Positions 1 to 56,163 of a stretch of DNA of 56,163 nucleotides are shown here, piece after piece. A model generated the notes under the pieces. It saw only the letters and a list, made by a program, of their open reading frames with translations, did no database searches and was not told where the DNA came from. This stretch comes from Planctomycetaceae bacterium (GTDB taxonomy: Bacteria; Planctomycetota; Planctomycetia; Planctomycetales; Planctomycetaceae). Position numbers and translations under genes: made by a program. How positions within the stretch are numbered: the stretch's first letter is position 1; the number at the start of each line of letters is the position of its first letter. The stretch spans positions 1-56,163 of the forward strand of contig JADHNX010000001.1 of the NCBI GenBank assembly GCA_016779365.1, written 5' to 3'.

Positions 1-2814
1 CGCGGTTTGTGGGAACGTGACGGCCAGCTTCTCGCTCTCGCCAGCCATTTCAACGCACCGGGGTACGATGGTCCTGGGCTGAGCCTGGAGGCCTTTCGTT
101 GGGAAGGCACGAAATGGGTCGCCCACGGAACGGTCCTTGACGACTCCATGAACAACTTTCCCCCGAAGCGTCTTCCGTCGGGGGAGTGGATGATGACGCG
201 TCGCGATCATCAGCGACAGGTGTCCGTCATGATCGGCGGAACGAAGGCTTTTGATGACTGGCGCATCAATCCGCTCGCCGCGTACGACGGGAACGGCCGC
301 CCCGAGGAGCCGTACTGGTACATCCTTCCCGATGAGAAAACGATTGTCGGCCTGATTCGTGACAATGGCGGCTCGAAGTTCCTGCTTCGCACCTTCTCCC
401 GAGACAACGGCCAGGCCTGGAGCAAGATTCACCGCACCAATTTCCCGGACGCCACCAGCAAGTTCTTCGTGCATCGCACCAGCCGCGGCTATTACGTGAC
501 GGTGTCCAACTCGAATCCTCGCCGGCGCGATCCGCTGACGTTGGCCATCAGCCAGGACGGGCTCGTCTTTACCAAACTCTTCTGGCTGATCGGCGGACGT
601 CACGTCGACTACCCCCACATCATCGAGCACGACGGACATCTGCTGATCGCCTTCTCTGGAGCCAAGCAAACGATGGAGGTCATGAAGGTGTCGCTTGACG
701 AACTGGAGCGTCTGGCGATGCCGGAGTCGGTGGAACTCGCCCAACATCTTCCGCCTGTCAAACAGACTCCTCAGCAACCGCCGCGACAGACGCACTGGAT
801 CGATCTTGGGGACGAAGGTAAGACAATTTACGCCGCTGGGGAGTTGGTTGTTCCTGAACTCAGCCAACGAGCCTCATTTTCACTGGCCACCGCCAGCGGC
901 GCGGAGCGTGTTGCTATTGGGATCGATGAAAAAGGACGCCTTACTGCGCAGCTCTACAAGGAGACGGTGACCGGCCTGAAGCTGGAGCCCGGCAGTCGGC
1001 ATTCCGTTCTAGTTCGTGTCCACAGCCATCGCGAGAAGCCGGACGAACTGTTCGTGGGGCTCGGATCGCCAGGCAAAATCCCCGCCGAACCGGAAAACTG
1101 GAGGTTGTCCAACACGAAAGGGAGCAGCGATGCCAATCTGTCCCGAGTCGTTCTGCACAGTGACGCCGACGATTCCGCCGGATTTAAAGAAGTACGTGTC
1201 GCGCCGACTCGCGAAACTCTGGCGAATGCAAAAGTCATCGCTGGGGAAGCGGAAGACGCGGATGTTGTCGTTTATGGCGGCACACCTGGCGGTCTCGCGT
1301 CGGCTCTTGCCGCTGCGCGCCTAGGTAGTCGAGTGATTCTCGTGGAACCGAACCTTCACATTGGCGGAATGACCACCAGCGGGCTTGGAAAAAGCGACAT
1401 CGAGAACCGCGCGATGATCGGTGGTATTTTCCGAGAGTTTGTAAACGCGCAGCTCCAACACTACCTCAAGACTTACGGTCCCGAACACGAGAACATCAAA
1501 CTCTGTCGCGACGGTTATTACTCCGAGCCTTCCGTTTCTGAAGCTGTTTTCGAGGCGATGCTGGCTAATGAGAGTGACCGCATCACCGTGCTGAAACGCT
1601 GGCATCTCGCCGACGCCCACACGTCGGATGACACGCTCAAATCGATCACGATCCTGCGAAAAGAGGACGGCTCATCGCGGCGGATCCAGGGTAAGGTCTT
1701 TATCGATGCCACCTACGAAGGCGACCTTTACGCCGCCGCTGGAGCCGCATACCGACTCGGCCGTGAGTCGCGTGACGATTTCGATGAACCTCATGCGGGC
1801 GTAATCTATTTCGATTACCAGGAAAAGAAGTTTCTGCCGGGCACGACCGGCGAATCCAGCAAGAACCTGCCGGCGTTCACCTATCGGCTCTGCCTGACCA
1901 AAGATCCGCAGAACAGCCACAAGCTCACCCAACCGCCACCGGGTTATGACCGCAGAGTTTATCTCGGCTACTTCGACGATCTGAAAGCCGGGCGTCTCTC
2001 GGGGCCCAAGGTTCTTAAACCCGGCCGCGGCTATAACCCGCTGCATTTCGACACGCTGGTTCGCGCCCTTTCGGTCACCGATATCCCGAACAAGAAAACC
2101 GACGTCAACATGAATCCTCGCCCGCTCGGTTTCCCGTTTACCGAGGAGAATCGCGGCTACATCGAAGGCGACGAAGCGACCCGGGACAAGATCCGCGCGC
2201 GAATCCGGAACCTGACCCTCGGCCTGATTTGGTTTCTCCAGAACGACTCTGAAGTCCCCGTGGAGCATCGAAAGCTTGCCAACGAATTACATTTTCCAAA
2301 GGACGAATTCACGGACGACGAAAAGCATTTTCCTTTCCAACTCTATGTGCGTGAAGGACGGCGTCTGGTCGGGGAGATCACGCTGACCGAACATCACATC
2401 ACCGGCAAAGGCGAGGCGATCACGCATCATCCCGATACGATCGCCATCGGTGAGTTTCCGATCGACAGTTTTCCCTGTCGCAAACGCCAACCCGGCGACA
2501 CAGTTGTGCTGGAGGGCTACCTCGGCATGTTGGATCACATCACCCGGCCCTACGAGATTCCCTACCGCGTCATGATCCCGAAGAAGATCGACGGGCTCAT
2601 TGTTCCCGTCGCGGCCAGCACGACTCACGTCGCCTTTTCCAGTATCCGCATGGAGCCAACCTGGATGGCGCTCGGCCAGGCCGCTGGAACGGCCGCCCAT
2701 CTCGCTATCGAAGCAAGAGTCCCGCCCCGGAATGTCCCCATCAAACCACTGCAGGCGACCCTGCGCAAAAGCGGTCAGGTCATCAGCCACGCCGCCGTCG
2801 CGAAGACGGAATGA
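1..2814 (+). CDS. BNR/sialidase-like propeller fused to a C-terminal FAD-dependent-oxidoreductase-like domain; 5' end probably off-window
   Basis: The frame is open from nt 1. Asp box SRDNGQAW. Rossmann motif DVVVYGGTPGGLASALAAARLGSRVILVEPNLHIGGMTTSGLG. FIDATYEGDL and the C-terminal IPYRVMIP..THVAFSSIRMEP block are shared with three other FAD-type domains in this window. Confidence 0.7.
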   Translation, partial: RGLWERDGQLLALASHFNAPGYDGPGLSLEAFRWEGTKWVAHGTVLDDSMNNFPPKRLPSGEWMMTRRDHQRQVSVMIGGTKAFDDWRINPLAAYDGNGRPEEPYWYILPDEKTIVGLIRDNGGSKFLLRTFSRDNGQAWSKIHRTNFPDATSKFFVHRTSRGYYVTVSNSNPRRRDPLTLAISQDGLVFTKLFWLIGGRHVDYPHIIEHDGHLLIAFSGAKQTMEVMKVSLDELERLAMPESVELAQHLPPVKQTPQQPPRQTHWIDLGDEGKTIYAAGELVVPELSQRASFSLATASGAERVAIGIDEKGRLTAQLYKETVTGLKLEPGSRHSVLVRVHSHREKPDELFVGLGSPGKIPAEPENWRLSNTKGSSDANLSRVVLHSDADDSAGFKEVRVAPTRETLANAKVIAGEAEDADVVVYGGTPGGLASALAAARLGSRVILVEPNLHIGGMTTSGLGKSDIENRAMIGGIFREFVNAQLQHYLKTYGPEHENIKLCRDGYYSEPSVSEAVFEAMLANESDRITVLKRWHLADAHTSDDTLKSITILRKEDGSSRRIQGKVFIDATYEGDLYAAAGAAYRLGRESRDDFDEPHAGVIYFDYQEKKFLPGTTGESSKNLPAFTYRLCLTKDPQNSHKLTQPPPGYDRRVYLGYFDDLKAGRLSGPKVLKPGRGYNPLHFDTLVRALSVTDIPNKKTDVNMNPRPLGFPFTEENRGYIEGDEATRDKIRARIRNLTLGLIWFLQNDSEVPVEHRKLANELHFPKDEFTDDEKHFPFQLYVREGRRLVGEITLTEHHITGKGEAITHHPDTIAIGEFPIDSFPCRKRQPGDTVVLEGYLGMLDHITRPYEIPYRVMIPKKIDGLIVPVAASTTHVAFSSIRMEPTWMALGQAAGTAAHLAIEARVPPRNVPIKPLQATLRKSGQVISHAAVAKTE

Positions 2815-2832
2815 CGCGACTAGAATGAGACG

Positions 2833-5595
2833 ATGATGAGAGCGATAGTTCACAACCCGTTACGTTATTTCCTGTCCACGATTGCATATACCGTCCTCGT
2901 TGTTGCGGCAGCCAGTGCGGATACCGGGCGGACGTTTGAAGCGGACGTGCGACTGATCCTCAAAGCCCATTGCTTTCACTGCCACGGGGAAGAGGGAAAG
3001 TCCGAAGGGAATCTCGACGTCCGACTCGTTCGGTTGCTCGTGAGGGGAGGCGATTCGGGACCGGCTGTGGTGGCGGGGAAAGCCGGGCAGAGCTATCTGA
3101 TCGAACGCCTCGAAAGCGGTGAGATGCCGCCGGGTGAAACGAAAGTTTCGGCGAGAGAACTGCGCGTGATCCGTGAGTGGATTGATCAGGGGGCTCGCAC
3201 GGCGCGTCCTGAGCCGGCCAATGCAGATCAACTGGCCTTCACCGAGGAAGAGCGGGCGTTCTGGTCATTCCAACCGGTTCTCGCCCCGCCGGTTCCCAGT
3301 GTCAAAGCGGCGGATCGAGTGCGCACACCGGTCGATGCGTTTGTGCTGGCGCGGCTTGATCAGGTCGCGGCCGAGACATCGTCTTCGCTCAGCTTATCAC
3401 CGGACGCCGATAAGGTGACTCTGATTCGGCGGGCTTACTTCGATCTGCTCGGGCAGCCGCCGTCTCCGGAGGAGGTCGATGCATTTCTGGCGGATGATGA
3501 TCCGCAGGCGTGGTCACGGCTGCTCGACCGGCTGCTTGATTCGGAACACTACGGCGAACGTTGGGCTCGGCACTGGCTGGACGTGGCCGGGTACGCCGAC
3601 AGCGATGGCTACAGCGAGCAGGACCGCGTCCGCGAATCGGCGTGGAAGTACCGCGACTACGTCATCCGTTCGCTGAATGCGGATAAGCCGTTCGATCAGT
3701 TTCTCGTCGAACAACTGGCCGGGGACGAACTGGTCGCGGGTGGGCTGGAGTCGTTTAACGGCAAGCCGAAGGCGGCTGCGTCCGGATCGTCGAAACGAAA
3801 CACCAACGCCTCCGTCTCGCCGTTGAACGAACGATTCCGCAATCTTTCGGAAGCCGACAAGGACCGGCTGATTGCGACCGGTTTTCTCCGTAACGCGCCG
3901 GACGGGACGGCCGATCGCGCCGTCGATCAGAACGTTGCCCGTAACGAAGTTTTGGCCGACACGATCAACATTGTTTCGACGTCGCTGCTGGGGCTGTCGG
4001 TTGGCTGTGCCCGATGCCACAGCCACCGGTTCGACCCGATCAGCCACGAAGACTATCACCGGATCCGGGCGATCTTCGAGCCGGCGTATGACTGGAAGAA
4101 CTGGCTTTTGCCGGAAGCCCGCCGACTCTCGTTGTGGAGTGATGCGGAACGTCAACTGGCCGAGGAAGTTGACGCCGAACTGGCGCAAGCGGCGGACGAA
4201 CGCAAGGAGCAGTTGAAGCAGCATCGATCCGATGTGCTGGGCATGGAGCTGGCCAAACTGCCGGCCGATGTCCAGACGCAGGCGGAACTCATTCGTGACG
4301 CCGTGCTGAACCGGTCAAGCAGAGACCGCACGCCGGAACAGGCTTCGATCCTGACGAAGTATCCGAAGCTGGACGTCGGCATCGGCACGCTCGCTCAGGC
4401 TCATAAGGAGCGTTACCAGACGGAACTCAAGGAATACAACGAACGCGTCGCGGAAATCACCGCACGACGGCCTAAGGACAATTTCGTCCGGGCGCTGTTC
4501 GAGCCCCCTGGCAACGTGCCCGTCACGCATCTCTTCCGTCGAGGCAGCCACACGCAGCCGGGCGAGGAAGTTCTGCCGGGTGAGTTGTCGGTGCTGACAC
4601 GCGGCGACGAGTCGGTTGTGCCGGCTAATGATCCGGGTCTGGAAACGACCGGCCGACGGCTCGCGTATGCCCGACATCTCACCGATGGAAAACATCCACT
4701 GACGGCGCGTGTGCTGGTCAACCGCATCTGGATGCATCACTTCGGACGCGGCATTGTGGGAACACCGAGCGACTTCGGTTCGCAGGGCGAGCGGCCGACG
4801 CATCCGGAACTGCTCGACTGGCTGGCCGATCATTTCGTCAAAAGCGGCTGGCGACTGAAAGAGCTGCACAAGCTGCTCATGATGTCGACCGTTTATCGGC
4901 AGTCCTCCAAACGGACCGAGATGCTCGACGCCGTCGATCCCGACAATCGGCTGCTCGGCCGGATGAATCTGCGGCGACTTGATGCCGAGACGATTCGTGA
5001 TACGGTGCTTGCCGTTTCGGGAAATCTCAACCGGGAGCTGTACGGTCCGCCGCTGCCGGTGACGGCCGATGGGGTCGGGCAAGTGGTCATCGGAACGCCG
5101 AAGAACGACCGCGAAGGGCGAGTCATTGCGTTGAAGGGAGACGCCGCCTTCCGCCGCAGCATCTACGTGCAGGCTCGACGAACGCTCAAGCTGGGTATGC
5201 TCGATGCGTTCGACGCTCCAACGATGACGCCCAACTGCGGGCAGCGGACATCGTCGACGGTCGCCAGCCAGTCGTTGCTGTTCATGAACAATGCGGAGTT
5301 GTTGAAGCAGGCAGAGATCTTCGCCGAGCGAGTCGTGAAGGACGCCGGCAGCGACGCCTCGGCGCAGATTCGACGAGCGTGGCGATTGGCGTTGTCGAGC
5401 GAACCAACCGCGGACCAGACGGAGCGCAGCGTCGCGTTTCTCGCGGCACAAACAGACTTCGCCGCGCAGCGAATCCGCGAACTGACGCCCGAGGAAACAA
5501 AGCAAGTCCGGTACGCCGAACAACCCGAGAAACAGGCGCTGGCGACATACTGCCAGTTCCTGCTGAGCAACAACGCGTTCTTATATGTGGACTGA
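2833..5595 (+). CDS. Planctomycete cytochrome-c (PSCyt) / DUF1549 / DUF1553 protein
   Basis: Signal-like N-terminus. CFHCHG heme-c motif (nt 2971-2985). DUF1549-type [33 protein letters not shown]. DUF1553-type [24 protein letters not shown]. Followed by its usual DUF1501 partner. Confidence 0.85.
   Translation: [920 protein letters not shown]
3752..3829. repeat. Degenerate in-frame copy (78 nt, 26 codons) of the cgtttaacggcaagccg... palindromic element inside the DUF1549/DUF1553 ORF
   Basis: The left end cgtttaacggcaagccgaaggcgg and right end ccgtctcgccgttgaacg resemble the intergenic copies at 5599 and 7174. The peptide SFNGKPKAA... matches the SFNGKPQAT read-through of those copies. The paralogue at 44868-47924 lacks about 30 aa at exactly this position. 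Confidence 0.7.
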
Positions 5596-5598
5596 CCT

Positions 5599-5672
5599 CG
5601 TTTAACGGCAAGCCGCAGGCGACGGTGTTTCCGACATACTGGACGCAGTCCCCTGCGGCTAGCCGTTAAACG
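5599..5672. repeat. REP-like palindromic element, family A, copy 1 (intergenic)
   Basis: Left arm cgtttaacggcaagccgcagg (5599-5619) pairs with right arm cctgcggctagccgttaaacg (5652-5672). It lies 4 nt after the stop at 5595 and may also act as a terminator hairpin. Confidence 0.8.
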
Positions 5673-5696
5673 AATCACCTCTTACCGATAACAACC

Positions 5697-7160
5697 ATGC
5701 AACACGACATTCCAACAACAATCTCCCGACGCACTTTCCTCTCCTCCCAGACCATGGGGCTGGGCGGGCTTGCGGCGACGTGGCTGCTGGCCAATGACGG
5801 CTTCGCGGCAGATCCGGTCAAGCCAGCGCTGGAGCGGCCGACGTTCGACCTCACGCCGAAACGCCCGGCCGCTGAGCCTTCCGCCCGGGCCATGATCTCG
5901 ATCTTTACCAGCGGAGGACCAAGTCAGATCGACCTGTTCGATCCCAAGCCCGAGGTCGATCGCCGCAACGGTACGAAGTACACAGGCGACCTGGATTTCG
6001 ATTCGTCGGCCATGATGGCGCGGAACAGCCGCGAGCTGCTGGGCAGCAAGTGGAAGTTTCGGCATTACGGCGAAAGCGGCATCGAGATGAGCGAACTGCT
6101 GCCGCATATCGGCAGCATCGCCGATGACATGACGCTGATTCGTTCGATGCAAACGGGCAACAGTTCGCACGTCCCGGCACTCCACCTCATCAACACCGGT
6201 CGGCCGCTGGCCGGTCGGCCGTCTCTCGGAAGCTGGATCACTTACGCACTGGGCACGGAGAACCAGAACCTGCCGGCATTCGTCGTGCTGACGGAGGAAG
6301 GCGGATTGCCGGTCAACCGCGAGGCCAACTGGTCGAACGGATTCATCCCGTCCCTGTATCAGGGCACGGTGGCCCGCCCGCGCGAACCTCGCATCCTCAA
6401 TCTCGACGCCCCGCCGCATCTTCGCGGGCGAGGGCAACGGGAATGGCTGGCCTTCCTGAACGAGTTCAATCGCGAGCACTTGAAGCAGCATCCGGGCGAG
6501 ACCGATCTCGAAGCCCGCATCGCCAGCTACGAACTCGCCGCCCGCATGCAGGTGGCGGCGAAAGAAGCGTTCGACGTTTCGGACGAAACCGAAGCCACAC
6601 AGAAGCTTTACGGGCTGGATCAGGAAGAGACCCGCGAATTTGGAACCCGCTGCCTGATCGCTCGCCGGCTGGTCGAACGCGGTGTCCGCTTCGTGCAGCT
6701 CCACAACGCGTACCAGCTTTGGGACCATCACGCAGACATCCACGGACGCCTGCCGGAAATGTGCCGCAAGACGGATCAGCCCTCCGCCGCGCTGGTCAAG
6801 GATCTGAAGTCGCGCGGATTGCTCGACACCACGCTGGTCCACTGGGGCGGCGAGATGGGCCGTCTTCCAATCATCGAAACGCAAAAGCCCATCGGCCGCG
6901 ACCACAACCCGAACGGCTTCACCATGTGGCTCGCCGGCGGCGGCGTGAAAGGTGGCCACATCCACGGCGAGACGGACGAACTGGGCTTCCGTGCGATCGC
7001 CGATCCGGTCACGCACGTCGACTACCACGCCACGCTGCTGCATTTGTTCGGTCTCGATCATCGCGAAGTGGTCTTCGAGCGATCCACGCGAAAGGAATCC
7101 CTCACTGACGGCCAGCCCGCGATGATCGTCAACGGGATTCTGAAGAACCGGATCGCCTGA
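5697..7160 (+). CDS. DUF1501 (sulfatase-fold) protein with Tat-type signal
   Basis: SRRTFL twin-Arg N-terminus. FTSGGPSQIDLFDPKPE. GGEMGRLP..GRDHNPNGFTMWLAGGGVKGG..GETDELG. These are typical DUF1501 blocks. Confidence 0.85.
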   Translation: MQHDIPTTISRRTFLSSQTMGLGGLAATWLLANDGFAADPVKPALERPTFDLTPKRPAAEPSARAMISIFTSGGPSQIDLFDPKPEVDRRNGTKYTGDLDFDSSAMMARNSRELLGSKWKFRHYGESGIEMSELLPHIGSIADDMTLIRSMQTGNSSHVPALHLINTGRPLAGRPSLGSWITYALGTENQNLPAFVVLTEEGGLPVNREANWSNGFIPSLYQGTVARPREPRILNLDAPPHLRGRGQREWLAFLNEFNREHLKQHPGETDLEARIASYELAARMQVAAKEAFDVSDETEATQKLYGLDQEETREFGTRCLIARRLVERGVRFVQLHNAYQLWDHHADIHGRLPEMCRKTDQPSAALVKDLKSRGLLDTTLVHWGGEMGRLPIIETQKPIGRDHNPNGFTMWLAGGGVKGGHIHGETDELGFRAIADPVTHVDYHATLLHLFGLDHREVVFERSTRKESLTDGQPAMIVNGILKNRIA

Positions 7161-7173
7161 CCCGCCGAGGATT

Positions 7174-7251
7174 CGTTTAACGGCAAGCCGCAGGCGACGG
7201 TGGTTCGTCGAGACACTTCGGACACGGTCGCCTGCGGCTTGCCGTTAAACG
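7174..7251. repeat. REP-like palindromic element, family A, copy 2 (intergenic)
   Basis: Left arm cgtttaacggcaagccgcaggcgacgg (7174-7200) pairs with right arm cggtcgcctgcggcttgccgttaaacg (7225-7251). The arms are 27 nt with 1 mismatch. Confidence 0.85.
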
Positions 7252-7292
7252 AGTCGATTCTAAGCCACATAGCACCCAACTGAATCCCTGAA

Positions 7293-10200
7293 ATGAAGAC
7301 ACTCCTGAAATCGCTGCTTCTGTTTGTTTTGTGCTGTGCATCCGCATCCGCCGTCGAAAAGACCGATCTCTTTGAAGCGGGCAACGAGGGTTACGCGCTC
7401 TACCGGATTCCCGGGATCGTGGTAACCACACAGGGAACGGTTCTGGCTTACTGTGAGGCGCGAAAGAGTGACCGTGGCGATTGGGGACCGATCGACGTGC
7501 TGATGCGGCGGAGCACGGATGGCGGGAAGACATGGGGGCCGCGACAGAAGATCGTCCACGTCGAAGGCGATCTGCCAATCAATCCGCTGGCGGCCGCGCA
7601 GAATCTGGACAAGCCCGGCGACAACACGGTCAACAATCCGGTCGCAATCGTCGACCACGAGACCGGGGCAGTGCATTTTCTGTACTGTCTGGAATACATG
7701 CGCTGTTTCTCCATGCGCAGTGATGACGACGGCGAGACGTGGACTGAGCCGATTGAGATCACAAAGACGTTCGAGGACTTTCGTTCCGATTACGACTGGA
7801 AGGTGCTGGCGACCGGGCCGTCTCACGCGATCCAGCTCACTCACGGACCGAAGCGAGGGCGGCTGGTTGTGCCGGTCTGGCTTTCTTTAGGAACGGGCGG
7901 CCACGCGCATCGACCGTCGGTGACGGCGACGATCTACAGTGACGATCACGGGAAAACATGGCAACGCGGCGACATCGCTGTACCGGACACGCCGGAGTTC
8001 ATTTATCCGAACGAAACCGTGGTCGTGCAGCTTTCCGATGGGCGAGTGATGCTGAATACGCGCAGCGAATCGAAGGCGCACCGCCGGCTGGTCACGATCA
8101 GTCCCGACGGAGCCACGGTTTGGTCCCAGCCGCGCTTCGACGAGCAACTGCTGGAGCCGATCTGCATGGCGGGCATCGTTCGCGTGCGGATGCCAAACGG
8201 TGACAAACCCGGTGTGCTCGCGTTTTCCAATCCGCACAATCTGAGCCGCGCCGACGGTAAAGAGACGCCCGGCAAGAGTCGCGATCGCAAAAACGTGACG
8301 ATCAAGCTGAGCGATGACGAAGGCCGGACGTGGTCCGCCAGCCGCACGCTCGAGCCCGGTTTCAGCGGCTACAGCGATCTGGCATCGCTGCCCGACGGCA
8401 CGATTCTGTGCTTCTACGAACGCGGCAGCATCGACGGCAAGAATCACTACCGCACCGGTCGGTTGACGGTCGCTCGCCTGACCGAGGACTGGGTGCGTGA
8501 TGGAATCGAAACGGATGTCTGCGTCTACGGCGGTACGTCAGGTGGGGTTGTCGCGGCCGTGCAGGCGGCGCGGATGGGAAAGCGCGTGGTGTTGGTAGAG
8601 CCGGGTCGGCATCTCGGCGGGATGACTTCCGGTGGGCTGAGCGCGGTGGACATCGGCGACCCGCGCAGCGTCGGCGGGATCGCCCGCGAGTATTTCTCGC
8701 GGCTGGTCGCCAGCTACGCCAAGACGTTGAACTGGGACCAGCCGTTCAACAGCAAGGGAGGTCCGGCGACCGGCGGGGCGTATTCGATCGAGCCGCATGT
8801 CGCGGAGCGCGTCTTTGAAGAAATGGCTCGCGAAGCCGGAGTCGTCGTGCTGCGTGAAGCACGCCTCGCGTCGGTGAAGAAGGAGGGCACTCGCATCGCG
8901 GAACTGACGACCGACGATGGTCGCACGGTGCGGGCGAAGGTGTTTCTCGACACGACCTACGAAGGCGACCTGCTGGCAGTAGCCGGGGTCAGCTACACGG
9001 TGATGCGCGAGGGCAACGCCCAATATGGCGAGACCTACAACGGCATCCACTACGCCGAAAACTACAAGCCGCGCGTCAATCATCAGCAGCCGGGCCCCAA
9101 CGGACGCGTGCCGGGCGGTCAGGGCGTGTGGGATCGAGACTTTCCGCTCGATCCGTATGTCGTGAAGGGCGATCCAACCAGCGGGCTGCTGCCGCTGATC
9201 AGCGAAGGCGATCCCGGCAAACCGGGTGATCCGGCGCCGGGCGTGATGGCGTATTGTTTTCGCCTCTGCCTCAGCACAGCCGACGACCGTCTGCCCATCG
9301 AACCTCCGTCGGACTACGACCCGAAAGACTACGAGTTGGTCGCCCGCTTCATCGCCGCCTGTCAGGAGAACGGCGACGACATGGACCTGCGCTGGTTCAG
9401 CAAGCATGATCCCCTGCCCAACCAGAAATGGGATTTCAACACCGCGACGTTCGGCGGCAACCTGCCCGGTGCGAGTTGGGAGTGGCCGGAGGCGAGCTAT
9501 GATCGTCGCGCCGACATCGCGAAGGAGATCGAGAACTATCATCGCGGTTTGCTGCACTTCCTCGCCACCGACCCGCGCGTGCCAGAGAAGGTACGAACCG
9601 ACATGGCTCGATTCGGATTGCCACGCGACGAGTTCACCGACAACGGCGGTTGGCCGCATCAGATTTACGTACGCGAAGGCCGCCGCATGGTCAGCGATCT
9701 GGTCCTCACCGAACACCATACCTTCGGTCGCAAAATCGCACCCGACTCAATCGGCCTCGGTTCATACGGCACCGACATTCACGAGATCCGCCGCATCGTG
9801 AAGGACGGCGTCGTCATCCGCGAAGGCAAGGTCGCTGGCGGGCGCGGCGGGTTCGGCCCGTACCAGATCGGCTACGGAGCCATCGTTCCGAAGCAGTCCG
9901 AATGCGAGAATCTGTTCGCGACGTTCGCGCTGTCCGCGAGCCACTCGGCCTTCGCCAGTATTCGCATGGAGCCGGTCTTCATGGTGACGAGCCAGTCCGC
10001 GGCGACGGCGGCGTGCCTCGCGATTGACGACGAAGTTGCTGTTCAGGAAGTCGATTACGAAAAGCTGAAGACCCGCCTGTTGGCCGACGAACAGGTTTTG
10101 TCATGGCCACCCGCGGGCGCCGCCACGTCAGCAGTCGCGCCACGGACAATCATTCGCGCAGACAGCCTGCCGGGAATCGTTCTGGATGATGACGAGGCTG

Positions 10201-12605
10201 AGTATCAGGGCGACTGGACGACCAGCAACCGGCAGCCGTCGCCCATCGGAGCCAGTTACCGGCACGACGACAACAAGGGCCGAGGAGAGAAGAGCGCAAC
10301 CTTCACCGCGACAATCCCCAAAGCCGGCGAATACGAAATCCGGTTCCTCTTCACATGGCACGAGAACCGATCATCGCGAACGAAAGTCACGGTTGCAGGA
10401 GCTGGCGAAGAAAGGACGTTCCGCGTCAACCAGCGCGAACCGGCGATGAAAGGTCGCGTTCCCAATGCACTGGGAACATTCCGCTTCAAAGCCGGCGCGA
10501 AGGCTCGCGTTACTGTTTCCAACGAAGGCGCCGACGGGTACGTGGTCGTCGACGGCCTGCAGATTCTGCCCATCGCTCTGGCCCGTGAAGAGCGCGAAGA
10601 CAAGCGGCCTTCCGGCTATGCTGAGATCGAGATGGCGGCAAAGCCCGCACCGCCGGACCACGCAATGGCGGCTCGGGTCGCGCTCTCTCCGCTGGCCAAG
10701 GAAACACGTCCCACCCAGGGCGGCGACACCGGCACGAAACGTTCGGACGAACCTGTTCGACTCAAGCCAGCCGCGACGCCCGCAGAGGTTGACGGAAAGG
10801 AATTTGACGTCGTTGTGATCGGCGGAACCGGCGGTGGTGTGGCCTGTGCGGTACGAGCGGCGCGCGAAGGTTGCCGCGTTCTACTCGTCCAGCACAACGG
10901 TCATGTCGGCGGAATGATGACCAACGGACTCATGCAATGGGACGCCCTCTACGGCGGCCCGCGCTCGCCGATCTTCTCGGAGATGCTTCAGAACATTGAG
11001 CGTTATTACATCGAGACATTCGGTCGCGACTCGAAAACACATCAGACGATTCGCTGCACCCACGAGCACTATCCGATCAGTTGGGCCGAGCCGCACGTCG
11101 CCGAGCGCGAATACAATCGGTTGTTGGCCGCCGAAGAGAACATCACGCTGCTGCTCGATCACTCTCCGGCGTCGGTCGGCAAAGATGGTCGGTTGATCCA
11201 AAGCGTGGCCCTGAGAACGCGGAAAGGGACTAACACGATCACCGTCCGCGGCGCGACGTTTGTCGACGCCACCTACGAAGGCGACCTGTTCGCGCTCGCT
11301 GGAGTTAATTATCGGGTCGGCCGCGAGGCACGGGACGAATACAACGAACCCCACGCTGGCAAGGTGTTCACCAACATCGACCACTCACCGCCGCAGAGCG
11401 TTATCAGCCAGGGGCTTAACATCCGCTCATACAATGCGCGGCAAGGTAGCGTCGACCCGTCGAGTCCCTTCAGTGCCGATGGCGCAGTGCAGGCGTACAA
11501 CTATCGCTTCTGCGTCACCTCCGACCCGGCGAACCGCCTCCCGATTCCCAAACCGGCGAACTACGACCGCAACCAATACGTTGACTACGGTCGCAAATAC
11601 ATCGGCTCGTACAACGGTCCCAATCACAAGTCCCATGTCAACAGCCCCATCCTTCCCGGCGAGAATCACGACTACCCTGACGGCGACTGGGATGCACGCG
11701 ACCGAATCACGCAGCGGCATATCGAGTTCGGACTCGGCCTGATGTGGTTTCTGCAGAACGATGAATCGATTCCGCTTGAGCGACGGAAAAACTTCCAGAT
11801 GTGGGGCCTGCCTAAAGACGAGTACGCCGACAACGGCCACGTGCCGTACGAGATGTACGTCCGCGAAACCCGCCGCATCGTCGGCCGGCACGTCTTCACG
11901 GAGAACGATGGCAGCCTGGCGGCCGGGTATGCGAGAACGCCGATTCACCCGGACAGCATCGCAATTACCGACTGGTACATGGATTCGCATTCCTGCACCA
12001 CCGACAGCCGCCCTGGCTTCAAGTACGACGGCAAACTGATCCTGACCGAGCAGTCCCGCCCCTCACAGATACCGTATCGATCGCTGTTGCCGCGGGAGAT
12101 CGATAACCTGTTGGTCCCTGTGTGTCTGTCCGCCACGCATATCGCATGGGGCGCAGTCCGCCTCGAACCTGTTTTCATGCAGACCGGCGAAGCCGCCGGC
12201 TTCGCCGCCGCGCTCGCGAAGCAGCAAGGTGTCGCGCCTGCTCAATTGGATGCAGACTTGCTGGTACGAACACTCGTCGAACACCGGCAACTGGTGAGTT
12301 TCTTTAACGACCTGAAAGTGACCGATCCCGAACCAGTCATTCCCGCCGCGCAGTATTTCGCCACCAGAGGCTTCTTTCATTCCTACGACGCCGCGCTCCA
12401 CGAGCCGCTCACCGAAGCGACGGCAAAGGTCTGGCGGCAAGGCTTTGCTGCAATTCAGTCCGGCGAACTTGATCCCAGCGATCTGGCTGCCCAAGTCGCC
12501 AAAGCGGCGGCCGACACGGATTCGCCTCCGGCCGGGCAGAATCGTGGTGAAGAGATCTTGAAGATGTTGAAATTACTTTCCGCCAAACGAAAGCCATCAA
12601 AATGA
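7293..12605 (+). CDS. Giant secreted fusion: GH33-type exo-alpha-sialidase + FAD-oxidoreductase-like domain + beta-sandwich (CBM/golvesin-C-like) domain + second FAD-oxidoreductase-like domain
   Basis: Signal peptide. Sialidase YRIP motif (YALYRIPGIV). Five Asp boxes (STDGGKTW, SDDDGETW, SDDHGKTW, SPDGATVW, SDDEGRTW). Two Rossmann motifs (VCVYGGTSGGVVAAVQAARMG..VLVEP..LGGMTSGGLS and FDVVVIGGTGGGVACAVRAAREG..LLVQ..VGGMMTNGL), each followed by a DATYEGDL block. Confidence 0.85.
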   Translation: MKTLLKSLLLFVLCCASASAVEKTDLFEAGNEGYALYRIPGIVVTTQGTVLAYCEARKSDRGDWGPIDVLMRRSTDGGKTWGPRQKIVHVEGDLPINPLAAAQNLDKPGDNTVNNPVAIVDHETGAVHFLYCLEYMRCFSMRSDDDGETWTEPIEITKTFEDFRSDYDWKVLATGPSHAIQLTHGPKRGRLVVPVWLSLGTGGHAHRPSVTATIYSDDHGKTWQRGDIAVPDTPEFIYPNETVVVQLSDGRVMLNTRSESKAHRRLVTISPDGATVWSQPRFDEQLLEPICMAGIVRVRMPNGDKPGVLAFSNPHNLSRADGKETPGKSRDRKNVTIKLSDDEGRTWSASRTLEPGFSGYSDLASLPDGTILCFYERGSIDGKNHYRTGRLTVARLTEDWVRDGIETDVCVYGGTSGGVVAAVQAARMGKRVVLVEPGRHLGGMTSGGLSAVDIGDPRSVGGIAREYFSRLVASYAKTLNWDQPFNSKGGPATGGAYSIEPHVAERVFEEMAREAGVVVLREARLASVKKEGTRIAELTTDDGRTVRAKVFLDTTYEGDLLAVAGVSYTVMREGNAQYGETYNGIHYAENYKPRVNHQQPGPNGRVPGGQGVWDRDFPLDPYVVKGDPTSGLLPLISEGDPGKPGDPAPGVMAYCFRLCLSTADDRLPIEPPSDYDPKDYELVARFIAACQENGDDMDLRWFSKHDPLPNQKWDFNTATFGGNLPGASWEWPEASYDRRADIAKEIENYHRGLLHFLATDPRVPEKVRTDMARFGLPRDEFTDNGGWPHQIYVREGRRMVSDLVLTEHHTFGRKIAPDSIGLGSYGTDIHEIRRIVKDGVVIREGKVAGGRGGFGPYQIGYGAIVPKQSECENLFATFALSASHSAFASIRMEPVFMVTSQSAATAACLAIDDEVAVQEVDYEKLKTRLLADEQVLSWPPAGAATSAVAPRTIIRADSLPGIVLDDDEAEYQGDWTTSNRQPSPIGASYRHDDNKGRGEKSATFTATIPKAGEYEIRFLFTWHENRSSRTKVTVAGAGEERTFRVNQREPAMKGRVPNALGTFRFKAGAKARVTVSNEGADGYVVVDGLQILPIALAREEREDKRPSGYAEIEMAAKPAPPDHAMAARVALSPLAKETRPTQGGDTGTKRSDEPVRLKPAATPAEVDGKEFDVVVIGGTGGGVACAVRAAREGCRVLLVQHNGHVGGMMTNGLMQWDALYGGPRSPIFSEMLQNIERYYIETFGRDSKTHQTIRCTHEHYPISWAEPHVAEREYNRLLAAEENITLLLDHSPASVGKDGRLIQSVALRTRKGTNTITVRGATFVDATYEGDLFALAGVNYRVGREARDEYNEPHAGKVFTNIDHSPPQSVISQGLNIRSYNARQGSVDPSSPFSADGAVQAYNYRFCVTSDPANRLPIPKPANYDRNQYVDYGRKYIGSYNGPNHKSHVNSPILPGENHDYPDGDWDARDRITQRHIEFGLGLMWFLQNDESIPLERRKNFQMWGLPKDEYADNGHVPYEMYVRETRRIVGRHVFTENDGSLAAGYARTPIHPDSIAITDWYMDSHSCTTDSRPGFKYDGKLILTEQSRPSQIPYRSLLPREIDNLLVPVCLSATHIAWGAVRLEPVFMQTGEAAGFAAALAKQQGVAPAQLDADLLVRTLVEHRQLVSFFNDLKVTDPEPVIPAAQYFATRGFFHSYDAALHEPLTEATAKVWRQGFAAIQSGELDPSDLAAQVAKAAADTDSPPAGQNRGEEILKMLKLLSAKRKPSK

Positions 12606-15600
12606 AACCGAACTGTTTGCGTACAGTCTTCCTGATCTTGCTGGCTTCGGTGTCTGCCTTTGCGGAGGCCGGTGAGCCCGCCACTTCCGACGTTGTCATC
12701 TACGGAGCGACCCCGGCGGGCATTGCTGCCGCCCTGACCGCTGCGGAAGGTGAGTGCAGCGTGCTGTTGATCGAACCGACGGCCCGGATCGGCGGGATGA
12801 CGACGCACGGTCTTTCACACTCGGACTTTCACACCTTTGAATCGCTCCACGGACCTTTTCTCAAGTTCAGTCAGCGGGTGCTAAAGCACTACGAGACGAC
12901 TTATGGCAAGGACTCGGAACAGGTCCGGAATTGCTGGCGAGGAACCCATGGCGAGCCGTCGGTCAACCTGTTGATCTTTCAGCAGATGCTTGCCGAGAAA
13001 CCGTCGATCCGGATCCTGACGGAACATCGTCTGACCAAGGTGACTGTTGAAGATCACCTCATCACCACGTTGACGTTCTCGCTACCCAACGGTGGCTCCG
13101 TTGCAATCACACCGAGAATTGTGATCGACGCAAGTTATGAGGGAGACCTGCTCGCTGCGGCGGGCGTGCCGTATCGCGTGGGGCGGGAAGCCCGATCGGA
13201 GTATGATGAATCGCTCGCTCCTGGAGAAGCGGATGATCAAGTTCAGGGGTACAACTTTCGACTCTGTATGACTCAGGATCCGAAGAACCGTGTCCCGGTT
13301 TCAATTCCGAAGAACTACGATCGCGATGACTATGCGGCGTTGGTTCCGCTAGTCAAAGCCGACAAATTCCGCTCGGCGTTTGGATACCCCGGCAGCCCGT
13401 TTGTGCTCAAAGCGCACCTGCCCGCTCTTCCCAACGGCAAACACGACATCAATGACGTGTCGAAAGGACTCGTTCGGCTTTCGCTGCCGGGTCACAACCT
13501 CAAATACCCCGATGGTGATCTCGCCACGCGTCGCCGGATCGAGCAGGAGCACCTCGACTGGCAACTCGGCCTGATCCACTTCGTCCAGACCGATCCCGCA
13601 CTTCCTGAGGCGTTCCGCAAAGAAGCCGCGACGTGGGGTCTGTGCCGCGATGAGTTCGCGGACACGAATCACATCCCGCCGCAGATCTATGTCCGGGAAG
13701 CCCGCCGCATGGTGGGACTGCGCGTCTACACGGAAGCCGACACAGAGTACGCTTCGAACGACGTCCGATCCCGGTTGCATCCGGACTCGATTGCAGTCGG
13801 AGAGTACAGTCACAACTGCCACGGCACCGATCGCGAAGGTCCGATGATTGGCGGCCGACACACGGGGGAGTTTTACAAGGGCGTCGCGCCTTATCAGATT
13901 CCCTATGGAGTCATTGTGCCGAAGGAAATGCGCAACCTGCTTGTCCCGACCGCGTGCAGTGCGAGTCACGTCGGTTTTTGTGCGATCCGTCTGGAGCCGA
14001 TCTGGATGTCACTGGGCGGCGCTGCCGGACATGCCGCCGAACTAGCCCTCGAGGCGAATATCCCCGTTCAACAGGTCGATGCAGGCGCGTTGCAGAAACG
14101 GATCTGGTCTCACGGCGGTGCGACGATCCACGTCAGCGACGTCCCACCGGGTCATCCCGATTTCACCGCAGTACAATGGTGGGCCGGACTCGGAGGTCTC
14201 CACGGACTGGAACCTGCTCCCGCGAAACCGGGCACGCGGGGCCAACACATCGTCAGCCAGTACTACGAGGCGTTCCCGGGGCACGCCGCCAAGCTTGATC
14301 AACCACTGGATGATGCATTGACGAAACGCTGGACGGCTCTGGTCAGGGAACTCAGCCTCCCCGTTCCCGTCGATCCCACCACACGCGGCGACTGGATTCG
14401 CGAAGTGTTCGCCAAAGCGCGTCTTGCCGTCCAGGCCACCGATAGTAAACAGGGAAAGCGGACTCGCACTTCTCACCCTGCAGGAGAGGAGAGCTTCGCA
14501 CTGCAACTCCTCGGCGTGTCGGACGAGCAAGTCGAAGGATTTAATGCCGCCAGGAAGGCCGGCTTGCTTGAATGGGCTCCGGTCAACCTGCCCATCAATC
14601 CGCCCGGAGATTGCAATCACTACGGCTGGCCGATTGCGACGATGTCGGGAGACACGATCGTCGTGATGCATCGACGCATTCCCGGACATCGGGCCAAGGG
14701 CGCGGGGAAGCCGCATCCAAAAATGTCCTACGGCGTGGTGCTGCGTAGCGACGATGGCGGCAAGTCATGGTCCGAGCCCTACGACTTGCGGGACTGCATG
14801 AAGCCGGAAGATCGCAACCGCGGTGGCATCGTCCCGCTTTCTCATCGAGCGAAGTTCGACGAGGGAAACAAATCGCCGCTCGGTTACAAAGTCCATCTGC
14901 ACGCCATCGGGACGGCCCGTGACGGCGCGGTCATCGCTGTGAACAACCACGGTGTCTTCCGCAGTAACGATGCGGGCCGCACGTGGAAACATTTTTCCGA
15001 GGCATTACGTGAAGACACCTTTAACCACGCAATCATCAACATCGGCCCGCGCATCCTTGATGATCCCAAGCAAGGTCTGCTCGTGTTCGGCAACTGGTTC
15101 GGCGAGGCGGATCAATACCACAAGTACTCCGAGAAACTCGTCGTTCTCCGTTCCCCCGATGGCGGCGCAACATGGCGGGCCGAAGAACATCCAGCCGGGT
15201 TCAAGCAATACGAACCGGCGGCGATCTTCCACGATGGACAATATCACATCGTCACTCGCGATCAGAACCAGGTGCGAGCCCACCAGCAGATGACCTGGCA
15301 GCCCGGCCACGAGCCGGCGATCACGAAGACAAACCTGCAAGACCCGCGACTCGTAGACACGGTCGACCTGTCGTTCAATCCGGTGACAAAGCGGTTCGAA
15401 ATTGTACGTAGCGAACGGCATCGCATGGAGCTCTGGCTTTGGAGCATCGCGCCGGAGGACTGGTCCCAAGGCGGGTGGCGTCGTGAGTGCCGTCTGTTGC
15501 AGCGTCAGGGAGAATTCTACGCAGATGCCGACGGCTTCCATCCTGCTGGAGCGGTCATCGACGAAAAGCGCGGCGTCCAGCACATCTTCATCTACAGCGG

Positions 15601-15691
15601 CCACCCCAACGGCCCAGCGGGCGTGTTCCGCATCAGCCGCACGCTCGATACGCCCAAACTGAGCGCTGTTCTCAAGACACTCGCCCCATGA
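12602..15691 (+). CDS. FAD-oxidoreductase-like domain fused to a C-terminal BNR/sialidase-like propeller
   Basis: The ATG overlaps the upstream stop (ATGA). Signal peptide. DVVIYGATPAGIAAALTAAEG..LLIEP..IGGMTTHGLS. IDASYEGDL. C-terminal Asp boxes SDDGGKSW, SNDAGRTW, SPDGGATW. Confidence 0.8.
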   Translation: MKPNCLRTVFLILLASVSAFAEAGEPATSDVVIYGATPAGIAAALTAAEGECSVLLIEPTARIGGMTTHGLSHSDFHTFESLHGPFLKFSQRVLKHYETTYGKDSEQVRNCWRGTHGEPSVNLLIFQQMLAEKPSIRILTEHRLTKVTVEDHLITTLTFSLPNGGSVAITPRIVIDASYEGDLLAAAGVPYRVGREARSEYDESLAPGEADDQVQGYNFRLCMTQDPKNRVPVSIPKNYDRDDYAALVPLVKADKFRSAFGYPGSPFVLKAHLPALPNGKHDINDVSKGLVRLSLPGHNLKYPDGDLATRRRIEQEHLDWQLGLIHFVQTDPALPEAFRKEAATWGLCRDEFADTNHIPPQIYVREARRMVGLRVYTEADTEYASNDVRSRLHPDSIAVGEYSHNCHGTDREGPMIGGRHTGEFYKGVAPYQIPYGVIVPKEMRNLLVPTACSASHVGFCAIRLEPIWMSLGGAAGHAAELALEANIPVQQVDAGALQKRIWSHGGATIHVSDVPPGHPDFTAVQWWAGLGGLHGLEPAPAKPGTRGQHIVSQYYEAFPGHAAKLDQPLDDALTKRWTALVRELSLPVPVDPTTRGDWIREVFAKARLAVQATDSKQGKRTRTSHPAGEESFALQLLGVSDEQVEGFNAARKAGLLEWAPVNLPINPPGDCNHYGWPIATMSGDTIVVMHRRIPGHRAKGAGKPHPKMSYGVVLRSDDGGKSWSEPYDLRDCMKPEDRNRGGIVPLSHRAKFDEGNKSPLGYKVHLHAIGTARDGAVIAVNNHGVFRSNDAGRTWKHFSEALREDTFNHAIINIGPRILDDPKQGLLVFGNWFGEADQYHKYSEKLVVLRSPDGGATWRAEEHPAGFKQYEPAAIFHDGQYHIVTRDQNQVRAHQQMTWQPGHEPAITKTNLQDPRLVDTVDLSFNPVTKRFEIVRSERHRMELWLWSIAPEDWSQGGWRRECRLLQRQGEFYADADGFHPAGAVIDEKRGVQHIFIYSGHPNGPAGVFRISRTLDTPKLSAVLKTLAP

Positions 15692-18099
15692 AACCCACCC
15701 TAACACTCATCATCGCCCTGGTCTTCGCGCCGCTTGTTTCACCAACGCTGGCGCAGTCGAATGATGGCCGGACCATCACACTTGCCGACGACGGGCGGGC
15801 GCGTTATCGGATCGTTGCGGCTTCGGATGCGGATGGGATTGAGGATTATGCGGCCCAGACGCTGGCGGGTTATCTGAAGGAAATGACCGGCGCGGAGTTT
15901 TCCGTTGTTTCGCCCGATGAATTCAAGGTGGATCGGCCGGCGATCTTCGTGGGGCTGAGCGAACCGGCGCTGGCACGGTTGGGGCCGGAGCCGCTAGCGA
16001 ACCTGCGTGATCAGGAGCACGTCGCGCGCAGCGTCGGGCAGGACATTCTGCTCTACGGCAAGGGGCATCGCGCGAGCCTCGATGCGGTGATGGAGTTTCT
16101 CGAAAACTCGCTCGGTTGGCGGTGGTATTCGCCTTTCGAAAAACCCGTCGTACCGAAGCTGGCGACGTTGACGTTAAAACCGTTCTCTCGGCAACGCGGT
16201 TTCGACTTCGTGTCGCGTCAACTGGCGGCGCGCTTCGACGGCGATTTCTACCTGCAGCACAATGTCAACATGGGCTTGGAGACGAAGCTGCGCAATCGCG
16301 GTCAGACGGTCCCCGGCCATCTGGGCTCGTGGCTGCCAAACGAGAATTTCGTGCATACCTCGTTTGCCTACATCCCGCCGACGCCAAACGACAAATACGC
16401 GAACGGATTTCCTTGGGTCGAGAAACGCAACTACTTCGAGACCAACCCAGAATTCTTTTCCCTTGGCGAATCCGGCAAGCGGGTTCCGAACCTGCAACTC
16501 TGCTACAGCCTCCGCGGTCTGCGAGACGAACTGACTCGTCAGGTGCTGCGGCAGATCGAACTCTCTGGGCCACGGCAGCTCATCATGATCGACGCTGCAG
16601 ACACGCCGGGGCGATTCTGCCACTGCGACGACTGCGTCGCGCTGGAGCAGCGCTATCAGACTCCCGGCGGCCCGCTGTTTGATTACTTGATCGAGTTATG
16701 CAGCGTGCTGAAACGCGAGCACCTGGAGACGCGAGTGAAGACGCTGGCTTATCGCCGCAGTCAATCGCAGATTCCGCCGCGTCTGCCTGAGGGCGAGAAA
16801 CTGCCCAGCAACCTCGTCATCGAATTCGCGCCGATCGAGGACTGCTACTTTGCCGACTGGACGCATCCTGATCCGCAGATTCAGGAAACATTTCTGCATC
16901 TGAAGGGTTGGGCGGCGATCACCGCGCCGGGCAACCTCTGGGCGTGGATGTATCCCAACCCGTGGGGCACGGGACACGAGATGCCCGTAGGCAATGTCGA
17001 GCGGGTCGTCACCAACATGCGGCTGATGCATCAGATCGGCGTGCGTGGCGTCTTCCTCGACCACCACGGCGTCAACTCGCGCAGCGGCTGGAGCGAATTG
17101 CAGGCGTTTCTGGTGCTGAAGCTTTCGCAGGACATCAACGCTGAAACCGATGCGTTGATCTCCGAGTTCCTTGGCAACGCGTTCGGTCCGGCGGCTCCGC
17201 AGATGCGGCAGTATCTCACAGAACTGGAAGCCGCCCGCAAAGCCATGGCCACATTACCACTGGGCGTTTCCTACAAATCTCGCAATCTGGATGACCGCAC
17301 GTTTCCCTATCTGACGCCGACCAATCTGCATCGCTGGCAACAGTTATTCGAACAGATGGACGCCGCCACCGCGAAGCTGCCGCGCGAGTGGGATAACGTG
17401 CGATCACAGCGTCGTGAACTGGACATCGCCACGCTTTGGAAATGGTTCGATCTGCGAGCCGCCTGGCCGAATATTTACACCGATCACCACAAAGTCGCAG
17501 AGCGGGTTCTTGCCGCGAACAAGGCCAAATCGGCATCCGGAATCGCTCCCGTCTGGACGCTCGGCGAGCCACTCGTCTCCCACATGGTCACCCTCATCGA
17601 CGCGGGTGGCGAGAAACCCTTGCCATCGGAATTCGACGGCATCGACCGCAACCGTATCCGCACCTTCCTCCCTCGAAACAACGCCCGCGGCGAGAAGAAA
17701 CGCAGTGTCAAAGAGCCCGACGCGGCCTTCGGCACAGCCGCCGTGATTGATCAGCCACAGATGCCGTTTCGTTGCGGGTTCAGCGAGTGGAAATCTCGTG
17801 TGCCGAGTATCGTTACGCACGGTCCGCGTCTTGAAATCACTCGCGATCAGATCACTCCGGGGAAGTACCGTCTTTACCGCCTCGGCGAAATCGACATCAC
17901 GACGGATGACAGCGTGATCTGGTTCGGCCGTAGCTGGGCGACGAATCTGCCGGTTGGCTCGCAGCTCTACTTTCCTGGTGAGACCAGTCGCTGGGAGGGA
18001 TGGGTGTCCCTGAAGTTCACCGGTTCGAGTTATGGTGGCAACGGCGAAGATCAAGTCCTCTGCGACAGGATCGTCCTCGTGAAACAAGAAGGGGAGTGA
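15688..18099 (+). CDS. DUF4838-like secreted protein (glycosidase-like)
   Basis: The internal ATG at 15688 overlaps the upstream stop (ATGA) and gives a signal peptide MKPTLTLIIALVFAPLVSPTLAQS. ITLADDGRARYRIVA...AAQTLAGYLKEMTG and HTSF...NPEFFSL...LQLCYS blocks resemble DUF4838. The track start at 15487 lies inside the previous gene. Confidence 0.55.
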   Translation: MKPTLTLIIALVFAPLVSPTLAQSNDGRTITLADDGRARYRIVAASDADGIEDYAAQTLAGYLKEMTGAEFSVVSPDEFKVDRPAIFVGLSEPALARLGPEPLANLRDQEHVARSVGQDILLYGKGHRASLDAVMEFLENSLGWRWYSPFEKPVVPKLATLTLKPFSRQRGFDFVSRQLAARFDGDFYLQHNVNMGLETKLRNRGQTVPGHLGSWLPNENFVHTSFAYIPPTPNDKYANGFPWVEKRNYFETNPEFFSLGESGKRVPNLQLCYSLRGLRDELTRQVLRQIELSGPRQLIMIDAADTPGRFCHCDDCVALEQRYQTPGGPLFDYLIELCSVLKREHLETRVKTLAYRRSQSQIPPRLPEGEKLPSNLVIEFAPIEDCYFADWTHPDPQIQETFLHLKGWAAITAPGNLWAWMYPNPWGTGHEMPVGNVERVVTNMRLMHQIGVRGVFLDHHGVNSRSGWSELQAFLVLKLSQDINAETDALISEFLGNAFGPAAPQMRQYLTELEAARKAMATLPLGVSYKSRNLDDRTFPYLTPTNLHRWQQLFEQMDAATAKLPREWDNVRSQRRELDIATLWKWFDLRAAWPNIYTDHHKVAERVLAANKAKSASGIAPVWTLGEPLVSHMVTLIDAGGEKPLPSEFDGIDRNRIRTFLPRNNARGEKKRSVKEPDAAFGTAAVIDQPQMPFRCGFSEWKSRVPSIVTHGPRLEITRDQITPGKYRLYRLGEIDITTDDSVIWFGRSWATNLPVGSQLYFPGETSRWEGWVSLKFTGSSYGGNGEDQVLCDRIVLVKQEGE

Positions 18100-18161
18100 T
18101 GAGCCTCACTTCGAATTCAGCTTGCCACCCCGTATTCATTTCATAAGCGAAAGGATCAGTA

Positions 18162-19610
18162 ATGAGACAACTACACCCTTCTGTGGCTGCCGCGTGGATC
18201 GCGGTGTTCCTCTTTACGACCATGCCCCTGGCTGCCGAACCGATTGATATCGGCTCGCGTCGCGAGCTGTTCGTTGATCCCCATTTGATTGGATCGCTGA
18301 GCGACGTCCGGCTCGTCCTGCATCGCCCAGAGCCGAGCGAAATCGTGTTCCGGTTCGATCAGCCGTGGGAAGGGCTGTATAGCGGATATGAAACCGTGCT
18401 GAAGGACGGCGATACCTACCGGTTCTATTACCGCGGCATGCCCGAGGCGAAACACGACCTTCATACGGAGGTTACCTGTGTTGCCGAAAGCAAAGATGGA
18501 ATCCACTGGACGCGGCCCGAACTGGACATCTACGAAGTTCACGGTACCAAAGCCAATAACGTGGTGCTGGCGCGTAATCGCGGCTGCCACAACTTGGCTC
18601 CGTTCATCGACACCAACCCGGATTGCCCGGCCGACCAGCGGTATAAAGCGCTCGGCGGGACCGGCCAGCCCGGGCTGCTGGCCTTCGCTTCTGCCGACGG
18701 CCTGAACTGGAAGCAACTCCAGGCGGAGCCCGTGATTACGAAAGGCGCGTTCGACTCTCAGAACAATGCGTTCTGGTCCGCGAGTGAGCAGCAGTACGTC
18801 TGCTATTTTCGCGTATTTCGAGAGGGAAAACGCTGGATCGCCCGCACGACTTCCAAGGACTTCATTCACTGGAGCGAGCCGATCGACCTGGAGTTGGGCG
18901 GCCAACCTCGCGAGCACCTCTACACAAACCAGTTCGATCCTTATGTTCGAGCGCCGCACATCTACCTGGGGCTTCCGACCCGCTACCTGCCCGGGCGCCG
19001 CGTGTTGACCGACGACGAAGCCAGGCGAATCGGCACGCCTACGAAATGGAATTACGTGAACGATTGCACGGACATCTTGTTGGCGTCGGCGCGCGGTGGC
19101 GACAACTTCCAGCGAACGTTTATGGAGGCCTTCGTCCGGCCGGGCGGGGATCTGCAGAACTGGACGTCGCGAGCCAACTATGCGGCCCGCGGCATCGTGC
19201 AGACCGGTCCCCGCGAGTTGTCGCTCTACGTGAAGCATCATTCCGGCTATCCGTCGAATCACGTCCGGCGGTACGTGATCCGACCCGACGGTTTCGTCTC
19301 GGTGCAGGCTCCCTACGCCGGCGGCGAGTTTATCACCAAACCATTTGTCTTTTCGGGCGAGAAGCTGTCGCTCAACTTCGCCACATCGGCATTCGGTGGG
19401 CTGTTCGTCGAAATCCAGACGGCAGACGAGAAGCCGATTGAAGGTTTCTCGCAGCAGGACTGCCGGGAGTTGATCGGAGACCGGATCGATCAAACCGTGA
19501 CCTGGAAACACGGCACGGACGTGAGCCGCCTGGCCGGCAAGCCCATCCGGCTGCGGATCGTGATGAAAGACGCCGATCTTTACTCACTGCAATTCAGCGG
19601 TAGCGATTGA
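18162..19610 (+). CDS. Secreted beta-propeller glycoside-hydrolase-like protein (GH32/43/117-superfamily-like); family uncertain
   Basis: Signal peptide. RELFVDPHLI...RFDQPWEG..YETVLKDGDTYRFYYRG and WIARTTSKDFIHWSEP have the pattern of propeller glycosidase-like planctomycete proteins. The call is not verifiable here. Confidence 0.4.
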   Translation: MRQLHPSVAAAWIAVFLFTTMPLAAEPIDIGSRRELFVDPHLIGSLSDVRLVLHRPEPSEIVFRFDQPWEGLYSGYETVLKDGDTYRFYYRGMPEAKHDLHTEVTCVAESKDGIHWTRPELDIYEVHGTKANNVVLARNRGCHNLAPFIDTNPDCPADQRYKALGGTGQPGLLAFASADGLNWKQLQAEPVITKGAFDSQNNAFWSASEQQYVCYFRVFREGKRWIARTTSKDFIHWSEPIDLELGGQPREHLYTNQFDPYVRAPHIYLGLPTRYLPGRRVLTDDEARRIGTPTKWNYVNDCTDILLASARGGDNFQRTFMEAFVRPGGDLQNWTSRANYAARGIVQTGPRELSLYVKHHSGYPSNHVRRYVIRPDGFVSVQAPYAGGEFITKPFVFSGEKLSLNFATSAFGGLFVEIQTADEKPIEGFSQQDCRELIGDRIDQTVTWKHGTDVSRLAGKPIRLRIVMKDADLYSLQFSGSD

Positions 19611-19667
19611 CGTCACCCAGAAGCAAGAATTCACGCAAGGAAACATGTTTTGTGGGGAAGAGACCCA

Positions 19668-20999
19668 ATGAAGCTGAGCGCTCTGTTGATTTCTGTCGTC
19701 TGCGTGTTGTTTTCCTGCACGCTTCGAGGAGCTGAGCCGCTCGCACAGCAGTACGTCGTGGTTCACAAAGTTCGTGATCTGGACGATCCGGCAAAGGCGG
19801 TGTGTGTCGGAACGCCCGACATTTTGCAGTTGCCGTCGGGGCGGCTGATTGCCTCGATGGAATTGTGGCTCAAGCGGCCCACGTCCGGTGACGAAGGCGG
19901 CATCGACTATCCCAACCATTGCAAGATCAAAGCCAGCGACGACGGCGGAAAGACGTGGCGCCAGATCTCGACCAACGGCATCACGTGGGGTTCGCTGTTC
20001 TACGCGAACGACGCATTGCACATGATCGGCAACGATCCGCACAAGAGAGACATCCGTATCATTCGTTCGCCTGATGATGGCCGGACGTGGTCGGAGCCGG
20101 TGACGTTGTTTGATGACTCGCGTTACCACGGTTCGGCCACGCCGGTGCATGTCAAAGACGGGTTCGTCTACCGGGCATTTGAAGACATGACTCGTGGTTC
20201 GGCGTCACTGGTGGTGGCGGGCGATCTGTCCAAAGACCTGCTCGATCCGGCGGCGTGGCGAATGTCGAACAAGGTCGAACCGCCTCGTGAGACGCCGTCA
20301 CTGTCACGCGGCGCCGCGACAAACAAAGACGGGCGTGACTCGGGTGGCAACTGGTTTCTGGAGGGCAACGTCATCGAGATTCGGGGGGAGTTATACGTGT
20401 TGCTGCGAACTCGTATCGACGTGCAACTGACGGCCGGTATGACCTCGGTGTGCAAGCTGGAAGACGATGGCCAGACGATGAAATACCGCTTCCTGCAGTT
20501 CTATCCCATGCCGGGCGGGCAGAATAAATTCAAGATCATCTTCGACGAAAAGTCCGGCCTTTTCTGGACGTGCAGCACGATCGTGCCCGAGCCGTATCAG
20601 CCGCTTAGTCCGCTCGCCGACCGCGGATTTTCCGGGACGCCGGGGAACATGCGGCGCATCTTGATGCTCAACTACAGCATCGACGGGCTTAACTGGTTTC
20701 AGGCCGGTTGCGTGGCGATGAGCAAAAACCCGCTGGAGTCGTTTCACTATTCGTCACAGGTGATTGTTGGAGACGACCTGCTGGTGCTGTCACGCAGCAG
20801 CATCGGTGCGGCCGATCGGTATCGCGACTACACCTGGAATTCCGGCATCGCCTCCGGCAAGGCGAAGCTTCCCTATAACAATCACGACTCGAACATGATC
20901 ACGCTGCACCGCGTGAAGAACTTCCGATGGTTGGCGCTCGATATCAGGCTGGATTTCGAGGCGTCGGCGGCGAGCGATGAGAAAAAACGACATGAGTGA
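19668..20999 (+). CDS. BNR-repeat (sialidase-like) secreted protein
   Basis: The ATG at 19668 gives a signal peptide MKLSALLISVVCVLFSC. Asp boxes ASDDGGKTW and SPDDGRTW. No RIP motif is seen, so catalytic status is unknown. Confidence 0.65.
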   Translation: MKLSALLISVVCVLFSCTLRGAEPLAQQYVVVHKVRDLDDPAKAVCVGTPDILQLPSGRLIASMELWLKRPTSGDEGGIDYPNHCKIKASDDGGKTWRQISTNGITWGSLFYANDALHMIGNDPHKRDIRIIRSPDDGRTWSEPVTLFDDSRYHGSATPVHVKDGFVYRAFEDMTRGSASLVVAGDLSKDLLDPAAWRMSNKVEPPRETPSLSRGAATNKDGRDSGGNWFLEGNVIEIRGELYVLLRTRIDVQLTAGMTSVCKLEDDGQTMKYRFLQFYPMPGGQNKFKIIFDEKSGLFWTCSTIVPEPYQPLSPLADRGFSGTPGNMRRILMLNYSIDGLNWFQAGCVAMSKNPLESFHYSSQVIVGDDLLVLSRSSIGAADRYRDYTWNSGIASGKAKLPYNNHDSNMITLHRVKNFRWLALDIRLDFEASAASDEKKRHE

Positions 21000-21066
21000 T
21001 TGATCGATCAATCCGAGATGGCGAAAGTCGCCTGTTCATTGCTAAACGCAGTGTGTGACTGGACCA

Positions 21067-21723
21067 TCACACCAGGCCTTCGCGAAGGGCTTTGGCGACG
21101 GCGCCGCCGACGGTGTTGACGTGCAGCTTGGCGTAGATGCGGCGGACGTAGTTGTCCACGGTGTGCAGGCTCAAATCCAAACGAACGGCGATTTCCTTTT
21201 TCGTCAGCCCGTCAGCAAGCAGAGTGAGGACTTCGCGTTCCCGGTCGGAGAGGTCTGAATCTGTTTTCGATGGAGCAAGCTGGCTGAATCTGTTCAGCAC
21301 GCTACGGGCAATCTCCGGCGTCATCGGCGCTCCGCCAGCAGTAACTTCCTGGACCGCTGCGACAATGCGTTCCAATGGTTCTGACTTCAGCAGATAGCCG
21401 GATGCGCCGGCACAGATCGCCTCAAAGACGCGCTGTCGGTCGTCGAAAACGGTAAACATAACGATGTCGGTGGCAGGGCTGAGATCCTTGTATTTGCTCA
21501 GTCCTTCCAACCCGGACATGCCTGGTAGTCCAATGTCGAGGATAATGACATCCGGACGCGGCGTGTTGGGCGTCTGCAACTCTTTCAACGAGGCTTCACA
21601 CGATGCGAATGCTTCGACGTGGCCGCAGGCGGAAACTTCCAGAGCTTCCTGCAAGGTCGTGCGCAGATCCGGATGATCCTCAACGATCCAAACAACGCTC
21701 GATGTATGTGCACGCCTGCTCAT
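21067..21723 (-). CDS. NarL/FixJ-type response regulator (REC + LuxR HTH)
   Basis: VWIVEDHPDL...DVIILDIGLPGMSGLEG (receiver domain). LSDREREVLTLLADGLTKKEIAVRLDLSLHTVDNYVRRIYAKL (LuxR HTH). The ATG at 21723 is 8 nt after the kinase stop. Confidence 0.9.
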   Translation of the reverse strand: MSRRAHTSSVVWIVEDHPDLRTTLQEALEVSACGHVEAFASCEASLKELQTPNTPRPDVIILDIGLPGMSGLEGLSKYKDLSPATDIVMFTVFDDRQRVFEAICAGASGYLLKSEPLERIVAAVQEVTAGGAPMTPEIARSVLNRFSQLAPSKTDSDLSDREREVLTLLADGLTKKEIAVRLDLSLHTVDNYVRRIYAKLHVNTVGGAVAKALREGLV

Positions 21724-21730
21724 AGAGAAT

Positions 21731-23725
21731 TCAACCTTTGGAAAATGGAACCGAGAGACGCACCGTCGTGCCCTCGCCAGGTTCACTCCTGAAGTCCAAT
21801 GAGGCCCTTAACAGCGCCGCTCGCTGTTCGAGATTCTCCAACCCTGTTCCGCTGGTGTCGCGCGACGCGGCTGTGTCAAATCCTCGCCCGTTGTCCTCGA
21901 CTTCCATAACAAGCGTCTCACCCCAGTCGAAAGAGACGCGGATGTTTTCTGCTTCGCTGTGCCTGCGGGCATTCGTGAGAACCTCTTTGAGAAATGTCAC
22001 CACGTTTCTTGACCATTCGATGGCCGGTTTCCCTTCAGGCGGCTCGCCTTCAACGACGATTTCATGCTTCACTCCATCCAGTATCCTGCTGGAAATCGAC
22101 TGTAACCGATGTGACAGCTCGCTCCAGTTGCTCGCCCTGGGCGCCAGTAACCAGATAACGTCTCGCATTTGGTCAAGTGTCTGTCTGGCTCCGGCTGAAA
22201 TGGCGGCGAGCCGTTCCGGTCCGAGTGCGCCGCGCAGGAGCTGTTGCTGAGCCAGATCGCTCTGGATGGCCAGATGGCTCAGGCTGGCGCCAATTTCGTC
22301 ATGCAGATCGCGAGCGATTCGCGACCGCAGTTCTTCCTGAACGCGAGCAGCACGGGCACGCAACCACAGAAACCCGATCAGCCCCAGAAGACTGATGACA
22401 AGCGTGGAACCGATAGCGCCCCAGAGGAGTCGTTGTCGCAGCGTCTCCCGCCGGATTTGAATTGAGAGCTGAACGTGTCGCAGCTCTGCCCGAAGCGCCT
22501 CAGCACGCTCGATCCCTGTCAGCCAGGCAGGCCAGTCGAGCAGTTCTTCACGGCTTGAGTATCCATCGGTCAGTGCTGTCGGCGTCCAGCCAGGCTCGGT
22601 CGAGCTGCTGGAGCACTCGACGGGCCGCCCGGCCGCCAAGTTCTTACCCTCGCGCCACACCTGCAACTCACTCATTGCCATCAGATACTCTTCCGGGCTG
22701 CGACCACTGCCTGGACCACGCCTCCACAGCGCTTCACAGGTAATGCGAATTCGCTGAGCCGTCAGGCCGGGTGTGGCAAACATCAATTGCGCCGATCCGG
22801 GATTGGGCAACGCTTCGCCCGGGTAGGGTGGTTCGAGTTCATTGAGAATCTCCGTCGCATCCGCAGTGCCGGCATCGGCCAGCACGCGAAAATGCGTGGG
22901 GAATCCGAATCCCGGCTGGTCTGCAAAATCTCGTGGATACGCGGTAACCAGATGGACTTCGTCAATCGGTTGTGAGACTCCCAGATCCACTTCGACCCAG
23001 ACGTCGTCGGACACCACGGCGCGGCTCACGATCTCGCTGCGATATCCGTTGGTGGGCGATGGCTCCGTGCCTCGCAACGGCAGGCACCAGATATAGCCGT
23101 CTGTCAGATTGCGGGCTTCCCAGCGGCGCGATATCTCTGTCGAAGCGGTGCTGGTCACGGGACAACTAAGCGCTACGTTTTGTCCTCTTTCGAGAACGAC
23201 GACCTCACCCAGGCGATAATATTGCCGACCCGGCTGCAGCGGATCGTCGCGAAAGCCGGTCACAAGTATCCGCAGGAATCGTCCCGAGGTCCCATTGCCC
23301 TTGAAGCTGAGAAAGTCGATCCGCTCGCCGGCGCTGACCGCCTCTTCCTTCCAGCGAGCAACGTGAACGCTCGTCGAAAAGCCTTTGTCAGACGAAATGT
23401 CAATCTGCAACGAGGATGGAAAGCCCGCTGACGGCGGATCACCGGCGATAGCCGGTCGAGCGGGAAACAGGACGATCTTCTCCGGCGTAACCTCGCGACC
23501 GAAATGGACAATCACCCACGCCGATTCGGCCGCATGGCCATGAAATCCAATTCGTCGATGTGTCTGCAACGACGGAATCATCTTTGGCAGCATCTTCAAC
23601 TCCTGCTGGATTACCCGCAGACGCGAGTCGGATGCAGGAACTTCTTCGCCGCGCGCAACCCTATCGTTCGCACTCGTCAGAGCGAGCAATGATAAGGCCA
23701 GGATTCCAGTCGCCACCGTACTCAT
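21731..23725 (-). CDS. Sensor histidine kinase (HisKA_3 + HATPase_c) with a large extracytoplasmic discoidin/F5-F8-type-C-like sensor
   Basis: Signal/TM segment, about 400-aa periplasmic region, TM segment LLWGAIGSTLVISLLGLIGFLWL. RIARDLHDEIGASLSHL (HisKA_3 H-box). NARRHSEA...VEDNGRGF...GTGLENL (ATPase). Sensor shows ..W.ARNLTDGY.. VWVEVDLGVSQPIDEVHLV.. discoidin-like blocks. Confidence 0.85.
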   Translation of the reverse strand: MSTVATGILALSLLALTSANDRVARGEEVPASDSRLRVIQQELKMLPKMIPSLQTHRRIGFHGHAAESAWVIVHFGREVTPEKIVLFPARPAIAGDPPSAGFPSSLQIDISSDKGFSTSVHVARWKEEAVSAGERIDFLSFKGNGTSGRFLRILVTGFRDDPLQPGRQYYRLGEVVVLERGQNVALSCPVTSTASTEISRRWEARNLTDGYIWCLPLRGTEPSPTNGYRSEIVSRAVVSDDVWVEVDLGVSQPIDEVHLVTAYPRDFADQPGFGFPTHFRVLADAGTADATEILNELEPPYPGEALPNPGSAQLMFATPGLTAQRIRITCEALWRRGPGSGRSPEEYLMAMSELQVWREGKNLAAGRPVECSSSSTEPGWTPTALTDGYSSREELLDWPAWLTGIERAEALRAELRHVQLSIQIRRETLRQRLLWGAIGSTLVISLLGLIGFLWLRARAARVQEELRSRIARDLHDEIGASLSHLAIQSDLAQQQLLRGALGPERLAAISAGARQTLDQMRDVIWLLAPRASNWSELSHRLQSISSRILDGVKHEIVVEGEPPEGKPAIEWSRNVVTFLKEVLTNARRHSEAENIRVSFDWGETLVMEVEDNGRGFDTAASRDTSGTGLENLEQRAALLRASLDFRSEPGEGTTVRLSVPFSKG

Positions 23726-23891
23726 CGCATTATTCTACCAGGTTCGCTGCCGAAATCCGTGTGACGTGATCTCGTGGCATGAGCGGCCACCCGAGCTCTG
23801 CTAGAATTGAAAGAACAATAAGGGGATGTTGATGTGTCCGATAGAAGTCCGCAGCATGCACTACGCTAAAGAATTAGGGGATTCCAAAGTC
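23726..23891. promoter_or_regulatory. Divergent intergenic region between the kinase operon (minus) and the DUF1552/DUF1592 genes (plus)
   Basis: This is the only sizeable divergent non-coding gap in the left 49 kb. It is locally AT-richer (ctagaattgaaagaacaataagg). No specific promoter boxes could be assigned. Confidence 0.35.
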
Positions 23892-25157
23892 ATGAACTCA
23901 CGCTTTTCTCGCAGGCAGATATTGAAGGCGGGTTCGGCCATGCTGGCGTTGCCGTGGCTGGAAACTTTCGCGCGGGCCGACGAGAAGACTCCGCCCAAGC
24001 GGATCATCTCGATCTGCACCAGCTTTGGGCTGTATGGACCTTCGTTCTTTCCCGAACAGGCGGGCAAGGACTACAAACCCAGCGAGTATCTCGAAGTCCT
24101 TGGCGATTTGCGCAAAGACTTCACCGTGTTCTCGGGCATCTCGCATCCGGAGATTGGCGGCGACCATGCGTCCGAAGCCTGCTTTCTGACCAGCGCGAAA
24201 CACCCGACGCGCCCGGGGTTCCGCAACACGGTGTCGCTGGACGTCCTCGCCTCGCAGCACGTCGCCGGGGCCACGCGGTTCCCGCTGATGACGCTCTCGA
24301 CCCTGGATGGGAGTCCGCTGTCGTACACTCCGACCGGGGCAGCCATTCCGGCATTGAGCACCCCCTCGCAGATCTACGCCCGGATGTTCCTCGCGGGGAG
24401 CCAGGGGGATGTGGACAAGGAACTCGCTCGGCTCAAACGCGGCAAGAGCATGCTGGATCGGATGCGAGAACGGCTGGGCCAATTGGAGAAATCGGTGAGC
24501 CACCACGATCGCCAGCAAATCGCCGACTACACGGAAGCGGTGCGCAATCTGGAAAGGCAAATGGTTGCCGAAGAAGCCTGGGTGAAGCGGCCCAAGCCGA
24601 CCGTCACCGAGCCGGCCCCAAATGAGAATTATCCCAGCCCGTTTGCCAATCGCAGCGACAGCATCGGCCGCGCGAAAGTGCTGTTTCAACTGGCCAAACT
24701 GGCGGTCCAAACGGATTCGACGCGAGTCGTTTCGATTTTCATCCGAGGCATGGACGAGAAGCCGCCGATCGACGGCGTCAACGAGGGGCATCATGGTCTG
24801 ACGCATCACGGCCGGAATCCCGAAAAGATCGAACAACTGAAGATCGTCGAGAAGGTCACGATGGGGGCGTTCCGCGAGTTGCTGGTCTCGTTGCGAGACA
24901 CGAAGGAAGGGACGGCAAGTCTGCTTGATTCCACGCAGGTTCTCATCGGCAGCAATCTCGGCGACGCCAGCGGCCACGGGACAACCAACTTGCCGATCAT
25001 GTTGGCGGGGGGCGGCTATCGGCACGGTCAACATATCGCTGGAGATACGGGGAACAACACCCCGCTGGCGAAGCTGTACGTCAACATGCTGCAGAAGTTT
25101 GGCGTGCCAACAGACAAGTTCGGCTCCGGCGCCGGCACCATTACGGAACTGAGTTAA
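23892..25157 (+). CDS. DUF1552 protein
   Basis: N-terminus MNSRFSRRQILKAGSAMLALPWLE. EGHHGLTHHG motif. Followed by a DUF1592-type partner. The start is chosen at the ATG giving the signal-like N-terminus; 23826 or 23856 are possible. Confidence 0.75.
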   Translation: MNSRFSRRQILKAGSAMLALPWLETFARADEKTPPKRIISICTSFGLYGPSFFPEQAGKDYKPSEYLEVLGDLRKDFTVFSGISHPEIGGDHASEACFLTSAKHPTRPGFRNTVSLDVLASQHVAGATRFPLMTLSTLDGSPLSYTPTGAAIPALSTPSQIYARMFLAGSQGDVDKELARLKRGKSMLDRMRERLGQLEKSVSHHDRQQIADYTEAVRNLERQMVAEEAWVKRPKPTVTEPAPNENYPSPFANRSDSIGRAKVLFQLAKLAVQTDSTRVVSIFIRGMDEKPPIDGVNEGHHGLTHHGRNPEKIEQLKIVEKVTMGAFRELLVSLRDTKEGTASLLDSTQVLIGSNLGDASGHGTTNLPIMLAGGGYRHGQHIAGDTGNNTPLAKLYVNMLQKFGVPTDKFGSGAGTITELS

Positions 25158-25183
25158 TCAGCGAGTGGAATTGCTCTGAAACA

Positions 25184-25200
25184 GGCCGTTAAACGAATCA
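25184..25200. repeat. Half-copy (right end only) of the family A palindromic element
   Basis: ggccgttaaacgaatca matches the right terminus agccgttaaacgaatca of copy 1 (5660-5676). No left arm is present. Confidence 0.4.
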
Positions 25201-25215
25201 TAAGTTGAAGTCATC

Positions 25216-27651
25216 ATGCGACAGTTCATCCTTTTTCTTTTGCTGATACACCTGCCCCCTGGGATCACCCTTGCTGACGATGCTGCAAAGACTTTCCAAC
25301 AGCGCGTATCGCCTATCCTCAAAGCGGCATGCACGAACTGCCACGGCGGCTCGAGTCCTGAGGCTGGTCTCGGACTGGGTGGCAACCCGACGATTGACGA
25401 ACTCAGTACCAGCTACCACCACTGGTTCAAAGTTGCCGATCAAGTGGAAATCGAAACGATGCCTCCAGAGGGCGAAGGCACGCTCGACGCGAAAGACAAA
25501 CAAACGCTGCTCGGTTGGATTCGCGGTGACCTCACCAACTTACTCGTTGCTCGACAACGCAAGGAAGGCCGCAGCAAACTTCGGCGGCTCTCGCGAAACG
25601 AATACGCCAACACCGTCCAGGACATTTTCGGGATCCGCCCTCCCGTCAAGAAACTGATGCCCGGCGATGGCCGTGTGGATGGCTATGATCGAGTCAGCAC
25701 GGCTTTGCCTTTCTCGACGGCCGTCACGGAGGGGCAGCTCGCGATCGCCGAGTTGATCGTGGACAAGATGTTGCAAGTGCCTGAAGGGAAGACGACGATC
25801 CGGCTCTGGGCCAACGATACCGGTCAATCCAAAGGTCACGCCCTGGAGCTGCCTGATGGCTGGTGGGTGTCGTTCAACTCCGACTCCACTTCGGGGCGGT
25901 TGAACAAAGAGGCGCCCGACGGCAGGCGGATCTACTTTCCTGGGCCGCGCAAGCCCGGCCTGCACCGCCTGCGGATGCACATCTATGGATACCAGACCGA
26001 CAAGCCGCTGCCCGTCGGAATCTATGCCGGGCACGTGTGGGCATATCCGCAGATCCTGGAACTGCTCAAGGTCGTGGATGCTCCACCAGGAAAGCCTGCT
26101 ATCGTGGAAGCCGACGTCTATCTACGAACCGGCTGGAATAGCGACGGTCCCAGCGACGACGGGATCCGTTTGATCCCGCTGGGGCTCGGGGTGCCGGTGC
26201 CGAAGAACAACCTGGCGTCCGTCCTGGGCAAAGGTCGTCCGGGGCTGGCCATCCAGTGGGTCGATGTCGTGGAACTCGAAGAGACGCTGCCGGGCCAGCG
26301 GCTCTTGATGGCAGAAATGCCAGCGGCAATCCAGCAAGCCTTCAAGCAGAATGCCACGCTGAAAAACGCACCGAAGCTCTCGCCGGATGAAATCCAGGCG
26401 TTTGTGACAAAATCGTTCGGCGCGATTGGCGCCCGATTGTACCGACGTGATCTCAACGAGCAGGAACTCTCGGCCAGCGTCAAGAACTACATGGAAGCGG
26501 TCGACGCGGGAATGCCACTCAAGCAGGCGTTCGTGACGGAGGTGGCCGCCATGATGACCGCACCCGATTTCCTGTGCGTGGTGGAGAACCCCGGCAGGCT
26601 CACCGAATTCGCCCTCGCCTCGCGGCTGTCGTATTTCCTCTGGAACTCCACCCCCGACGAAGAACTTCTCGAAGTCGCTCGAAACGGACAACTCTCCGAT
26701 CCGCAAGTGTTGCGGGCTCAGACGGAGCGACTCCTGAGGGATGCAAAATCTGAGCGGTTCGTGAAGGATTTCCTCGACCAGTGGCTCGGCCTGTGGGGCA
26801 TCGACAACACGACGCCCGACAAGGACCTCTATCCCGAGTACGACGACCTGCTGAAGTTCTCCAGCGTCATGGAAACGCAGGCCACGTTCCGCCACATGCT
26901 CGACAAGAATCTCAGCGTTCGCGACTTCGTGGCCCCGCGTTGGGCGATGCTCAACGACCGTCTAGCCAGGCACTACGGCATCCCTGGTGTCCAGGGATTC
27001 GCGATCCGCGAAATCCAGCTACCCACTGACACGCCGTTCGGCGGAATCTGGACTCAGGCTTCCACCATGAAAGTGACCGCAAACGGCACCCTGACCTCAC
27101 CGGTCAAGCGGGGCGTGTGGGTCGCCGACCGTCTGTTGGGAATCTCGATACCGCCTCCGCCCCCAACTGCGGGTGCGGTCGATCCCGACACTCGCGGCGC
27201 GAGTACTTTGCGTGAGCAACTCGCATTGCACAGCAAAGAGGGAAGCTGCAAAGCCTGTCACGCGCGATTCGATCCGTACGGTTTCGCGCTGGAGAGCTTC
27301 GACGTGATGGGGAATTTCCGCACGAGTTACCGTGTCCTCACCGACTCCACATCCGGGGAGAAATCGAAGCAGAAGTGGATCGACGGCCTTCCGGTCGATT
27401 GCACCGGAACAACGCCTGACGGCAAGGACTTCGCAGACGTGCGCGAGTTACGCGCGATGCTGGCAGAGAATCCCGCTGAACTGGCGCGAGGCGTCGTGCG
27501 TCATCTTCTGACCTACGCCACCGGCGAACCAGCGACGCCGATCGACCAGCCAGCGATTGACGCGATCGTCCGCGACGCGGCCAGGGACAACTACGGCCTG
27601 CGTTCGCTGCTCCATGGCGTGATCCAGAGCGAGGTCTTTCGATGGAAATGA
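25216..27651 (+). CDS. DUF1587/DUF1592/DUF1595/DUF1588/DUF1585-type protein with heme-c motif
   Basis: Signal peptide. CTNCHGG. RRLSRNEYANTVQDIFG. LASRLSYFLWNSTPDEELL. C-terminal CKACHARFDPYGFALESFD. Confidence 0.8.
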   Translation: MRQFILFLLLIHLPPGITLADDAAKTFQQRVSPILKAACTNCHGGSSPEAGLGLGGNPTIDELSTSYHHWFKVADQVEIETMPPEGEGTLDAKDKQTLLGWIRGDLTNLLVARQRKEGRSKLRRLSRNEYANTVQDIFGIRPPVKKLMPGDGRVDGYDRVSTALPFSTAVTEGQLAIAELIVDKMLQVPEGKTTIRLWANDTGQSKGHALELPDGWWVSFNSDSTSGRLNKEAPDGRRIYFPGPRKPGLHRLRMHIYGYQTDKPLPVGIYAGHVWAYPQILELLKVVDAPPGKPAIVEADVYLRTGWNSDGPSDDGIRLIPLGLGVPVPKNNLASVLGKGRPGLAIQWVDVVELEETLPGQRLLMAEMPAAIQQAFKQNATLKNAPKLSPDEIQAFVTKSFGAIGARLYRRDLNEQELSASVKNYMEAVDAGMPLKQAFVTEVAAMMTAPDFLCVVENPGRLTEFALASRLSYFLWNSTPDEELLEVARNGQLSDPQVLRAQTERLLRDAKSERFVKDFLDQWLGLWGIDNTTPDKDLYPEYDDLLKFSSVMETQATFRHMLDKNLSVRDFVAPRWAMLNDRLARHYGIPGVQGFAIREIQLPTDTPFGGIWTQASTMKVTANGTLTSPVKRGVWVADRLLGISIPPPPPTAGAVDPDTRGASTLREQLALHSKEGSCKACHARFDPYGFALESFDVMGNFRTSYRVLTDSTSGEKSKQKWIDGLPVDCTGTTPDGKDFADVRELRAMLAENPAELARGVVRHLLTYATGEPATPIDQPAIDAIVRDAARDNYGLRSLLHGVIQSEVFRWK

Positions 27652-27678
27652 CATCGTTTTTCATTTGAAAGGAACTTT

Positions 27679-28908
27679 ATGATCGAACACTCATTCACAC
27701 GTCGTGACTTTCTCGCTGCAAGCACGGCTGCTGCTTCGCTTCTGTCCGTCGAGTCAGCTCGTGGATTCCGGGCCAATGACACGTTGAACGTTGCCTGCCT
27801 GGGAACAGGCGGCCGATCGCAGCGAATTCTGATGACACGGTTGGCGCAGATTCCCAATACTCGCATCGCGGCAGTCTGTGACGTGTGGGATACGAATCTC
27901 AAAGCCGGAGCGAAACTCGCTGACGCAAAGGCCATCCTCGAAGACACGGACTTTCGGCGGTTACTCGACAGATCCGACATTGACGCCGTTGTGATTGGCG
28001 CACCCGACCACTGGCACGTTCCAATGACCATCGCCGCGTGTGAGGCGGGCAAGGACGTTTATGTCGAGAAGCCGCTGACGCATGATCTGAGCGAAGGCAA
28101 GGCGGTGATTTCCGCCCAGAATAAACACGGTCGAATCGTGCAGGTGGGCACGCAACAACGGAGCATGCCGCATTTGTTGGAAGCTCGCGAGGTTTTGCAG
28201 TCGGGAGTGCTGGGAAAAGTTCACAAGATTCACTTGTCATGGAATCGCAATACGCCGCGCTGGCAACGCACGAAGTACGGGATCGATCCGGCCAGCGTTC
28301 GCTGGAAACAGTTTTTGGGCAACGCGCCGGAACAACCGTTTGACGAATACCGAATGCGCAATTGGCGTTGGTTCTGGGATTTTGGCGGCGGTATTTTTAC
28401 CGATCTGATGGTTCACTGGATCGACACTGCCTATTGGATGCTCGATATGGACAACCCGGCGACGGCGATGAGCATCGGCGATCACTTCGCGTCAAAGGGA
28501 TTGTGGGAAACACCGGACACCGTTCAGACACTGCTTCGTTATCCGGACAAACAACTGCAGGCGTATTTCGAAGGCACGTTCGTCAATCATCAGAACCGGG
28601 CCTCGCTGACGTTTCTGGGGACAGACGCCAACCTGTATTGCGACCGCGGTCGGTATGAAGTTCGTCCCGAACGCGGAAGCAAGGTGAAACCTCGCCAGCG
28701 AATCGATGGCAAACGCGACATTCTCGGCCTGGATTTCTACGACGAAGTAGACGGTGCGTTGTATCACCTGCGCGAGTGGGTCGATTGCGTGCGGACTCGC
28801 AAGAGGCCGTCCTGTCCCGCCGAAGATGGTGTGCGCTCAGCCGCGGCCGCTCATCTGGCGAATCTCTCTTATCGCCAAGGTGCGGTCGCACGATGGTCTG
28901 ATATTTAA
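27679..28908 (+). CDS. Gfo/Idh/MocA-family oxidoreductase with Tat-type signal
   Basis: RRDFLAASTAAAS twin-Arg signal. LNVACLGTGGRS Rossmann motif. VVIGAPDHWH...AGKDVYVEKP motif. Confidence 0.85.
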   Translation: MIEHSFTRRDFLAASTAAASLLSVESARGFRANDTLNVACLGTGGRSQRILMTRLAQIPNTRIAAVCDVWDTNLKAGAKLADAKAILEDTDFRRLLDRSDIDAVVIGAPDHWHVPMTIAACEAGKDVYVEKPLTHDLSEGKAVISAQNKHGRIVQVGTQQRSMPHLLEAREVLQSGVLGKVHKIHLSWNRNTPRWQRTKYGIDPASVRWKQFLGNAPEQPFDEYRMRNWRWFWDFGGGIFTDLMVHWIDTAYWMLDMDNPATAMSIGDHFASKGLWETPDTVQTLLRYPDKQLQAYFEGTFVNHQNRASLTFLGTDANLYCDRGRYEVRPERGSKVKPRQRIDGKRDILGLDFYDEVDGALYHLREWVDCVRTRKRPSCPAEDGVRSAAAAHLANLSYRQGAVARWSDI

Positions 28909-28948
28909 CGAGATACGCGTTAGCTCCGATGAAAAAAGGAAACTCGAT

Positions 28949-30298
28949 ATGCCACATTTTCTTTCCCAAAACTGGCTGCTTGATCGTCGGCATGTACTCC
29001 GTGGATTGGGCGTTTCACTGGCCCTGCCTCTGCTGGATTGCATGAAGCCGCTGCTCGGAGCAGAGAACGCCAAACGGCCGCGCCGTAGCGTGTTTATCTA
29101 TCTGCCCAACGGAGTCAACACGTACGAGTACCAGATGCCGACGGCCGGGGCTGATTACCAGATGTCGAAGCCTTTACAGGCACTGTCGAAGCACCGCGAC
29201 GTGATCACGCCGATCAGCGGCATGTACCATCCGCGCGGACTGGGGCATCATCACAACTGCAGCACGATCTGGCTGACGGGCGCGAAAATCGGGCAGGCCG
29301 AACGCAACTCGATTTCTATCGACCAGTTAATGGCGACCGTCACGGCACCGCAGACTCGATTTCCATCTATCGAGTTGAGCAACCAGGGACACTCGCTGTC
29401 GTTCAATGCCGACGGGATCCAGTTGCCGGCACAAGGGAACCCGGGCGTCGTGTTCCGCGAATTGTTTGAAGAACCTCAGGGCGGCGTCGACAAACAGCGA
29501 CGCGGTCTGCAGAGGCGCGGCAGTATTCTCGACGCCGTCATCGACGAAGCCGCCGCGCTGGATCGCCAGCTTGGCAAGGCGGACAAGGGGCGATTGGAGC
29601 AGTACCTCACCTCCGTCCGCGAAGTCGAGCTGCGCACCCAGCGAGCGGATAAGTGGCTCGACGTTCCTCGCCCCAAGGTCGCACCTGCGGATCGCTCCAG
29701 GATGAACCGATCGATTTCGCTGGAGCAGCTCGGCGATTATCTGCGCACGATGTACGACATTATCGTGCTCGCATTTCAGACGGACCTGACTCGCGTGGCC
29801 ACCTTCAGCACCGGCAACGAAGGCACCGGCCCAGCCGTTCCCGAAATCGGCATCAAACAAGATCGGCACTCGCTTTCGCACCACAACGGCAATGCCAAGC
29901 TGCTCGATGACCTGCTGGCGAGTGATACGTTCAACTTCCAGCAGTTCAGCTATTTCCTCGACCGGCTGCGCGAAACGCAGGACGCCGACGGCCCGCTGCT
30001 GGATACGACGCTGGCGTTGTACGGCAGCGGCATGGCCTACGGTCACAGCCACGGCAATGCGAGCCTGCCGCTGGTGCTGGCCGGAGGAACAAAGCTGGGA
30101 CTGAAACACGGTCAGCACGTTGACTACAACCTGACCAGGGATTTTCAAGGCTACGACAAGCACAAAGGCATCTACCACAGTGCCGTCAACAGCAACGCTC
30201 ACCTCAGCAATCTGCTGCTGACGATGGCGCAGAAGATGGAAGTACCGGTCGAACGATTCGCGGACAGCAATAGCACAGCGTCGGAAGTCGAGGTGTGA
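28949..30298 (+). CDS. DUF1552 protein
   Basis: The ATG at 28949 is preceded by aaaggaaa and gives [40 protein letters not shown] motif. The track start at 28754 lies inside the previous gene. Confidence 0.75.
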
Positions 30299-30540
30299 TG
30301 ATGACCGACGTTCGGCAAAGCGGCGAAGCCGCGACAGCACTTAGCTGCGGGCGTCAGCCCGCAGACACCATTACAAAATTAAACAATAAGCCGCGAAGCG
30401 GCGACAGCAGGCTTGATTTGCTATCGCCGCTTCGCGGCTCGGTTGGGATTGGGGATGCGTTATCCCACGGCTTACGCCGTGGGCTATGTGCTATCGCCGC
30501 TTCGCGGCTGTACGTGGGTTCGAGATCGAACTCATCGCGG
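30299..30540. repeat. Intergenic cluster of hairpins and repeats (REP-like family B)
   Basis: aagccgcgaagcggcgacagcag (30388-30410) is the inverted match of tgctatcgccgcttcgcggct (30419-30439). That 21-mer recurs directly at 30489-30509. There are extra 8-bp hairpins ctgcgggc/gcccgcag (30345-30364) and cccacggc/gccgtggg (30464-30483). Confidence 0.75.
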
Positions 30541-32937
30541 GTGAAACTCGCCTTCGTCGTATTTTTACTCTCTCTCATTTCGCAGACTGGTTACGCTGAG
30601 GCGGCGGACTTTGTTTCCGACATTCAGCCGTTCTTTGCGAAGTACTGCGCCCGCTGCCACAACACAAAGAAACAGGAAGGCAACTTCCGACTGGATACAC
30701 TGGCCCGTGATTTCACCGACGAAGGGATCGCTCAGCGCTGGGCCGAAGTCGTCTTTCGAATGAACTCTGGCGAGATGCCTCCCAGGGATGAACCACAACC
30801 GCAACCGGACGAACTCGGCCGTGTCGTAGATTGGCTGTCAGCCCGCATCTCCGAAGGCCGGGCGGTACGGATGGCTCGGCGGGGTCCGGTCGCGCACTAT
30901 CGGCTCAGTCGCGAGGAGTACGCCCATACGGTCTACGACCTCCTCGGTGTTCATTTCGACGTCAACGCTCCTGGCGCTTTCAATGACGATCCGCGCTGGC
31001 ACGGGTTCGAGCGGATCGGTTCGTTACTGTCCCTTTCGCCGTCACATGTCGATCGCTACCTGCAAGCAGCCGAGACGGTCATCACGCGGGCTTTTCCCGA
31101 TGTGGCGCCCAAAGCGATCAAGGGTCGCCGTGACGACGGGGGAATGGCGGGAATCCCGACGGAAGGCGGACCGTATCGGGCCATCTACTGGCCGGGTGTG
31201 GAAGGAAACCATATTCACATGAGCAGCGGCGGCACGCCGGTGAAGGTGCGAATCAAGCTCAGCGGCCTTCAGCCACAAGGTGGGCGAGCCCCGCATCTCA
31301 CGGTTTGGGATTTCGTGCAGAAGAAGTCGATCTTCGATGAAGATATCGTCGCTCCCGAAAACAAGCCGGTTGTGGTGGAGTTCACGACGACAACCAGTAG
31401 TTTTCAACTGCTGAATGCCGTGACCGGATTCCCCGGCAACGCTCACACTCGCAGTAACACGGCCCGGCGGCTCGTCAGTTCGCGGCAGGCTCGCATCGGT
31501 CATCCCGCCGGGTACAAGCTGTTCGATGACGAAGGCCGACCGCTGTTTCCGCTCCTGCTGGTGGATTCCGTCGAGTGGGAGAGCGTGCCGGTCAGCGATC
31601 AGGACCGACAGAAACGCGAGGGCCTCTTTCCAACATCGATCACACGGAATGCCAAGGCGCCGGCGGACCGCGGACACATGGAAGAACTGCTCGGCGACTG
31701 TCGCAAGTCGCTGCAGCGATTTGCGGGGCGCGCCTGGCGGCGTCCGGTGACCGGCGACGAGGTCGAACGCTACGTCGCCATCGTGAAGGATGAACTCGAC
31801 GCGGGTGAACCATTCGGCTCGGCGTATCGATCAGCGTTGGTCGGTGTGCTGGTCTCGAAGAATTTTTACTACATCGTTGAAGGCTCGGCAGAGAAGCCGC
31901 GTGATCAATTGAACGACTGGGAACTCGCTTCGCGACTGTCATACTTTCTGTGGAGTTCGCTGCCGGATGAAGAACTCCTCGCATCCGCGCGGGACGGTTC
32001 GCTCCACCGGCCGGAGAGACTGAAGGCTCAGCTACAGCGGATGCTCGACGATCAACGCATCGGCCGCTTCACCGAGTCTTTCCCTCGGCAGTGGTTGCAA
32101 CTTCACCGCGTCGGCATGTTCCCGCCCGATCCAGGGCTCTATCCGAATTATGATCGCTGGCTGGAAAAGAGCATGGTGCTCGAAACACAGGCATACTTTG
32201 CGGAGGTCTTCTCGAAGAACCTGCCGCTGCGTCAGATTCTCCAGTCCGACTGGACCATGGTCAATCCGCGGCTGGCGAGTTTCTATCAACTCCCGCAGCT
32301 CAATAGTTCCGGCTTTCAGAAAGTCACGTTGCGTCCCGAAGATCACCGTGGAGGGCTGCTGACGCAAGCGGCGATTCTGTCGCTGACATCGGACGGCACG
32401 CGGCACCGCCCCGTGCATCGAGGCGTTTGGGTCTCGGAAGCCATCTTCGGACGTACGCCGCCATCACCGCCGCCCAATGTGGAGCCGTTGGAACCGACTC
32501 CCAGCAACAAACCCAAGGCGACAATTCGCGATCAACTGGAAGCCCATGCAACTCATGCGACCTGCGCTTCATGTCATCGGAAGATCGATCCGTTGGGATT
32601 TGCGTTCGACAACTACGACGCCATCGGAAGCTGGCGGACGACCGAGCGCGTGACATCGGGGCAGGGAGAAAACCCGCCCGTCGTCGCCAGCGGCGTGTTA
32701 CCCGACGGCCGACCGTTCAACGGACCGGACGAATTCACCCGCCTGCTGGCTCAGGATGTCGATCGCTTTGCAGAGGCTTTCATTGAACAGTTGGCAACCT
32801 ACGCACTGCGACGGGTCATGACGATCGACGACCGCGAGCAGATCAAGCTCATCGCGGCCGAATGCAGAAGAAACAATTACCAGCTTCGTAACGTCATCGA
32901 AAATCTCGTGACGTCGGAGCTGTTCCTCATGCGGTAA
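30541..32937 (+). CDS. DUF1587/DUF1592/DUF1588/DUF1585-type protein with heme-c motif (paralogue of 38262-40748)
   Basis: The GTG at 30541 gives a signal peptide (V/M)KLAFVVFLLSLISQTGYAEA. YCARCHN. HYRLSREEYAHTVYDLLG. LASRLSYFLWSSLPDEELL. CASCHRKIDPLGFAFDNYD. The upstream 246 nt of the track ORF is read-through of the repeat cluster. The start is uncertain. Confidence 0.75.
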   Translation: MKLAFVVFLLSLISQTGYAEAADFVSDIQPFFAKYCARCHNTKKQEGNFRLDTLARDFTDEGIAQRWAEVVFRMNSGEMPPRDEPQPQPDELGRVVDWLSARISEGRAVRMARRGPVAHYRLSREEYAHTVYDLLGVHFDVNAPGAFNDDPRWHGFERIGSLLSLSPSHVDRYLQAAETVITRAFPDVAPKAIKGRRDDGGMAGIPTEGGPYRAIYWPGVEGNHIHMSSGGTPVKVRIKLSGLQPQGGRAPHLTVWDFVQKKSIFDEDIVAPENKPVVVEFTTTTSSFQLLNAVTGFPGNAHTRSNTARRLVSSRQARIGHPAGYKLFDDEGRPLFPLLLVDSVEWESVPVSDQDRQKREGLFPTSITRNAKAPADRGHMEELLGDCRKSLQRFAGRAWRRPVTGDEVERYVAIVKDELDAGEPFGSAYRSALVGVLVSKNFYYIVEGSAEKPRDQLNDWELASRLSYFLWSSLPDEELLASARDGSLHRPERLKAQLQRMLDDQRIGRFTESFPRQWLQLHRVGMFPPDPGLYPNYDRWLEKSMVLETQAYFAEVFSKNLPLRQILQSDWTMVNPRLASFYQLPQLNSSGFQKVTLRPEDHRGGLLTQAAILSLTSDGTRHRPVHRGVWVSEAIFGRTPPSPPPNVEPLEPTPSNKPKATIRDQLEAHATHATCASCHRKIDPLGFAFDNYDAIGSWRTTERVTSGQGENPPVVASGVLPDGRPFNGPDEFTRLLAQDVDRFAEAFIEQLATYALRRVMTIDDREQIKLIAAECRRNNYQLRNVIENLVTSELFLMR

Positions 32938-32941
32938 GCGA

Positions 32942-34132
32942 ATGCAACAAGGAAACGCAACGACGATGTTGACAGACGACAGAAGCCCGTTACCAGATCG
33001 CCGCAAGGTACTCCAATGGATGGCTGCCGTGTCTGCCGGTTCCCTGTGCTGCGCCCCACCTTCGCTTCTCGCCGCCGATAGTGATTTCGTACCCCAGCCC
33101 GGCGAATTCCCCGACCGGCCCGGCAACTATCTGGCCGGAGAGCTGGTAACGATCGACGCGATCAACCGCCGCGGCAGTTTGCGGCTCGACGGAGACTTCA
33201 ACGACGATCGCTACGACAAAGCTCAGCCACACAACTTCGCACTGTTGCCCTATGGCATGATCTACTACCACGGGGCGCCGGCTGAATTGCGTGACATTCC
33301 GTTGGGGACGCATCTGCACGGCTCGTTCTACCTGCCGCCAGAAGGAGAAGAGAGAACGGTTCCACCCACGAAAGGTCCGCCGCAGTACGGCTCCAAGTAC
33401 AACCACGCCATTCTTCTCGAAGACGATTTCAGTTTCTTCCAGCGACGAGGCTGGGCATGGCGGGTCGTCGAGATCAACCGCGGCAATTCCAGCCGCATGA
33501 AAGTCGCTGCCACCGGCAACTCAGCGGGCGTTGATTTCGAAAAGGAACACAGCTTCTGGATCGACGACGCCACACGTGCCTGGAAGGGACGCGAGTTGCT
33601 CGATTGGGAAGCGATCACTGCGGATCAGGTTGTCCAGTTGAATCTCACGTGGTCGCCGGAATGGCGCAATCGACAGTTTCGCGCGTCGGATGTTTGGATC
33701 GACGAAGAGAGCCGTGCCGTCGCTACGGAGCGCCAACGGCGGATTCATGTTCATTATCAAAAGCACCATTGGCTTGCCGGGTGGGTCGATCATGTCGAGC
33801 ATCTCGGTGGCAGCAGGGGGATCGTCACGATCACACTGTTTGGCGGCGTGGATTCGTCGCTGCTGGAGGAAGTGAAGTCGAAGAAAGCTCACGGCAATGC
33901 AGTTGCTGCGGCGGAAGTGACACTGCGCACATATTGGCAGGACCACGACCACAAAGGCGGGTCGATTGTTGAGTTAAGGACTCTCGACAAGCCGCCTGCG
34001 GGAAGCAGTGGGATCCAGATCCGCTGGCAAACGGGTGAATTGCTTGATGGATTCCGCCCGGGGCGGATTGTGCGACTGCGATGTCACGACTGGCCAAATG
34101 TGAAACTACCGCCAGAGGAGCGTCTCCGTTAG
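32942..34132 (+). CDS. Conserved hypothetical exported protein (paralogue of 36114-37268)
   Basis: Starts 5 nt after the DUF1592 stop. RRKVLQWMAAVSAGS signal-like N-terminus. Shares the blocks NRRG.LR, FALLPY, AELRD.PLGT, LPP.GEE and LEDDFSF.QR.G with the 36114 gene. Confidence 0.6.
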   Translation: MQQGNATTMLTDDRSPLPDRRKVLQWMAAVSAGSLCCAPPSLLAADSDFVPQPGEFPDRPGNYLAGELVTIDAINRRGSLRLDGDFNDDRYDKAQPHNFALLPYGMIYYHGAPAELRDIPLGTHLHGSFYLPPEGEERTVPPTKGPPQYGSKYNHAILLEDDFSFFQRRGWAWRVVEINRGNSSRMKVAATGNSAGVDFEKEHSFWIDDATRAWKGRELLDWEAITADQVVQLNLTWSPEWRNRQFRASDVWIDEESRAVATERQRRIHVHYQKHHWLAGWVDHVEHLGGSRGIVTITLFGGVDSSLLEEVKSKKAHGNAVAAAEVTLRTYWQDHDHKGGSIVELRTLDKPPAGSSGIQIRWQTGELLDGFRPGRIVRLRCHDWPNVKLPPEERLR

Positions 34133-34185
34133 CTGCGAGAACAAACGCGATGAGAACGACTTTTAATTCGGGATATGCATGTTCA

Positions 34186-36075
34186 ATGAGACGCCACCTT
34201 ACTTTTCTGTTCTGCAGCTTGCTCCTCTTTGCAGCCATTGGGGACACCGTTCTGGCGCAGAGCAAAGCGAAAGCTCACAGCTATTACCTGATCGGCAACT
34301 CGCTGACGTGGGACACAGTACCGCAACGGCTGGATGGCGATGCGCAGTGGCACGTCGATTGTGGCGTGAGCCTGCCGTACATTTACGCCAATCCAGACAA
34401 ACCTTGCGTCAAGGAATCCACGGTCTGGCCGATAGCGTTGCGTGACAAACAGTACGACTTTGTCGCCGTTCAACCTCATTACGGTTCAACACTGGCCCGG
34501 GACGTGGAGACCATCTCAGCGTGGATGAAGTTGCAGCCAAAGGCAGTGTTTGTCATTCATTCGGGCTGGGCTTTTCGTGCCCGGCAGGCCGACGAGTTCG
34601 CCAGTTACACGTCTCCCGACGAAATGGTTCACAGCCCTGGTTACATTCGCGCGCTGCTCGGTGAACTTCGTCGGCTACATCCGGGCCGAGAGATCCGCCA
34701 GACGTACGCTCAGAATCTGCTGGCCCAGATCGCGGAAGACATTTCCGCCGAAAAATCTCCGCTCGACAACCTTGAAACGCTCTATCGCGACGCGATTCAC
34801 CTGACGCTCGACCACGGCCGTTACCTGGCCCACAACGCGATGCGCCGCGCGCTGGGGCAACCGCGATCCAGCGACGGATTCCCAATGCAAAATCCCGAAC
34901 TGAAACAGTATCTGGACGGCGTCCTGTCGCTGTTGGACACGACGCCCGCAGACAAGACGCTGCTGACGCGGATTCTGTCTTCCGAGGCGGCGATCGATCG
35001 CGCGGGGCTGGTGGCTAAGATTTCCGACGGGGGGCTGCGGGGCCGATTGACAACGCTGCTGCCGGAAATCGAGCAAGCCGCCCGCCGGCGACACGCCGCC
35101 CTGGCTGTGGCCAAAGAAGTTGAAGGCGTCGGCGGTAAAGTGGTGTGGACGCCAGCCGGTCCGCAATGGCTGTACCTGGCGACGGGTGATGAAGGCGTGG
35201 AGATCTTCGACGTGATCACAACCGTCGATCTGTACAACGGCAACAACCCGCTCAAGGGAAAAGGCGGTCGCAACGAACATGTCACCGATCAGTGGCTCGA
35301 GCGGCTTTCCGGTCTGACGACTTTGCGGCGGTTGGACGTCGCAAACTGTGCAATTCAAGGCCAAGGACTGCGGCACATCGCCGAGTTGACGGGGCTGCGA
35401 GAACTCAATCTCACACTGACTCCGGTGACAGACGACGGGTTGAAACATCTCGCCGGGTTGATCGAACTTCGAAAGCTTGGGCTGGCCTCGACCCAGTGCG
35501 ACGGAACGGGCTTTGTCCACTTGAAGTCGCTAACAAAGCTGGAGGACGTTAACTTTCATTTCACGCCGCTCAGCGACGCCGGTCTCCAGGCGATCACGCG
35601 GGTTCCGATTTCTGGTCGCTTTTGGTTCGCTCATACAAAATTCAGCGACGAGGGGGCGAGCAGCCTGGCCTCGCTCAAAACACTCCGGCGCTGTGGAATC
35701 GGCAGCAACAACAAGGCCAGTTCCGGTGAAGCCGTTGCCGCACTGACGAGGCTTCCCTTGGAAGACCTTTCGCTGCTGGACAATCAGGCCACGCCCGCCG
35801 GCATTGAACACGCGGCGAAGATCGCGACCCTCAAGCGGCTCGATGTTTCCTATGCCCCACTGGTGAACGACGAATCGATGCGGTTGGTCGCGCAGTTGCC
35901 ACAACTGGAAGAGTTTCGCATCGGCAGTGCCCAAGTGACCGATGAGGGATTACGGCATCTGGCACAATCGAAGTCGTTGAAAAAGGTTGCCATCAGTGGC
36001 CTGAAAAAAGTGACCGACGCCGGAATCGAAGAACTGAAGAAATCTCGCCCGGAGCTCATCGTCGAGGTTCGTTGA
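34186..36075 (+). CDS. SGNH/GDSL-type hydrolase domain fused to C-terminal leucine-rich repeats
   Basis: Signal peptide MRRHLTFLFCSLLLFAAIGDTVLAQ. SGNH block I YYLIGNSLTW and block V DAIHLT. C-terminal half has repeated L..L..L.L....TD.GL..L units. Confidence 0.6.
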   Translation: MRRHLTFLFCSLLLFAAIGDTVLAQSKAKAHSYYLIGNSLTWDTVPQRLDGDAQWHVDCGVSLPYIYANPDKPCVKESTVWPIALRDKQYDFVAVQPHYGSTLARDVETISAWMKLQPKAVFVIHSGWAFRARQADEFASYTSPDEMVHSPGYIRALLGELRRLHPGREIRQTYAQNLLAQIAEDISAEKSPLDNLETLYRDAIHLTLDHGRYLAHNAMRRALGQPRSSDGFPMQNPELKQYLDGVLSLLDTTPADKTLLTRILSSEAAIDRAGLVAKISDGGLRGRLTTLLPEIEQAARRRHAALAVAKEVEGVGGKVVWTPAGPQWLYLATGDEGVEIFDVITTVDLYNGNNPLKGKGGRNEHVTDQWLERLSGLTTLRRLDVANCAIQGQGLRHIAELTGLRELNLTLTPVTDDGLKHLAGLIELRKLGLASTQCDGTGFVHLKSLTKLEDVNFHFTPLSDAGLQAITRVPISGRFWFAHTKFSDEGASSLASLKTLRRCGIGSNNKASSGEAVAALTRLPLEDLSLLDNQATPAGIEHAAKIATLKRLDVSYAPLVNDESMRLVAQLPQLEEFRIGSAQVTDEGLRHLAQSKSLKKVAISGLKKVTDAGIEELKKSRPELIVEVR

Positions 36076-36113
36076 ATCGCCCACAAACGCCCCGCAACGA
36101 AAGAATCTTAACA

Positions 36114-37268
36114 ATGTTTGTTCGAGGTCTGTCGCTGTTTTTCCTGCTGGCCGCCTTTGCCGAGTCGATACTCGCTCAGGATTCAGCGGACTACGTTCCC
36201 GAACCCGATCAGTTCGCGCCCATCGCGAAGGCTCGCTACCTGTCCGGCGAACTGGTCTATATCGATCCGGTGAATCGGCGCGGCGCCATTCGGATGCACG
36301 ATAATTATTGGTCGGGACCAGCTCACTATTTCGCTCTGCTTCCCTATGCAACAGTTCGATACAACGGAGCCTACGCCGAACTGCGAGATCTTCCACTCGG
36401 CACGGTTGTGCATGGTTACTTCTTTTTGCCGCCCAGAGGTGAGGAAGCGACCATTCCGCCCTTGCCGGACGAGCACAAGAAGTTTGCCATACCGCACAAC
36501 CATGCGATCTCCCTGGAGGACGATTTCAGCTTCTATCAGCGGCAGGGGCAGTGGTGGAAAGTGGTCTCGATCGACGTGGAAAACGAAAAGATCAACGTCG
36601 AACCGTCTGGAGAGAAAACGAAAGACGGCATCAACACGCCGTACACGTTCGACATCGACGCCCGTACGCGAATCTGGAAAGACCGTCGGCTGAGCGACCT
36701 GGCGGATATCAAAACGGGCACAATCGTCCAATTGAATCTGACTTGGGCAACAAACTGGGGAGATAAAGAGTTCGGCATTGGCGATATCTGGCTGGACGAC
36801 GTCAGTCGTAAATTCGCTACGGAAATGCAGCGGCGACGTCACCTTCGTTACGAGCGAGACCACTGGGCGCCCGGCTGGATCGACGAGGTCGAACCGTTCG
36901 ACTTCGGTGGCGGCATCGTCACACTGACGCTGTTTGACGTCGATCGCGAACTGATCGAAGACCTGCGCCGAGACAAAGACGAACGCATCGCCGTTGCCGT
37001 CGCGGAAAAGACGCGTCGCACGTGGATCCATCGCTCGGATCGAAAGTTCGCGAAGCTCGTCGAGTGGAAAGAGATCAAGGACCCGCCAGTTGGCAGCAGC
37101 GGAGTGCAACTGCGATTGAAATTCGTGGAATTGCTTTCGGGCTATAAGCCGGGACGCTGCGTTCGTGTGAAAGCGGAAAACTGGAAGTGGGTGTCAGTCC
37201 CGCCAGAAGAACGCATTACGTCACGCGAGGAACAGGAACTCGGCGCGAAGATGGTGCTGCCGTTTTGA
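36114..37268 (+). CDS. Conserved hypothetical exported protein (paralogue of 32942-34132)
   Basis: The ATG at 36114 gives a signal peptide MFVRGLSLFFLLAAFAESILAQ. Alignable along its whole length with the 32942 product. Confidence 0.6.
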   Translation: MFVRGLSLFFLLAAFAESILAQDSADYVPEPDQFAPIAKARYLSGELVYIDPVNRRGAIRMHDNYWSGPAHYFALLPYATVRYNGAYAELRDLPLGTVVHGYFFLPPRGEEATIPPLPDEHKKFAIPHNHAISLEDDFSFYQRQGQWWKVVSIDVENEKINVEPSGEKTKDGINTPYTFDIDARTRIWKDRRLSDLADIKTGTIVQLNLTWATNWGDKEFGIGDIWLDDVSRKFATEMQRRRHLRYERDHWAPGWIDEVEPFDFGGGIVTLTLFDVDRELIEDLRRDKDERIAVAVAEKTRRTWIHRSDRKFAKLVEWKEIKDPPVGSSGVQLRLKFVELLSGYKPGRCVRVKAENWKWVSVPPEERITSREEQELGAKMVLPF

Positions 37269-37308
37269 ACAAACATCCCGAAGCCAGATCGAGAGAATGG
37301 AGGTAAAC

Positions 37309-38247
37309 ATGAACCGGATTGCTTTTCTGTTGATGCTATTGATTTCTGCGGCCGGCGTTGCCAGCGCTGACGGCGACCAATCGCTTGTCGCCGAAGGAAG
37401 CAAAGTCACAAAACTTGCAGGCGGAATGAAATTCACAGAGGGCCCGGTCTGGCTGCCGCAAGAAGAGAAGCTGGTGTTTTCGGACATCCCCAACAGCAAA
37501 CTCATGCAATGGAGTGAAGCCGGCGGTCTCTCCACGTACCGCGAGAGTGAGCAGGCCAATGGAAACATTCTGGACTTGCAGGGCCGAATCGTCTCCTGCC
37601 AGCACAAGGCGCGGAATGTTATTCGGATTGAGGACGATGGCAGCACAACGGTGCTCGCCGATCGCTTTGACGGAAAGCGGTTCAATTCGCCCAATGACGT
37701 GGCAATCCGCTCGGACGGAACGCTGTGGTTCACTGATCCACCCTGGGGATTGACCGGGCCGCATGAGATCCCCGGCCACTGGGTCTACAAGCTCGATCCC
37801 GCCAACGGCAGGGTCGAAGCGGTTCTCAAGAATCTGGCGATGCCGAATGGCATTGTGTTCTCACCGGATGAGTCGCGTCTCTACATCGCTGACACGGGCG
37901 GCCATAAGCGACATCCCGACCCCGCGTTCCACGCGCTGCCAGCAAGCATTCAGTGCTACGAAATCGAGCCCAAGGGCACGCTCGGCCGGAAACTGTTCCA
38001 GATCGATTCCGGCAGCGACGGGATGGCCGTGGATGTCAAGGGAAATCTTTACGCAACGCACGCCGGCAAAGTTCATATCTACGATGCCGACGGCCAGGAA
38101 CTGGAGCAGATCGACGTGCCCGAAGGTCCGGCAAACGTCTGCTTTGGCGGCGACGACTGCAAGACGCTGTTTATTACCGCACGCACCTCGCTCTACAGCG
38201 TGCGGGTGAAAGTTGCCGGAGCAAGACCGAAAGGCACTCTGAAGTGA
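37309..38247 (+). CDS. SMP-30/gluconolactonase/LRE-family protein
   Basis: GGAGG lies 5 nt upstream of the ATG at 37309. Signal peptide. FTEGPVW..LVFSDIPN, NSPNDVA..DG.LWFTDP, PNGI.FSPDE..LY.AD and DGM.VD..GNLY are propeller blocks typical of the family. Confidence 0.8.
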   Translation: MNRIAFLLMLLISAAGVASADGDQSLVAEGSKVTKLAGGMKFTEGPVWLPQEEKLVFSDIPNSKLMQWSEAGGLSTYRESEQANGNILDLQGRIVSCQHKARNVIRIEDDGSTTVLADRFDGKRFNSPNDVAIRSDGTLWFTDPPWGLTGPHEIPGHWVYKLDPANGRVEAVLKNLAMPNGIVFSPDESRLYIADTGGHKRHPDPAFHALPASIQCYEIEPKGTLGRKLFQIDSGSDGMAVDVKGNLYATHAGKVHIYDADGQELEQIDVPEGPANVCFGGDDCKTLFITARTSLYSVRVKVAGARPKGTLK

Positions 38248-38261
38248 TAAAACACGTACTG

Positions 38262-40748
38262 ATGACGGTTTGTCTTGTTACGGTCCCGGCGAGTGTTCTC
38301 CTCGCCGCTGACGACGACAGAAGCGTCCAACCGTTTTTTGCGAAGTACTGCTCGCGATGCCATGACGCGAAGAAGCAGGAAGGCGAGTTCCGGCTCGACA
38401 CGTTGTCTCGCGAGTTTTCCAAGATGCTTGTCGCGCAACGTTGGGGCGAGGTGCTGTTTCGTATCAACTCCGGCGAAATGCCGCCGAAGGACGAACCGCA
38501 ACCGTCGCCCGCCGAATTGGGCGAAGTTGCCGAGTGGATTTCGGCGCAGATCGACGAGGGCCGCGCGGCGCGAATGGCCCAACGCGGCCCCGTGACGCAT
38601 TACCGGCTCAGCCGCGATGAGTATGCGAACGTGGTCTACGACTTGCTCGGGGTTCACTTCGACGCTCGTATGCCCGGGGCGTTGAATGAGGATCCCCGCT
38701 GGCACGGGTTTGACCGCATCGGATCGATGCTCACGCTCTCTCCGTCGCACGTCACACGTTATCTATCAGCAGCGGAGACCGTTCTGAACGAGGCCTTCCC
38801 CACGCAGCCGCCGAAATCTTCGAAGCAGCGACAGGCAGCCGGGGCTCCCAATCGCTGGCTGATTCTGCCCGGCTGGCATCAGGGAAACATCAATGTCCAG
38901 CATTCGGGGCTGTATCGGATTCGCGTTCAGTTAAGCGCCCTGCCATCGTTCAAGGGCCGGCTGCCTCGGCTTTCCATTTGGAATAGCAGTCTCAAGCGGG
39001 CCGAAGTAGGTCGCGATGTCATTGCTTCGGAAGAAAAACCGACCGTCGTCGAGTTCGAAGCCTTCCTGCCGCAAGGCGGCTTTCGGCTGACCAACGAGGC
39101 CCCCGGCAAGCTGGACGACGGGCACACGCTAGGCTCCACGCCGAAGTCGGTGACAAGTCTGGCCGACATCCACATTGTGCCGAAGGGCTACAAACTGTTT
39201 ACGGACGAAGAGAAACCGCGGCCGATCTTCCCCATGCTGCTGGTCGATTGGCTGGAGTACGAAGGCCCGATCCTGACGGAAGCCGATCAGAAAAAGCGTG
39301 AAGGATTGTTTCCCGTGGGGCAGGTTTCCAACCTGCCGTCCGATTCACCGCAGGTTGAAAACCTGCTCCACGAAGCGAGATCCTGCTTGAACCGCTTCAT
39401 GGCGCTCGCCTGGCGACGCTCGCCGACCGATGCCGAAGTTGACCGCTATATGAAAATAATCGAATCGGAACTCGCGGCGGGGGAGAATTCTCGTTCGGCG
39501 TATCTTTCCGCAATGACCGGAGTGATGGCGTCGAAGAATTGTTATTACATCGTTGAGGGACAAAGTCGCCTTTCGCTCCGCGAAAGTAGCGGACATACAA
39601 CGAACACGTCTTTCGCGGAGCGAAAGGCGACAATGATCAACGACTGGGAACTCGCGTCGCGATTGTCTTTCTTCCTGTGGAGTTCGATGCCGGACGAAGA
39701 ATTATTGGAGGCCGCGGGCAAAGGTGAGTTGCATAAGCCAGATGTTCTGAGGACTCAGTTACAGCGCATGATGGCGGATCGAAAGATCGACCGTTTCGTG
39801 GATACGTTCCCCGGTCAGTGGCTGCAACTTCATCGCGTGGGCATGTTTCCGCCCGACCCGGAGCTGTACCCGGATTACGATGCATGGCTCGAACAGAGCA
39901 TGATCCGCGAGACGACCGGCGTCTTCGGGGAAGTGTTCTCGCGGAACCTGTCGATCCGCGAATTCCTGTCGTCGGACTGGACGGTGATGAACTCGCGTCT
40001 GGCCATGCACTATGGAATCGACTGGCGCGTAGTGGAATTCGCCAGAATTCCTGAAACCGGAGCATCCACGAACGTGACGAACAAGACGGGAGTTCTGGCG
40101 AACTCCACTACGTTGCGCCCCGGCTTTCACCGCGTTACGCTTGCTCCCGACGATCACCGTGGCGGGGTGCTGACGCATGCTTCGGTCCTGTCGCTGACGT
40201 CCGACGGCACGCGGCATCGCCCGGTGCATCGAGGCGTGTGGGTCTCCGAAGCGATCTTTGGTCGCACGCCGCCCCCGCCTCCACCGAATGTAGAGCCGCT
40301 TGAGCCGACGCCGAGTAACAAGCCCAAAGCCACGATTCGCGATCAACTGGAAGCCCACGCCACGCATGCGACCTGCGCTTCGTGTCATCAGAAGATCGAT
40401 CCGCTGGGATTCGCATTCGACAACTACGACGCCATCGGCCGCTGGCGGACACACGAGAAAGTCGCCGGAGGTCTGGGCGATGATCCACCTGTCAACGCGC
40501 GCGGGACCTTTCCGGACGGTCGGTCGTACGAAAATCCAGAGCAGTTCAAGCAGTTATTGGCCGGCGACCTCGATCGGTTCGCGGAAGCCTTCGTCGAACA
40601 ACTTGCCACCTTCGCATTGCGGCGTGTGATGACGATTGACGACCGCGAGCAAATCAAGGCCATCGCCGAAGCCAGCAAGCATGATCGCTATCGACTGCGC
40701 ACGGTGATCGAACAACTTGTGATGGCTGAACTGTTTCAGAAGAGGTAG
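38262..40748 (+). CDS. DUF1587/DUF1592/DUF1588/DUF1585-type protein with heme-c motif (paralogue of 30541-32937)
   Basis: The ATG at 38262 (or GTG at 38244) gives MTVCLVTVPASVLLAADD. YCSRCHD. About 70 percent identity by eye to the 30541 product, near-identical in the C-terminal CASCH region. The track start at 37953 lies inside the lactonase gene. Confidence 0.8.
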   Translation: MTVCLVTVPASVLLAADDDRSVQPFFAKYCSRCHDAKKQEGEFRLDTLSREFSKMLVAQRWGEVLFRINSGEMPPKDEPQPSPAELGEVAEWISAQIDEGRAARMAQRGPVTHYRLSRDEYANVVYDLLGVHFDARMPGALNEDPRWHGFDRIGSMLTLSPSHVTRYLSAAETVLNEAFPTQPPKSSKQRQAAGAPNRWLILPGWHQGNINVQHSGLYRIRVQLSALPSFKGRLPRLSIWNSSLKRAEVGRDVIASEEKPTVVEFEAFLPQGGFRLTNEAPGKLDDGHTLGSTPKSVTSLADIHIVPKGYKLFTDEEKPRPIFPMLLVDWLEYEGPILTEADQKKREGLFPVGQVSNLPSDSPQVENLLHEARSCLNRFMALAWRRSPTDAEVDRYMKIIESELAAGENSRSAYLSAMTGVMASKNCYYIVEGQSRLSLRESSGHTTNTSFAERKATMINDWELASRLSFFLWSSMPDEELLEAAGKGELHKPDVLRTQLQRMMADRKIDRFVDTFPGQWLQLHRVGMFPPDPELYPDYDAWLEQSMIRETTGVFGEVFSRNLSIREFLSSDWTVMNSRLAMHYGIDWRVVEFARIPETGASTNVTNKTGVLANSTTLRPGFHRVTLAPDDHRGGVLTHASVLSLTSDGTRHRPVHRGVWVSEAIFGRTPPPPPPNVEPLEPTPSNKPKATIRDQLEAHATHATCASCHQKIDPLGFAFDNYDAIGRWRTHEKVAGGLGDDPPVNARGTFPDGRSYENPEQFKQLLAGDLDRFAEAFVEQLATFALRRVMTIDDREQIKAIAEASKHDRYRLRTVIEQLVMAELFQKR
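39565..39631. repeat. Perfect 22-bp inverted repeat with 23-nt spacer, embedded in frame in the ORF
   Basis: gtcgcctttcgctccgcgaaag (39565-39586) is the exact reverse complement of ctttcgcggagcgaaaggcgac (39610-39631). The paralogue has 9 aa (SAEKPRDQL) where this gene has 26 aa (QSRLSLRESSGHTTNTSFAERKATMI). Confidence 0.85.
40028..40112. repeat. 24-bp inverted repeat (2 mismatches) with 37-nt spacer, embedded in frame in the same ORF
   Basis: cgtagtggaattcgccagaattcc (40028-40051) pairs with ggagttctggcgaactccactacg (40089-40112). The paralogue is about 28 aa shorter at exactly this point. Confidence 0.8.
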
Positions 40749-40749
40749 G

Positions 40750-40890
40750 AACCGCTAATCGACGCTAATGAACGCTGATAAGATATGGGTGATGGCGGGT
40801 TCCGCTTCACATTGCAAAAGTGCAAGCCGGCGACGTCTTCTATGCCAGTGCGTAGAGCATTAGCGTTTATTAGTGTTCATAAGCGGTTAC
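40750..40890. repeat. Imperfect long inverted repeat flanking an AT-richer intergenic segment (MITE/REP-like); low confidence
   Basis: gaaccgctaatcgacgctaatgaacgctgataag (40750-40782) versus gcattagcgtttattagtgttcataagcggttac (40857-40890). About 24 of 32 positions are complementary by eye. There are internal cgctaat(n) iterations. Confidence 0.4.
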
Positions 40891-40932
40891 TTCCCTCCGA
40901 TTTGTAGCCAGCGCATCGACGGAAAATGACAG

Positions 40933-43900
40933 ATGAAAACGAATGTGATCTTATTGGTTTTACTGTGTTTTACCTCGGCCTCGGTTGTCGCTGATTTTAG
41001 TGATAAGCAAGCTGACCGGGACGCCCTGCCCGCCGTGCCCGCGGCGTTTGAAGTGACGTTGTTCGCCCGCGAGCCGCTGGTGCGGCAGCCATGCTCGATG
41101 GTGTTCGACGCGCGGGGGCGGCTGTTTGTCGGCATGGGACCGCAGTACCGAAATCCGACTCCCGAGACGCCCGGCGACAGTGTCGTGATGGTGCTGGACA
41201 CCGACCACGACGGGCAGGCGGATCAGACAAAAGTCTTCGCGACTGGTTTCAACGCCGTACAGGGGCTGGCGTGGCACGGTCGCGACTTGTGGGTCGCCAA
41301 CGCGCCCGACCTGACGGTCGTTCGTGACCTCGACGGTGATGACGAAGCCGACGAGTACGTGCGCATTTACACCGACCTCGGGAACCTCGAGCATGGACTG
41401 CACGGCCTCACGTGGGCTCCCGACGGCAAGTTGTACATGAGCAAAGGAAACTCGAAGGGACTCACCCAGCCGGGACGCGTCGCTCCGAAGCCGTTTCGCG
41501 ATTTGTGGGGTGTGACCGCACCGCCAGGCACGCCGGATTTCCCGGAACCACAGGTTTTTCGCAAGCAAGTCTACCGGCACGCTTATCACGATCCGGCAGA
41601 CGACTGGGGAATGGATGGCGGCGTTCTGCGTTGCGACGACGGCGGCGGGAATCTGGAGATCGTGTCGCGTGGCTTCCGCAATCCGTGGGACGTCGCACTG
41701 GACGACGGCTTTAACTGGCTGGGGACGGATAACGATCAGACCACCGGCGACCGCGTCTTCATGCCGTTCGACGGCGCCCACTTCGGGTGGAACCACCCGT
41801 GGAGTTCCCACTGGTCAGCCGCCCCGCATCCGCCGACCGCTCCTGTCAGCGGTCCGTTGTTCGAGGGTTCGGGAACCGGCGTCGTCTTCGGCGACTCCCC
41901 ACAGTTCCCGCCCGAGTATCGCGGCGTTTACTTCATCAACGACTGGCTGCGCAAGACGACCTTCGTCTGGCGACCGCATTGGGACGGAGCCTTGATGCGT
42001 CCCCGCGGCGGCGACTGGGAGCCGTTCATCGTCGGAGGAAAGTCGCTGTTCCGGCCGACAGATATCGAGTTTGGCCCGGACGGCGCGCTGTGGGTGCTCG
42101 GCTGGAGTAGCGGTTACGGGGCCGAATGGAAAGACGGCCAGCTCACCAACGAAGGCCGCATCTTCCGCATCACCTGGAAAGAGGCTCCGCCCATCAAGGC
42201 GACAGGCAAAGGCCGGTCACTCAAGAAGTGTTCCGTCGAGGAGTTGATCGGCGATTTCTCGAGTCCGCTGAGCGTCCGCCGCATCGACGCCCAGGACGAA
42301 CTCGTCCGACGCGGTGTGTCGGTCCGGCAGATGCTGATCGAAACACTTCAAAGCGGTCGGCTGACGAAGATGCAGGAAACCTGGACGGCCTGGACGCTGG
42401 GGCGGATCGCCATCGATGACACAACCATCGATCAGTTCTTCGCGCAGCTGTCAGCCGATGGCTCCAAAGCACGAGCTTCACTGAACCTGCGGATTCAGGC
42501 GGTGCGAATTCTGGGCGAGCGTGCGCGACGTGGGGCTTCGTTTGCGGGACTGGACGATGCGCTGCGTCTAGCGCTGGCGGACGACGAGCCGCGAGTTCGT
42601 ATGGCGGCCGTTCAGGCCGTGCTGCGAGCCAACCGCCGAAATCTGTACGTGGAACTCTGCAGCCTGCTGGAACGCGAGTCCGATGCCACCGTGTACTACG
42701 CCGCATGGCAGGCGTTGCGACGGTTGCTGAGCGAAGCGGATCTTCGTTCGCTGCTCGGGCTTCGTAGCGGTGGCTTCCAGCCGCCGAATTCACGAGCCCC
42801 GGCGGCTGGAAGCCACCGCTACGCGAGGGTGCAACGTGCGGCGTTGCTGGCTCTACTTGAAACGCATTCTCTTTCCCGACAGGAAGTCGCGGCTGTGCTG
42901 GCGAAACGTACCGCACCCGCAGTTCGCGAAATCGCTGAACTATGGTTGGCGAAAGCAGGTGCCGGAGCGGCCGAGCCGGTGGTTCGAGGACGGCCGATCG
43001 ACGCTCCATCCGTGGCGGCCGCTGTGCCATCGAATGACGGAGTCGCGGTTGTTGGCCGGTTGTCGACGAAGAGCCACCATAGGTACCGCATTCAGCCCGG
43101 CGGGCTGCGGCCCGGCGCGGCCGCCTATTCCGACCGCAACTATCGCTTCAGCACCATGCCGGACGAACTGGTGGGGCTGGACATCGTTCAAACGGCAAAC
43201 AATGACGACGGTTCGCAGGGCGACGACTGGCTTTCGGTTGATGCCTTGCTGCCGGTTCGCGTCTATGTTGGAAACGACATGCGGCAGACTCCGCCCAAAT
43301 GGTTGAGCGAGGAGTTCCGCCGCACCGAGCACATCGTCGCGATCGACGAGGGCGCGCGGTTCCAGCTTTTTGTGCGAGATTACTCCGCCGGCCCGGTTGC
43401 GCTGGGCGGCAACACCAATGATGGAAAGTCCGGGGGCAAGGGCAACTACATCGTCGCCGTTCAGCCGCAGCCATTGCAGAAGCAGGAGACGTCGGCGACC
43501 GTGGAACAGGCGCTGGCGCTGCTTGAGACTGCGGACCCAGCCCGCGGCGAACTCCTGTTCCGGCACGTCAGCGGAGCGGGATGTTTCAAGTGCCACAGCC
43601 TGGACGCGGCACGAAACGTGTTCGGCCCCAACCTCGGCGGCGTCGGCCTGCGAGCCAATCACCGTCATCTTGTTCAATCGATCATCGAGCCCAGCGCCGT
43701 CATTACCGAAGGTTTCACGATGCAGACAGTGCTGACCGATGACGGCAAAACGTATTCTGGTGTGCTGCTGGAGGAAAGCGGTCTGTCGGTGTCATTGGGC
43801 ATGAGTACTGGCGAGCGGGTCGACATTCCGAAGTCGCAGATTGAAGAGCGGCGCACCAGCCGCGTGTCGGCCATGCCGTCGATGGCGAACATTCTGTCGC

Positions 43901-44871
43901 CGCAGCAGGTCGCCGACGTCGCCGCGTTTCTGGCGGTGCAGAAAACGGCCGTGTCAAAGCCGAACGTGGACCCCGACGCACGATTCTCTGTGAAGGAAAA
44001 GCCCGATCGGCTGATCATCTCGTTGTCCGAGCAGTCGATTGCCGAATTCGTTTTCTCCGATCCGAAGATCCTCCGGCCGTACTTCGCGCAGGTGCGGACC
44101 CCCAGCGGCCGCCAGGTGACACGCAATCATCCGCCCGTCGCGGGTGTCGACGGGACCGACCACGACACGATGCACCCCGGCATCTGGCTCGCGTTTGGCG
44201 ACGTCAGCGGACACGACTTCTGGCGAAACAAGGGCCGAATCGACCACCTCCGCTTCACCGAACCACCGACCACGAAAAACAACGTGCTGACCTTTGCGAC
44301 GCAGTCACGATTGCTACGTTCTGACGGCAGCGAACTGTGCCGCATGCGCAGCCGCTTCGAATTGTACGCGCGTCCGGTGGGTTGGCTACTGAGTTGGGAA
44401 GCGACCTTCCAATCCGACACGGGCGAGTTCTCCTTTGGCGATCAGGAAGAGATGGGATTCGGCGCGCGGGTCGCCACGCCATTGACCGAGAAAAATGGCG
44501 GGGTGATCACGAGTTCCACTGGCCGGCGATCGGCCGCATCCACCTGGGGACAGGTGGCCGCGTGGTGCGATTACTCGGGCAAGCTCGGAGAGCGCCCGGT
44601 TGGCATCACGTTGATCCCCGACGCAGACAACTTCCGCGCCAGCTGGTGGCACAACCGCGACTACGGTGTGTTCGTCGCCAATCCGTTCGGCCGCGCGGCA
44701 ATGAAACAGGGCGACAAGAGCACCGTCACCATCCCACGAGGCCAGCCATTCCGCATCCGCTTCACCGCAGTCATCCATGAAGGTCAAAACTTCGCCCCGG
44801 AAGCTGAACGTCGGGCGATTCAGGAAGCACGGGACCAATCCGAAGCCGGGACAAAGAAGGAGTCGCCATGA
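40933..44871 (+). CDS. Large mosaic protein: membrane-bound-dehydrogenase-type beta-propeller + HEAT repeats + beta-sandwich domain + Pirellula/Verrucomicrobium-type heme-binding (CxxCH) domain + C-terminal PmoA-like DUF6807
   Basis: Signal peptide. FEVTLFAREPLVRQPCSMVFDARGRLFVG...GLAWHGRDLWV. DDEPRVRMAAVQAVLR HEAT units. GCFKCHS (43582-43596) followed by LVQSIIEPSAVITEGF. Tail ...ILRPYFAQVRTPSGRQVTRNHP...DHDTMHPGIWLAFGDV. Confidence 0.75.
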   Translation: MKTNVILLVLLCFTSASVVADFSDKQADRDALPAVPAAFEVTLFAREPLVRQPCSMVFDARGRLFVGMGPQYRNPTPETPGDSVVMVLDTDHDGQADQTKVFATGFNAVQGLAWHGRDLWVANAPDLTVVRDLDGDDEADEYVRIYTDLGNLEHGLHGLTWAPDGKLYMSKGNSKGLTQPGRVAPKPFRDLWGVTAPPGTPDFPEPQVFRKQVYRHAYHDPADDWGMDGGVLRCDDGGGNLEIVSRGFRNPWDVALDDGFNWLGTDNDQTTGDRVFMPFDGAHFGWNHPWSSHWSAAPHPPTAPVSGPLFEGSGTGVVFGDSPQFPPEYRGVYFINDWLRKTTFVWRPHWDGALMRPRGGDWEPFIVGGKSLFRPTDIEFGPDGALWVLGWSSGYGAEWKDGQLTNEGRIFRITWKEAPPIKATGKGRSLKKCSVEELIGDFSSPLSVRRIDAQDELVRRGVSVRQMLIETLQSGRLTKMQETWTAWTLGRIAIDDTTIDQFFAQLSADGSKARASLNLRIQAVRILGERARRGASFAGLDDALRLALADDEPRVRMAAVQAVLRANRRNLYVELCSLLERESDATVYYAAWQALRRLLSEADLRSLLGLRSGGFQPPNSRAPAAGSHRYARVQRAALLALLETHSLSRQEVAAVLAKRTAPAVREIAELWLAKAGAGAAEPVVRGRPIDAPSVAAAVPSNDGVAVVGRLSTKSHHRYRIQPGGLRPGAAAYSDRNYRFSTMPDELVGLDIVQTANNDDGSQGDDWLSVDALLPVRVYVGNDMRQTPPKWLSEEFRRTEHIVAIDEGARFQLFVRDYSAGPVALGGNTNDGKSGGKGNYIVAVQPQPLQKQETSATVEQALALLETADPARGELLFRHVSGAGCFKCHSLDAARNVFGPNLGGVGLRANHRHLVQSIIEPSAVITEGFTMQTVLTDDGKTYSGVLLEESGLSVSLGMSTGERVDIPKSQIEERRTSRVSAMPSMANILSPQQVADVAAFLAVQKTAVSKPNVDPDARFSVKEKPDRLIISLSEQSIAEFVFSDPKILRPYFAQVRTPSGRQVTRNHPPVAGVDGTDHDTMHPGIWLAFGDVSGHDFWRNKGRIDHLRFTEPPTTKNNVLTFATQSRLLRSDGSELCRMRSRFELYARPVGWLLSWEATFQSDTGEFSFGDQEEMGFGARVATPLTEKNGGVITSSTGRRSAASTWGQVAAWCDYSGKLGERPVGITLIPDADNFRASWWHNRDYGVFVANPFGRAAMKQGDKSTVTIPRGQPFRIRFTAVIHEGQNFAPEAERRAIQEARDQSEAGTKKESP
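42763..42823. repeat. Perfect 24-bp inverted repeat with 13-nt spacer, embedded in frame in the HEAT region of the ORF
   Basis: cgtagcggtggcttccagccgccg (42763-42786) is the exact reverse complement of cggcggctggaagccaccgctacg (42800-42823). It encodes RSGGFQPPNSRAPAAGSHRYA. Confidence 0.8.
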
Positions 44872-47800
44872 AGCGGCATCTTACTTCGTTTACTCTGCTG
44901 CTACTCGCGTGGACGATAGCGTTCTGCGAGCGGGTCGTCGCGACTGAAGATTCGAAGTCACAACCAGCCGAGCGGTTCGTTCAGAGGGTCGCGCCGCTGT
45001 TGAAGGCGAAGTGTCTGTCGTGTCACGGGCCGGACAAGCAGGCAGGAGGGCTGCGGCTTGATTCTTTGCAATCTGCGCTCAAAGGCGGCGACTCAGGGCC
45101 GGCAATTATGCCGGGCGATGCCGCGAAGAGCCTGCTGGTGAAGGCCGTTCGGTTCGACGATCCTGATCTGCAGATGCCGCCCAAAGACCAACTGGCTGCC
45201 AAGGAGATCGAGGCGCTGACGTGGTGGATCAATGACGGAGCTGTCTGGCCTCGGCCGGTGCTGGTGTTGTTTGACGATGAAGAGCCGTTCCTGGCGGCGC
45301 TCACCAAAGGCGAGGCAAAGTCGCGGTTTGAGCGGCGCGATACGCATCGTGGTTCGCTGGCCGTGGCAGTTTCGCCGCGTGAAAAGTTCGACGAGCAGAT
45401 TGCCGATTGGAAGTTGCCGATTCGCGAAAAGCCCGGGCCGGCCGAATTTCGCTATTTGCGGTACGCGTGGAAGAAAACGGGTGGCGGAGGCGCCATGCTC
45501 GAAGTCGCTCGCGAAGGCAAATGGCCGCCAGCGAAAGCGACACCCGCGCCCGGTGGCCGCTATGTCGCCGGGCCAAATGAAACGGGCATGGATGCGATTG
45601 TGGTCGACGATGCCGCGCCCCAGGACTGGACGGTGGTGACCATCGACTTGTGGAAAGATCTGGGCGACTGCGAAGTGACCGGACTGTCGCTGATGGCCAC
45701 CGGTGGCGGCGAAACCCTGTTCGACGCGATGCTGCTTGGCAGTTCGATTGCTGATCTCGATGCATGGTCTCCTGGGCGAGGTGACCTGGCTTTTAAGCCC
45801 GCTCCTAAGATTGAGCCGGTCGGAACGGCGTTCGAGGATTCACGCAACCCCATCCGTAAATTGTTTCGTGGCGAACGATTGGATCTCTGGTCGCTGAAGC
45901 CGGTTGTCAGCACTTCCGTTCTCGAGACTCAGCGGGGTGATTCTGCGGAGCTGTCCTCCAAAATGATTGACCGTTTGATCGACAAACGACTTGCCGAAGC
46001 CGACATCACACCGGCCCCCGAAGCCGATCGCCGCACGCTGATTCGACGCCTGGCGTTCGATCTCACCGGCCTGCCTCCGAAACCGGACGAAGTGGCAACA
46101 TTCCTTGGCGACAAGTCGCCCGATGCGCTGGAAACGGTCGTCGACCGATTGCTGGCATCAGCTGCCTACGGCGAGCGTCAGGCAAGGTTGTGGCTCGACG
46201 TCGTTCGCTACGCCGACACCAATGGGTACGAACGAGACGAGTTCCGCCCGCGGATCTGGATGTATCGCGATTACGTCGTCCGTTCGTTCAACTCCGACAA
46301 GCCGTTCGACCAATTCATTCGCGAGCAGCTTGCTGGTGACGAGATCGTCAACGGACTGCCGCAGAATTCCGCCGAAGCCGATGCGCTCATTGCGACCGGC
46401 TACCTGCGGCTGGGACAGTGGGACAGCACGGCGTCGATCTTTCAGGAAGAAGATCGTCTCCGCGCCGAAATGATGGCTGACCTGACCAACACCACGGCGT
46501 CTGCGTTTCTCGGCCTGACGATGTCGTGCTGTCAGTGTCACGACCACAAGTATGATCCCTTATCGCAGGCCGACCATTACCGGCTGAGGGCGTTCTTTGC
46601 CGGAGTCACACCACAGGACGATCTGGTCGTTGAACTGCCGCAGCAGCGTCAGGCGAACGAACAGCACAACTCCGCGCTCGGCCAGCGGATCGAACAACTC
46701 AAGGCCGAACAGGCGAAGCTCGACAAGGAGCAGGAACCGGGCAAGACGCGAGCCGCGGAATTATCGAAGGAGATCTCGGCTCTCGAGGCGCAAAAGCGTC
46801 AGCCGCTGAGTGCGATGGGAGCGACCGACGCGGGCTCGTCGGCTCCGGTGACTCGCGTGTTGTACCAGGGAGTGTTTCGCGATCCGCGTGACGAAGTCGC
46901 GCCCGGCTTTCCGTCCGTGCTGTATCCAGGACCGGCAGAGATTCACGCGCCGACGGAGAGCACTACGGGACGACGGCTCGCTCTGGCCAACTGGATTACC
47001 TCATCCAGTAACCCGTGGCCGGCGCGCGTTATCGTGAACCGAGTTTGGCAGCAGCATTTTGGCACGGGGCTGGTGGCGACGCCCAATGACTTCGGAATGA
47101 CGGGAGCTCGACCAACCCATCCCGAATTGCTCGACTACCTGGCTGCGAGATTTGTCAGAGACGGCTGGTCGATCAAGCGGCTCCATCGAGCGATTGTCAT
47201 GACAAGGGCCTATCGCCGCGAGTCAGCACACGAGGCTGTAGCGGCAAAGATCGATCCGGACAACCGCCTGCTGTGGCGGCAGAACGTGCGACGACTGGAT
47301 GCTGAGACCCTGCGGGACAGCCTGCTGGCAGTGTCGGGGCTGCTCAAGAAGAACGACGGCGGCAAGCCGATATGGCCCGAGGTTCCCCGCGAACTGCTGC
47401 ACGCTCAGCCGGCGATTCTGGAAGCGATCGAGGGGAAAGACGATGGACGGCGTCAGGGCTGGTACACCGACCCCGTCGAAGCGACCGACGTTCGCAGCCT
47501 GTACCTCGTGCGGAAACGCTGTCTGCCGATCCCGTTTCTGCAGGCATTCGATTTACCGGACACGACCGTGTCGTGCGCCCGTCGTGATACGACCGTCGTG
47601 GCTCCACAGGCCTTGATGCTGCTGAACAGCCTGACCGCCGTGCGATATGCAGAGGCGTTCGCCGATCGAGTTTGGCAGGCTTGCAAACTGCCAGCCGGCG
47701 AATCGCAAGAGACGGATGAGTCGCCCCGAATCGTCGCGGCCGTTTTTCAGCTCGCCCTGGCCCGTGATCCCGAACCCGAAGAACGAACACTCGCTCAAGA

Positions 47801-47924
47801 CCTGCTGCTGCGTCACGGGGACAAGCACCGTGTCAATGCCTCGAAGTCCGAGGCCGAACGGCTCGCCCTGATCGACCTCTGCCGGGCAATGTTCAACCTG
47901 AATGAATTCATTTACATCGACTGA
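44868..47924 (+). CDS. PSCyt / DUF1549 / DUF1553 protein with an extra about 200-aa domain after the heme-c module
   Basis: The ATG overlaps the upstream stop (ATGA). [76 protein letters not shown]. Confidence 0.85.
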   Translation: [1018 protein letters not shown]

Positions 47925-47938
47925 TTGTCGAGGTCAGT

Positions 47939-49384
47939 ATGCTGAAACTTCCATCACGTCGAGATTTCTTCACTCGCTCCGCTGGCGGGTTTGCCAGTGT
48001 CGCTTTGGGTGCATTGCTCGCCGAGGAACTGCAAGCTTCACCCGAATCGAAAACTGCGATTAACCCGCTCGATCCGCTACGTGTGCGTTTGCCACACATC
48101 GCCCCTCGGGCCAAACAGGTGATCTTCCTCTTTCAATATGGAGGACCTTCAACATTCGACCTGCTGGATTACAAACCGGAGTTGATCAAACTCGACGGCC
48201 AACCCGTGCCGGAATCGTTCAAGCGGCACAACGACGAAGTTGGCGGAGTCTTCAATCACTGCAAAGACGAATTGATGGCCGGGCCGTGGAAGTGGGCTCA
48301 GCATGGTGAGTCCGGCCGCTGGTTCTCGGACCTGCTGCCGCATACGGCCCGCCACGCCGACGAACTTTGCGTGGTCCGTTCGATGTTCAGCGAGAGCTCC
48401 AACCACGCACCGGCAACGTATCTGATGAACACGGGAGCGATCCTCGGCGGCCGGCCGAGTCTTGGTTCGTGGGTGACGTACGGGCTGGGTTCGGCAAACC
48501 AGAATCTCCCCGGCTATGTGCTGCTGTACCAGGTCGCCGGGCTGGGCGGTTCGGCAAACTGGAGCAATGCCTTCCTGCCAGCGGCGTTTCAGGGGACTCA
48601 GTTCCGACACGAAGGCTCGCCCGTGTTGAACCTGTCCCCGCCGGAGCGATTGGCAGAAGTGCAGCGTTCGACGCTCGATTTCGCACAGGCACTGAATCGC
48701 CGGCACGCGGAGAAGCGGCCCGGAGTGCTCGATCTCGACGGCCGCATCGCTTCTTACGAACTTGCCTTTCGGATGCAGTCGGAAGCGCTCGAAATCGGCG
48801 AGCTGTCACAGGAAACTCAGGCGACTCAGGACGCATACGCAGTCCATGACAGCAACACGGCAAAAGCTAAATACGGACGCATGTGCCTGCTGGCACGGCG
48901 GCTGATCGAGAAAGGTGTCCGCTTCGTTCAAACATACAATTCCGTGGACAAGTTGGGTTGGGACGGCCACGACAACAACATTGACTATCATCGCCGCAAC
49001 GCCGCCCAGACGGACCAGCCGATTGCCGCGTTGCTTACCGATCTCAAACAGCGCGGCCTACTCGATACGACGCTGGTCATCTGGGCAGGCGAGTTTGGTC
49101 GCACACCGATGAAGCAGGGGGGCAGCGGCCGCAACCACAATCCCTACGGCTTCAACATCTGGATGGCTGGCGGCGGAGTAAACGCCGGAGCATCGATCGG
49201 AGCCACCGACGAGATCGGCCTCAGGGCGGCCCGGCAACCTCAGCCGATCAAGAACCTGCACGCAACCATCCTGACGGCGCTGGGACTCGCTCCCGACGAC
49301 CTGTTCTTCGAACATCAAGGCCGGCAGGAACGCCTCACCGGCGTCGCTCAAAGCTGGAAGCTGATTCCCAACGTGCTGGACTGA
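47939..49384 (+). CDS. DUF1501 (sulfatase-fold) protein
   Basis: RRDFF Tat-like N-terminus. FQYGGPSTFDLLDYKPE. AGEFGRTP...GRNHNPYGFNIWMAGGGVNAG..GATDEIG. Confidence 0.85.
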   Translation: MLKLPSRRDFFTRSAGGFASVALGALLAEELQASPESKTAINPLDPLRVRLPHIAPRAKQVIFLFQYGGPSTFDLLDYKPELIKLDGQPVPESFKRHNDEVGGVFNHCKDELMAGPWKWAQHGESGRWFSDLLPHTARHADELCVVRSMFSESSNHAPATYLMNTGAILGGRPSLGSWVTYGLGSANQNLPGYVLLYQVAGLGGSANWSNAFLPAAFQGTQFRHEGSPVLNLSPPERLAEVQRSTLDFAQALNRRHAEKRPGVLDLDGRIASYELAFRMQSEALEIGELSQETQATQDAYAVHDSNTAKAKYGRMCLLARRLIEKGVRFVQTYNSVDKLGWDGHDNNIDYHRRNAAQTDQPIAALLTDLKQRGLLDTTLVIWAGEFGRTPMKQGGSGRNHNPYGFNIWMAGGGVNAGASIGATDEIGLRAARQPQPIKNLHATILTALGLAPDDLFFEHQGRQERLTGVAQSWKLIPNVLD

Positions 49385-49601
49385 CCTTGAGTCACAAATT
49401 CCTGGGAAGATTGAATGTGGAATAGTTGTGGACTCAACTACGTGTATTTCAACTTTGACGCGAACTTGGTGTAAGGCCCTGTCGCCCAGTGGGTTATTGC
49501 GCCTGACGACGGAGCGGCTCGGAGGCGTTTTGGCAACTACGCCGGTGTGTCAGCCGCCCGAAGTGCCCAAAAGCCTCCTGATAGCTAAAAGAAAGCGACA
49601 G

Positions 49602-49629
49602 GTTGGGCCGCCCCGGTGGGCGGCCCAAC
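49602..49629 (-). terminator. Intrinsic terminator candidate closing the minus-strand operon
   Basis: The 11-12-bp GC-rich stem gttgggccgcc / ggcggcccaac has a short loop. On the minus strand it is followed by tgtcgctttcttttag (U-rich). Confidence 0.6.
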
Positions 49630-49654
49630 TGCCGAGCGTGCTGGCCAACGATGT

Positions 49655-49786
49655 TCAGCGCCGTCGTCGGCGGCGACCGCGGGAGCGGCCGACGTTGTAG
49701 CCTTTGCGGCTACCAATGCGTTTGCCCGATTTGTAACACCACCAGGCAATCGCGGCCAGCACGGCGAGTCCAAACAGACTTTCCAT
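49655..49786 (-). CDS. 43-aa predicted membrane peptide with poly-Arg tail (not in the ORF track)
   Basis: The ATG at 49786 is preceded by AGGGGA. Translation is MESLFGLAVLAAIAWWCYKSGKRIGSRKGYNVGRSRGRRRRRR, with one hydrophobic helix and a basic tail. It lies immediately upstream of the terminator. Confidence 0.45.
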   Translation of the reverse strand: MESLFGLAVLAAIAWWCYKSGKRIGSRKGYNVGRSRGRRRRRR

Positions 49787-49880
49787 GTGGTCCCCTATCT
49801 CTATTCATGTTCGTATCCGGCCATCATTCCTCGTCGGGAACAACGGTCAATCCAGGCATGGTATCCTCCTTGTCGATGAT

Positions 49881-50717
49881 TCAGCCCTGCCACTGGCGAC
49901 AATGGGTTTCGCGGAAGTCGCACATCGAGCACGTCCAACCGGGCCGATACACGAACCGATTGGACTGTAGATCATCGACGTAGGCGCGGATCACGGCGAA
50001 TAGCCGCCGAAAGTGTGCATCGCCGCGGGCGGGGTAACGGTGTGTTTCAACCTTCGGGGTCTTCGTCTTGATGAGGCTGCGGATTTGCAGTTCTTGTTCG
50101 GTCGCACCAAACACGTGCCGGAATGCGTAGGCGTAACAGGACAACTGAACTTCGTGCGAAATCTCCAGCGGTGCGCTCGATCGCGCTGCCGTCTTGAAAT
50201 CAACAATCGTCAGCCCGGCTTGCGATTCGAGAACAAGATCGACGAATCCAAACAACGCCACGCCCAAGTCCTCCCCGGTCTCCGGATCGACCAGCGGACA
50301 CTCCAGCGGCCTTTCGACGGCGATTGGGAAGCCTTCGTTGGCATCTCGTGTATCAAGATAGGCTTCGACCAATCCGATCGTTTGATGTTTCAGCACCGCT
50401 TCGTCGTTGAACGAAGCGAACTGCATATCTTCAGCAGCGACCGCTTCGTCCCAAGATCCGGAAATATGCTGCGCGACATCTGTGGCTGACAGATGGTCGC
50501 CGTCCTGTCGATGGCGATAGAAAAACTCCAAGCCATCGTGGACGCGCTTGCCAAGAAACAGGCTCGGCGATGTCGGCTCCTTGATGCCTTCCACGTAACG
50601 CAGCTTGAACTTTAACGGGCACGACAGCCAGGTGTTCAATCTGGTGGGCGAAACGTAATCGAGAAGTCCCGAACTGTCATCGCGCGCACGATCAGCACGG
50701 GTAATTGTTGCGATCAT
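49881..50717 (-). CDS. PD-(D/E)XK nuclease, RecB/Cas4-like with 4-Cys cluster
   Basis: The ATG at 50717 is preceded by GGAGAA. N-terminus YVSPTRLNTWLSCPLKFKLRYVEGI. GFVDLVLE...IVDFKT (D...D/ExK). QLSCYAY (QxxxY). C-terminal CSMCDFRETHC together with the N-terminal Cys gives a Cas4/AddB-type Fe-S signature. Confidence 0.8.
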   Translation of the reverse strand: MIATITRADRARDDSSGLLDYVSPTRLNTWLSCPLKFKLRYVEGIKEPTSPSLFLGKRVHDGLEFFYRHRQDGDHLSATDVAQHISGSWDEAVAAEDMQFASFNDEAVLKHQTIGLVEAYLDTRDANEGFPIAVERPLECPLVDPETGEDLGVALFGFVDLVLESQAGLTIVDFKTAARSSAPLEISHEVQLSCYAYAFRHVFGATEQELQIRSLIKTKTPKVETHRYPARGDAHFRRLFAVIRAYVDDLQSNRFVYRPGWTCSMCDFRETHCRQWQG

Positions 50718-50809
50718 ATTGTTCTCCAAATGAGAAACCCCGACAGCGCACTGGTTCGTAGCCATTGCGTTGACAGGGCTTTGTCGTGATAGGTTGTCGA
50801 GCTATCCAC

Positions 50810-51478
50810 CTAAGCGACCGTGCATTCGCCGGCCAGCAGATTGAGCGTGGTGTCGCCATCGACGGGAAGGCCACGCAACCAGCGGGTGAACTGGTGGACC
50901 ATCAGTCCGGCCGCGATACTGGCTGCGTAGATCGTGCTACGGGACGTGCAACTACCGGTCTGAGCATCTGCCGGGGCAAACAACGTGTTGGCGTAGCGGC
51001 CGAATGTGTCGGCATCGTTGGCAGCGAGGATACGAATGGTTTCGCCCAACATGCGGCCGTCCACCCAGAACCGGCAGTGGTTTGCCACAGATCGCCAGAT
51101 AGCAGCCCGCGCAGAGATTGAATCGACACAGCAAAACACCGCTTCCCCGATCTGCTGCTTTGCACGGTAGCGATCCTGAATCGTCGCAACGTGAATTGAA
51201 GCATCGAGACGACGAATGGCTGTAGCCGTTGCAAGCACTTTCGGCTGGCCTACATCGTTAGCCGTGTAGCCTTGGGTCGTGACGTTCGTCACATCCACTG
51301 TGTCAAAATCGACCAACTGAATGCGCGGAGCGCCAATGGCAGCGAGTTGCAACGCCACTTGACGACCAATGGCGCCGACGCCGATGACGGTGGTCGCGAC
51401 TTCGGCGAGGCGATCGATCGGTACAAGGTCCCGCTGTCGTGTGAATCGATCTTGCGGAGTGATCTCAGGTGCGTTCAT
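50810..51478 (-). CDS. ThiF/MoeB/HesA-type E1-like adenylating enzyme (minimal, 222 aa)
   Basis: [41 protein letters not shown] is a Rossmann/ATP motif. The ATG overlaps the JAB stop (ATGA). Confidence 0.85.
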
Positions 51479-52179
51479 AGTATCAGTTCCTCCGCTTCTT
51501 CTTCCTCCGCCGCATAGTCGAACCAGCTTTCATACCAGGCGTCGGTCGGTTCCTCGTCAAATGGCGAGGCAAGGACCGGCTCCAATGTCGAAGCCATGCC
51601 GCGTCTCAGTTGTTCGGCGTGTACGTTGGCCAGATACTCCTGCTCCCAGGTGTCGGGTTCAGTGGCAGAGAATGGGCGCGAGTAATCGACCCCGACGGGA
51701 ATTTCAACTTCAGCGCATGGCCCGACGTTGAAGCGCAGCCGAGCGTACGACTGGCCTTCGCAATCGAGAATGAACATCACAGCCCAGTCGGCGCGGCCGA
51801 AAACGCGCTCGAACGTCTCCTCGTCCGTCATACTCGGACGCGGGCAGTCTCCGGGATGCGTATGCACCCAGATCCGGGCGAATTGCTCGGGACGCCGCTC
51901 CGCATCTACTTGCCGGTCAAAGAAATCGGCGACCGACTCGTCGTCGAACGCAACATGCGCCCATGAGCACACTTGCTTGACGAGTTGAATGTCTTCGACG
52001 AACAGCAGGTCGTCGCTCGCCGCGATCCCGAAGCCGCCGACTTCCGTGTCTCCATAATCACGCAGGAACAGCAACTTGGCCCACGCGGTGGGGCTGAATC
52101 GGAGCGTCTGCGTCGTCGCGACTGTGGCTGCTTCCGTCACTTTCCGTTTCTTCTGCTTCTTCTTCAAGTGCTTGGTCAT
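51475..52179 (-). CDS. JAB/MPN (JAMM) metallopeptidase; start uncertain (ATG at 52179, 52206 or 52233)
   Basis: EVGGFG Glu motif and JAMM motif [15 protein letters not shown] (HxHx7Sx2D). Confidence 0.85.
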
Positions 52180-53113
52180 GGCAATCAGAACACCTTTCGT
52201 TGTCATTGAGGCAGCCCTGGCAGAGTTCGGCATCACAACGCGAGCAATGCTTCATGCAGCCGCTGCAATGATTGTCATCGCAGCCTTCGCAGCGCGTCGT
52301 GCATTCGTTGCAGAAGATGCCGTCGCAGCCGGGGCAGTTGTAGTAACATTCGCCGCACACCGTCGTCTCGCACTTTTCGCACGTCCACCGCTCGTCGTCG
52401 CAAACCGTGCTGCCGCAGTCGGCGCACTCCACGCCATGCCAATCCGATAGTGAAACGAACGGACTGCCCGAGTTGTACGTGCGCAGCAAGTTGGCGACGA
52501 TCAGGAAGAAATCGAGCAAGCAGCCCCGCTCCAGCGCTTTGCGAATCGGCTGATGGCCGTCGCCTTCACAAACCGCTTCGTCTTGCACGTGCGGATGCGT
52601 GACGCTTTCGTTCGCGGCGGCCGGTTTGGGATCGACCGCAATCACGCGGTAGTTGGACGGATGGCCTTCCAGCAAGTCGGTCCAGTCGAGGCGAATCTCG
52701 AAGGGGCCCAAGTAGACGCTATCCAGTTCAATGGCTTCCGTCGTGACCGACAGCGTGCGTTGCCTTAGATTGAAGGCGACATCTTCAAATTCATCGTGCA
52801 GCGCAACCAGGTCAGAATAGATGTCGCCCACCGTTGCAATGCGATCTTCCCTGCCCGAGGGTCGAAGCCCGTGGTCGAGTTCGGCAACCTCAAGGCGAAG
52901 TCGCTCGACAGCCAAACGCAGGTCGTGGTTCAGCCGATTGGTGGCCACGTTCCAGCCGCGCTGCGTAGCTCTCTGCAATTTGCGGTTCAGCGTTTCACAT
53001 CGTTGCCACGTTGCCGCTGGCAGCGCAACGCATTTGTCGCGTGTAGTTTTCGAGTGGAGCCGCTCATGGATCGCGATCGCCATCCGCATGAGCAACCGTT
53101 GTTGTCGCGTCAT
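52058..53113 (-). CDS. E2 (UBC)-like protein with helical N-terminus and a C-terminal 21-Cys poly-CxxC metal-binding domain plus acidic tail
   Basis: [14 protein letters not shown] (nt 52568-52597) resembles the HPN/HPH-x(6-7)-Cys active-site flap of E2 enzymes and is preceded by a beta-meander-like segment. Residues 230-312 carry ten CxxC pairs. The gene position between Ubl and JAB/E1 fits an E2. Confidence 0.65.
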
Positions 53114-53145
53114 AGTTCATTACTCCAGGTGGCCACCACCCGCGG

Positions 53146-53173
53146 CGCCACCGAGCGCTGAGGCTCGGTGGCG
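53146..53173 (-). promoter_or_regulatory. Intercistronic perfect 11-bp GC-rich hairpin between the Ubl and E2 genes (no U-run)
   Basis: cgccaccgagc (53146-53156) pairs with gctcggtggcg (53163-53173). The adjacent 10-bp palindrome ggtggccacc lies at 53129-53138. Confidence 0.6.
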
Positions 53174-53189
53174 CGCGGATGGCATGAGA

Positions 53190-53414
53190 TTACGAGTTCG
53201 CGCCCTCGATCTTCGTCGGCGTGATGGAGATGCGATCGCCTTCACACAAAACTTGATCTGCCGGGCACGGCTGACGATTAACGCGGATCAGATAGTGGCT
53301 CGGCTTGGTGGAGCCGATTTGACGCTCGAACAGTTGGGCGACTGTCGTGCCGTCGGCGACGTCCACGTAGTCAGCGAATCCGCCACCGTCGTTGTTGATG
53401 ACCAGAATCTTCAT
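53190..53414 (-). CDS. Ubiquitin-like beta-grasp protein (ThiS/MoaD-like), 74 aa
   Basis: The ATG is preceded by AAGGA. MKILVIN...[12 protein letters not shown]...YLIRVNRQP...[19 protein letters not shown] has the size and hydrophobic pattern of a beta-grasp fold and a Gly near the C-terminus. It lies directly upstream of E2-JAB-E1. Confidence 0.7.
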
Positions 53415-53463
53415 ATGTGTCCTTTCACGAGTTGTGTTGAATGGGAAATCGATATCGTTGACA

Positions 53464-53652
53464 TCAAGTCGGTTGCCGCACCTGCCGTCGTCGCTTTCGA
53501 CGTCGCGAGGCGGTTTTGACTTCGCGCCCTACTCGCTGTTGGCCACCGCGCAATTGCTTTAGCAGGTTCGAATCAACGTTGAGGGCAGCGGAATCATCTG
53601 TCGTGGCGGCAGCGCTAAGTTGATGTCGTTGCTCAAGCGACGACCGGTTCAT
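53464..53652 (-). CDS. 62-aa hypothetical basic protein
   Basis: The ATG at 53652 has GGAGG 7 nt upstream. It overlaps the end of the HTH gene by 20 nt. It has an Arg/Lys-rich tail and no recognisable motif. Confidence 0.35.
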
Positions 53653-53848
53653 AGCGAGGCCTCCGCGTTCCTGTTTCGTGACGCTGGGCCTCTAATTCGT
53701 CCCAGTCGATGACGTAGGGTCCGAGTTCGTCGGAATCAGGATCGAGACAGTCGCCGGGTTCGGCGAGCAGGAACCCGAGGCGTTTGATGGTGGAAACGGT
53801 TTCGCCCGTGGCGCGGGCGACGGCGCGGTCGAGATCGGCTTGTTTCAT
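53633..53848 (-). CDS. 71-aa protein with probable helix-turn-helix
   Basis: DLDRAVARATGETVSTIKRLGF fits an HTH pattern. GGAG lies upstream of the ATG. It is the first gene after the terminator. Confidence 0.45.
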   Translation of the reverse strand: MKQADLDRAVARATGETVSTIKRLGFLLAEPGDCLDPDSDELGPYVIDWDELEAQRHETGTRRPRYEPVVA

Positions 53849-53875
53849 GGAAAGTGCTCCTGTTTAGGATAGGGA

Positions 53876-53925
53876 AACAAAAAAGGCCCCGGCCGCGCAG
53901 ATCAAGTTGTCTGCACGGACGGGGC
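53876..53925 (-). terminator. Intrinsic terminator separating the AAA+ module from the Ubl operon
   Basis: On the minus strand gccccgtccg...cggccggggc forms a stem of 10 bp (1 mismatch) plus 4 inner bp. It is followed by ttttttgttt (plus-strand A-run at 53876-53884). Confidence 0.65.
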
Positions 53926-53956
53926 GAAACGGTTTACGTGTTGTCGTTGACGACGG

Positions 53957-54205
53957 TCAGTCGAGCGGTGGGAACAGCCAGTGCGTGTGCAACCACTCGG
54001 ACTCCGCGTTGAGGGCGTCGCTTCGGCGAGCAAATGGGCCGAGCCGTGGCCCGCCTACCGGCGCCAGATCAGCGAACCACCGACCGTCTTGATCGGGCTC
54101 AACGTGTGAACCACGAGAAATGGAAGCTCGCCCGATTTGGGCGAGGTCGATGGTTTCGGCGTAGATGCAGCGGATTGTGCCGTCGGGAGAGATCAGAAGT
54201 TGCAT
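53957..54205 (-). CDS. 82-aa hypothetical protein
   Basis: The ATG at 54205 is 10 nt after the upstream stop. MQLLISPDGTIRCIYAETIDLAQIG...WFADLAPVGGPRLGPF...AESEWL. The longer track ORF (to 54412) overlaps the previous gene. Confidence 0.5.
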   Translation of the reverse strand: MQLLISPDGTIRCIYAETIDLAQIGRASISRGSHVEPDQDGRWFADLAPVGGPRLGPFARRSDALNAESEWLHTHWLFPPLD

Positions 54206-54215
54206 GGCTGTATCT

Positions 54216-55160
54216 TCACTTGGGCGAACGAATGACACGTCGCCGCGGTCGATCGACGAGAAGTCCGTCCAGCACCGATTGGACGCCGGAAAGCTGCGTG
54301 GCAACTTGCTGCCGCAAACCTTCGTTGTCGCGCAGTTCCTGAGGTTGGACACCATCGACAATCTGACGACATTGCGAAACGAGTGAGTCCAGTTGATCGC
54401 ACGACCGCACATTCAGTGCGCGGAAACGATCGAAAAACTCACGCAAGTTTCCCACCGCCGTGTCGCGGAATATCTTGGGCTTGCCGTCTTCGTGGCCGCC
54501 CAACCGCTCGGTGAGATGCGACACAAGTTGCGACAACTCCTCGGTGAATGCCTGCTCGGCCATCTGCACGGCTTCATCAAAACGGGCCTGCACGCGGCGG
54601 CACTCTTGCTCGTACAATTCTGGGTTCAGCTGCTGCAAATACGATGGTGGTTCGACGCTGGGAAAATCCCAAGAGACATCGAACATCCCGGCGAGCGATG
54701 CTGGATAGTCGGCTTCGTTGTACAGACTGCCCAGCCGCTCTTGCGCAGCCGCTTTGAGCGCTGCATATCGCTCGTCGAGTCCGGCCACGGCTTCGTCGAG
54801 TTCATCCTTGAAGACGCGCATCTGATCCTGAAACGTCTCGAGCGCGTCCTGCCGCACCAGACGAATACCCGGCTCGGGATAGGGCAAACTGAGCGACGTC
54901 CAGTAGGCACGCGTGCGATTCCGAACGGACGTCACGGCCTTGAACCGCGGGTGCTTGGTATCAAGCAGCTTCTTGCCGGCGCTGAGAAACTCGCCTTCGG
55001 CTCCAAACGATTCGGCCGCCTGCGCCTTCTGCGCAGAGGAAAGTGTTTTCCGTGTGCCGAACCACGTGAAGCTGACGCGTGTGGCGCACATGGTGGCTCG
55101 CATCCGATTGGCGGGGCTGGTGCTGTGCGTGGGTGGTTGTGTCGTCGATGTTGCTGTCAT
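54216..55160 (-). CDS. 314-aa helical hypothetical protein (reminiscent of DUF3150-type mobile-element proteins; unverified)
   Basis: GGAGAG lies upstream of the ATG. The protein looks long-helical, and the block RVSFTWFGTRKTLSSAQKAQAAESFGA...LSAGKKLLDTKHPRFKAVTSVR is what I recall from DUF3150-like proteins. This rests on recollection only. Confidence 0.4.
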   Translation of the reverse strand: MTATSTTQPPTHSTSPANRMRATMCATRVSFTWFGTRKTLSSAQKAQAAESFGAEGEFLSAGKKLLDTKHPRFKAVTSVRNRTRAYWTSLSLPYPEPGIRLVRQDALETFQDQMRVFKDELDEAVAGLDERYAALKAAAQERLGSLYNEADYPASLAGMFDVSWDFPSVEPPSYLQQLNPELYEQECRRVQARFDEAVQMAEQAFTEELSQLVSHLTERLGGHEDGKPKIFRDTAVGNLREFFDRFRALNVRSCDQLDSLVSQCRQIVDGVQPQELRDNEGLRQQVATQLSGVQSVLDGLLVDRPRRRVIRSPK

Positions 55161-55187
55161 GGCCTCTCCGATAAGAATGATGTGTGG

Positions 55188-56163
55188 TTAGTTGACACTG
55201 GGATCGCGCGGAATCTTCCGCCGCGACTTGCCTGTTGAGCCGCTTGCGTTGGTGTAGATGCCTGACTTGTCTGCGGACAGGCAGCGGCCGCTGGCCCAGC
55301 TGCGCAGTTGATCGACTGACTCGGCTGCAGTGATCGCAACCGGCACGATGTTCTGGGCAGCCTGTACCAGCGGCACGTCGAGCAACGCCGCGAGGCGACA
55401 ACAAGCTCGAACTTCTGCTCCTGTCCAGTTCTGATCGTCGGGCAATCGCTGATCGCCTTCGATGCCGAACAGGTCGAGATACATTCGCCAGATAGCTTGC
55501 TTCTGTTCCTTGCCCGGAAGATCAAGGAAGAACAAACCGTCAAAGCGTTCCGCGCGACAGAACTCGGGTGGCAGTTTCGTAACATCGTTCGCCGTGCAAA
55601 CGACGAAGACATCCGACTCATGATCGTTGAGCCACGAGAGCAACGAACCGAACATCCGCGCCGAAACGCCGCTATCGGTTTGGCCGGAGCCGGCCACGCC
55701 GCTGAGTGCCTTTTCGACTTCATCGACGAAGAGCACGCCCGGTTGCATGGCATCGACGATGCGAAGCGCCCGTCGCGTGCGTTCCTCGGTTTGGCCAACA
55801 AGCGAACCCATCAAGGCGCCGACATCGAGCGTCAGCGTCGGCCTGCCAGTCTCATTGCCGAGCGCTTTGCAAAACGCGCTCTTTCCTGTGCCCGGCACGC
55901 CCAGTAGCAACACGCCTCGCGGCTTGAGTGCCCGTGTGCTGCCTTGGTGTGGTCGCATCGCGCGCAGGCAAAACGCCTTCAACGATTCGAGTCCACCGAG
56001 ATCGGCGAATGATTCGCTTCCGCAGTGCAATGAGAGCAGACCACTTTTGGTCAACGTCTGCGACTTGAGTTCCCAGATCGAAGTTGGTTCGACGCGTCCA
56101 TGCCGTACCAGCGACAGACTGAAAGCTCCTTCGGCTTCGTAACGCGTGAGTCCGCAAGCCGCG
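55188..56163 (-). CDS. Classical-clade AAA+ ATPase (Cdc48/FtsH-like module); N-terminus off-window
   Basis: Walker A GVPGTGKS. Walker B VLFVDEVEK. Sensor-1 VVCTAN. Arg-finger region RAERFD. LDLPGKEQKQAIW helix. My manual translation shows the frame stays open upstream of the TTG at 56054 to the window edge. Confidence 0.85.
   Translation of the reverse strand, partial: AACGLTRYEAEGAFSLSLVRHGRVEPTSIWELKSQTLTKSGLLSLHCGSESFADLGGLESLKAFCLRAMRPHQGSTRALKPRGVLLLGVPGTGKSAFCKALGNETGRPTLTLDVGALMGSLVGQTEERTRRALRIVDAMQPGVLFVDEVEKALSGVAGSGQTDSGVSARMFGSLLSWLNDHESDVFVVCTANDVTKLPPEFCRAERFDGLFFLDLPGKEQKQAIWRMYLDLFGIEGDQRLPDDQNWTGAEVRACCRLAALLDVPLVQAAQNIVPVAITAAESVDQLRSWASGRCLSADKSGIYTNASGSTGKSRRKIPRDPSVN

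Follow-up and report, generated by a model that had tools for sequence, protein, structure and literature searches.

The Rickettsia palindromic elements (RPEs; Ogata et al. 2000) reportedly occur in frame in coding genes, where their translation products sit at permissive surface positions and are tolerated. Di Nocera and coworkers (2013, PMC3733652) assign them a CGTC tag and report no dedicated transposase for them; the same paper gives intragenic doublets encoding 20 to 30 aa for the GTAG-tagged REP superfamily. The element described below resembles the REPtrons (a REP/REPIN plus a RAYT; Nunvar 2010, Bertels and Rainey 2011), with which it shares a short hairpin unit, dispersed and mostly extragenic copies, occasional tandem clusters, a predominance of "HH" dimers, in which two inverted units turn their tags outward, and a single HUH/Y1 gene flanked on both sides. 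It lies in ORF B, a gene in the window (the whole 56,163-nt stretch of Planctomycetaceae DNA analyzed here), and it is very probably a REPIN of a RAYT-linked planctomycete REP family that entered the coding sequence and replaced a variable 9-residue loop. Literature searches by sequence, by encoded peptides, or by Planctomycetes together with REPIN/RAYT found no description of the element. The features are as follows, L121 being the nearest syntenic orthologue.

38262 to 40748, + strand: host gene ORF B, PSCyt/PSD-domain (DUF1592-type), 828 aa from the ATG at 38262, assigned by the Pfam domains of its homologues
39314 to 39372, + strand: second doublet, GTGG-GGCAGGT-TTCCA-ACCTGCC, with 26-nt arms 88% complementary and a 7-nt spacer; a different repeat family
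39560 to 39634, + strand: full 75-nt segment, coding for part of QSRLSLRESSGHTTNTSFAERKATMI, delimited by DNA alignment with L121, where the blastn alignment breaks exactly
39565 to 39586, + strand: left REP unit, GTCGC-CTTTCGC-TCC-GCGAAAG, GTCGCC end outward, an exact match to the family 22-mer
39587 to 39609, + strand: 23-nt spacer TAGCGGACATACAACGAACACGT, opening with TAGCG, which is common among family members
39610 to 39631, + strand: right REP unit, CTTTCGC-GGA-GCGAAAG-GCGAC, reverse-complementary to the left unit at every position
40028 to 40112, + strand: third doublet, CGTAG-TGGAATTC-GCCA-GAATTCC, with 24-nt arms 92% complementary and a 37-nt spacer; a GTAG-tagged REP of another family

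The perfect 22-bp inverted repeat first noticed by a sequence-only reading was exact on remeasurement: the two 22-nt arms, at 39565 to 39586 (GTCGCCTTTCGCTCCGCGAAAG) and 39610 to 39631 (CTTTCGCGGAGCGAAAGGCGAC), are 100% complementary and lie 23 nt apart. Dinucleotide-preserving shuffles gave 0 matches in 100 even with up to 3 mismatches allowed, i.e., a chance expectation of about 0. Each arm additionally forms its own mini-hairpin with a 7-bp stem and a 3-nt loop (CTTTCGC-NNN-GCGAAAG). At the protein level, ORF B reads YYIVEG-QSRLSLRESSGHTTNTSFAERKATMI-NDWELASRLS and paralogue A reads YYIVEG-SAEKPRDQL-NDWELASRLS, which bears out the reported replacement of 9 aa by 26 aa between conserved flanks. 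ORF B remained open because both REP units offer stop-free reading frames, two in the left unit and three in the right.

That reading would have been undercut had the 22-mer proved unique in the genome. The exact 22-mer is instead present in at least 120 contigs, all labeled Planctomycetota among the matches listed, with hosts from families of Pirellulales, Planctomycetales, Gemmatales, and Isosphaerales among those same matches. In other genomes, a single MAG or isolate has copies of the REP on several contigs. The consensus unit is about 30 nt long, (A)TAGT-CGC-CTTTCGC-TCC-GCGAAAG-TA-GCG, and folds alone into a bulged hairpin (stem of 10 bp, bulge of 2 nt) with DNA folding energies of -8.1 kcal/mol on one strand and -8.3 kcal/mol on the other. 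At stem pairs 1-17 and 5-13, compensatory C:G to T:A double changes are seen in 14 and 11 units, respectively, versus 2 to 3 C:A breaks. At its outward end the unit has (A)TAGTCGC or GTCG where REPs canonically have 5' GTAG; the GTAG tetranucleotide is found solely toward the inside, on the 3' side (GAAAGTAGCG). Units face each other with GTCGCC outward, as in the window copy, in 97 of the 117 adjacent unit pairs encountered; spacers have a mode of 6 nt and range from 3 to about 130 nt, and both single units and tandem arrays are common. Only 12% of the elements lie inside open frames that continue for 100 aa or more in either direction, versus 49.5% of random positions, and genuine in-frame copies are also found in unrelated proteins.

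Searching all loci by profile and by seed recovered one HUH/Y1 protein, in locus L008, with the REP on both sides of its gene. A regular expression of the form HUH...Y[IVL]..[NE][PQ] run over all loci had returned no match, a false negative that arises because this RAYT-like family has YIRDNG in place of YI..NP. REP units directly flank the conserved gene, coding for 216 to 223 aa, in all seven genomes examined (L008, L203, L204, L205, L206, L207, and L209-211). In each of the six further genomes, units or doublets lie about 20 to 170 nt upstream, and others lie 0 to 40 nt at or past the stop codon; in L203, L205, and L206, the REP itself supplies the TAG stop codon. The flanked protein retains the HUH motif (VMPNHVHLL) and a catalytic-tyrosine motif. 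It matches the NCBIfam model NF047646, "REP-associated tyrosine transposase," with E values of 1e-12 to 4e-14 (48 to 53 bits versus an equivalog cutoff of 80), and the Pfam Y1_Tnp profile at 17 to 21 bits versus a cutoff of 23; a PDB sequence search with it found no significant match to solved structures. The L008 protein has 2,037 homologues at an E value of ≤1e-5, the best 120 of which are 62 to 76% identical to it. The gene is apparently single copy and its neighbors differ per genome, with the hairpins amplified separately.

The same REP was absent (0 copies) from 80 metagenome loci around the RB11751-type RAYT, which served as a specificity control (query sequence from PMC3733652, Additional file 5). 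The RB11751-type RAYT was rejected as the cognate enzyme, since it pairs instead with a GTAG-CTGAAYTC...GARTTC REP; the core 14-mer ATTCGCCAGAATTC of the third doublet in ORF B also flanks RB11751-type RAYT genes. Within the 56-kb window, one copy of the REP is visible; neither a second copy nor a RAYT gene was seen there or in the 14-kb orthologous locus. A REP-RAYT system in the window's own organism is thus putative, the linkage having been seen in other genomes.

The homologues of ORF B contain the Pfam domains PF07635, PF07626, PF07637, PF07631, PF07627, and PF07624. The mechanically called open reading frame of ORF B reaches upstream to 37953. An AlphaFold2 model built from 17 sequences was too poor (pLDDT 53), and a model from 117 sequences (pLDDT 81, pTM 0.84) was used instead. 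In this model, the insert, residues 434 to 459, scores 52 to 62 and adjoins helices that score 91 to 95; it thus lies, as the sequence-only reading had proposed to check, in a low-confidence loop between confident helices. The translated REP thus makes up a surface loop of 26 residues in ORF B. The insert is probably neutral for the protein.

Comparison with orthologues showed the segment to be far from universal: 114 of the 117 homologues lack it and have a 9-aa loop at the site. The DNA of L121, 90 to 95% identical, can be aligned to ORF B as far as the two segment edges but lacks the insert; it has 24 nt (CTCGCCTGATCAGCAGCGGCAGCG) there against 75 nt in ORF B, which is longer by a net 51 nt (17 codons). 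The proposed frame-preserving insertion of a mobile element is accordingly supported in that the segment is a REP doublet, but 24 nt were replaced by 75 nt and the event was not a clean insertion. Likewise, it can be called recent only in the sense of being younger than the split from that orthologue. Because the 24 host nt are gone and no clean empty site is left, the chemistry of insertion cannot be read from the junctions. An assembly artifact was rejected on two grounds: the reading frame is intact, and an independent assembly, that of the distant orthologue L122 (protein P0017), has a member of this element family at the matching site.

On the basis of these observations, we propose that the palindrome is a REPIN, a pair of inverted REP units of about 30 nt from a family whose units in other genomes flank the RAYT-like gene in a REPtron layout, and that one such doublet entered the DUF1592-type gene in the window's lineage, where it would have replaced the 9-residue loop with the net gain noted above. 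The linkage suggests the RAYT as the putative mover, which by analogy with TnpA-REP of E. coli may recognize the hairpin in single-stranded form. In the mRNA, the 22-bp hairpin would at most modulate translation or transcript stability.

We weighed the alternative that the repeat is primarily functional for the host, as a protein-binding site or as a hairpin governing mRNA stability or translation, with the copy in ORF B kept for regulation. Very distant Planctomycetota share the 22-mer without a single change, and such exact conservation over a class or phylum, atypical for REPs, could reflect a host function. The window copy also forms a perfect 22-bp stem (-47.6 kcal/mol as RNA, z score of -10.4), and the same REP stands at the same codon position in L122. 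A 22-bp RNA stem is in principle long enough for RNase III. However, recognition by a conserved RAYT explains the sequence conservation equally well, and the 114 homologues without the insert evidently do without it. No intrinsic-terminator signature is present at or after the element, and Rfam returned no match at it (best E value of 1.1 in a permissive scan). Copies moreover adjoin unrelated housekeeping genes with no common theme: a Pfam scan of 150 neighboring ORFs gave unrelated housekeeping families alone among the 25 most frequent listed, none of them enriched, as expected for a dispersed nonautonomous repeat. We therefore consider a primary host function unlikely.

The shared position in L122 also bears on a second alternative, in which the segment is ancestral, or was recombined from a P0017-like allele, and was lost elsewhere rather than being new in the lineage of ORF B. 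In L122, the same doublet occupies the matching codon position; its right junction is identical to that of ORF B, and its spacer is loosely similar. Nevertheless, a neighbor-joining tree nests ORF B among P0001, P0002, P0003, and P0005, all of which have the family-typical SPxQQRQRI loop, and places P0017 at a distance (74% identity). The flanks of ORF B are 92 to 95% identical to L121 and do not match L122 in this way. Further, the window copy has lost the ancestral loop codons, such that excision could not yield the state of the orthologues. This scenario is thus very unlikely, and the REP in L122 is apparently an independent event. The least probable reading, a MITE derived by deletion from a DDE-type IS with terminal inverted repeats and a target-site duplication, would account for the inverted-repeat architecture, the many dispersed copies, and the longer imperfect inverted flanks around the core in some genomes, but the flanking bases extend the palindrome (tgt...aca, ata...tat) instead of forming direct duplications, the Y1/HUH gene is the sole linked transposase, with no DDE enzyme among the 25 most frequent families listed for the 150 neighboring ORFs, and the frequent single units and tandem arrays are as in REPs.

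The entry of a REPIN into ORF B does not stand alone in this gene family. The second doublet (39314 to 39372) is absent from L121, and about 30 of the 117 homologues have its 18-aa segment; the third (40028 to 40112) is absent from L121 and from 100 of the 117. Overall, at least four palindromic families occupy two loops of this orthologous group. One might envisage an ancient, vertically kept REP-RAYT pair, with a 22-nt recognition sequence identical across Planctomycetia, whose REPINs, along with sister families, repeatedly target a few positions in PSD genes through a preference of the transposase or the insertion process; we regard this broader proposal as unlikely. Such a pattern would also arise if only those loops of the PSD genes tolerate inserts. 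The two loops hence offer a natural test of insertional tolerance versus target preference, and should the latter hold true, a large family of planctomycete proteins would have in REPINs a source of loop insertions that is both recurrent and partly directed.

The event in ORF B is real but ordinary, an intragenic REP/REPIN of a kind already known, like the Rickettsia RPEs. It leaves the general picture of REPs unchanged and provides a clear, well-supported example without a new principle. It does explain the odd residues of ORF B as repeat derived, and the same should apply to many planctomycete proteins with ...RLSLRES..., ...FAERKAT..., ...FRGAKGD..., or ...VAFRSAK.... It also identifies a Planctomycetota REP and its candidate cognate transposase, both unusually well conserved, with the 22-mer exact across several orders, and this pair should be a good system for studying the persistence of REPIN-RAYT associations.

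In its relation to known systems, the element departs from the REPtrons in that REPs typically have the range of a genus, whereas this one is conserved across a class or phylum, and in that its RAYT-like protein has YIRDNG for YI..NP and scores under the curated family cutoffs. The GTAG-tagged REPs of PMC3733652 have GTAG as the tag, in contrast to (A)TAGTCG/GTCG in our family, which would fit only the degenerate "GTMG" class; R. baltica GTAG-20, -21, and -22 in that source, compared by peptides alone, encode peptides unlike that of the ORF B element, although the element may coincide with a family listed there. With IS200/IS605 TnpA (Y1 HUH), the linked protein shares the HUH and catalytic-tyrosine motifs and the hairpins flanking the gene, but the planctomycete gene is apparently single copy, its hairpins are amplified alone, and its match to Y1_Tnp is weak. 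The Rickettsia RPEs share the in-frame palindromic insertion and its translation, a resemblance that is functional only: they exceed the ORF B element in length and come from sequence families unrelated to it, the ORF B unit as read from its sequence has no CGTC terminus, and it is the planctomycete REP to which a candidate cognate RAYT-like gene is linked.

ORF B, a host gene of the PSCyt/PSD-domain (DUF1592) type, carries in frame a perfect 22-nt inverted repeat (arms at 39565-39586 and 39610-39631, spacer 23 nt), which none of 100 dinucleotide-preserving shuffles matched with up to three mismatches permitted. The translated region reads YYIVEG-QSRLSLRESSGHTTNTSFAERKATMI-NDWELASRLS, and paralogue A (30541-32937; ~59% identical to ORF B) has SAEKPRDQL at the position of the insert. 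We thus recovered the arms, spacer and frame described in the sequence-only reading, as well as its replacement of nine residues by 26 between conserved flanks. Each arm contains a mini-hairpin, CTTTCGC-NNN-GCGAAAG, and the region is predicted to fold into a 22-bp stem as RNA (-47.6 kcal/mol, z = -10.4) and with -31.8 kcal/mol as DNA. It is unlike an intrinsic terminator, since no T-run lies downstream of the 39565-39631 stem.

ORF B and further repeat features of the window
37953-40748 (+), ORF B as mechanically delimited; likely start ATG 38262, giving 828 aa
39314-39372, second doublet, in frame in ORF B; 26-nt arms, 88% complementary, 7-nt spacer
40028-40112, third doublet, in frame in ORF B; 24-nt arms, 92% complementary, 37-nt spacer
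42763-42823, perfect 24-nt inverted repeat, 13-nt spacer (CGTAG-CGGTGGC-TTCCA-GCCGCCG)
30319-30364 (-), Rfam Acido-Lenti-1 match, 44.5 bits (gathering score 37)
30464-30509 (+), Rfam Acido-Lenti-1 match, 53.9 bits
5598-5673 and 7170-7255, inverted-repeat doublets of another family (TCGTTTAACGGCAAGCCGCAGGCGACGGTG); 31-33 nt arms, 87-94% complementary

Sequence comparison and structure prediction indicate that the insert is derived and positioned in a loop. Its site is a nine-residue loop, without the segment, in 114 of 117 homologues, including the closest, P0001, whose locus (L121) is syntenic, with the same three upstream genes and 90-95% identical DNA. Alignment of ORF B with this locus by blastn has exactly three breaks (39314-39372, 39565-39631 and 40028-40112), each a palindromic doublet in ORF B. 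At 39560-39634, 75 nt stand in place of 24 nt of L121 (CTCGCCTGATCAGCAGCGGCAGCG), a net gain of 51 nt, and the alignment reveals no target duplication there. In an AlphaFold2 model built from the 117-sequence alignment (pLDDT 81, pTM 0.84), residues 434-459 form a low-confidence loop (pLDDT 52-62), and the helices on either side score 91-95. For the third doublet (residues 588-618), pLDDT is 35-57.

The 22-mer is not confined to this genome: an exact scan with one genome per species found it in at least 120 contigs. All those listed are labeled Planctomycetota, with labels including Pirellulaceae, Planctomycetaceae, Thermoguttaceae, Gemmataceae, Isosphaeraceae, Schlesneria and Fuerstiella, and a few being MAGs labeled Kuenenia whose binning may not be reliable. 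The exact 22-mer is also present, in some cases as a doublet, in five contigs classed as viral in IMG/VR (L212-L216; GC 56-63%), which may be phages of Planctomycetota or chromosomal pieces wrongly classed. Across 122 loci and the window, we counted 261 units with up to four substitutions. Of 117 adjacent pairs, 97 are oriented as in the window, with GTCGCC outward. Spacers cluster at 6-8 nt with a tail to ~130 nt that encompasses the window's 23 nt; some units stand alone or in short tandem arrays. The extended unit, (A)TAGT-CGC-CTTTCGC-TCC-GCGAAAG-TA-GCG, is self-folding. At stem pairs 1-17 and 5-13, both bases have changed, from C:G to T:A, in 14 and 11 units (counts of units, not of independent events), versus 2-3 C:A breaks, and a whole lineage (L209-211) has the compensated variant TTTTCGC...GCGAAAA. 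A search of Rfam with the element matched no family. At L084 (~4650-4760), L026, L005, L024, L036 and L091, from unrelated genomes, an imperfect palindrome extends beyond the doublet on both sides (...CTAAGGACCGGCGAATCAATAAGT-[doublet]-ACTTATTGATTCGCCGGTCCTTAG...), which suggests a longer, composite element of ~100 nt; these flanks are absent from the window copy.

Short hairpin repeat units of this kind are REPs, and their inverted doublets are REPINs. Among the 109 elements at a sufficient distance from contig ends, just 12% occupy a frame that stays open for 100 aa or more to either side, versus 49.5% of random positions, so the family is mainly extragenic. The 25 most frequent families among 150 element-adjoining ORFs are exclusively diverse housekeeping ones. 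Pfam analysis also revealed true in-frame copies in unrelated proteins: the copy in L052 separates DUF7133 from HEAT repeats, that in L005 separates a Ser/Thr kinase domain from WD40 repeats, and others lie in the linker of a glycoside hydrolase (L062) and within a DPPIV N-terminal propeller (L029). By direct reading of the sequence, two frames of the left unit and all three of the right are stop free, which would make intragenic survival easier.

We searched the ORFs of every locus and of the window with a profile of one family of RAYTs (REP-associated HUH/Y1 tyrosine transposases) and the RAYT/TIRYT seeds of PMC3733652 (Additional file 5). A single ORF matched, in Roseiconus nitratireducens (L008), and none in the 56-kb window. 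Its 222-aa product has an HUH motif (VMPNHVHLL) and a tyrosine motif (YIRDNGKKAGL), and the gene is flanked by a REP pair ~60 nt upstream and a unit 45 nt downstream. The protein has 2037 homologues at E <= 1e-5, the best 120 of which are 62-76% identical. In all six further contexts inspected (Ca. Laterigemmans baculatus, a Rubripirellula MAG, Roseiconus lacunae, Neorhodopirellula lusitana, Blastopirellula sp. J2-11 and a Pirellulales MAG lineage), units or doublets lie within ~20-170 nt upstream of the RAYT-like gene and again at its stop codon or up to ~40 nt past it; at L203, L205 and L206, the TAG stop itself comes from the REP's ATAGTCGCC. In NCBIfam, the protein's match is NF047646 ("REP-associated tyrosine transposase"; E 1e-12 to 4e-14), and in Pfam, weakly, Y1_Tnp; both scores fall below the curated cut-offs. 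The control comprised 80 metagenome loci that surround a different planctomycete RAYT family (RB11751 type). They contained no copy of the window REP; common to them is a different, GTAG-tagged REP. The flanking REPs, family matches and control together amount to a REPtron layout, a RAYT gene flanked by REPs, and at the sequence level, the window palindrome belongs to that system as one of its REPINs, which supports and sharpens the originally proposed in-frame mobile-element insertion. Separately, of two assemblies with near-identical Blastopirellula DNA (L207 and L208), one lacks the whole REP cluster upstream of the RAYT-like gene (~1330-1480), and a CGAAA microhomology bounds the missing stretch at each end; the difference reflects either a collapse in assembling short reads or a natural deletion.

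The same loops have received repeats more than once. P0017, which shares 74% identity with ORF B when the inserts are left aside, carries the window's doublet at the corresponding codon position (TPD-SRLSLRESGENTTADATFAERKTT-LI). On the right, the junctions of the two agree (...GACAWT|GATCAACGAC); on the left they differ, and P0017 keeps more host sequence. The simplest reading is of two independent insertions, because in a neighbor-joining tree, ORF B nests among the insert-free P0001, P0002, P0003 and P0005, distant from P0017, and the ancestral loop codons kept by P0001 are lost in the window copy. The P0017 gene (L122) has doublets at 1542-1609 and 1810-1879, one of the window type and one GTAG tagged (CGTAGGACGGGTCTCCCGGCCCGTCC), the latter at the site matching window 39314-39372. 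The window's own doublet there (GTGG-GGCAGGT-TTCCA-ACCTGCC) encodes VGQVSNLPSDSPQVENLL; L121 is without it, and a similar 18-aa segment occurs in ~30 of the 117 homologues, the more distant ones, so its history of gain and loss is not simple. At the site of the 39565-39631 doublet, P0007 carries another palindrome-like insert, and ~17 of 117 homologues have other inserts, of several kinds, at that of the third doublet; the one examined, in P0054 (L217 1968-2040), is an inverted repeat with 28-nt arms (AGCCGGAACGTGCTAGCGTCCGGTT...) that belongs to a further family. Structural tolerance or target preference may underlie this reuse.

The third doublet (CGTAG-TGGAATTC-GCCA-GAATTCC) encodes ...VVEFARIPETGAST...VLANSTTL and looks like the Rhodopirellula baltica GTAG-21 family, with peptides SRIRQEF and GFARIR (PMC3733652); its core 14-mer ATTCGCCAGAATTC flanks RB11751-type RAYT genes at 15 of the 80 metagenome loci. 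The repeat at 42763-42823, inside the next long ORF (40933-44871, 1312 aa), is another GTAG-tagged REP doublet, apparently within a gene. Just upstream of the paralogue A start, 30319-30509 combines the Acido-Lenti-1 matches with three copies of AGCCGCGAAGCGGCGACAGCA and looks like a REP cluster. Speculatively, the Acido-Lenti-1 "RNA motif" could be a REP-type repeat, possibly of class 3 TnpA-Y1, which is present in Planctomycetes and Acidobacteria (PMC6006769).

By analogy, the Y1 enzyme would act on single-stranded DNA, where it would recognize the REP hairpin, and would move REPINs; gene-breaking insertions would be purged, with survivors in permissive loops and open frames. REP/RAYT and IS200/IS605 systems were reportedly described in these terms by Nunvar 2010, Bertels & Rainey 2011, and Ton-Hoang and Messing 2012. 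In the mRNA of ORF B, the perfect 22-bp stem might slow ribosomes or attract RNase III. We found neither the REP sequence nor its encoded peptides in any paper, a comparison that did not extend to the families drawn in Figure 1 of PMC3733652. That work (Di Nocera et al. 2013) describes intragenic REP doublets encoding 20-30 aa, TAG stops supplied by REPs and the richness of R. baltica in RAYTs and REPs. Unusual here are a REP-RAYT pair conserved on a phylum scale, a gene that holds three doublets, and loops that several repeat families have used in turn. The classical parallel for in-frame repeat insertion is the Rickettsia RPEs. Unlike the GTAG-tagged REPs, the window unit has the outward tag (A)TAGTCG, and it differs from described REPs in its very wide exact conservation.

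Follow-up and report, generated by a model that had tools for sequence, protein, structure and literature searches.

The window analysed here is the whole 56,163-nt stretch at positions 1–56,163 of contig JADHNX010000001.1 from a Planctomycetaceae bacterium; the block under study lies on its minus strand at 49.4–56.16 kb, and all features below are on that strand. The block encodes, in this order, an AAA+ ATPase, a DUF3150-like protein, an 82-aa and a 71-aa protein, a 62-aa ORF, a 74-aa ubiquitin-like protein (Ubl), a 351-aa E2-like protein, a JAMM peptidase (JAB), a ThiF-type E1, a Cas4-type nuclease and a 43-aa peptide, followed by a terminator. All ORFs listed in the first-pass annotation were found on this strand, and all except the 62-aa ORF are kept as proteins across dozens of related loci, which identifies them as real genes rather than chance ORFs. 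Two conserved genes, those for the 314-aa DUF3150-like and the 82-aa protein, were missing from that annotation.

At the upstream end, positions 55188–56163 encode the C-terminal 325 codons of a classic-clade, Ycf46-like AAA+ ATPase (Pfam AAA, 1.2e-24). The frame is open up to the window edge and continues past it, reaching at least 415 aa in the identical contig L007 and 500 aa in relatives; the best NCBIfam matches (CDC48, PAN, CdvC, FtsH) are of the classic-clade unfoldase type. Its presence upstream of the E2-like gene in 42 of 55 loci shows that the adjacent AAA+ module noted earlier is real and conserved. The DUF3150-like gene p314 (54216–55160, 314 aa, 49 of 60 loci) takes its name from the UniRef names of close homologues; the window copy had no match in Pfam, and a 31%-identical plasmid homologue matched PF11348 at 1e-8. 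Its partner p82 (53957–54205, 82 aa, 52 of 66 loci) corresponds to an 82-aa gene in JGI contigs. It had no match in Pfam or PDB; on a Nitrospirota plasmid, the gene after DUF3150 encodes a p82 homologue (53% identity, hhalign E 1e-29). The 71-aa protein (53633–53848, 53 of 68 loci) is conserved, with invariant positions TG...GF...P...DWD, and nothing in Pfam, NCBIfam, PHROG or PDB backed the label 'HTH' that it had been given. The basic 62-aa ORF (53464–53652) shares 20 nt with the 71-aa gene, and tblastn detected it in no more than 12 loci, each from a close relative; its standing is doubtful, as it may be lineage-specific or no true gene.

The downstream end carries a PD-(D/E)XK nuclease (49881–50765; gene callers' start at 50717), whose Cas4/RecB-type identity is borne out by its profile matches (PDDEXK_1 1.5e-32, Cas4 1.7e-8, phrog_69 exonuclease 5e-25) and by a four-cysteine cluster motif of Cas4 type (C49, C279, C282, C289). 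It is followed by an ORF for a 43-aa peptide with one membrane helix and a GKRIGSRKGYNVGRSRGRRRRRR tail (49655–49786), for which JGI contigs likewise have a called gene of 43 aa. The operon is closed at 49630–49592, as first proposed, by an intrinsic terminator hairpin, GTTGGGCCGCCC-ACCG-GGGCGGCCCAAC, with a subsequent T-rich run, which a terminator scan caught in part.

The Ubl, E2-like, JAMM and E1 proteins

The 74-aa Ubl (53190–53414) matched Pfam ThiS at 4.7e-4, and the beta-grasp fold assigned to it at first reading was confirmed by an AF2 model (pLDDT 89.9) and by a Foldseek comparison with the PDB (probability 1.0; best Caldiarchaeum ubiquitin at 3e-4, TtuB, MoaD, SUMO, SAMP1 and ThiS). 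Its C-terminus reads ...KIEG71-A72 and then runs into a tail that varies (ANS in the window copy), a pattern kept across 72 homologues with tails of 0–20 aa, mostly 2. The protein is thus predicted to be made as a precursor with a variable tail; as the Ala directly after the Gly is invariant, the mature C-terminal residue could differ from Gly.

The 351-aa protein (52058–53113) consists of a helical N-terminal region (about residues 1–83), a UBC-like core (about 95–225), ten CxxC pairs at 230–311 (about five predicted Zn sites), and an acidic tail. The UBC-like core holds H173-P-H175 and C182, all invariant in the alignment; the cysteine motif described earlier is therefore present, with its spacing corrected to HPH-x6-C. 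Compared with the PDB, the AF2 model (pLDDT 79.9) returned a Foldseek list made up mostly of UBC E2 enzymes, at E-values of 0.1–2 and target TM-scores of 0.4–0.55, and hhalign placed HPH...C onto HPN...C of UbcH5b at E 0.16. HMM and Pfam E2 families gave no match to any of 42 members. The E2 assignment thus combines the motif, the genomic neighbourhood and a statistically non-significant fold match; a UBC fold is supported by the model, not statistically proven. The Cys-rich extension, noted previously, is real and conserved; the Zn part of the model matched PHD and LIM folds in Foldseek, and a PDB profile search with residues 226–300 gave weak B-box, FYVE, ZZ and RING matches.

The JAMM/JAB metallopeptidase (51475–52179) is basic in its N-terminal extension and acidic in its C-terminal tail. 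ATG 52179 is the most likely start of the gene, giving 234 aa and lying about 122 nt inside the 3' end of the E2-like gene in another frame, since a stretch of 16 residues upstream of TTG 52074, the gene callers' start, is conserved. Profile matches were weak (Prok-JAB 1e-4, sub-threshold; Cap3 and JAB models 1e-3 to 6e-5). The complete motif E...HxH-x7-S-x2-D (HTHPx6S-x2-D) is conserved in 40 homologues, so the first reading as a JAMM enzyme held, with the motif spacing corrected. The E1 (50810–51478, 222 aa, Pfam ThiF 3e-24), whose ATG overlaps the JAB stop codon in the ATGA reported earlier, is of ThiF/MoeB type. It has one adenylation domain, which contains a GxGxxG loop, and the cysteine of its crossover loop, C177, is conserved (consensus G.CTsrST across 55 homologues). 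With the JAB/E2 overlap, the ATGA gives the cassette tight packing and translational coupling. The four genes are near-obligate together in related loci (Ubl in 74 of 75, JAB in 65 of 66, E1 in 55 of 58).

These proteins could instead form a sulfur-carrier system of the ThiS/MoaD–ThiF–JAMM type (cf. CysO/Mec+ and QbsE/QbsD), which would supply a small-molecule pathway with a protein thiocarboxylate; the 351-aa protein would then be no E2. Databases annotate the Ubl as MoaD/ThiS, in line with its Pfam match, the E2 is without HMM support, and the E1 is far smaller than characterised conjugating E1s and resembles the sulfur-carrier enzymes ThiF and MoeB; the solved sequences nearest to it are PaaA, MoeB, ThiF, UBA3, TcdA, MccB, UBA5 and BubCD. 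However, Pfam revealed no sulfurtransferase, rhodanese or biosynthetic gene among those scanned in the window and in the upstream half of the related locus L013, and tblastn showed the same gene set throughout related loci. In the loci examined, the 351-aa gene with its invariant HPH-x6-C always stands between Ubl and JAB, and its model resembles UBC enzymes. Furthermore, tblastn showed the Ubl to be much better conserved than its partner proteins, which is what a conjugated tag would predict, and the genes sit in a multi-copy mobile element. We consider a sulfur-carrier role very improbable.

Comparison with Bil and PRTRC operons

The order Ubl-E2-JAB-E1 is the same as in BilABCD, and the Ubl shares with Bil a conserved Gly and a short variable tail. 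To this extent the original description 'Bil-like' stands; in E1 architecture and in the active-site motif of E2, the cassette departs from Bil. In BilD, an inactive and an active adenylation domain stand in tandem, with a CYS insertion besides, and BilB has a Cys with a downstream His (PMC10557695), whereas the E1 here is a single adenylation domain and the E2-like protein has an HPN-like HPH upstream of its Cys and no conserved His five residues downstream. PRTRC cassettes also contain E1, JAB, E2 and Ubl, and are fixtures of ICEs and plasmids without a known role. Neither Bil and PRTRC models nor other defence models matched the E2 or the Ubl, and the E2 had no match to any curated model, so the block is not an already typed Bil or PRTRC variant; judged by its sequence, it represents a variant of bacterial Ubl-conjugation operons distinct from both, with a pathway so far unannotated.

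An antiphage function would nevertheless be conceivable: a Bil-type system in a defence island would put the Ubl on phage proteins, as Bil does to the central tail fibre, with the AAA+ protein, the nuclease and the membrane peptide as sensors or effectors. Besides gene order and the Ubl tail, the weak matches of defence-system JAB models, a weak likeness of the AAA domain to IetA/IteA and the frequent carriage of known bacterial Ubl operons by mobile elements (PMC11601596) point in this direction. On the other side stand the differences in E1 and E2, the lack of defence HMM matches, and the result that Pfam found no regulator of the CapH/CapP or CapW/BrxR type in the scanned genes of the window and of L013. 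Of the 52 related loci whose flank was long enough, only 2 have the nuclease after E1 and the other 50 lack it, and genomes with several copies, 75–97% identical, show the behaviour of a proliferating element, not of a single-copy defence locus. We regard the defence reading as rather unlikely.

The same counts show that the nuclease is occasional accessory cargo outside the conserved core. The first-pass annotation had coupled Ubl transfer to a nuclease effector; with the nuclease in 2 of 52 loci, the synteny on which this proposal relied failed and a conserved design of this kind is unsupported. The membrane peptide kept its proposed synteny with E1 in about a third of loci, not in the remainder: tblastn detected it downstream of E1 in 15 of 53 loci, and a scan of the 800 nt after E1 in all fetched loci found it in 10, including Lignipirellula cremea.

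Distribution of the block and its mobility

The core, AAA/DUF1257/DUF2997/DUF3150/p82 plus Ubl-E2-JAB-E1, was found at at least 137 genome loci, almost all in Planctomycetota. Many genomes hold 2–5 copies at different insertion sites, and copies within a genome are 95–97% identical over 8.2–12.7 kb with sharp ends. On the right, the window copy ends in a non-coding segment (49406–49591) that includes the conserved motif TTTTAGCTATCAGG (49577–49591). Homology to L013 and L018 in blastn stops at about 49406, 22 nt from the stop codon of the DUF1501 gene, while sigma-70/FecR genes take the place of DUF1501 in L013 and L018; this agrees with the initial view of an accessory or mobile block abutting a host gene. 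The 9-mer AGCTATCAG occurs within 3 kb downstream of E1 in 14 of 50 loci, and no att sites were identified. In 17 of 48 loci, those of close relatives and L. cremea among them, a large serine recombinase is encoded upstream. As the recombinase accompanies only about one third of loci and the left end lies beyond the window, we infer the mobility of the window copy from its relatives. With a probability of roughly 0.7, the block makes up the right-hand 6.8 kb or so of a multi-copy integrative element of about 13–14 kb, specific to Planctomycetota, which carries a complete Ubl conjugation pathway, with nuclease and peptide as cargo.

Such a block might also be a phage remnant or satellite whose Ubl/JAB pair acts in virion or replication-complex assembly; lambda tail-assembly proteins contain beta-grasp and JAB domains (PMC1779556), and a full-length 500-aa AAA homologue matches the phage family phrog_8638 over its full length (2e-87). 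In the phage-like IMG/VR contig L096, a distant, 37%-identical E2-JAB-E1 is followed by an unrelated PD-(D/E)XK exonuclease, NinB, DnaB helicase, primase, NinG and endonuclease VII, and this exonuclease makes some functional tie to DNA-end processing conceivable. Yet this set was the only relative in 2.9 million viral contigs, and 50,697 phage genomes yielded none; Pfam scans of the genes that precede AAA in L013 gave no capsid, terminase or tail domain, and PHROGs matches among the window genes were limited to AAA, E1 and the exonuclease. A phage origin of this kind is improbable.

An integrative element of this type may use the Ubl for its own life cycle, in establishment, counter-defence, or excision and maintenance, through tagging of host or element proteins; the Cdc48/FtsH-like AAA+ protein would handle tagged proteins and the peptide would be a stabilising toxin. 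The cassette belongs to the conserved core of a small element without recognisable replication, transfer or capsid genes among the window genes, the L013 genes and related loci, the AAA protein is of the unfoldase type, the membrane peptide is conserved at the element end, and PRTRC cassettes likewise belong to ICEs and plasmids. The AAA-DUF1257-DUF2997-DUF3150-p82 part (cassette A) occurs alone on plasmids, beside RadC, ParB, helicase and primase genes, and a Nitrospirota plasmid has it without Ubl, E2 and E1; it is thus independent of the Ubl cassette, and the AAA gene is absent upstream in 13 of 55 loci. Toxicity of the peptide is conjecture, based on what residues it is made of. We put this role forward tentatively, as only slightly more probable than the defence reading.

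A proposed Ubl pathway

In the integrative element, cassette A would be joined in the core to a cassette B for cysteine-based Ubl conjugation, and the nuclease and the membrane/poly-Arg peptide would be add-on cargo between E1 and the element end, not effectors of the Ubl pathway. The pathway may protect the element and its host from other invaders or may govern how the element itself is maintained. The proposed steps take Bil, Cap2/Cap3 and the ubiquitin system of archaea as their models. The JAMM peptidase would cut the variable tail off the 74-aa pro-Ubl at the conserved Gly71-Ala72, and the E1, presumably a homodimer like its ThiF and MoeB relatives, would adenylate the new C-terminus and probably hold the Ubl on crossover-loop Cys177. 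The Ubl would then be handed on to Cys182 of the E2-like protein, whose N-terminal helices and five-zinc array may select the target and so serve as a built-in E3 or substrate adaptor. The JAMM peptidase may also be able to remove the mark.

Gene layout of the minus-strand block

All genes from position 56163 down to about 49400 lie on the minus strand in the ORF map, and ORFs and domain checks bore out the first-pass annotation, which had described here a block of a ubiquitin-like protein (Ubl), an E2-like protein, a JAMM peptidase (JAB) and an E1 in this order. The block enters the window with the final 325 codons of an AAA+ ATPase, which runs to the window edge (56163) with its frame still open, followed by a DUF3150-like protein of 314 aa (54216-55160), an 82-aa protein (p82, 53957-54205), a 71-aa protein (53633-53848) and a basic 62-aa ORF (53464-53652). 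Then come the 74-aa Ubl (53190-53414), the 351-aa E2-like protein (52058-53113), JAB (51475-52179) and the 222-aa ThiF-type E1 (50810-51478), the last two sharing an ATGA that combines the JAB stop codon with the E1 start codon. A PD-(D/E)XK nuclease (49881-50765), a 43-aa transmembrane (TM) peptide (49655-49786) and a strong hairpin terminator (49630-49592) complete the block, whose base composition did not differ from that of the remainder of the window. Scans of Pfam, NCBIfam, PADLOC and PHROG gave nothing useful for p82, the 71-aa protein or the 62-aa ORF, and when the alignments of the E2, the Ubl, the 71-aa protein and p82 were used as profiles against PDB sequences, no natural protein was matched significantly.

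Ubiquitin-like protein, E2-like protein, JAMM peptidase and E1

The 74-aa Ubl matched the Pfam family ThiS just under threshold. Its AlphaFold2 model, built with an alignment of database homologues, was confident (pLDDT 89.9), with Caldiarchaeum ubiquitin as the top Foldseek matches (2mqj and 6fj7, E 3e-4, probability 1.0). The PDB neighbours of the model were all beta-grasp modifiers, namely Caldiarchaeum ubiquitin, TtuB, MoaD, SUMO, SAMP1, ThiS and ISG15; since the model is confident and its neighbours are uniform in this respect, the earlier assignment of a beta-grasp fold was upheld. In 72 distinct homologues the protein ends in a nearly invariant ...TPTKIEG-A, followed by 0-20 variable residues, most often two. 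This glycine with a short variable tail suggests trimming by the JAB peptidase, and the same pattern precedes JAMM trimming in Bil Ubls (PMC10557695) and in archaeal pro-ubiquitin (PMC5654768). We found 4,619 homologues of the Ubl, which is far better conserved than its enzymes: in a related locus (L095), tblastn identities were 70% for the Ubl, 36% for the E2-like protein and 57% for JAB. Such conservation would fit a tag that has to be recognized by several partners. It also recalls the extreme conservation of eukaryotic ubiquitin.

The 351-aa protein had no match in the Pfam, NCBIfam, PADLOC or PHROG scans, and none of 42 diverse family members matched UQ_con or any Prok-E2 family. Across these 42 sequences (46-91% identical to the window protein), H173, P174, H175 and C182 are invariant. 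Residues 95-210 of its AlphaFold2 model (pLDDT 79.9) comprise a helix, a four-stranded meander, a loop carrying the cysteine and two helices, in the order of the UBC fold. When the model was compared with the PDB by Foldseek, the list was dominated by E2 enzymes (Rad6, UbcH5, Cdc34, UBE2H, UBE2W and UFC1), with target TM-scores of 0.4-0.55 and E-values of only 0.1-2. The HPH...C motif was aligned by hhalign onto the HPN...C motif of UbcH5b (E 0.16), and the gene invariably lies between the Ubl and JAB genes in related loci. We consider the 351-aa protein to be an E2, with a probability of about 0.85.

In the C-terminal third of the E2-like protein, CxxC pairs recur ten times at regular 4/3-residue intervals and would suffice for about five zinc sites. 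This array was well predicted (pLDDT about 90) and gave only weak matches to zinc fingers of several kinds (B-box, FYVE, ZZ, RING, PHD and LIM) and to the cysteine-rich segment of Siva; a Foldseek comparison of the model with BFVD returned cysteine-rich repeat proteins and nothing else. The family is large, with 574 word-indexed homologues and 2,985 representative clusters (50% identity) in an exhaustive profile search, at least 1,199 of them at E<=1e-30. A bridge to a known E2 family was not seen, as the best 150 matches of the exhaustive representative search were all full-length members of the family itself. Searches by tblastn returned nothing from 50,697 phage genomes, and among plasmids the zinc part alone was matched. 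One representative of 783 aa (P0380) carries a GYF_2 domain and a trypsin-like peptidase ahead of the E2-like module, and is either a genuine fusion or a gene-calling artefact.

The JAB domain scored only below threshold in the Pfam, NCBIfam and PADLOC scans; the full JAMM signature, E...HTHPx6SxxD, is present in an alignment with 40 homologues. The sole match among solved sequences was the Rpn11 homologue of Caldiarchaeum, and it was weak (E 0.38). Gene callers place the start at TTG 52074. Upstream of this codon the same frame encodes, in every related locus, a methionine and a Lys/Arg-rich stretch followed by a conserved strand, and judged from this pattern ATG 52179 is the likely start. 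With this start about 122 nt (52058-52179) would be read in two frames, one giving the acidic tail of the E2-like protein (...VGQVAVPA) and the other the start of JAB with its Lys-rich stretch and first conserved strand. The overlap is kept in nearly all related loci, and the seemingly conserved C-terminus VGQVAVPA is probably a by-product of it. A programmed frameshift fusing E2 and JAB was also considered; it was dropped because DNA of about 60% G+C can be expected to contain long open alternative frames and because a conserved Met/Lys-rich start region lies ahead of the JAB domain.

The E1 gave a solid Pfam match to ThiF (3e-24), with a single ThiF domain at residues 22-204, and its 55 homologues are all of similar length to the 222-aa protein. 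The nearest solved relatives are MoeB, ThiF and PaaA; a search of plasmids with the E1 at 1e-5 returned nothing. Cys177 of the crossover loop (G.CTsrST) is conserved in at least 90% of the 55 homologues. Together with the invariant cysteine of the E2-like protein, this residue would be compatible with thioester chemistry.

An integrative element with separable cassettes

Among species-representative genomes, 137 loci encode the E2-like protein, nearly all of them in Pirellulales or Planctomycetales; three carrier contigs, 3-16 kb long, come from metagenome-assembled genomes (MAGs) labelled otherwise (Chloroflexota, Emcibacter and Thiobacillus). Native carriers include Lignipirellula cremea, Rubinisphaera brasiliensis, Rubinisphaera italica, Bremerella volcania and Calycomorphotria hydatis. 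Many genomes hold several copies, with five in one MAG, four in another and three in another, and copies within a genome are 95-97% identical across 8.2-12.7 kb, with sharp ends. Gene order was determined by tblastn of 20 query proteins on all loci. It is fixed, and reads, with some proteins named by their length, (p191, large serine recombinase, p68), p194, DUF1257, DUF2997, p223, AAA, (DUF6878), DUF3150-like, p82, 71-aa protein, Ubl, E2, JAB, E1, (TM peptide). Counted over non-identical loci with enough flank, the conjugation genes were present in nearly all cases (Ubl 74/75, JAB 65/66, E1 55/58), followed by the 71-aa protein (53/68), p82 (52/66), the DUF3150-like gene (49/60), AAA (42/55), DUF2997 (41/54) and DUF1257 (40/52). 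The TM peptide was found in 15/53 loci and the nuclease in 2/52.

The serine recombinase, a Resolvase+Recombinase protein of about 699 aa, was found upstream in 17/48 loci, among them L012-L019 (locus labels here denote related loci from other genomes). In the close relatives L013 and L018, whose protein identities are mostly 84-97%, the recombinase is present and sigma-70/FecR genes adjoin the element. The window copy adjoins a DUF1501 gene, whose stop codon is 22 nt away from the point (about 49406) where nucleotide homology stops. Because of the multiple copies, sharp ends, different flanks and this limit of homology, we regard the block as the right-hand portion of a mobile integrative element; the recombinase at one end, the several copies and the differing insertion sites are seen in relatives, as the window stops before the left half. 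The mobile setting that had been proposed for an accessory block is thus retained, and the supposed non-coding junction turned out to belong to the element itself, which extends to about 49406.

Searches of the element end for tRNA genes and Rfam families were negative, and neither direct nor inverted terminal repeats were seen where the intragenomic copies break off sharply. The host flank at 44868-49384 encodes a 1018-aa protein with a CxxCH motif and then the DUF1501 protein, the insertion lying about 22 nt past the DUF1501 stop. Just past the operon terminator a conserved motif, TTTTAGCTATCAGG (minus strand, 49577-49591), was observed, which also occurs about 500 nt after E1 in L085 and L086. 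In 14/50 loci an exact copy of the 9-mer AGCTATCAG is present downstream of E1 at a distance of up to 3 kb, where about 0.01 per locus would be expected by chance; two loci have it about 9.5 kb upstream of E1 as well. We consider it a candidate recombination or regulatory site.

Two proteins of the left half were inspected in L013. p194 (3519-4103 of that locus) is a conserved protein of 194 aa with a lipoprotein-like signal (…AALMLTAIGC) and a coiled-coil-like remainder, and the 8.2-kb unit that the intragenomic copies L085 and L086 have in common is bounded by it on the left. p223 (4698-5369), encoded in the upstream half of the element outside the window, is a conserved 223-aa protein that starts ...ILLVVEGTNDIEFL...; by eye this start resembles the Toprim/OLD-type motif of the nuclease partners of ATPases, and no Pfam match was obtained.

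The AAA domain of the ATPase gave a solid Pfam match (1e-24), and the full-length protein matched phrog_8638, a phage family of unknown function, at 2e-87. In related loci, DUF1257 and DUF2997 genes always lie ahead of the AAA gene. A Nitrospirota plasmid carries AAA-DUF1257-DUF2997-DUF3150 and then a p82 homologue (53% identity, hhalign 1e-29), with RadC just upstream and a primase (toprim), a helicase and ParB further out. As Ubl, E2 and E1 are absent from this plasmid region, the AAA and Ubl cassettes are separable modules that were joined by the element. The plasmid region (L097; CP114559.1 of Candidatus Manganitrophus, 5822-10109) reads RadC-like JAB, hypothetical protein, AAA, DUF1257, DUF2997, DUF3150 and p82 homologue. 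On Burkholderiaceae plasmids (L098), a DUF3150-like gene was seen between genes for ATP-binding and VWA proteins, beside a type IV secretion system.

The nuclease matched PDDEXK_1 (1.5e-32), Cas4 (1.7e-8) and phage exonuclease families and carries Cas4-type cysteines (C49, C279, C282 and C289). The first-pass annotation had coupled Ubl transfer to this nuclease as effector; with a presence limited to two loci this coupling was not sustained, and the nuclease is cargo carried by one small sub-lineage. A single relative in IMG/VR, IMGVR_UViG_3300025736_000113 (L096/L099), encodes a 37%-identical E2-JAB-E1 followed by a different PD-(D/E)XK exonuclease. The genes beyond the exonuclease, which encode NinB, DnaB helicase, primase, NinG, endonuclease VII and a metallophosphoesterase, make up a phage replication/recombination region; the contig stops 43 nt upstream of E2, short of the Ubl position. 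This neighbourhood hints at a phage past for the Ubl cassette.

The TM peptide, which consists of one membrane helix and GSRKGYNVGRSRGRRRR, recurs at the element end in diverse, distant genomes (L012, L026, L028, L030, L038, L039, L045, L056, L057 and L066, besides the window). Its composition may be likened to that of small membrane toxins, a resemblance we draw ourselves from the sequence. Some loci (L026, L028 and L032) encode a further small peptide, which has a membrane helix and ends in CTCxTGxCWC.

Known systems and the putative role of the element

The block resembles BilABCD, the ISG15-like antiphage systems of bacteria (Type I/II Bil), in the order Ubl-E2-JAB-E1 (53414 to 50810, minus strand), which is kept in relatives, and in a Ubl with a conserved glycine and a short variable tail, as Bil Ubls carry up to about nine variable residues past the conserved glycine that are trimmed by the JAB (PMC10557695). 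The invariant E2 cysteine and the conserved crossover-loop cysteine of the E1 are further points in common. Nevertheless, membership in Bil, to which the block had been likened, does not agree with the E1 architecture or the E2 motif. While BilD consists of tandem inactive and active adenylation domains (IAD+AAD) with an inserted CYS domain that holds the catalytic cysteine (PMC10557695), the E1 of the block is one 222-aa adenylation domain. BilB has an active-site cysteine and a conserved downstream histidine (CEHH in Type II; PMC10557695), whereas an HPN-like HPH precedes C182 in the block's E2-like protein and an invariant histidine after C182 is absent from the 42 sequences. The block further differs from Bil in the N-terminal helical region and five-zinc array of its E2, and in the location of the cassette inside a multi-copy integrative element together with the AAA/DUF3150 cassette. 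In libraries whose content of Bil models is unconfirmed, PADLOC v2 and NCBIfam r20 gave no Bil-named match, and PDB sequences gave no Bil chain at limits of E<=1e-3 for the E1, E<=10 for the E2 profile and E<=1 for JAB.

With the PRTRC/Iyer-Aravind type 6d systems the block shares a stand-alone small Ubl, an E2-like protein, a JAB and an E1-like protein as a fixed mobile-element module (PMC1779556; PMC3318190), as well as a DUF3150-type gene beside an ATPase on plasmids. However, type 6d E2s have no histidine before the cysteine and a conserved one after it (PMC1779556), while the E2 of the block shows HPH before C182 and lacks a conserved downstream histidine. Its hosts are Planctomycetota rather than Proteobacteria. 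Of the NCBIfam PRTRC models (A-F, ThiF and ParB) PRTRC_ThiF alone scored, with 36.7 bits against a cut-off of 144.75, and ParB, a PRTRC component, was not found for the block.

The eukaryote-like Ub/E1/E2/small-RING/Rpn11 operon of Caldiarchaeum subterraneum (PMC5654768) is nearest in spirit, with its ubiquitin-like fold, HPN-like E2 and zinc fingers. Caldiarchaeum ubiquitin is the best structural match of the Ubl, and both systems combine a precursor Ubl and a JAMM peptidase with an HPN-like E2 motif and E2-associated zinc fingers, those of the block resembling the RING, PHD, B-box or LIM kind only weakly. In contrast to the archaeal operon, the Ubl of the block ends in Gly-Ala instead of Gly-Gly, the 222-aa E1 is too short to accommodate a catalytic-cysteine domain or a ubiquitin-fold domain, and the zinc array forms part of the E2 itself, without a recognizable C3HC4 or C3H2C3 RING. 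Despite the HPN-like HPH and the UBC-like model, UQ_con is also not matched by the block's E2 family. According to a 2014 review (PMC4197634), Burroughs et al. (2011) reported related operons in Planctomycetes, Actinobacteria and Acidobacteria, and part of the family may already have been catalogued there.

Type II CBASS Cap2/Cap3 and Bub are likewise bacterial E1/E2/peptidase conjugation machineries on mobile or defence loci (PMC11601596), with JAB trimming or deconjugation. Cap2 is an E2-E1 fusion that conjugates a cGAS-like enzyme (PMC11601596), whereas E1 and E2 are separate genes here, and no nucleotidyltransferase (CD-NTase) was detected by Pfam among the window genes. Bub conjugation proceeds through Ser and Tyr oxyesters and involves a DUF6527 protease (PMC11601596); the block instead has cysteines at the E2 active site and the E1 crossover loop, and Pfam detected no DUF6527. 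Compared with sulfur-carrier systems (ThiS/MoaD-ThiF-JAMM), which have linked sulfurtransferase or biosynthetic genes and no E2, the block always includes an E2-like gene, and related loci have the same gene set by tblastn; Pfam found no sulfurtransferase or biosynthetic gene among the window genes and the upstream half of L013. The upstream genes of the element have the same family composition as the Ycf46-type AAA/DUF1257 (Ycf35)/DUF2997 group of cyanobacteria and plasmids, but are joined to the DUF3150-like/p82 genes and the Ubl cassette. A full-text literature search found no description of the element, of the AAA/DUF3150 partner cassette or of the E2-zinc fusion.

From these parts, which are present in the block, we infer the following working. 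The JAMM peptidase would trim the pro-Ubl, and the minimal E1 would adenylate the trimmed Ubl, with Cys177 of its crossover loop probably holding it. The Ubl would then pass to Cys182 of the E2, whose helical N-terminus and zinc array would choose the target. The system might serve the defence of host and element or, with about equal weight, the element itself. An unlikely reading is a machine of the 'ubiquitin plus segregase' type, in which the tag is attached by an E2 with its own zinc-finger E3/substrate module and the tagged protein is handled by the co-inherited Cdc48/FtsH-type AAA+ ATPase. If true, this would be a mobile-element-borne prokaryotic counterpart of ubiquitin-dependent protein extraction, by which a selfish element remodels host or invader proteins.

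Experimental proof of bacterial ubiquitin-like conjugation is recent (CBASS Cap2, Bil and Bub), and each new bacterial family has revealed different chemistry or targets. The family described here is very large, yet its E2-like protein lacks a Pfam, NCBIfam or defence-database model. Its E1 is of the smallest type and its E2 unites a eukaryote-like HPN-type motif with a fused zinc array, so that the family offers a compact model of how one protein can hold E2 and E3 functions. Rather than a single-copy defence locus, the cassette appears to be a core component of an integrative element that proliferates, and one may ask what benefit protein tagging brings to such a selfish element. Cultured carriers, among them Lignipirellula cremea and Rubinisphaera brasiliensis, make this question testable.

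Follow-up and report, generated by a model that had tools for sequence, protein, structure and literature searches.

A conserved, probably zinc-binding CxxC array fused to a probable E2 in a planctomycete ubiquitin-like protein cassette

A 351-residue protein of a Planctomycetaceae bacterium (GenBank assembly GCA_016779365.1, contig JADHNX010000001.1; positions 52058 to 53113 of the 56,163-nucleotide stretch analyzed here, hereafter the window, on the minus strand, as are all features given with coordinates below) joins a domain resembling ubiquitin-conjugating enzymes (E2) to a C-terminal array of paired cysteines, which raises the question of what this array is and whether it could give a bacterial E2 some of the function of an E3 ligase. 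Recent work has reportedly established Bil, type II CBASS, and Bub systems as functioning counterparts, by kinship, of the eukaryotic pathway, and the way in which targets are chosen when ubiquitin-like proteins (Ubls) are conjugated in bacteria without E3 ligases is a question on which an E2-array fusion bears. The first-pass annotation of this DNA had suggested that the cysteine-rich region may be a RING-like or substrate-recognition module, with zinc bound as in RING or B-box domains, that could make the protein a single-chain E2-E3.

The protein belongs to a family that is very large and wholly unannotated. Because 574 word-indexed homologues and 1,179 representative clusters (E ≤ 1e-30) have the same full architecture of ~350 residues, we consider the 351-residue reading frame to be correct. 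The family comprises more than 1,000 clusters at 50% identity, nearly all of them from Planctomycetota, and scans of Pfam, NCBIfam, PADLOC, and PHROGs placed the protein in no family, the sole match being a subthreshold one to Siva that is considered below. Carriers that can be grown in culture include Lignipirellula cremea, Rubinisphaera brasiliensis, and Planctomicrobium sp. SH527. The AF2 model has a pTM of 0.46, at which the geometry between domains is uncertain.

The E2-like gene lies in a conserved cassette in which a Ubl gene stands upstream of it in 68 of 76 loci, a JAB gene follows it in 68, and an E1 gene is found in 58. In the window, the Ubl (53190 to 53414) has 74 residues and a weak match to ThiS (E = 4.7e-4) and ends in KIEGA-NS; across the family KIEGA is invariant, and of 66 loci 62 add zero to two variable residues after it and 4 have longer extensions. 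The JAB/MPN+ metalloprotease (51475 to 52206; Prok-JAB, E = 1.1e-4, and PADLOC JAB models) carries a 14-residue motif of the form HxHx7Sx2D; its start is probably the ATG at 52206, the mechanical open reading frame running from 52236. The ThiF/MoeB-type E1-like adenylating enzyme (50810 to 51478; 222 residues) matches ThiF (E = 3e-24) and the E1 part of PADLOC E1-E2 models. Upstream of the Ubl gene are genes for three conserved proteins with no family match, of 71 residues (53633 to 53848; 56 of 76 loci), 82 residues (53957 to 54205; 47 of 76), and 314 residues, the last of them helical (54216 to 55160; 47 of 76). Beyond these lies an AAA+ ATPase that resembles Cdc48 and proteasomal ATPases (55188 to 56163; PF00004, E = 1.2e-24; phrog_8638, E = 3.3e-64); its 5' end is cut by the end of the window, its gene occurs in 38 of 76 loci, and its full form in locus L001 has 493 residues. 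A PD-(D/E)XK (Cas4-like) nuclease gene downstream of the E1 gene (49881 to 50765; PDDEXK_1, E = 1.5e-32) is found in the closest relatives only (4 of 76 loci). The E2-like gene, with the Ubl gene before it and the JAB and ThiF/E1 genes after it, adjoins serine recombinases, and the window holds no tRNA genes. The conserved cassette contains no other Cys-rich or E3-like gene and no gene for a redox partner or for metal homeostasis. A viral origin of the family was considered and rejected, as IMG/VR yielded a single locus.

The case for an E2 rests on the middle domain (residues 95 to 227; 52433 to 52831), delimited by the AF2 model, Foldseek, and conservation. The UBC fold runs from an N-terminal helix through a four-stranded antiparallel meander and an active-site loop to further helices, and the model of the middle domain has a UBC-like order of helix, beta-meander, HPH loop, and two helices. 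Conservation within the protein is highest in this core (mean pairwise identity, 0.53), and H173, H175, and C182 are kept in 260 to 261 of 261 homologues, so that a putative HPN-like motif, H173-P-H175, in which Asn is replaced by His, is followed after six residues by a putative catalytic cysteine (HPH-x6-Cys; 52568 to 52597), within the ~7 to 10 residues expected past an HPN-type motif in E2s. Roughly 38 of the top 50 PDB matches to the whole model in Foldseek were E2s, the best being UFC1 (E = 0.14), with TM-scores of at most 0.53 and no match at E ≤ 1e-3. An hhalign comparison to UbcH5b set HPH on HPN, C182 on C85, and a 20-residue segment in register (E = 0.12 to 0.16, not significant), and a second target, a six-member E2 alignment, gave the expected register without significance; we do not take this register as proof because it is not significant. 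Curated E2 profiles in Pfam, NCBIfam, and PADLOC (UQ_con, Prok-E2_A-E, PRTRC_A, and the Cap2 E2) did not match, and when the PDB was searched with a profile of the full-length proteins, no E2 was recovered, the matches being weak ones to zinc fingers and coiled coils. The lack of a significant sequence or fold match to E2s would suit a noncatalytic middle domain in a protein that only holds the E1, JAB, and Ubl proteins on a zinc-finger scaffold, but this is a very improbable reading in view of the invariant HPH with an equally invariant cysteine 7 residues beyond it, the UBC-like order of secondary structure, the predominance of E2s among the fold matches, and a gene position that is that of the E2 in comparable cassettes, with Ubl-E2-JAB-E1 synteny in 58 to 68 of 76 loci. 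The middle domain is probably an E2 of the type that conjugates ubiquitin-like proteins, and the first-pass view of the host protein as an E2 in such an operon is plausible.

Bacterial Ubl cassettes with which this one can be compared are BilABCD of the Bil system, Cap2/Cap3 of type II CBASS, and the PRTRC-type ThiF/E2/JAB genes (PMC10557695). All have the set of parts read in this cassette, namely a small beta-grasp Ubl whose C terminus is trimmed (presumably so here), an E1 related to ThiF, an E2 of UBC type (a probable one here), and a protease of the JAB/JAMM kind, and all reside on mobile or defense-rich DNA. However, the PADLOC and NCBIfam models for these systems do not match the E2 described here and match its E1 and JAB partners only weakly (36.7 bits for the E1 against PRTRC_ThiF, with a cutoff of 144.75; 18.9 bits for the JAB protein against Cap3, with a cutoff of 200). 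The E2 also differs from theirs in its basic N-terminal helical region and its predicted C-terminal five-zinc array, the Ubl differs in ending with Gly-Ala, and the cassette differs in usually having a Cdc48-like AAA+ gene and three genes of unassigned family upstream and in being almost confined to Planctomycetota. Neither planctomycetes nor a Cys-rich E2 is mentioned in the 2006 survey by Iyer or in the Bil and Bub papers; the 2011 survey of RING-like domains by Burroughs, Iyer, and Aravind may list the family.

The array itself (residues 228 to 312; 52178 to 52432) was delimited by cysteine spacing, conservation, the AF2 model, and the zinc sites predicted below. Residues 230 to 312, which correspond exactly to positions 52426 to 52178, comprise 83 residues with 21 cysteines and ten CxxC pairs, as the first-pass annotation had read them, and the exact translation of 52058 to 53113 agrees. 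The pairs begin at residues 230, 245, 253, 260, 268, 275, 283, 290, 298, and 308 and are separated by gaps of 11, 4, 3, 4, 3, 4, 3, 4, and 6 residues; the spacing of 3 to 6 residues given earlier describes the eight later gaps (3, 4, or 6) and misses the first. Each of the 20 CxxC cysteines is conserved in 95 to 100% of 261 aligned homologues, many of which are less than 50% identical, and the CxxC array is conserved far beyond chance. The additional cysteine and the terminal histidine had been counted as ligands, but C238 is a cysteine in only 46 of the 261 homologues and His312 a histidine in 142, and this poor conservation makes both unlikely ligands; the 20 cysteines that are left are enough for five Cys4 sites. 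The array is always fused to the E2-like core in the Ubl operon throughout the family, so that a fusion thought unusual in a single sequence is in fact the norm.

Arrays of 8, 10, 12, and 14 pairs all retain the gap pattern 11,(4,3)n,4,5-6. In a homologue on a viral contig, which has 21 pairs, the gaps alternate in this way too, but the final gap is 4 residues and two gaps are irregular; expressed as units of 15 residues, relatives have 4, 5, 6, 7, or ~10. The first gap of 11 equals 4 + 4 + 3, that is, a degenerate linker pair, and the nonconserved C238 stands at the first position of that pair. AF2 models the array domain with a pLDDT of 85.5 (~90 in the hairpins) and a hairpin-knuckle-linker periodicity, a confident prediction of five zinc knuckles, each on a beta-hairpin, with CxxC linkers between them. 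The knuckle pairs would be C230/233, C245/248, C260/263, C275/278, and C290/293; the linker pairs would be C253/256, C268/271, C283/286, and C298/301, with a last pair, C308/311, at the start of a helix. These patterns point to a staggered cross-brace ligation in which knuckle i is paired with linker i+1, which would give about five Zn(Cys)4 sites (230/233 with 253/256, 245/248 with 268/271, 260/263 with 283/286, 275/278 with 298/301, and 290/293 with 308/311). The staggering is argued from the gap pattern, from the arrays of 8 to 21 pairs, from weak in-register matches to B-box1, FYVE, RING, and Siva sequences, and from the joint loss of two pairs: in several unrelated lineages, variants without C290/293 also lose or damage C308/311 while keeping C298/301, and in homologues P0227 and P0234 the loss of the C290/293 knuckle leaves a gap of exactly 11. 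There are two exceptions, P0146, which lacks C290/293 and keeps C308/311, and P0024, which lacks C308/311 and keeps C290/293. The bound metal is presumed to be zinc. The AF2 model, the gap lattice, the joint losses, and the in-register matches are all consistent with the first-pass prediction of about five interleaved zinc sites of a cross-brace, treble-clef-like kind.

A region this rich in cysteine might be a filler of a known non-ubiquitin type, whether DnaJ-type, metallothionein, Fe-S ferredoxin-like, or a rubredoxin-like iron site; the identity of a metal is not readable from sequence, and among the BFVD matches one is automatically labeled "prokaryotic metallothionein" and another, HypA-like, "Hydrogenase/urease nickel incorporation protein." The cysteine-rich domain of DnaJ has four CxxCxGxG repeats, and metallothioneins have CxC/CC clusters, lack regular secondary structure, and form metal-thiolate clusters. 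The array has CxxCG at the first knuckle only and CxxCxGxG nowhere, and it lacks both CxC or CC clusters and the CxxCxxCxxxC motif; its regular CxxC pairs sit in hairpins predicted at a pLDDT of ~90. The Pfam models DnaJ_CXXCXGXG, metallothionein, and ferredoxin matched none of 30 members at E ≤ 10, so the known fillers that had been named as possible identities found no counterpart here, and the invariable fusion to an E2-like core also speaks against a filler, which we consider highly improbable.

RING domains bind two zinc ions in one closed cross-brace through eight ligands of C3HC4-type spacing, and type 1 B-boxes (C-x2-C-x7-10-C-x2-C-x4-5-C-x2-C-x3-6-H-x2-8-H) likewise bind two in a cross-brace. 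The array, by contrast, has 20 cysteine ligands in a continuous series and no conserved histidine, and RING and B-box Pfam models gave no match in 30 members even at E ≤ 10. The best matches among PDB sequences were MID1 B-box1 (E = 0.0017, 21.7 bits, with three pairs in register and the His pair absent), a FYVE domain, and, in a PDB sequence profile search, the TRAF3 RING (E = 0.013 only), all of them weak and in register; in the MID1 alignment, K2 and L3 of the array fall on two B-box1 pairs that we take to share B-box1 Zn1. Foldseek with the array alone found no PDB match at E ≤ 1e-3. The best local fold matches were to cross-brace FYVE, PHD, and Siva-like domains, and over ~47 to 57 columns the rmsd was 2.3 to 3.1 Å for the FYVE-type structures 2zet and 1joc and 3.9 to 6.3 Å for other FYVE domains. 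B-box1 (MID1, 2ffw), FYVE, PHD, and RING domains resemble the predicted array in the succession of a knuckle, a hairpin, and a helical turn that bears a CxxC, and in that neighboring pairs serve different zincs, but they are closed units of two zincs, whereas the array would chain five sites continuously (4 to ~10 in relatives) with cysteine ligands throughout; no family model or structure of the cross-brace treble-clef families was significant against the array.

The nearest named relative of the array is Siva. Pfam Siva (PF05458) matched the protein at 18.2 bits (E = 0.0022), short of the gathering threshold of 26.2 bits, and matched 17 of 30 members below threshold (best E = 4e-4). An hhalign comparison of the array with residues 122 to 153 of human SIVA1 gave 32 gapless columns (E = 1e-4, probability 57%), and the Siva cysteine-rich region has the same CxxC-x4-CxxC-x3 period in register. 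A viral Siva-like protein superposed on the array model with an rmsd of 2.3 Å over 67 columns; no solved Siva structure was found in these searches. The C-terminal region of Siva has been described as "B-box-like plus zinc-finger-like." With ~13 cysteines (PMC3935273), compared with the 20 putative ligands of the array, Siva is a eukaryotic zinc protein that is not fused to an E2; it bridges the E3 ligase RAD18 to PCNA (PMC4068132). Significant structural likeness was confined to predicted structures in BFVD, with 10 matches at E ≤ 1e-3, among them a Klosneuvirus protein (TMq of 0.70, rmsd of 2.4 Å over 87 columns) and, with an array-like fold, a phage protein that bears the annotation of an amidoligase; these uncharacterized poly-CxxC domains occur in proteins of phages and giant viruses, where they are fused to other domains, and the BFVD matches include A0A1V0SK31, A0A6J7X5D3, and A0A8F8KRH6. 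The structure prediction and fold search that the first-pass annotation had called for gave a confident model with significant counterparts in BFVD and none in the PDB. A further likeness is to the CHY/CTCHY zinc region of Pirh2 (RCHY1; PDB 2dkt), also a multizinc stack of short hairpins in an enzyme of ubiquitination, with several zincs presumably held on successive hairpins that form a beta-spiral; it was among the weak Foldseek matches (E = 0.068, probability 0.28), and its spacing and ligand set are unlike those of the array.

The single-chain E2-E3 would have the array, or its first B-box-like module, fold back on the Ubl-charged E2 and activate discharge onto lysines. It draws on the cross-brace topology, on the MID1 B-box1, FYVE, and TRAF3 RING matches, on RBR and TRIM entries among the weak fold matches, and on the absence of a separate E3 gene from the cassette; in addition, the ends of the array are better conserved than its middle (W225, G227, D232, and G234 on the N-terminal side; L302, E306, and R307 on the C-terminal side), which might let them rest against the conserved E2 core. 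Yet none of the 41 non-Cys positions between residues 246 and 301 has an entropy below 1 bit, and their mean pairwise identity is 0.18, although the E2 core that they would touch is highly conserved; that no residue other than cysteine is conserved in mid-array, where a RING would present a conserved E2-binding surface, argues against a fixed E2-activating surface. An array of 4 to ~10 units is also hard to fit with a fixed E2-binding geometry, and to our knowledge the characterized E2s of Bil and CBASS work without an E3. Taken with the missing Pfam and PDB matches, these results do not support the RING or B-box identity or the single-chain E2-E3 proposed at first, and we judge this reading unlikely. 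Any E3-like activity of the array is hypothetical.

What is conserved besides the cysteines is charge: the array is acidic throughout the family (median net charge, −10). A passive spacer or a metal or redox sensor would explain why its surface is not conserved just as well as an adaptor would. Family-wide, the pairwise identity of the non-Cys positions is 0.18 to 0.23, and within lineages they are under purifying selection (dN/dS of 0.06 to 0.44); diversifying selection on the array surface was considered and rejected, as these values give no sign of positive selection. The array could be a passive rigid spacer or oligomerization rod, or a zinc or redox switch that unfolds upon thiol oxidation or loss of metal and in this way gates the E2, with no specific partner, and in keeping with this conservation is limited to the cysteines and the net negative charge, the length varies, the basic N-terminal helices (median charge, +5) could pair with the acidic array within or between chains, and one homologue, P0121, consists of two copies fused in tandem. 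Against it, the purifying selection on non-Cys positions among close relatives (dN/dS of 0.06 to 0.23) indicates a surface that is not free to drift, and the cassette encodes neither a redox partner nor a metal homeostasis protein; we see this as a minor though real possibility.

Our preferred reading, which as a whole we hold at about an even chance, is that the cassette of Ubl, E2, JAB protease, and ThiF-type E1 is carried on serine-recombinase mobile elements of Planctomycetota and encodes an E2-type carrier enzyme whose array serves as a rigid, acidic adaptor arm for docking a partner or target particular to the lineage. On the model of Bil and type II CBASS systems, the JAB protease would trim the zero to two residues beyond the KIEGA end of the Ubl, the E1 would adenylate the trimmed end, and Cys182 in the UBC-like core would then receive the Ubl as a thioester. 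The C-terminal 85 residues would form a metal-stapled repeat, each of five beta-hairpins bearing a CxxC knuckle at its tip and one zinc being common to knuckle i and linker i+1, so that five Zn(Cys)4 sites interlock as a continuous cross-brace from which units may be added or removed without breaking the lattice. As a built-in adaptor arm, the array would be E3-like by recruitment only and not a RING-type allosteric activator. We infer this adaptor role from an array surface kept locally and divergent globally, as seen in dN/dS within lineages versus identity across the family, and from its acidity, the bridging of RAD18 and PCNA by Siva, the absence of an E3-like gene from the cassette, and the array-like fold of the phage protein annotated as an amidoligase.

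If the array does recruit targets or partners, this would be a simple and testable instance of a bacterial E2 that has E3-like specificity of its own; if it is a passive spacer, the prokaryotic Ubl systems still gain a new lineage with this cassette. The array is of interest in either case as a repeat apparently held by staggered zinc sites to which units can be added or from which they can be removed, with its spacing shared by Siva and similar folds predicted in phage and giant-virus proteins. A bolder proposal, which we regard as a long shot, is that this "zinc ladder" is an unrecognized class of repeat, hairpin i being tied to linker i+1, that it is a substrate-selecting arm making the protein a genuine bacterial E2-E3 hybrid, and that with the Cdc48-like AAA+ ATPase it forms a tag-and-unfold pathway, similar to ubiquitin and its segregase, of planctomycete mobile elements and some phages.

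The linker and C-terminal tail (residues 313 to 351 plus the stop codon; 52058 to 52177) are acidic (net charge, −9) and modeled at a pLDDT of 40 to 51; the JAB gene overlaps their coding sequence in a different frame. A conserved tail sequence, QP.RVGE.AVPA, was considered as a docking motif and set aside because it overlies the conserved first strand of the JAB protein in that other frame and is missing in some homologues. The N-terminal region (residues 1 to 90; 52844 to 53113) consists of three long helices in the AF2 model (residues 3 to 23, 33 to 52, and 55 to 83) and is basic, with a charge of +8 here and a positive charge in 95% of homologues; within the E2-like protein, dN/dS is highest in this region.

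Translation of the E2-like gene (positions 52058 to 53113 of the window, minus strand) yields 351 residues, and residues 230 to 312 fall exactly on nucleotides 52426 to 52178, reproducing the 83-residue reading with 21 cysteines and ten CxxC pairs that the first-pass annotation had quoted. The pairs start at residues 230, 245, 253, 260, 268, 275, 283, 290, 298, and 308; the 3- to 6-residue spacing claimed there holds for the later gaps but not for the first, which is 11 (gaps of 11, 4, 3, 4, 3, 4, 3, 4, and 6). In a 261-sequence alignment of homologues each of the 20 CxxC cysteines is 95 to 100% conserved, giving 20 ligands, sufficient for five Cys4 sites; the 21st cysteine, C238, is a cysteine in just 46 of these sequences, and His312 is a histidine in 142. 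The cysteine array is a real and strongly selected feature.

A separate model of residues 222 to 318 (pLDDT 85.5) predicts five short beta-hairpins with a CxxC knuckle at each tip (K1 to K5; residues 230, 245, 260, 275, and 290), joined by 4- to 5-residue linkers that bear CxxC pairs (L2 to L5; 253, 268, 283, and 298), with a last pair (L6; 308) starting a helix. Four independent lines of evidence indicate that each zinc would be shared by knuckle i and linker i+1, rather than by a knuckle and the pair next to it. The first is the gap arithmetic: members with 8, 10, 12, or 14 pairs have gaps of 11, then 4 and 3 repeated, then 4, then 5 to 6, and the initial 11 equals a degenerated linker pair exactly (4+4+3), with the nonconserved C238 at its first position. 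The array thus begins with a knuckle that no linker precedes and ends with a linker that no knuckle follows, as expected from staggered pairing and unpredicted by sequential pairing. Second, loss of K5 (C290/C293) is accompanied by loss or damage of L6 (C308/C311) with L5 retained, clearly in the homologues P0227, P0234, P0244, P0251, and P0252 and partially in P0074, P0101, P0239, and P0120 (exceptions, P0146 and P0024); the terminal gap left behind is exactly 11 in P0227 and P0234, and since the nearest relatives of these variants have intact arrays, several of the losses are independent. Third, 15-residue units are gained or lost whole, leaving four predicted sites in P0130, six in P0167, and seven in P0203, and on a 168-kb viral contig there is a homologue with 21 pairs, in which gaps of 4 and 3 again alternate apart from two irregular ones and the final gap is 4.

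The fourth observation comes from matches to cross-brace domains. The best PDB sequence matches of the domain profile were MID1 B-box1 (E = 0.0017), the WDFY3 FYVE domain (0.0064), and the TRAF3 RING (0.013); with the B-box1 ligands assigned according to its published structure, the MID1 alignment sets K2 and L3 on the pairs of zinc 1 and K3 on a zinc 2 pair. Local fold matches of FYVE type over about 47 to 57 columns (2zet and 1joc at rmsd 2.3 to 3.1 Å, others at 3.9 to 6.3 Å) agree with this. Gap arithmetic, co-loss, whole-unit changes, and in-register matches together support the interleaved ligation of about five zincs that had been proposed, and we infer that the sites would be 230/233 with 253/256, 245/248 with 268/271, 260/263 with 283/286, 275/278 with 298/301, and 290/293 with 308/311.

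The domain carrying the array is probably a highly diverged E2. An AlphaFold2 model of the full protein (mean pLDDT 78.8; about 87 to 92 in the cysteine region, low confidence in the acidic tail) predicts three helices at residues 3 to 83 and, at residues 95 to 210, a helix, a beta-meander, a loop with H173-P-H175 and C182, and two helices. A Foldseek search of the PDB returned nothing at an E value of ≤1e-3, and E2 enzymes make up about three quarters of its top 50 matches, led by UFC1 (E = 0.14) and followed by UbcH5, Cdc34, Rad6, Ube2W, and Ubc13. An hhalign comparison with UbcH5b (E = 0.12 to 0.16) aligns HPH with HPN, C182 with the catalytic C85, and [10 protein letters not shown] with LLCDPNPDDP. 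The call draws on fold, motif, and gene position jointly, no single score being significant; H173, H175, and C182 are invariant among the aligned homologues, and we consider it very improbable that the protein is a noncatalytic scaffold. Its N-terminal three-helix region (residues 1 to 90; 52844 to 53113, minus strand) is basic (charge above zero in 95% of homologues; median, +5), in contrast to the acidic E2 core, array, and tail, and has the highest dN/dS within the protein (0.23 to 0.46).

The named family nearest to the array is the C-terminal cysteine-rich region of Siva. The protein matched no model in Pfam, NCBIfam, PADLOC, or PHROG save Siva in the cysteine region, where 17 of 30 members gave PF05458 matches below its cutoff, the best at E = 4e-4; hhalign with an approximate human SIVA1 sequence gave 32 ungapped columns (E = 1e-4), and a Clandestinovirus Siva-like protein superposes on the array model at rmsd 2.3 Å over 67 columns. 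Siva is reported to contain zinc, with B-box-like and zinc-finger-like regions and 13 cysteines (PMC3935273), and bridges the RAD18 E3 ligase and PCNA (PMC4068132). Ten predicted viral structures match the array model at an E value of ≤1e-3, among them those of a Klosneuvirus protein (TMq 0.70, with 87 columns at rmsd 2.4 Å) and of a phage protein whose annotation is amidoligase, indicating that this type of array is widespread in viral proteins, where it is uncharacterised. None of the tests run identified the array as a RING, B-box, DnaJ-type, or metallothionein domain, and that it is a filler unrelated to ubiquitin chemistry seems to us scarcely credible.

As to function, the first-pass annotation had raised the possibility of an E3 built into the E2; that claim is not supported. 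We find it unlikely that the array is a true RING-like activator: its noncysteine positions have a mean pairwise identity of 0.18 to 0.23 (E2 core, 0.53), and conservation is absent from all 41 noncysteine positions in its middle, which argues against a fixed surface that activates the highly conserved E2 core. Net charge in the array is negative in 99.6% of members (median, -10), and cysteines and charge are all that it conserves. Its dN/dS is 0.06 to 0.23 between close relatives and 0.17 to 0.44 between distant ones, and nothing in these comparisons suggests positive selection, so its surface is not free. A passive spacer, or a redox or metal switch, is a somewhat better alternative than an activator, though still a doubtful one. 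The reading we favour, at about even confidence, is that the E2 uses the array as a rigid and acidic adaptor arm, tuned by lineage, to dock a partner or target; its structural part is much firmer than its functional part. No other cysteine-rich or E3-like gene was found in the cassette of ubiquitin-like protein (Ubl), E2-like, JAB protease, and E1 genes, and the array may represent an answer to how a bacterial E2 lacking an E3 finds its partners.

The minus-strand order in the window is an AAA+ ATPase, a helical protein of 314 residues, proteins of 82 and 71 residues, a 74-residue ThiS-like Ubl (53190 to 53414), the E2-like gene, a JAB/MPN+ protease whose HxHx7Sx2D motif is intact, a 222-residue ThiF-type E1, and a nuclease. 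The Ubl-to-E1 order recurs in 58 to 68 of 76 related loci, the gaps being mostly contig ends, and the block from ATPase to 71-residue protein is present in 38 to 56. Across 66 loci the Ubl terminus is an invariant TP(T)KIEGA; 0 to 2 variable residues follow it in 62 (none in three) and longer extensions in the other four. Such an ending is the mark of a pro-form that the JAB protease trims, probably exposing a Gly-Ala rather than a Gly-Gly end. The E2-like and JAB genes overlap by about 120 to 150 nt in different frames (52058 to 52206, minus strand), such that the E2 tail ([13 protein letters not shown]) overlies the first JAB strand ([19 protein letters not shown]) and conservation of that tail may simply follow from the JAB frame. 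The acidic E2 linker EEEAEETE overlies the JAB lysine run KKKQKKRK, and these oppositely charged peptides could interact.

The Cdc48/proteasomal-ATPase-like AAA+ gene (55188 to 56163, minus strand, cut by the window end) lies upstream of the cassette in 38 of 76 loci, matches the phage family phrog_8638 (E = 3e-64), and is complete at 493 residues in locus L001 (6444 to 7925); this gives a hint that Ubl tagging is connected with an unfoldase. Ahead of it in L001 and L002 are a DUF2997 gene and a 122-residue reading frame that we guess from sequence, without Pfam confirmation, to be DUF1257-like. The 71-, 82-, and 314-residue proteins (53633 to 53848, 53957 to 54205, and 54216 to 55160, all minus strand), syntenic in 47 to 56 of 76 loci, had no match in any library scanned and could act in the system as partners or targets.

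Cassette loci adjoin large serine recombinases, one or two lying a few kilobases upstream in L001 to L004 (the loci of P0098, P0070, P0115, and P0085), and the downstream cargo is variable and often defence-like: in these four loci it includes DUF4365, SMC-like ATPases, and PRTase-CE with an ORC-CDC6-like protein, with a Cap4 nuclease nearby. The overall layout suggests an integrative mobile element, of which this would be the backbone. In the window, a Cas4-like PD-(D/E)XK nuclease with a C-terminal cysteine cluster (49881 to 50765, minus strand) follows the E1, an arrangement confined to the window and the loci most closely related to it (4 of 76); beyond it lies a gene that we take from its sequence to be of DUF1501 type and that looks chromosomal (47939 to 49384, plus strand). 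The element boundary is probably between 49385 and 49880.

The cassette is a new variant on the known bacterial Ubl-E1-E2-JAB theme. It matched none of the curated Bil, CBASS, or PRTRC models, and we found no published account of it, although a 2011 survey of prokaryotic RING-like domains lay outside the literature covered and may hold a prior mention. A word-indexed search recovered 574 homologues of the E2-like protein and an exhaustive profile search 2,870 representative clusters at an E value of ≤1e-3, including 1,179 at ≤1e-30; the family is large and uncharacterised, and the structural prediction for it is clear and testable. Its loci come almost exclusively from Planctomycetota (Pirellulales, Planctomycetales, Gemmatales, and Phycisphaerae), and some metagenome-assembled genomes have several copies, MB_PLM_2 at least five on different contigs. 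Nearly all listed members are about 350 residues long. P0121 (733 residues) consists of two complete E2-array proteins fused in tandem, P0250 (447 residues) carries about 23 pairs in irregular array, and P0135 (783 residues) has an N terminus longer by about 395 residues. Only one IMG/VR contig carries a relative, the low-GC, 168-kb IMGVR_UViG_3300027852_000001 (L077, 9212 to 12397), which has the same Ubl-E2-JAB-E1 cassette downstream of a possibly RNA-ligase-like gene and whose 432-residue E2 has an array about twice the usual length.
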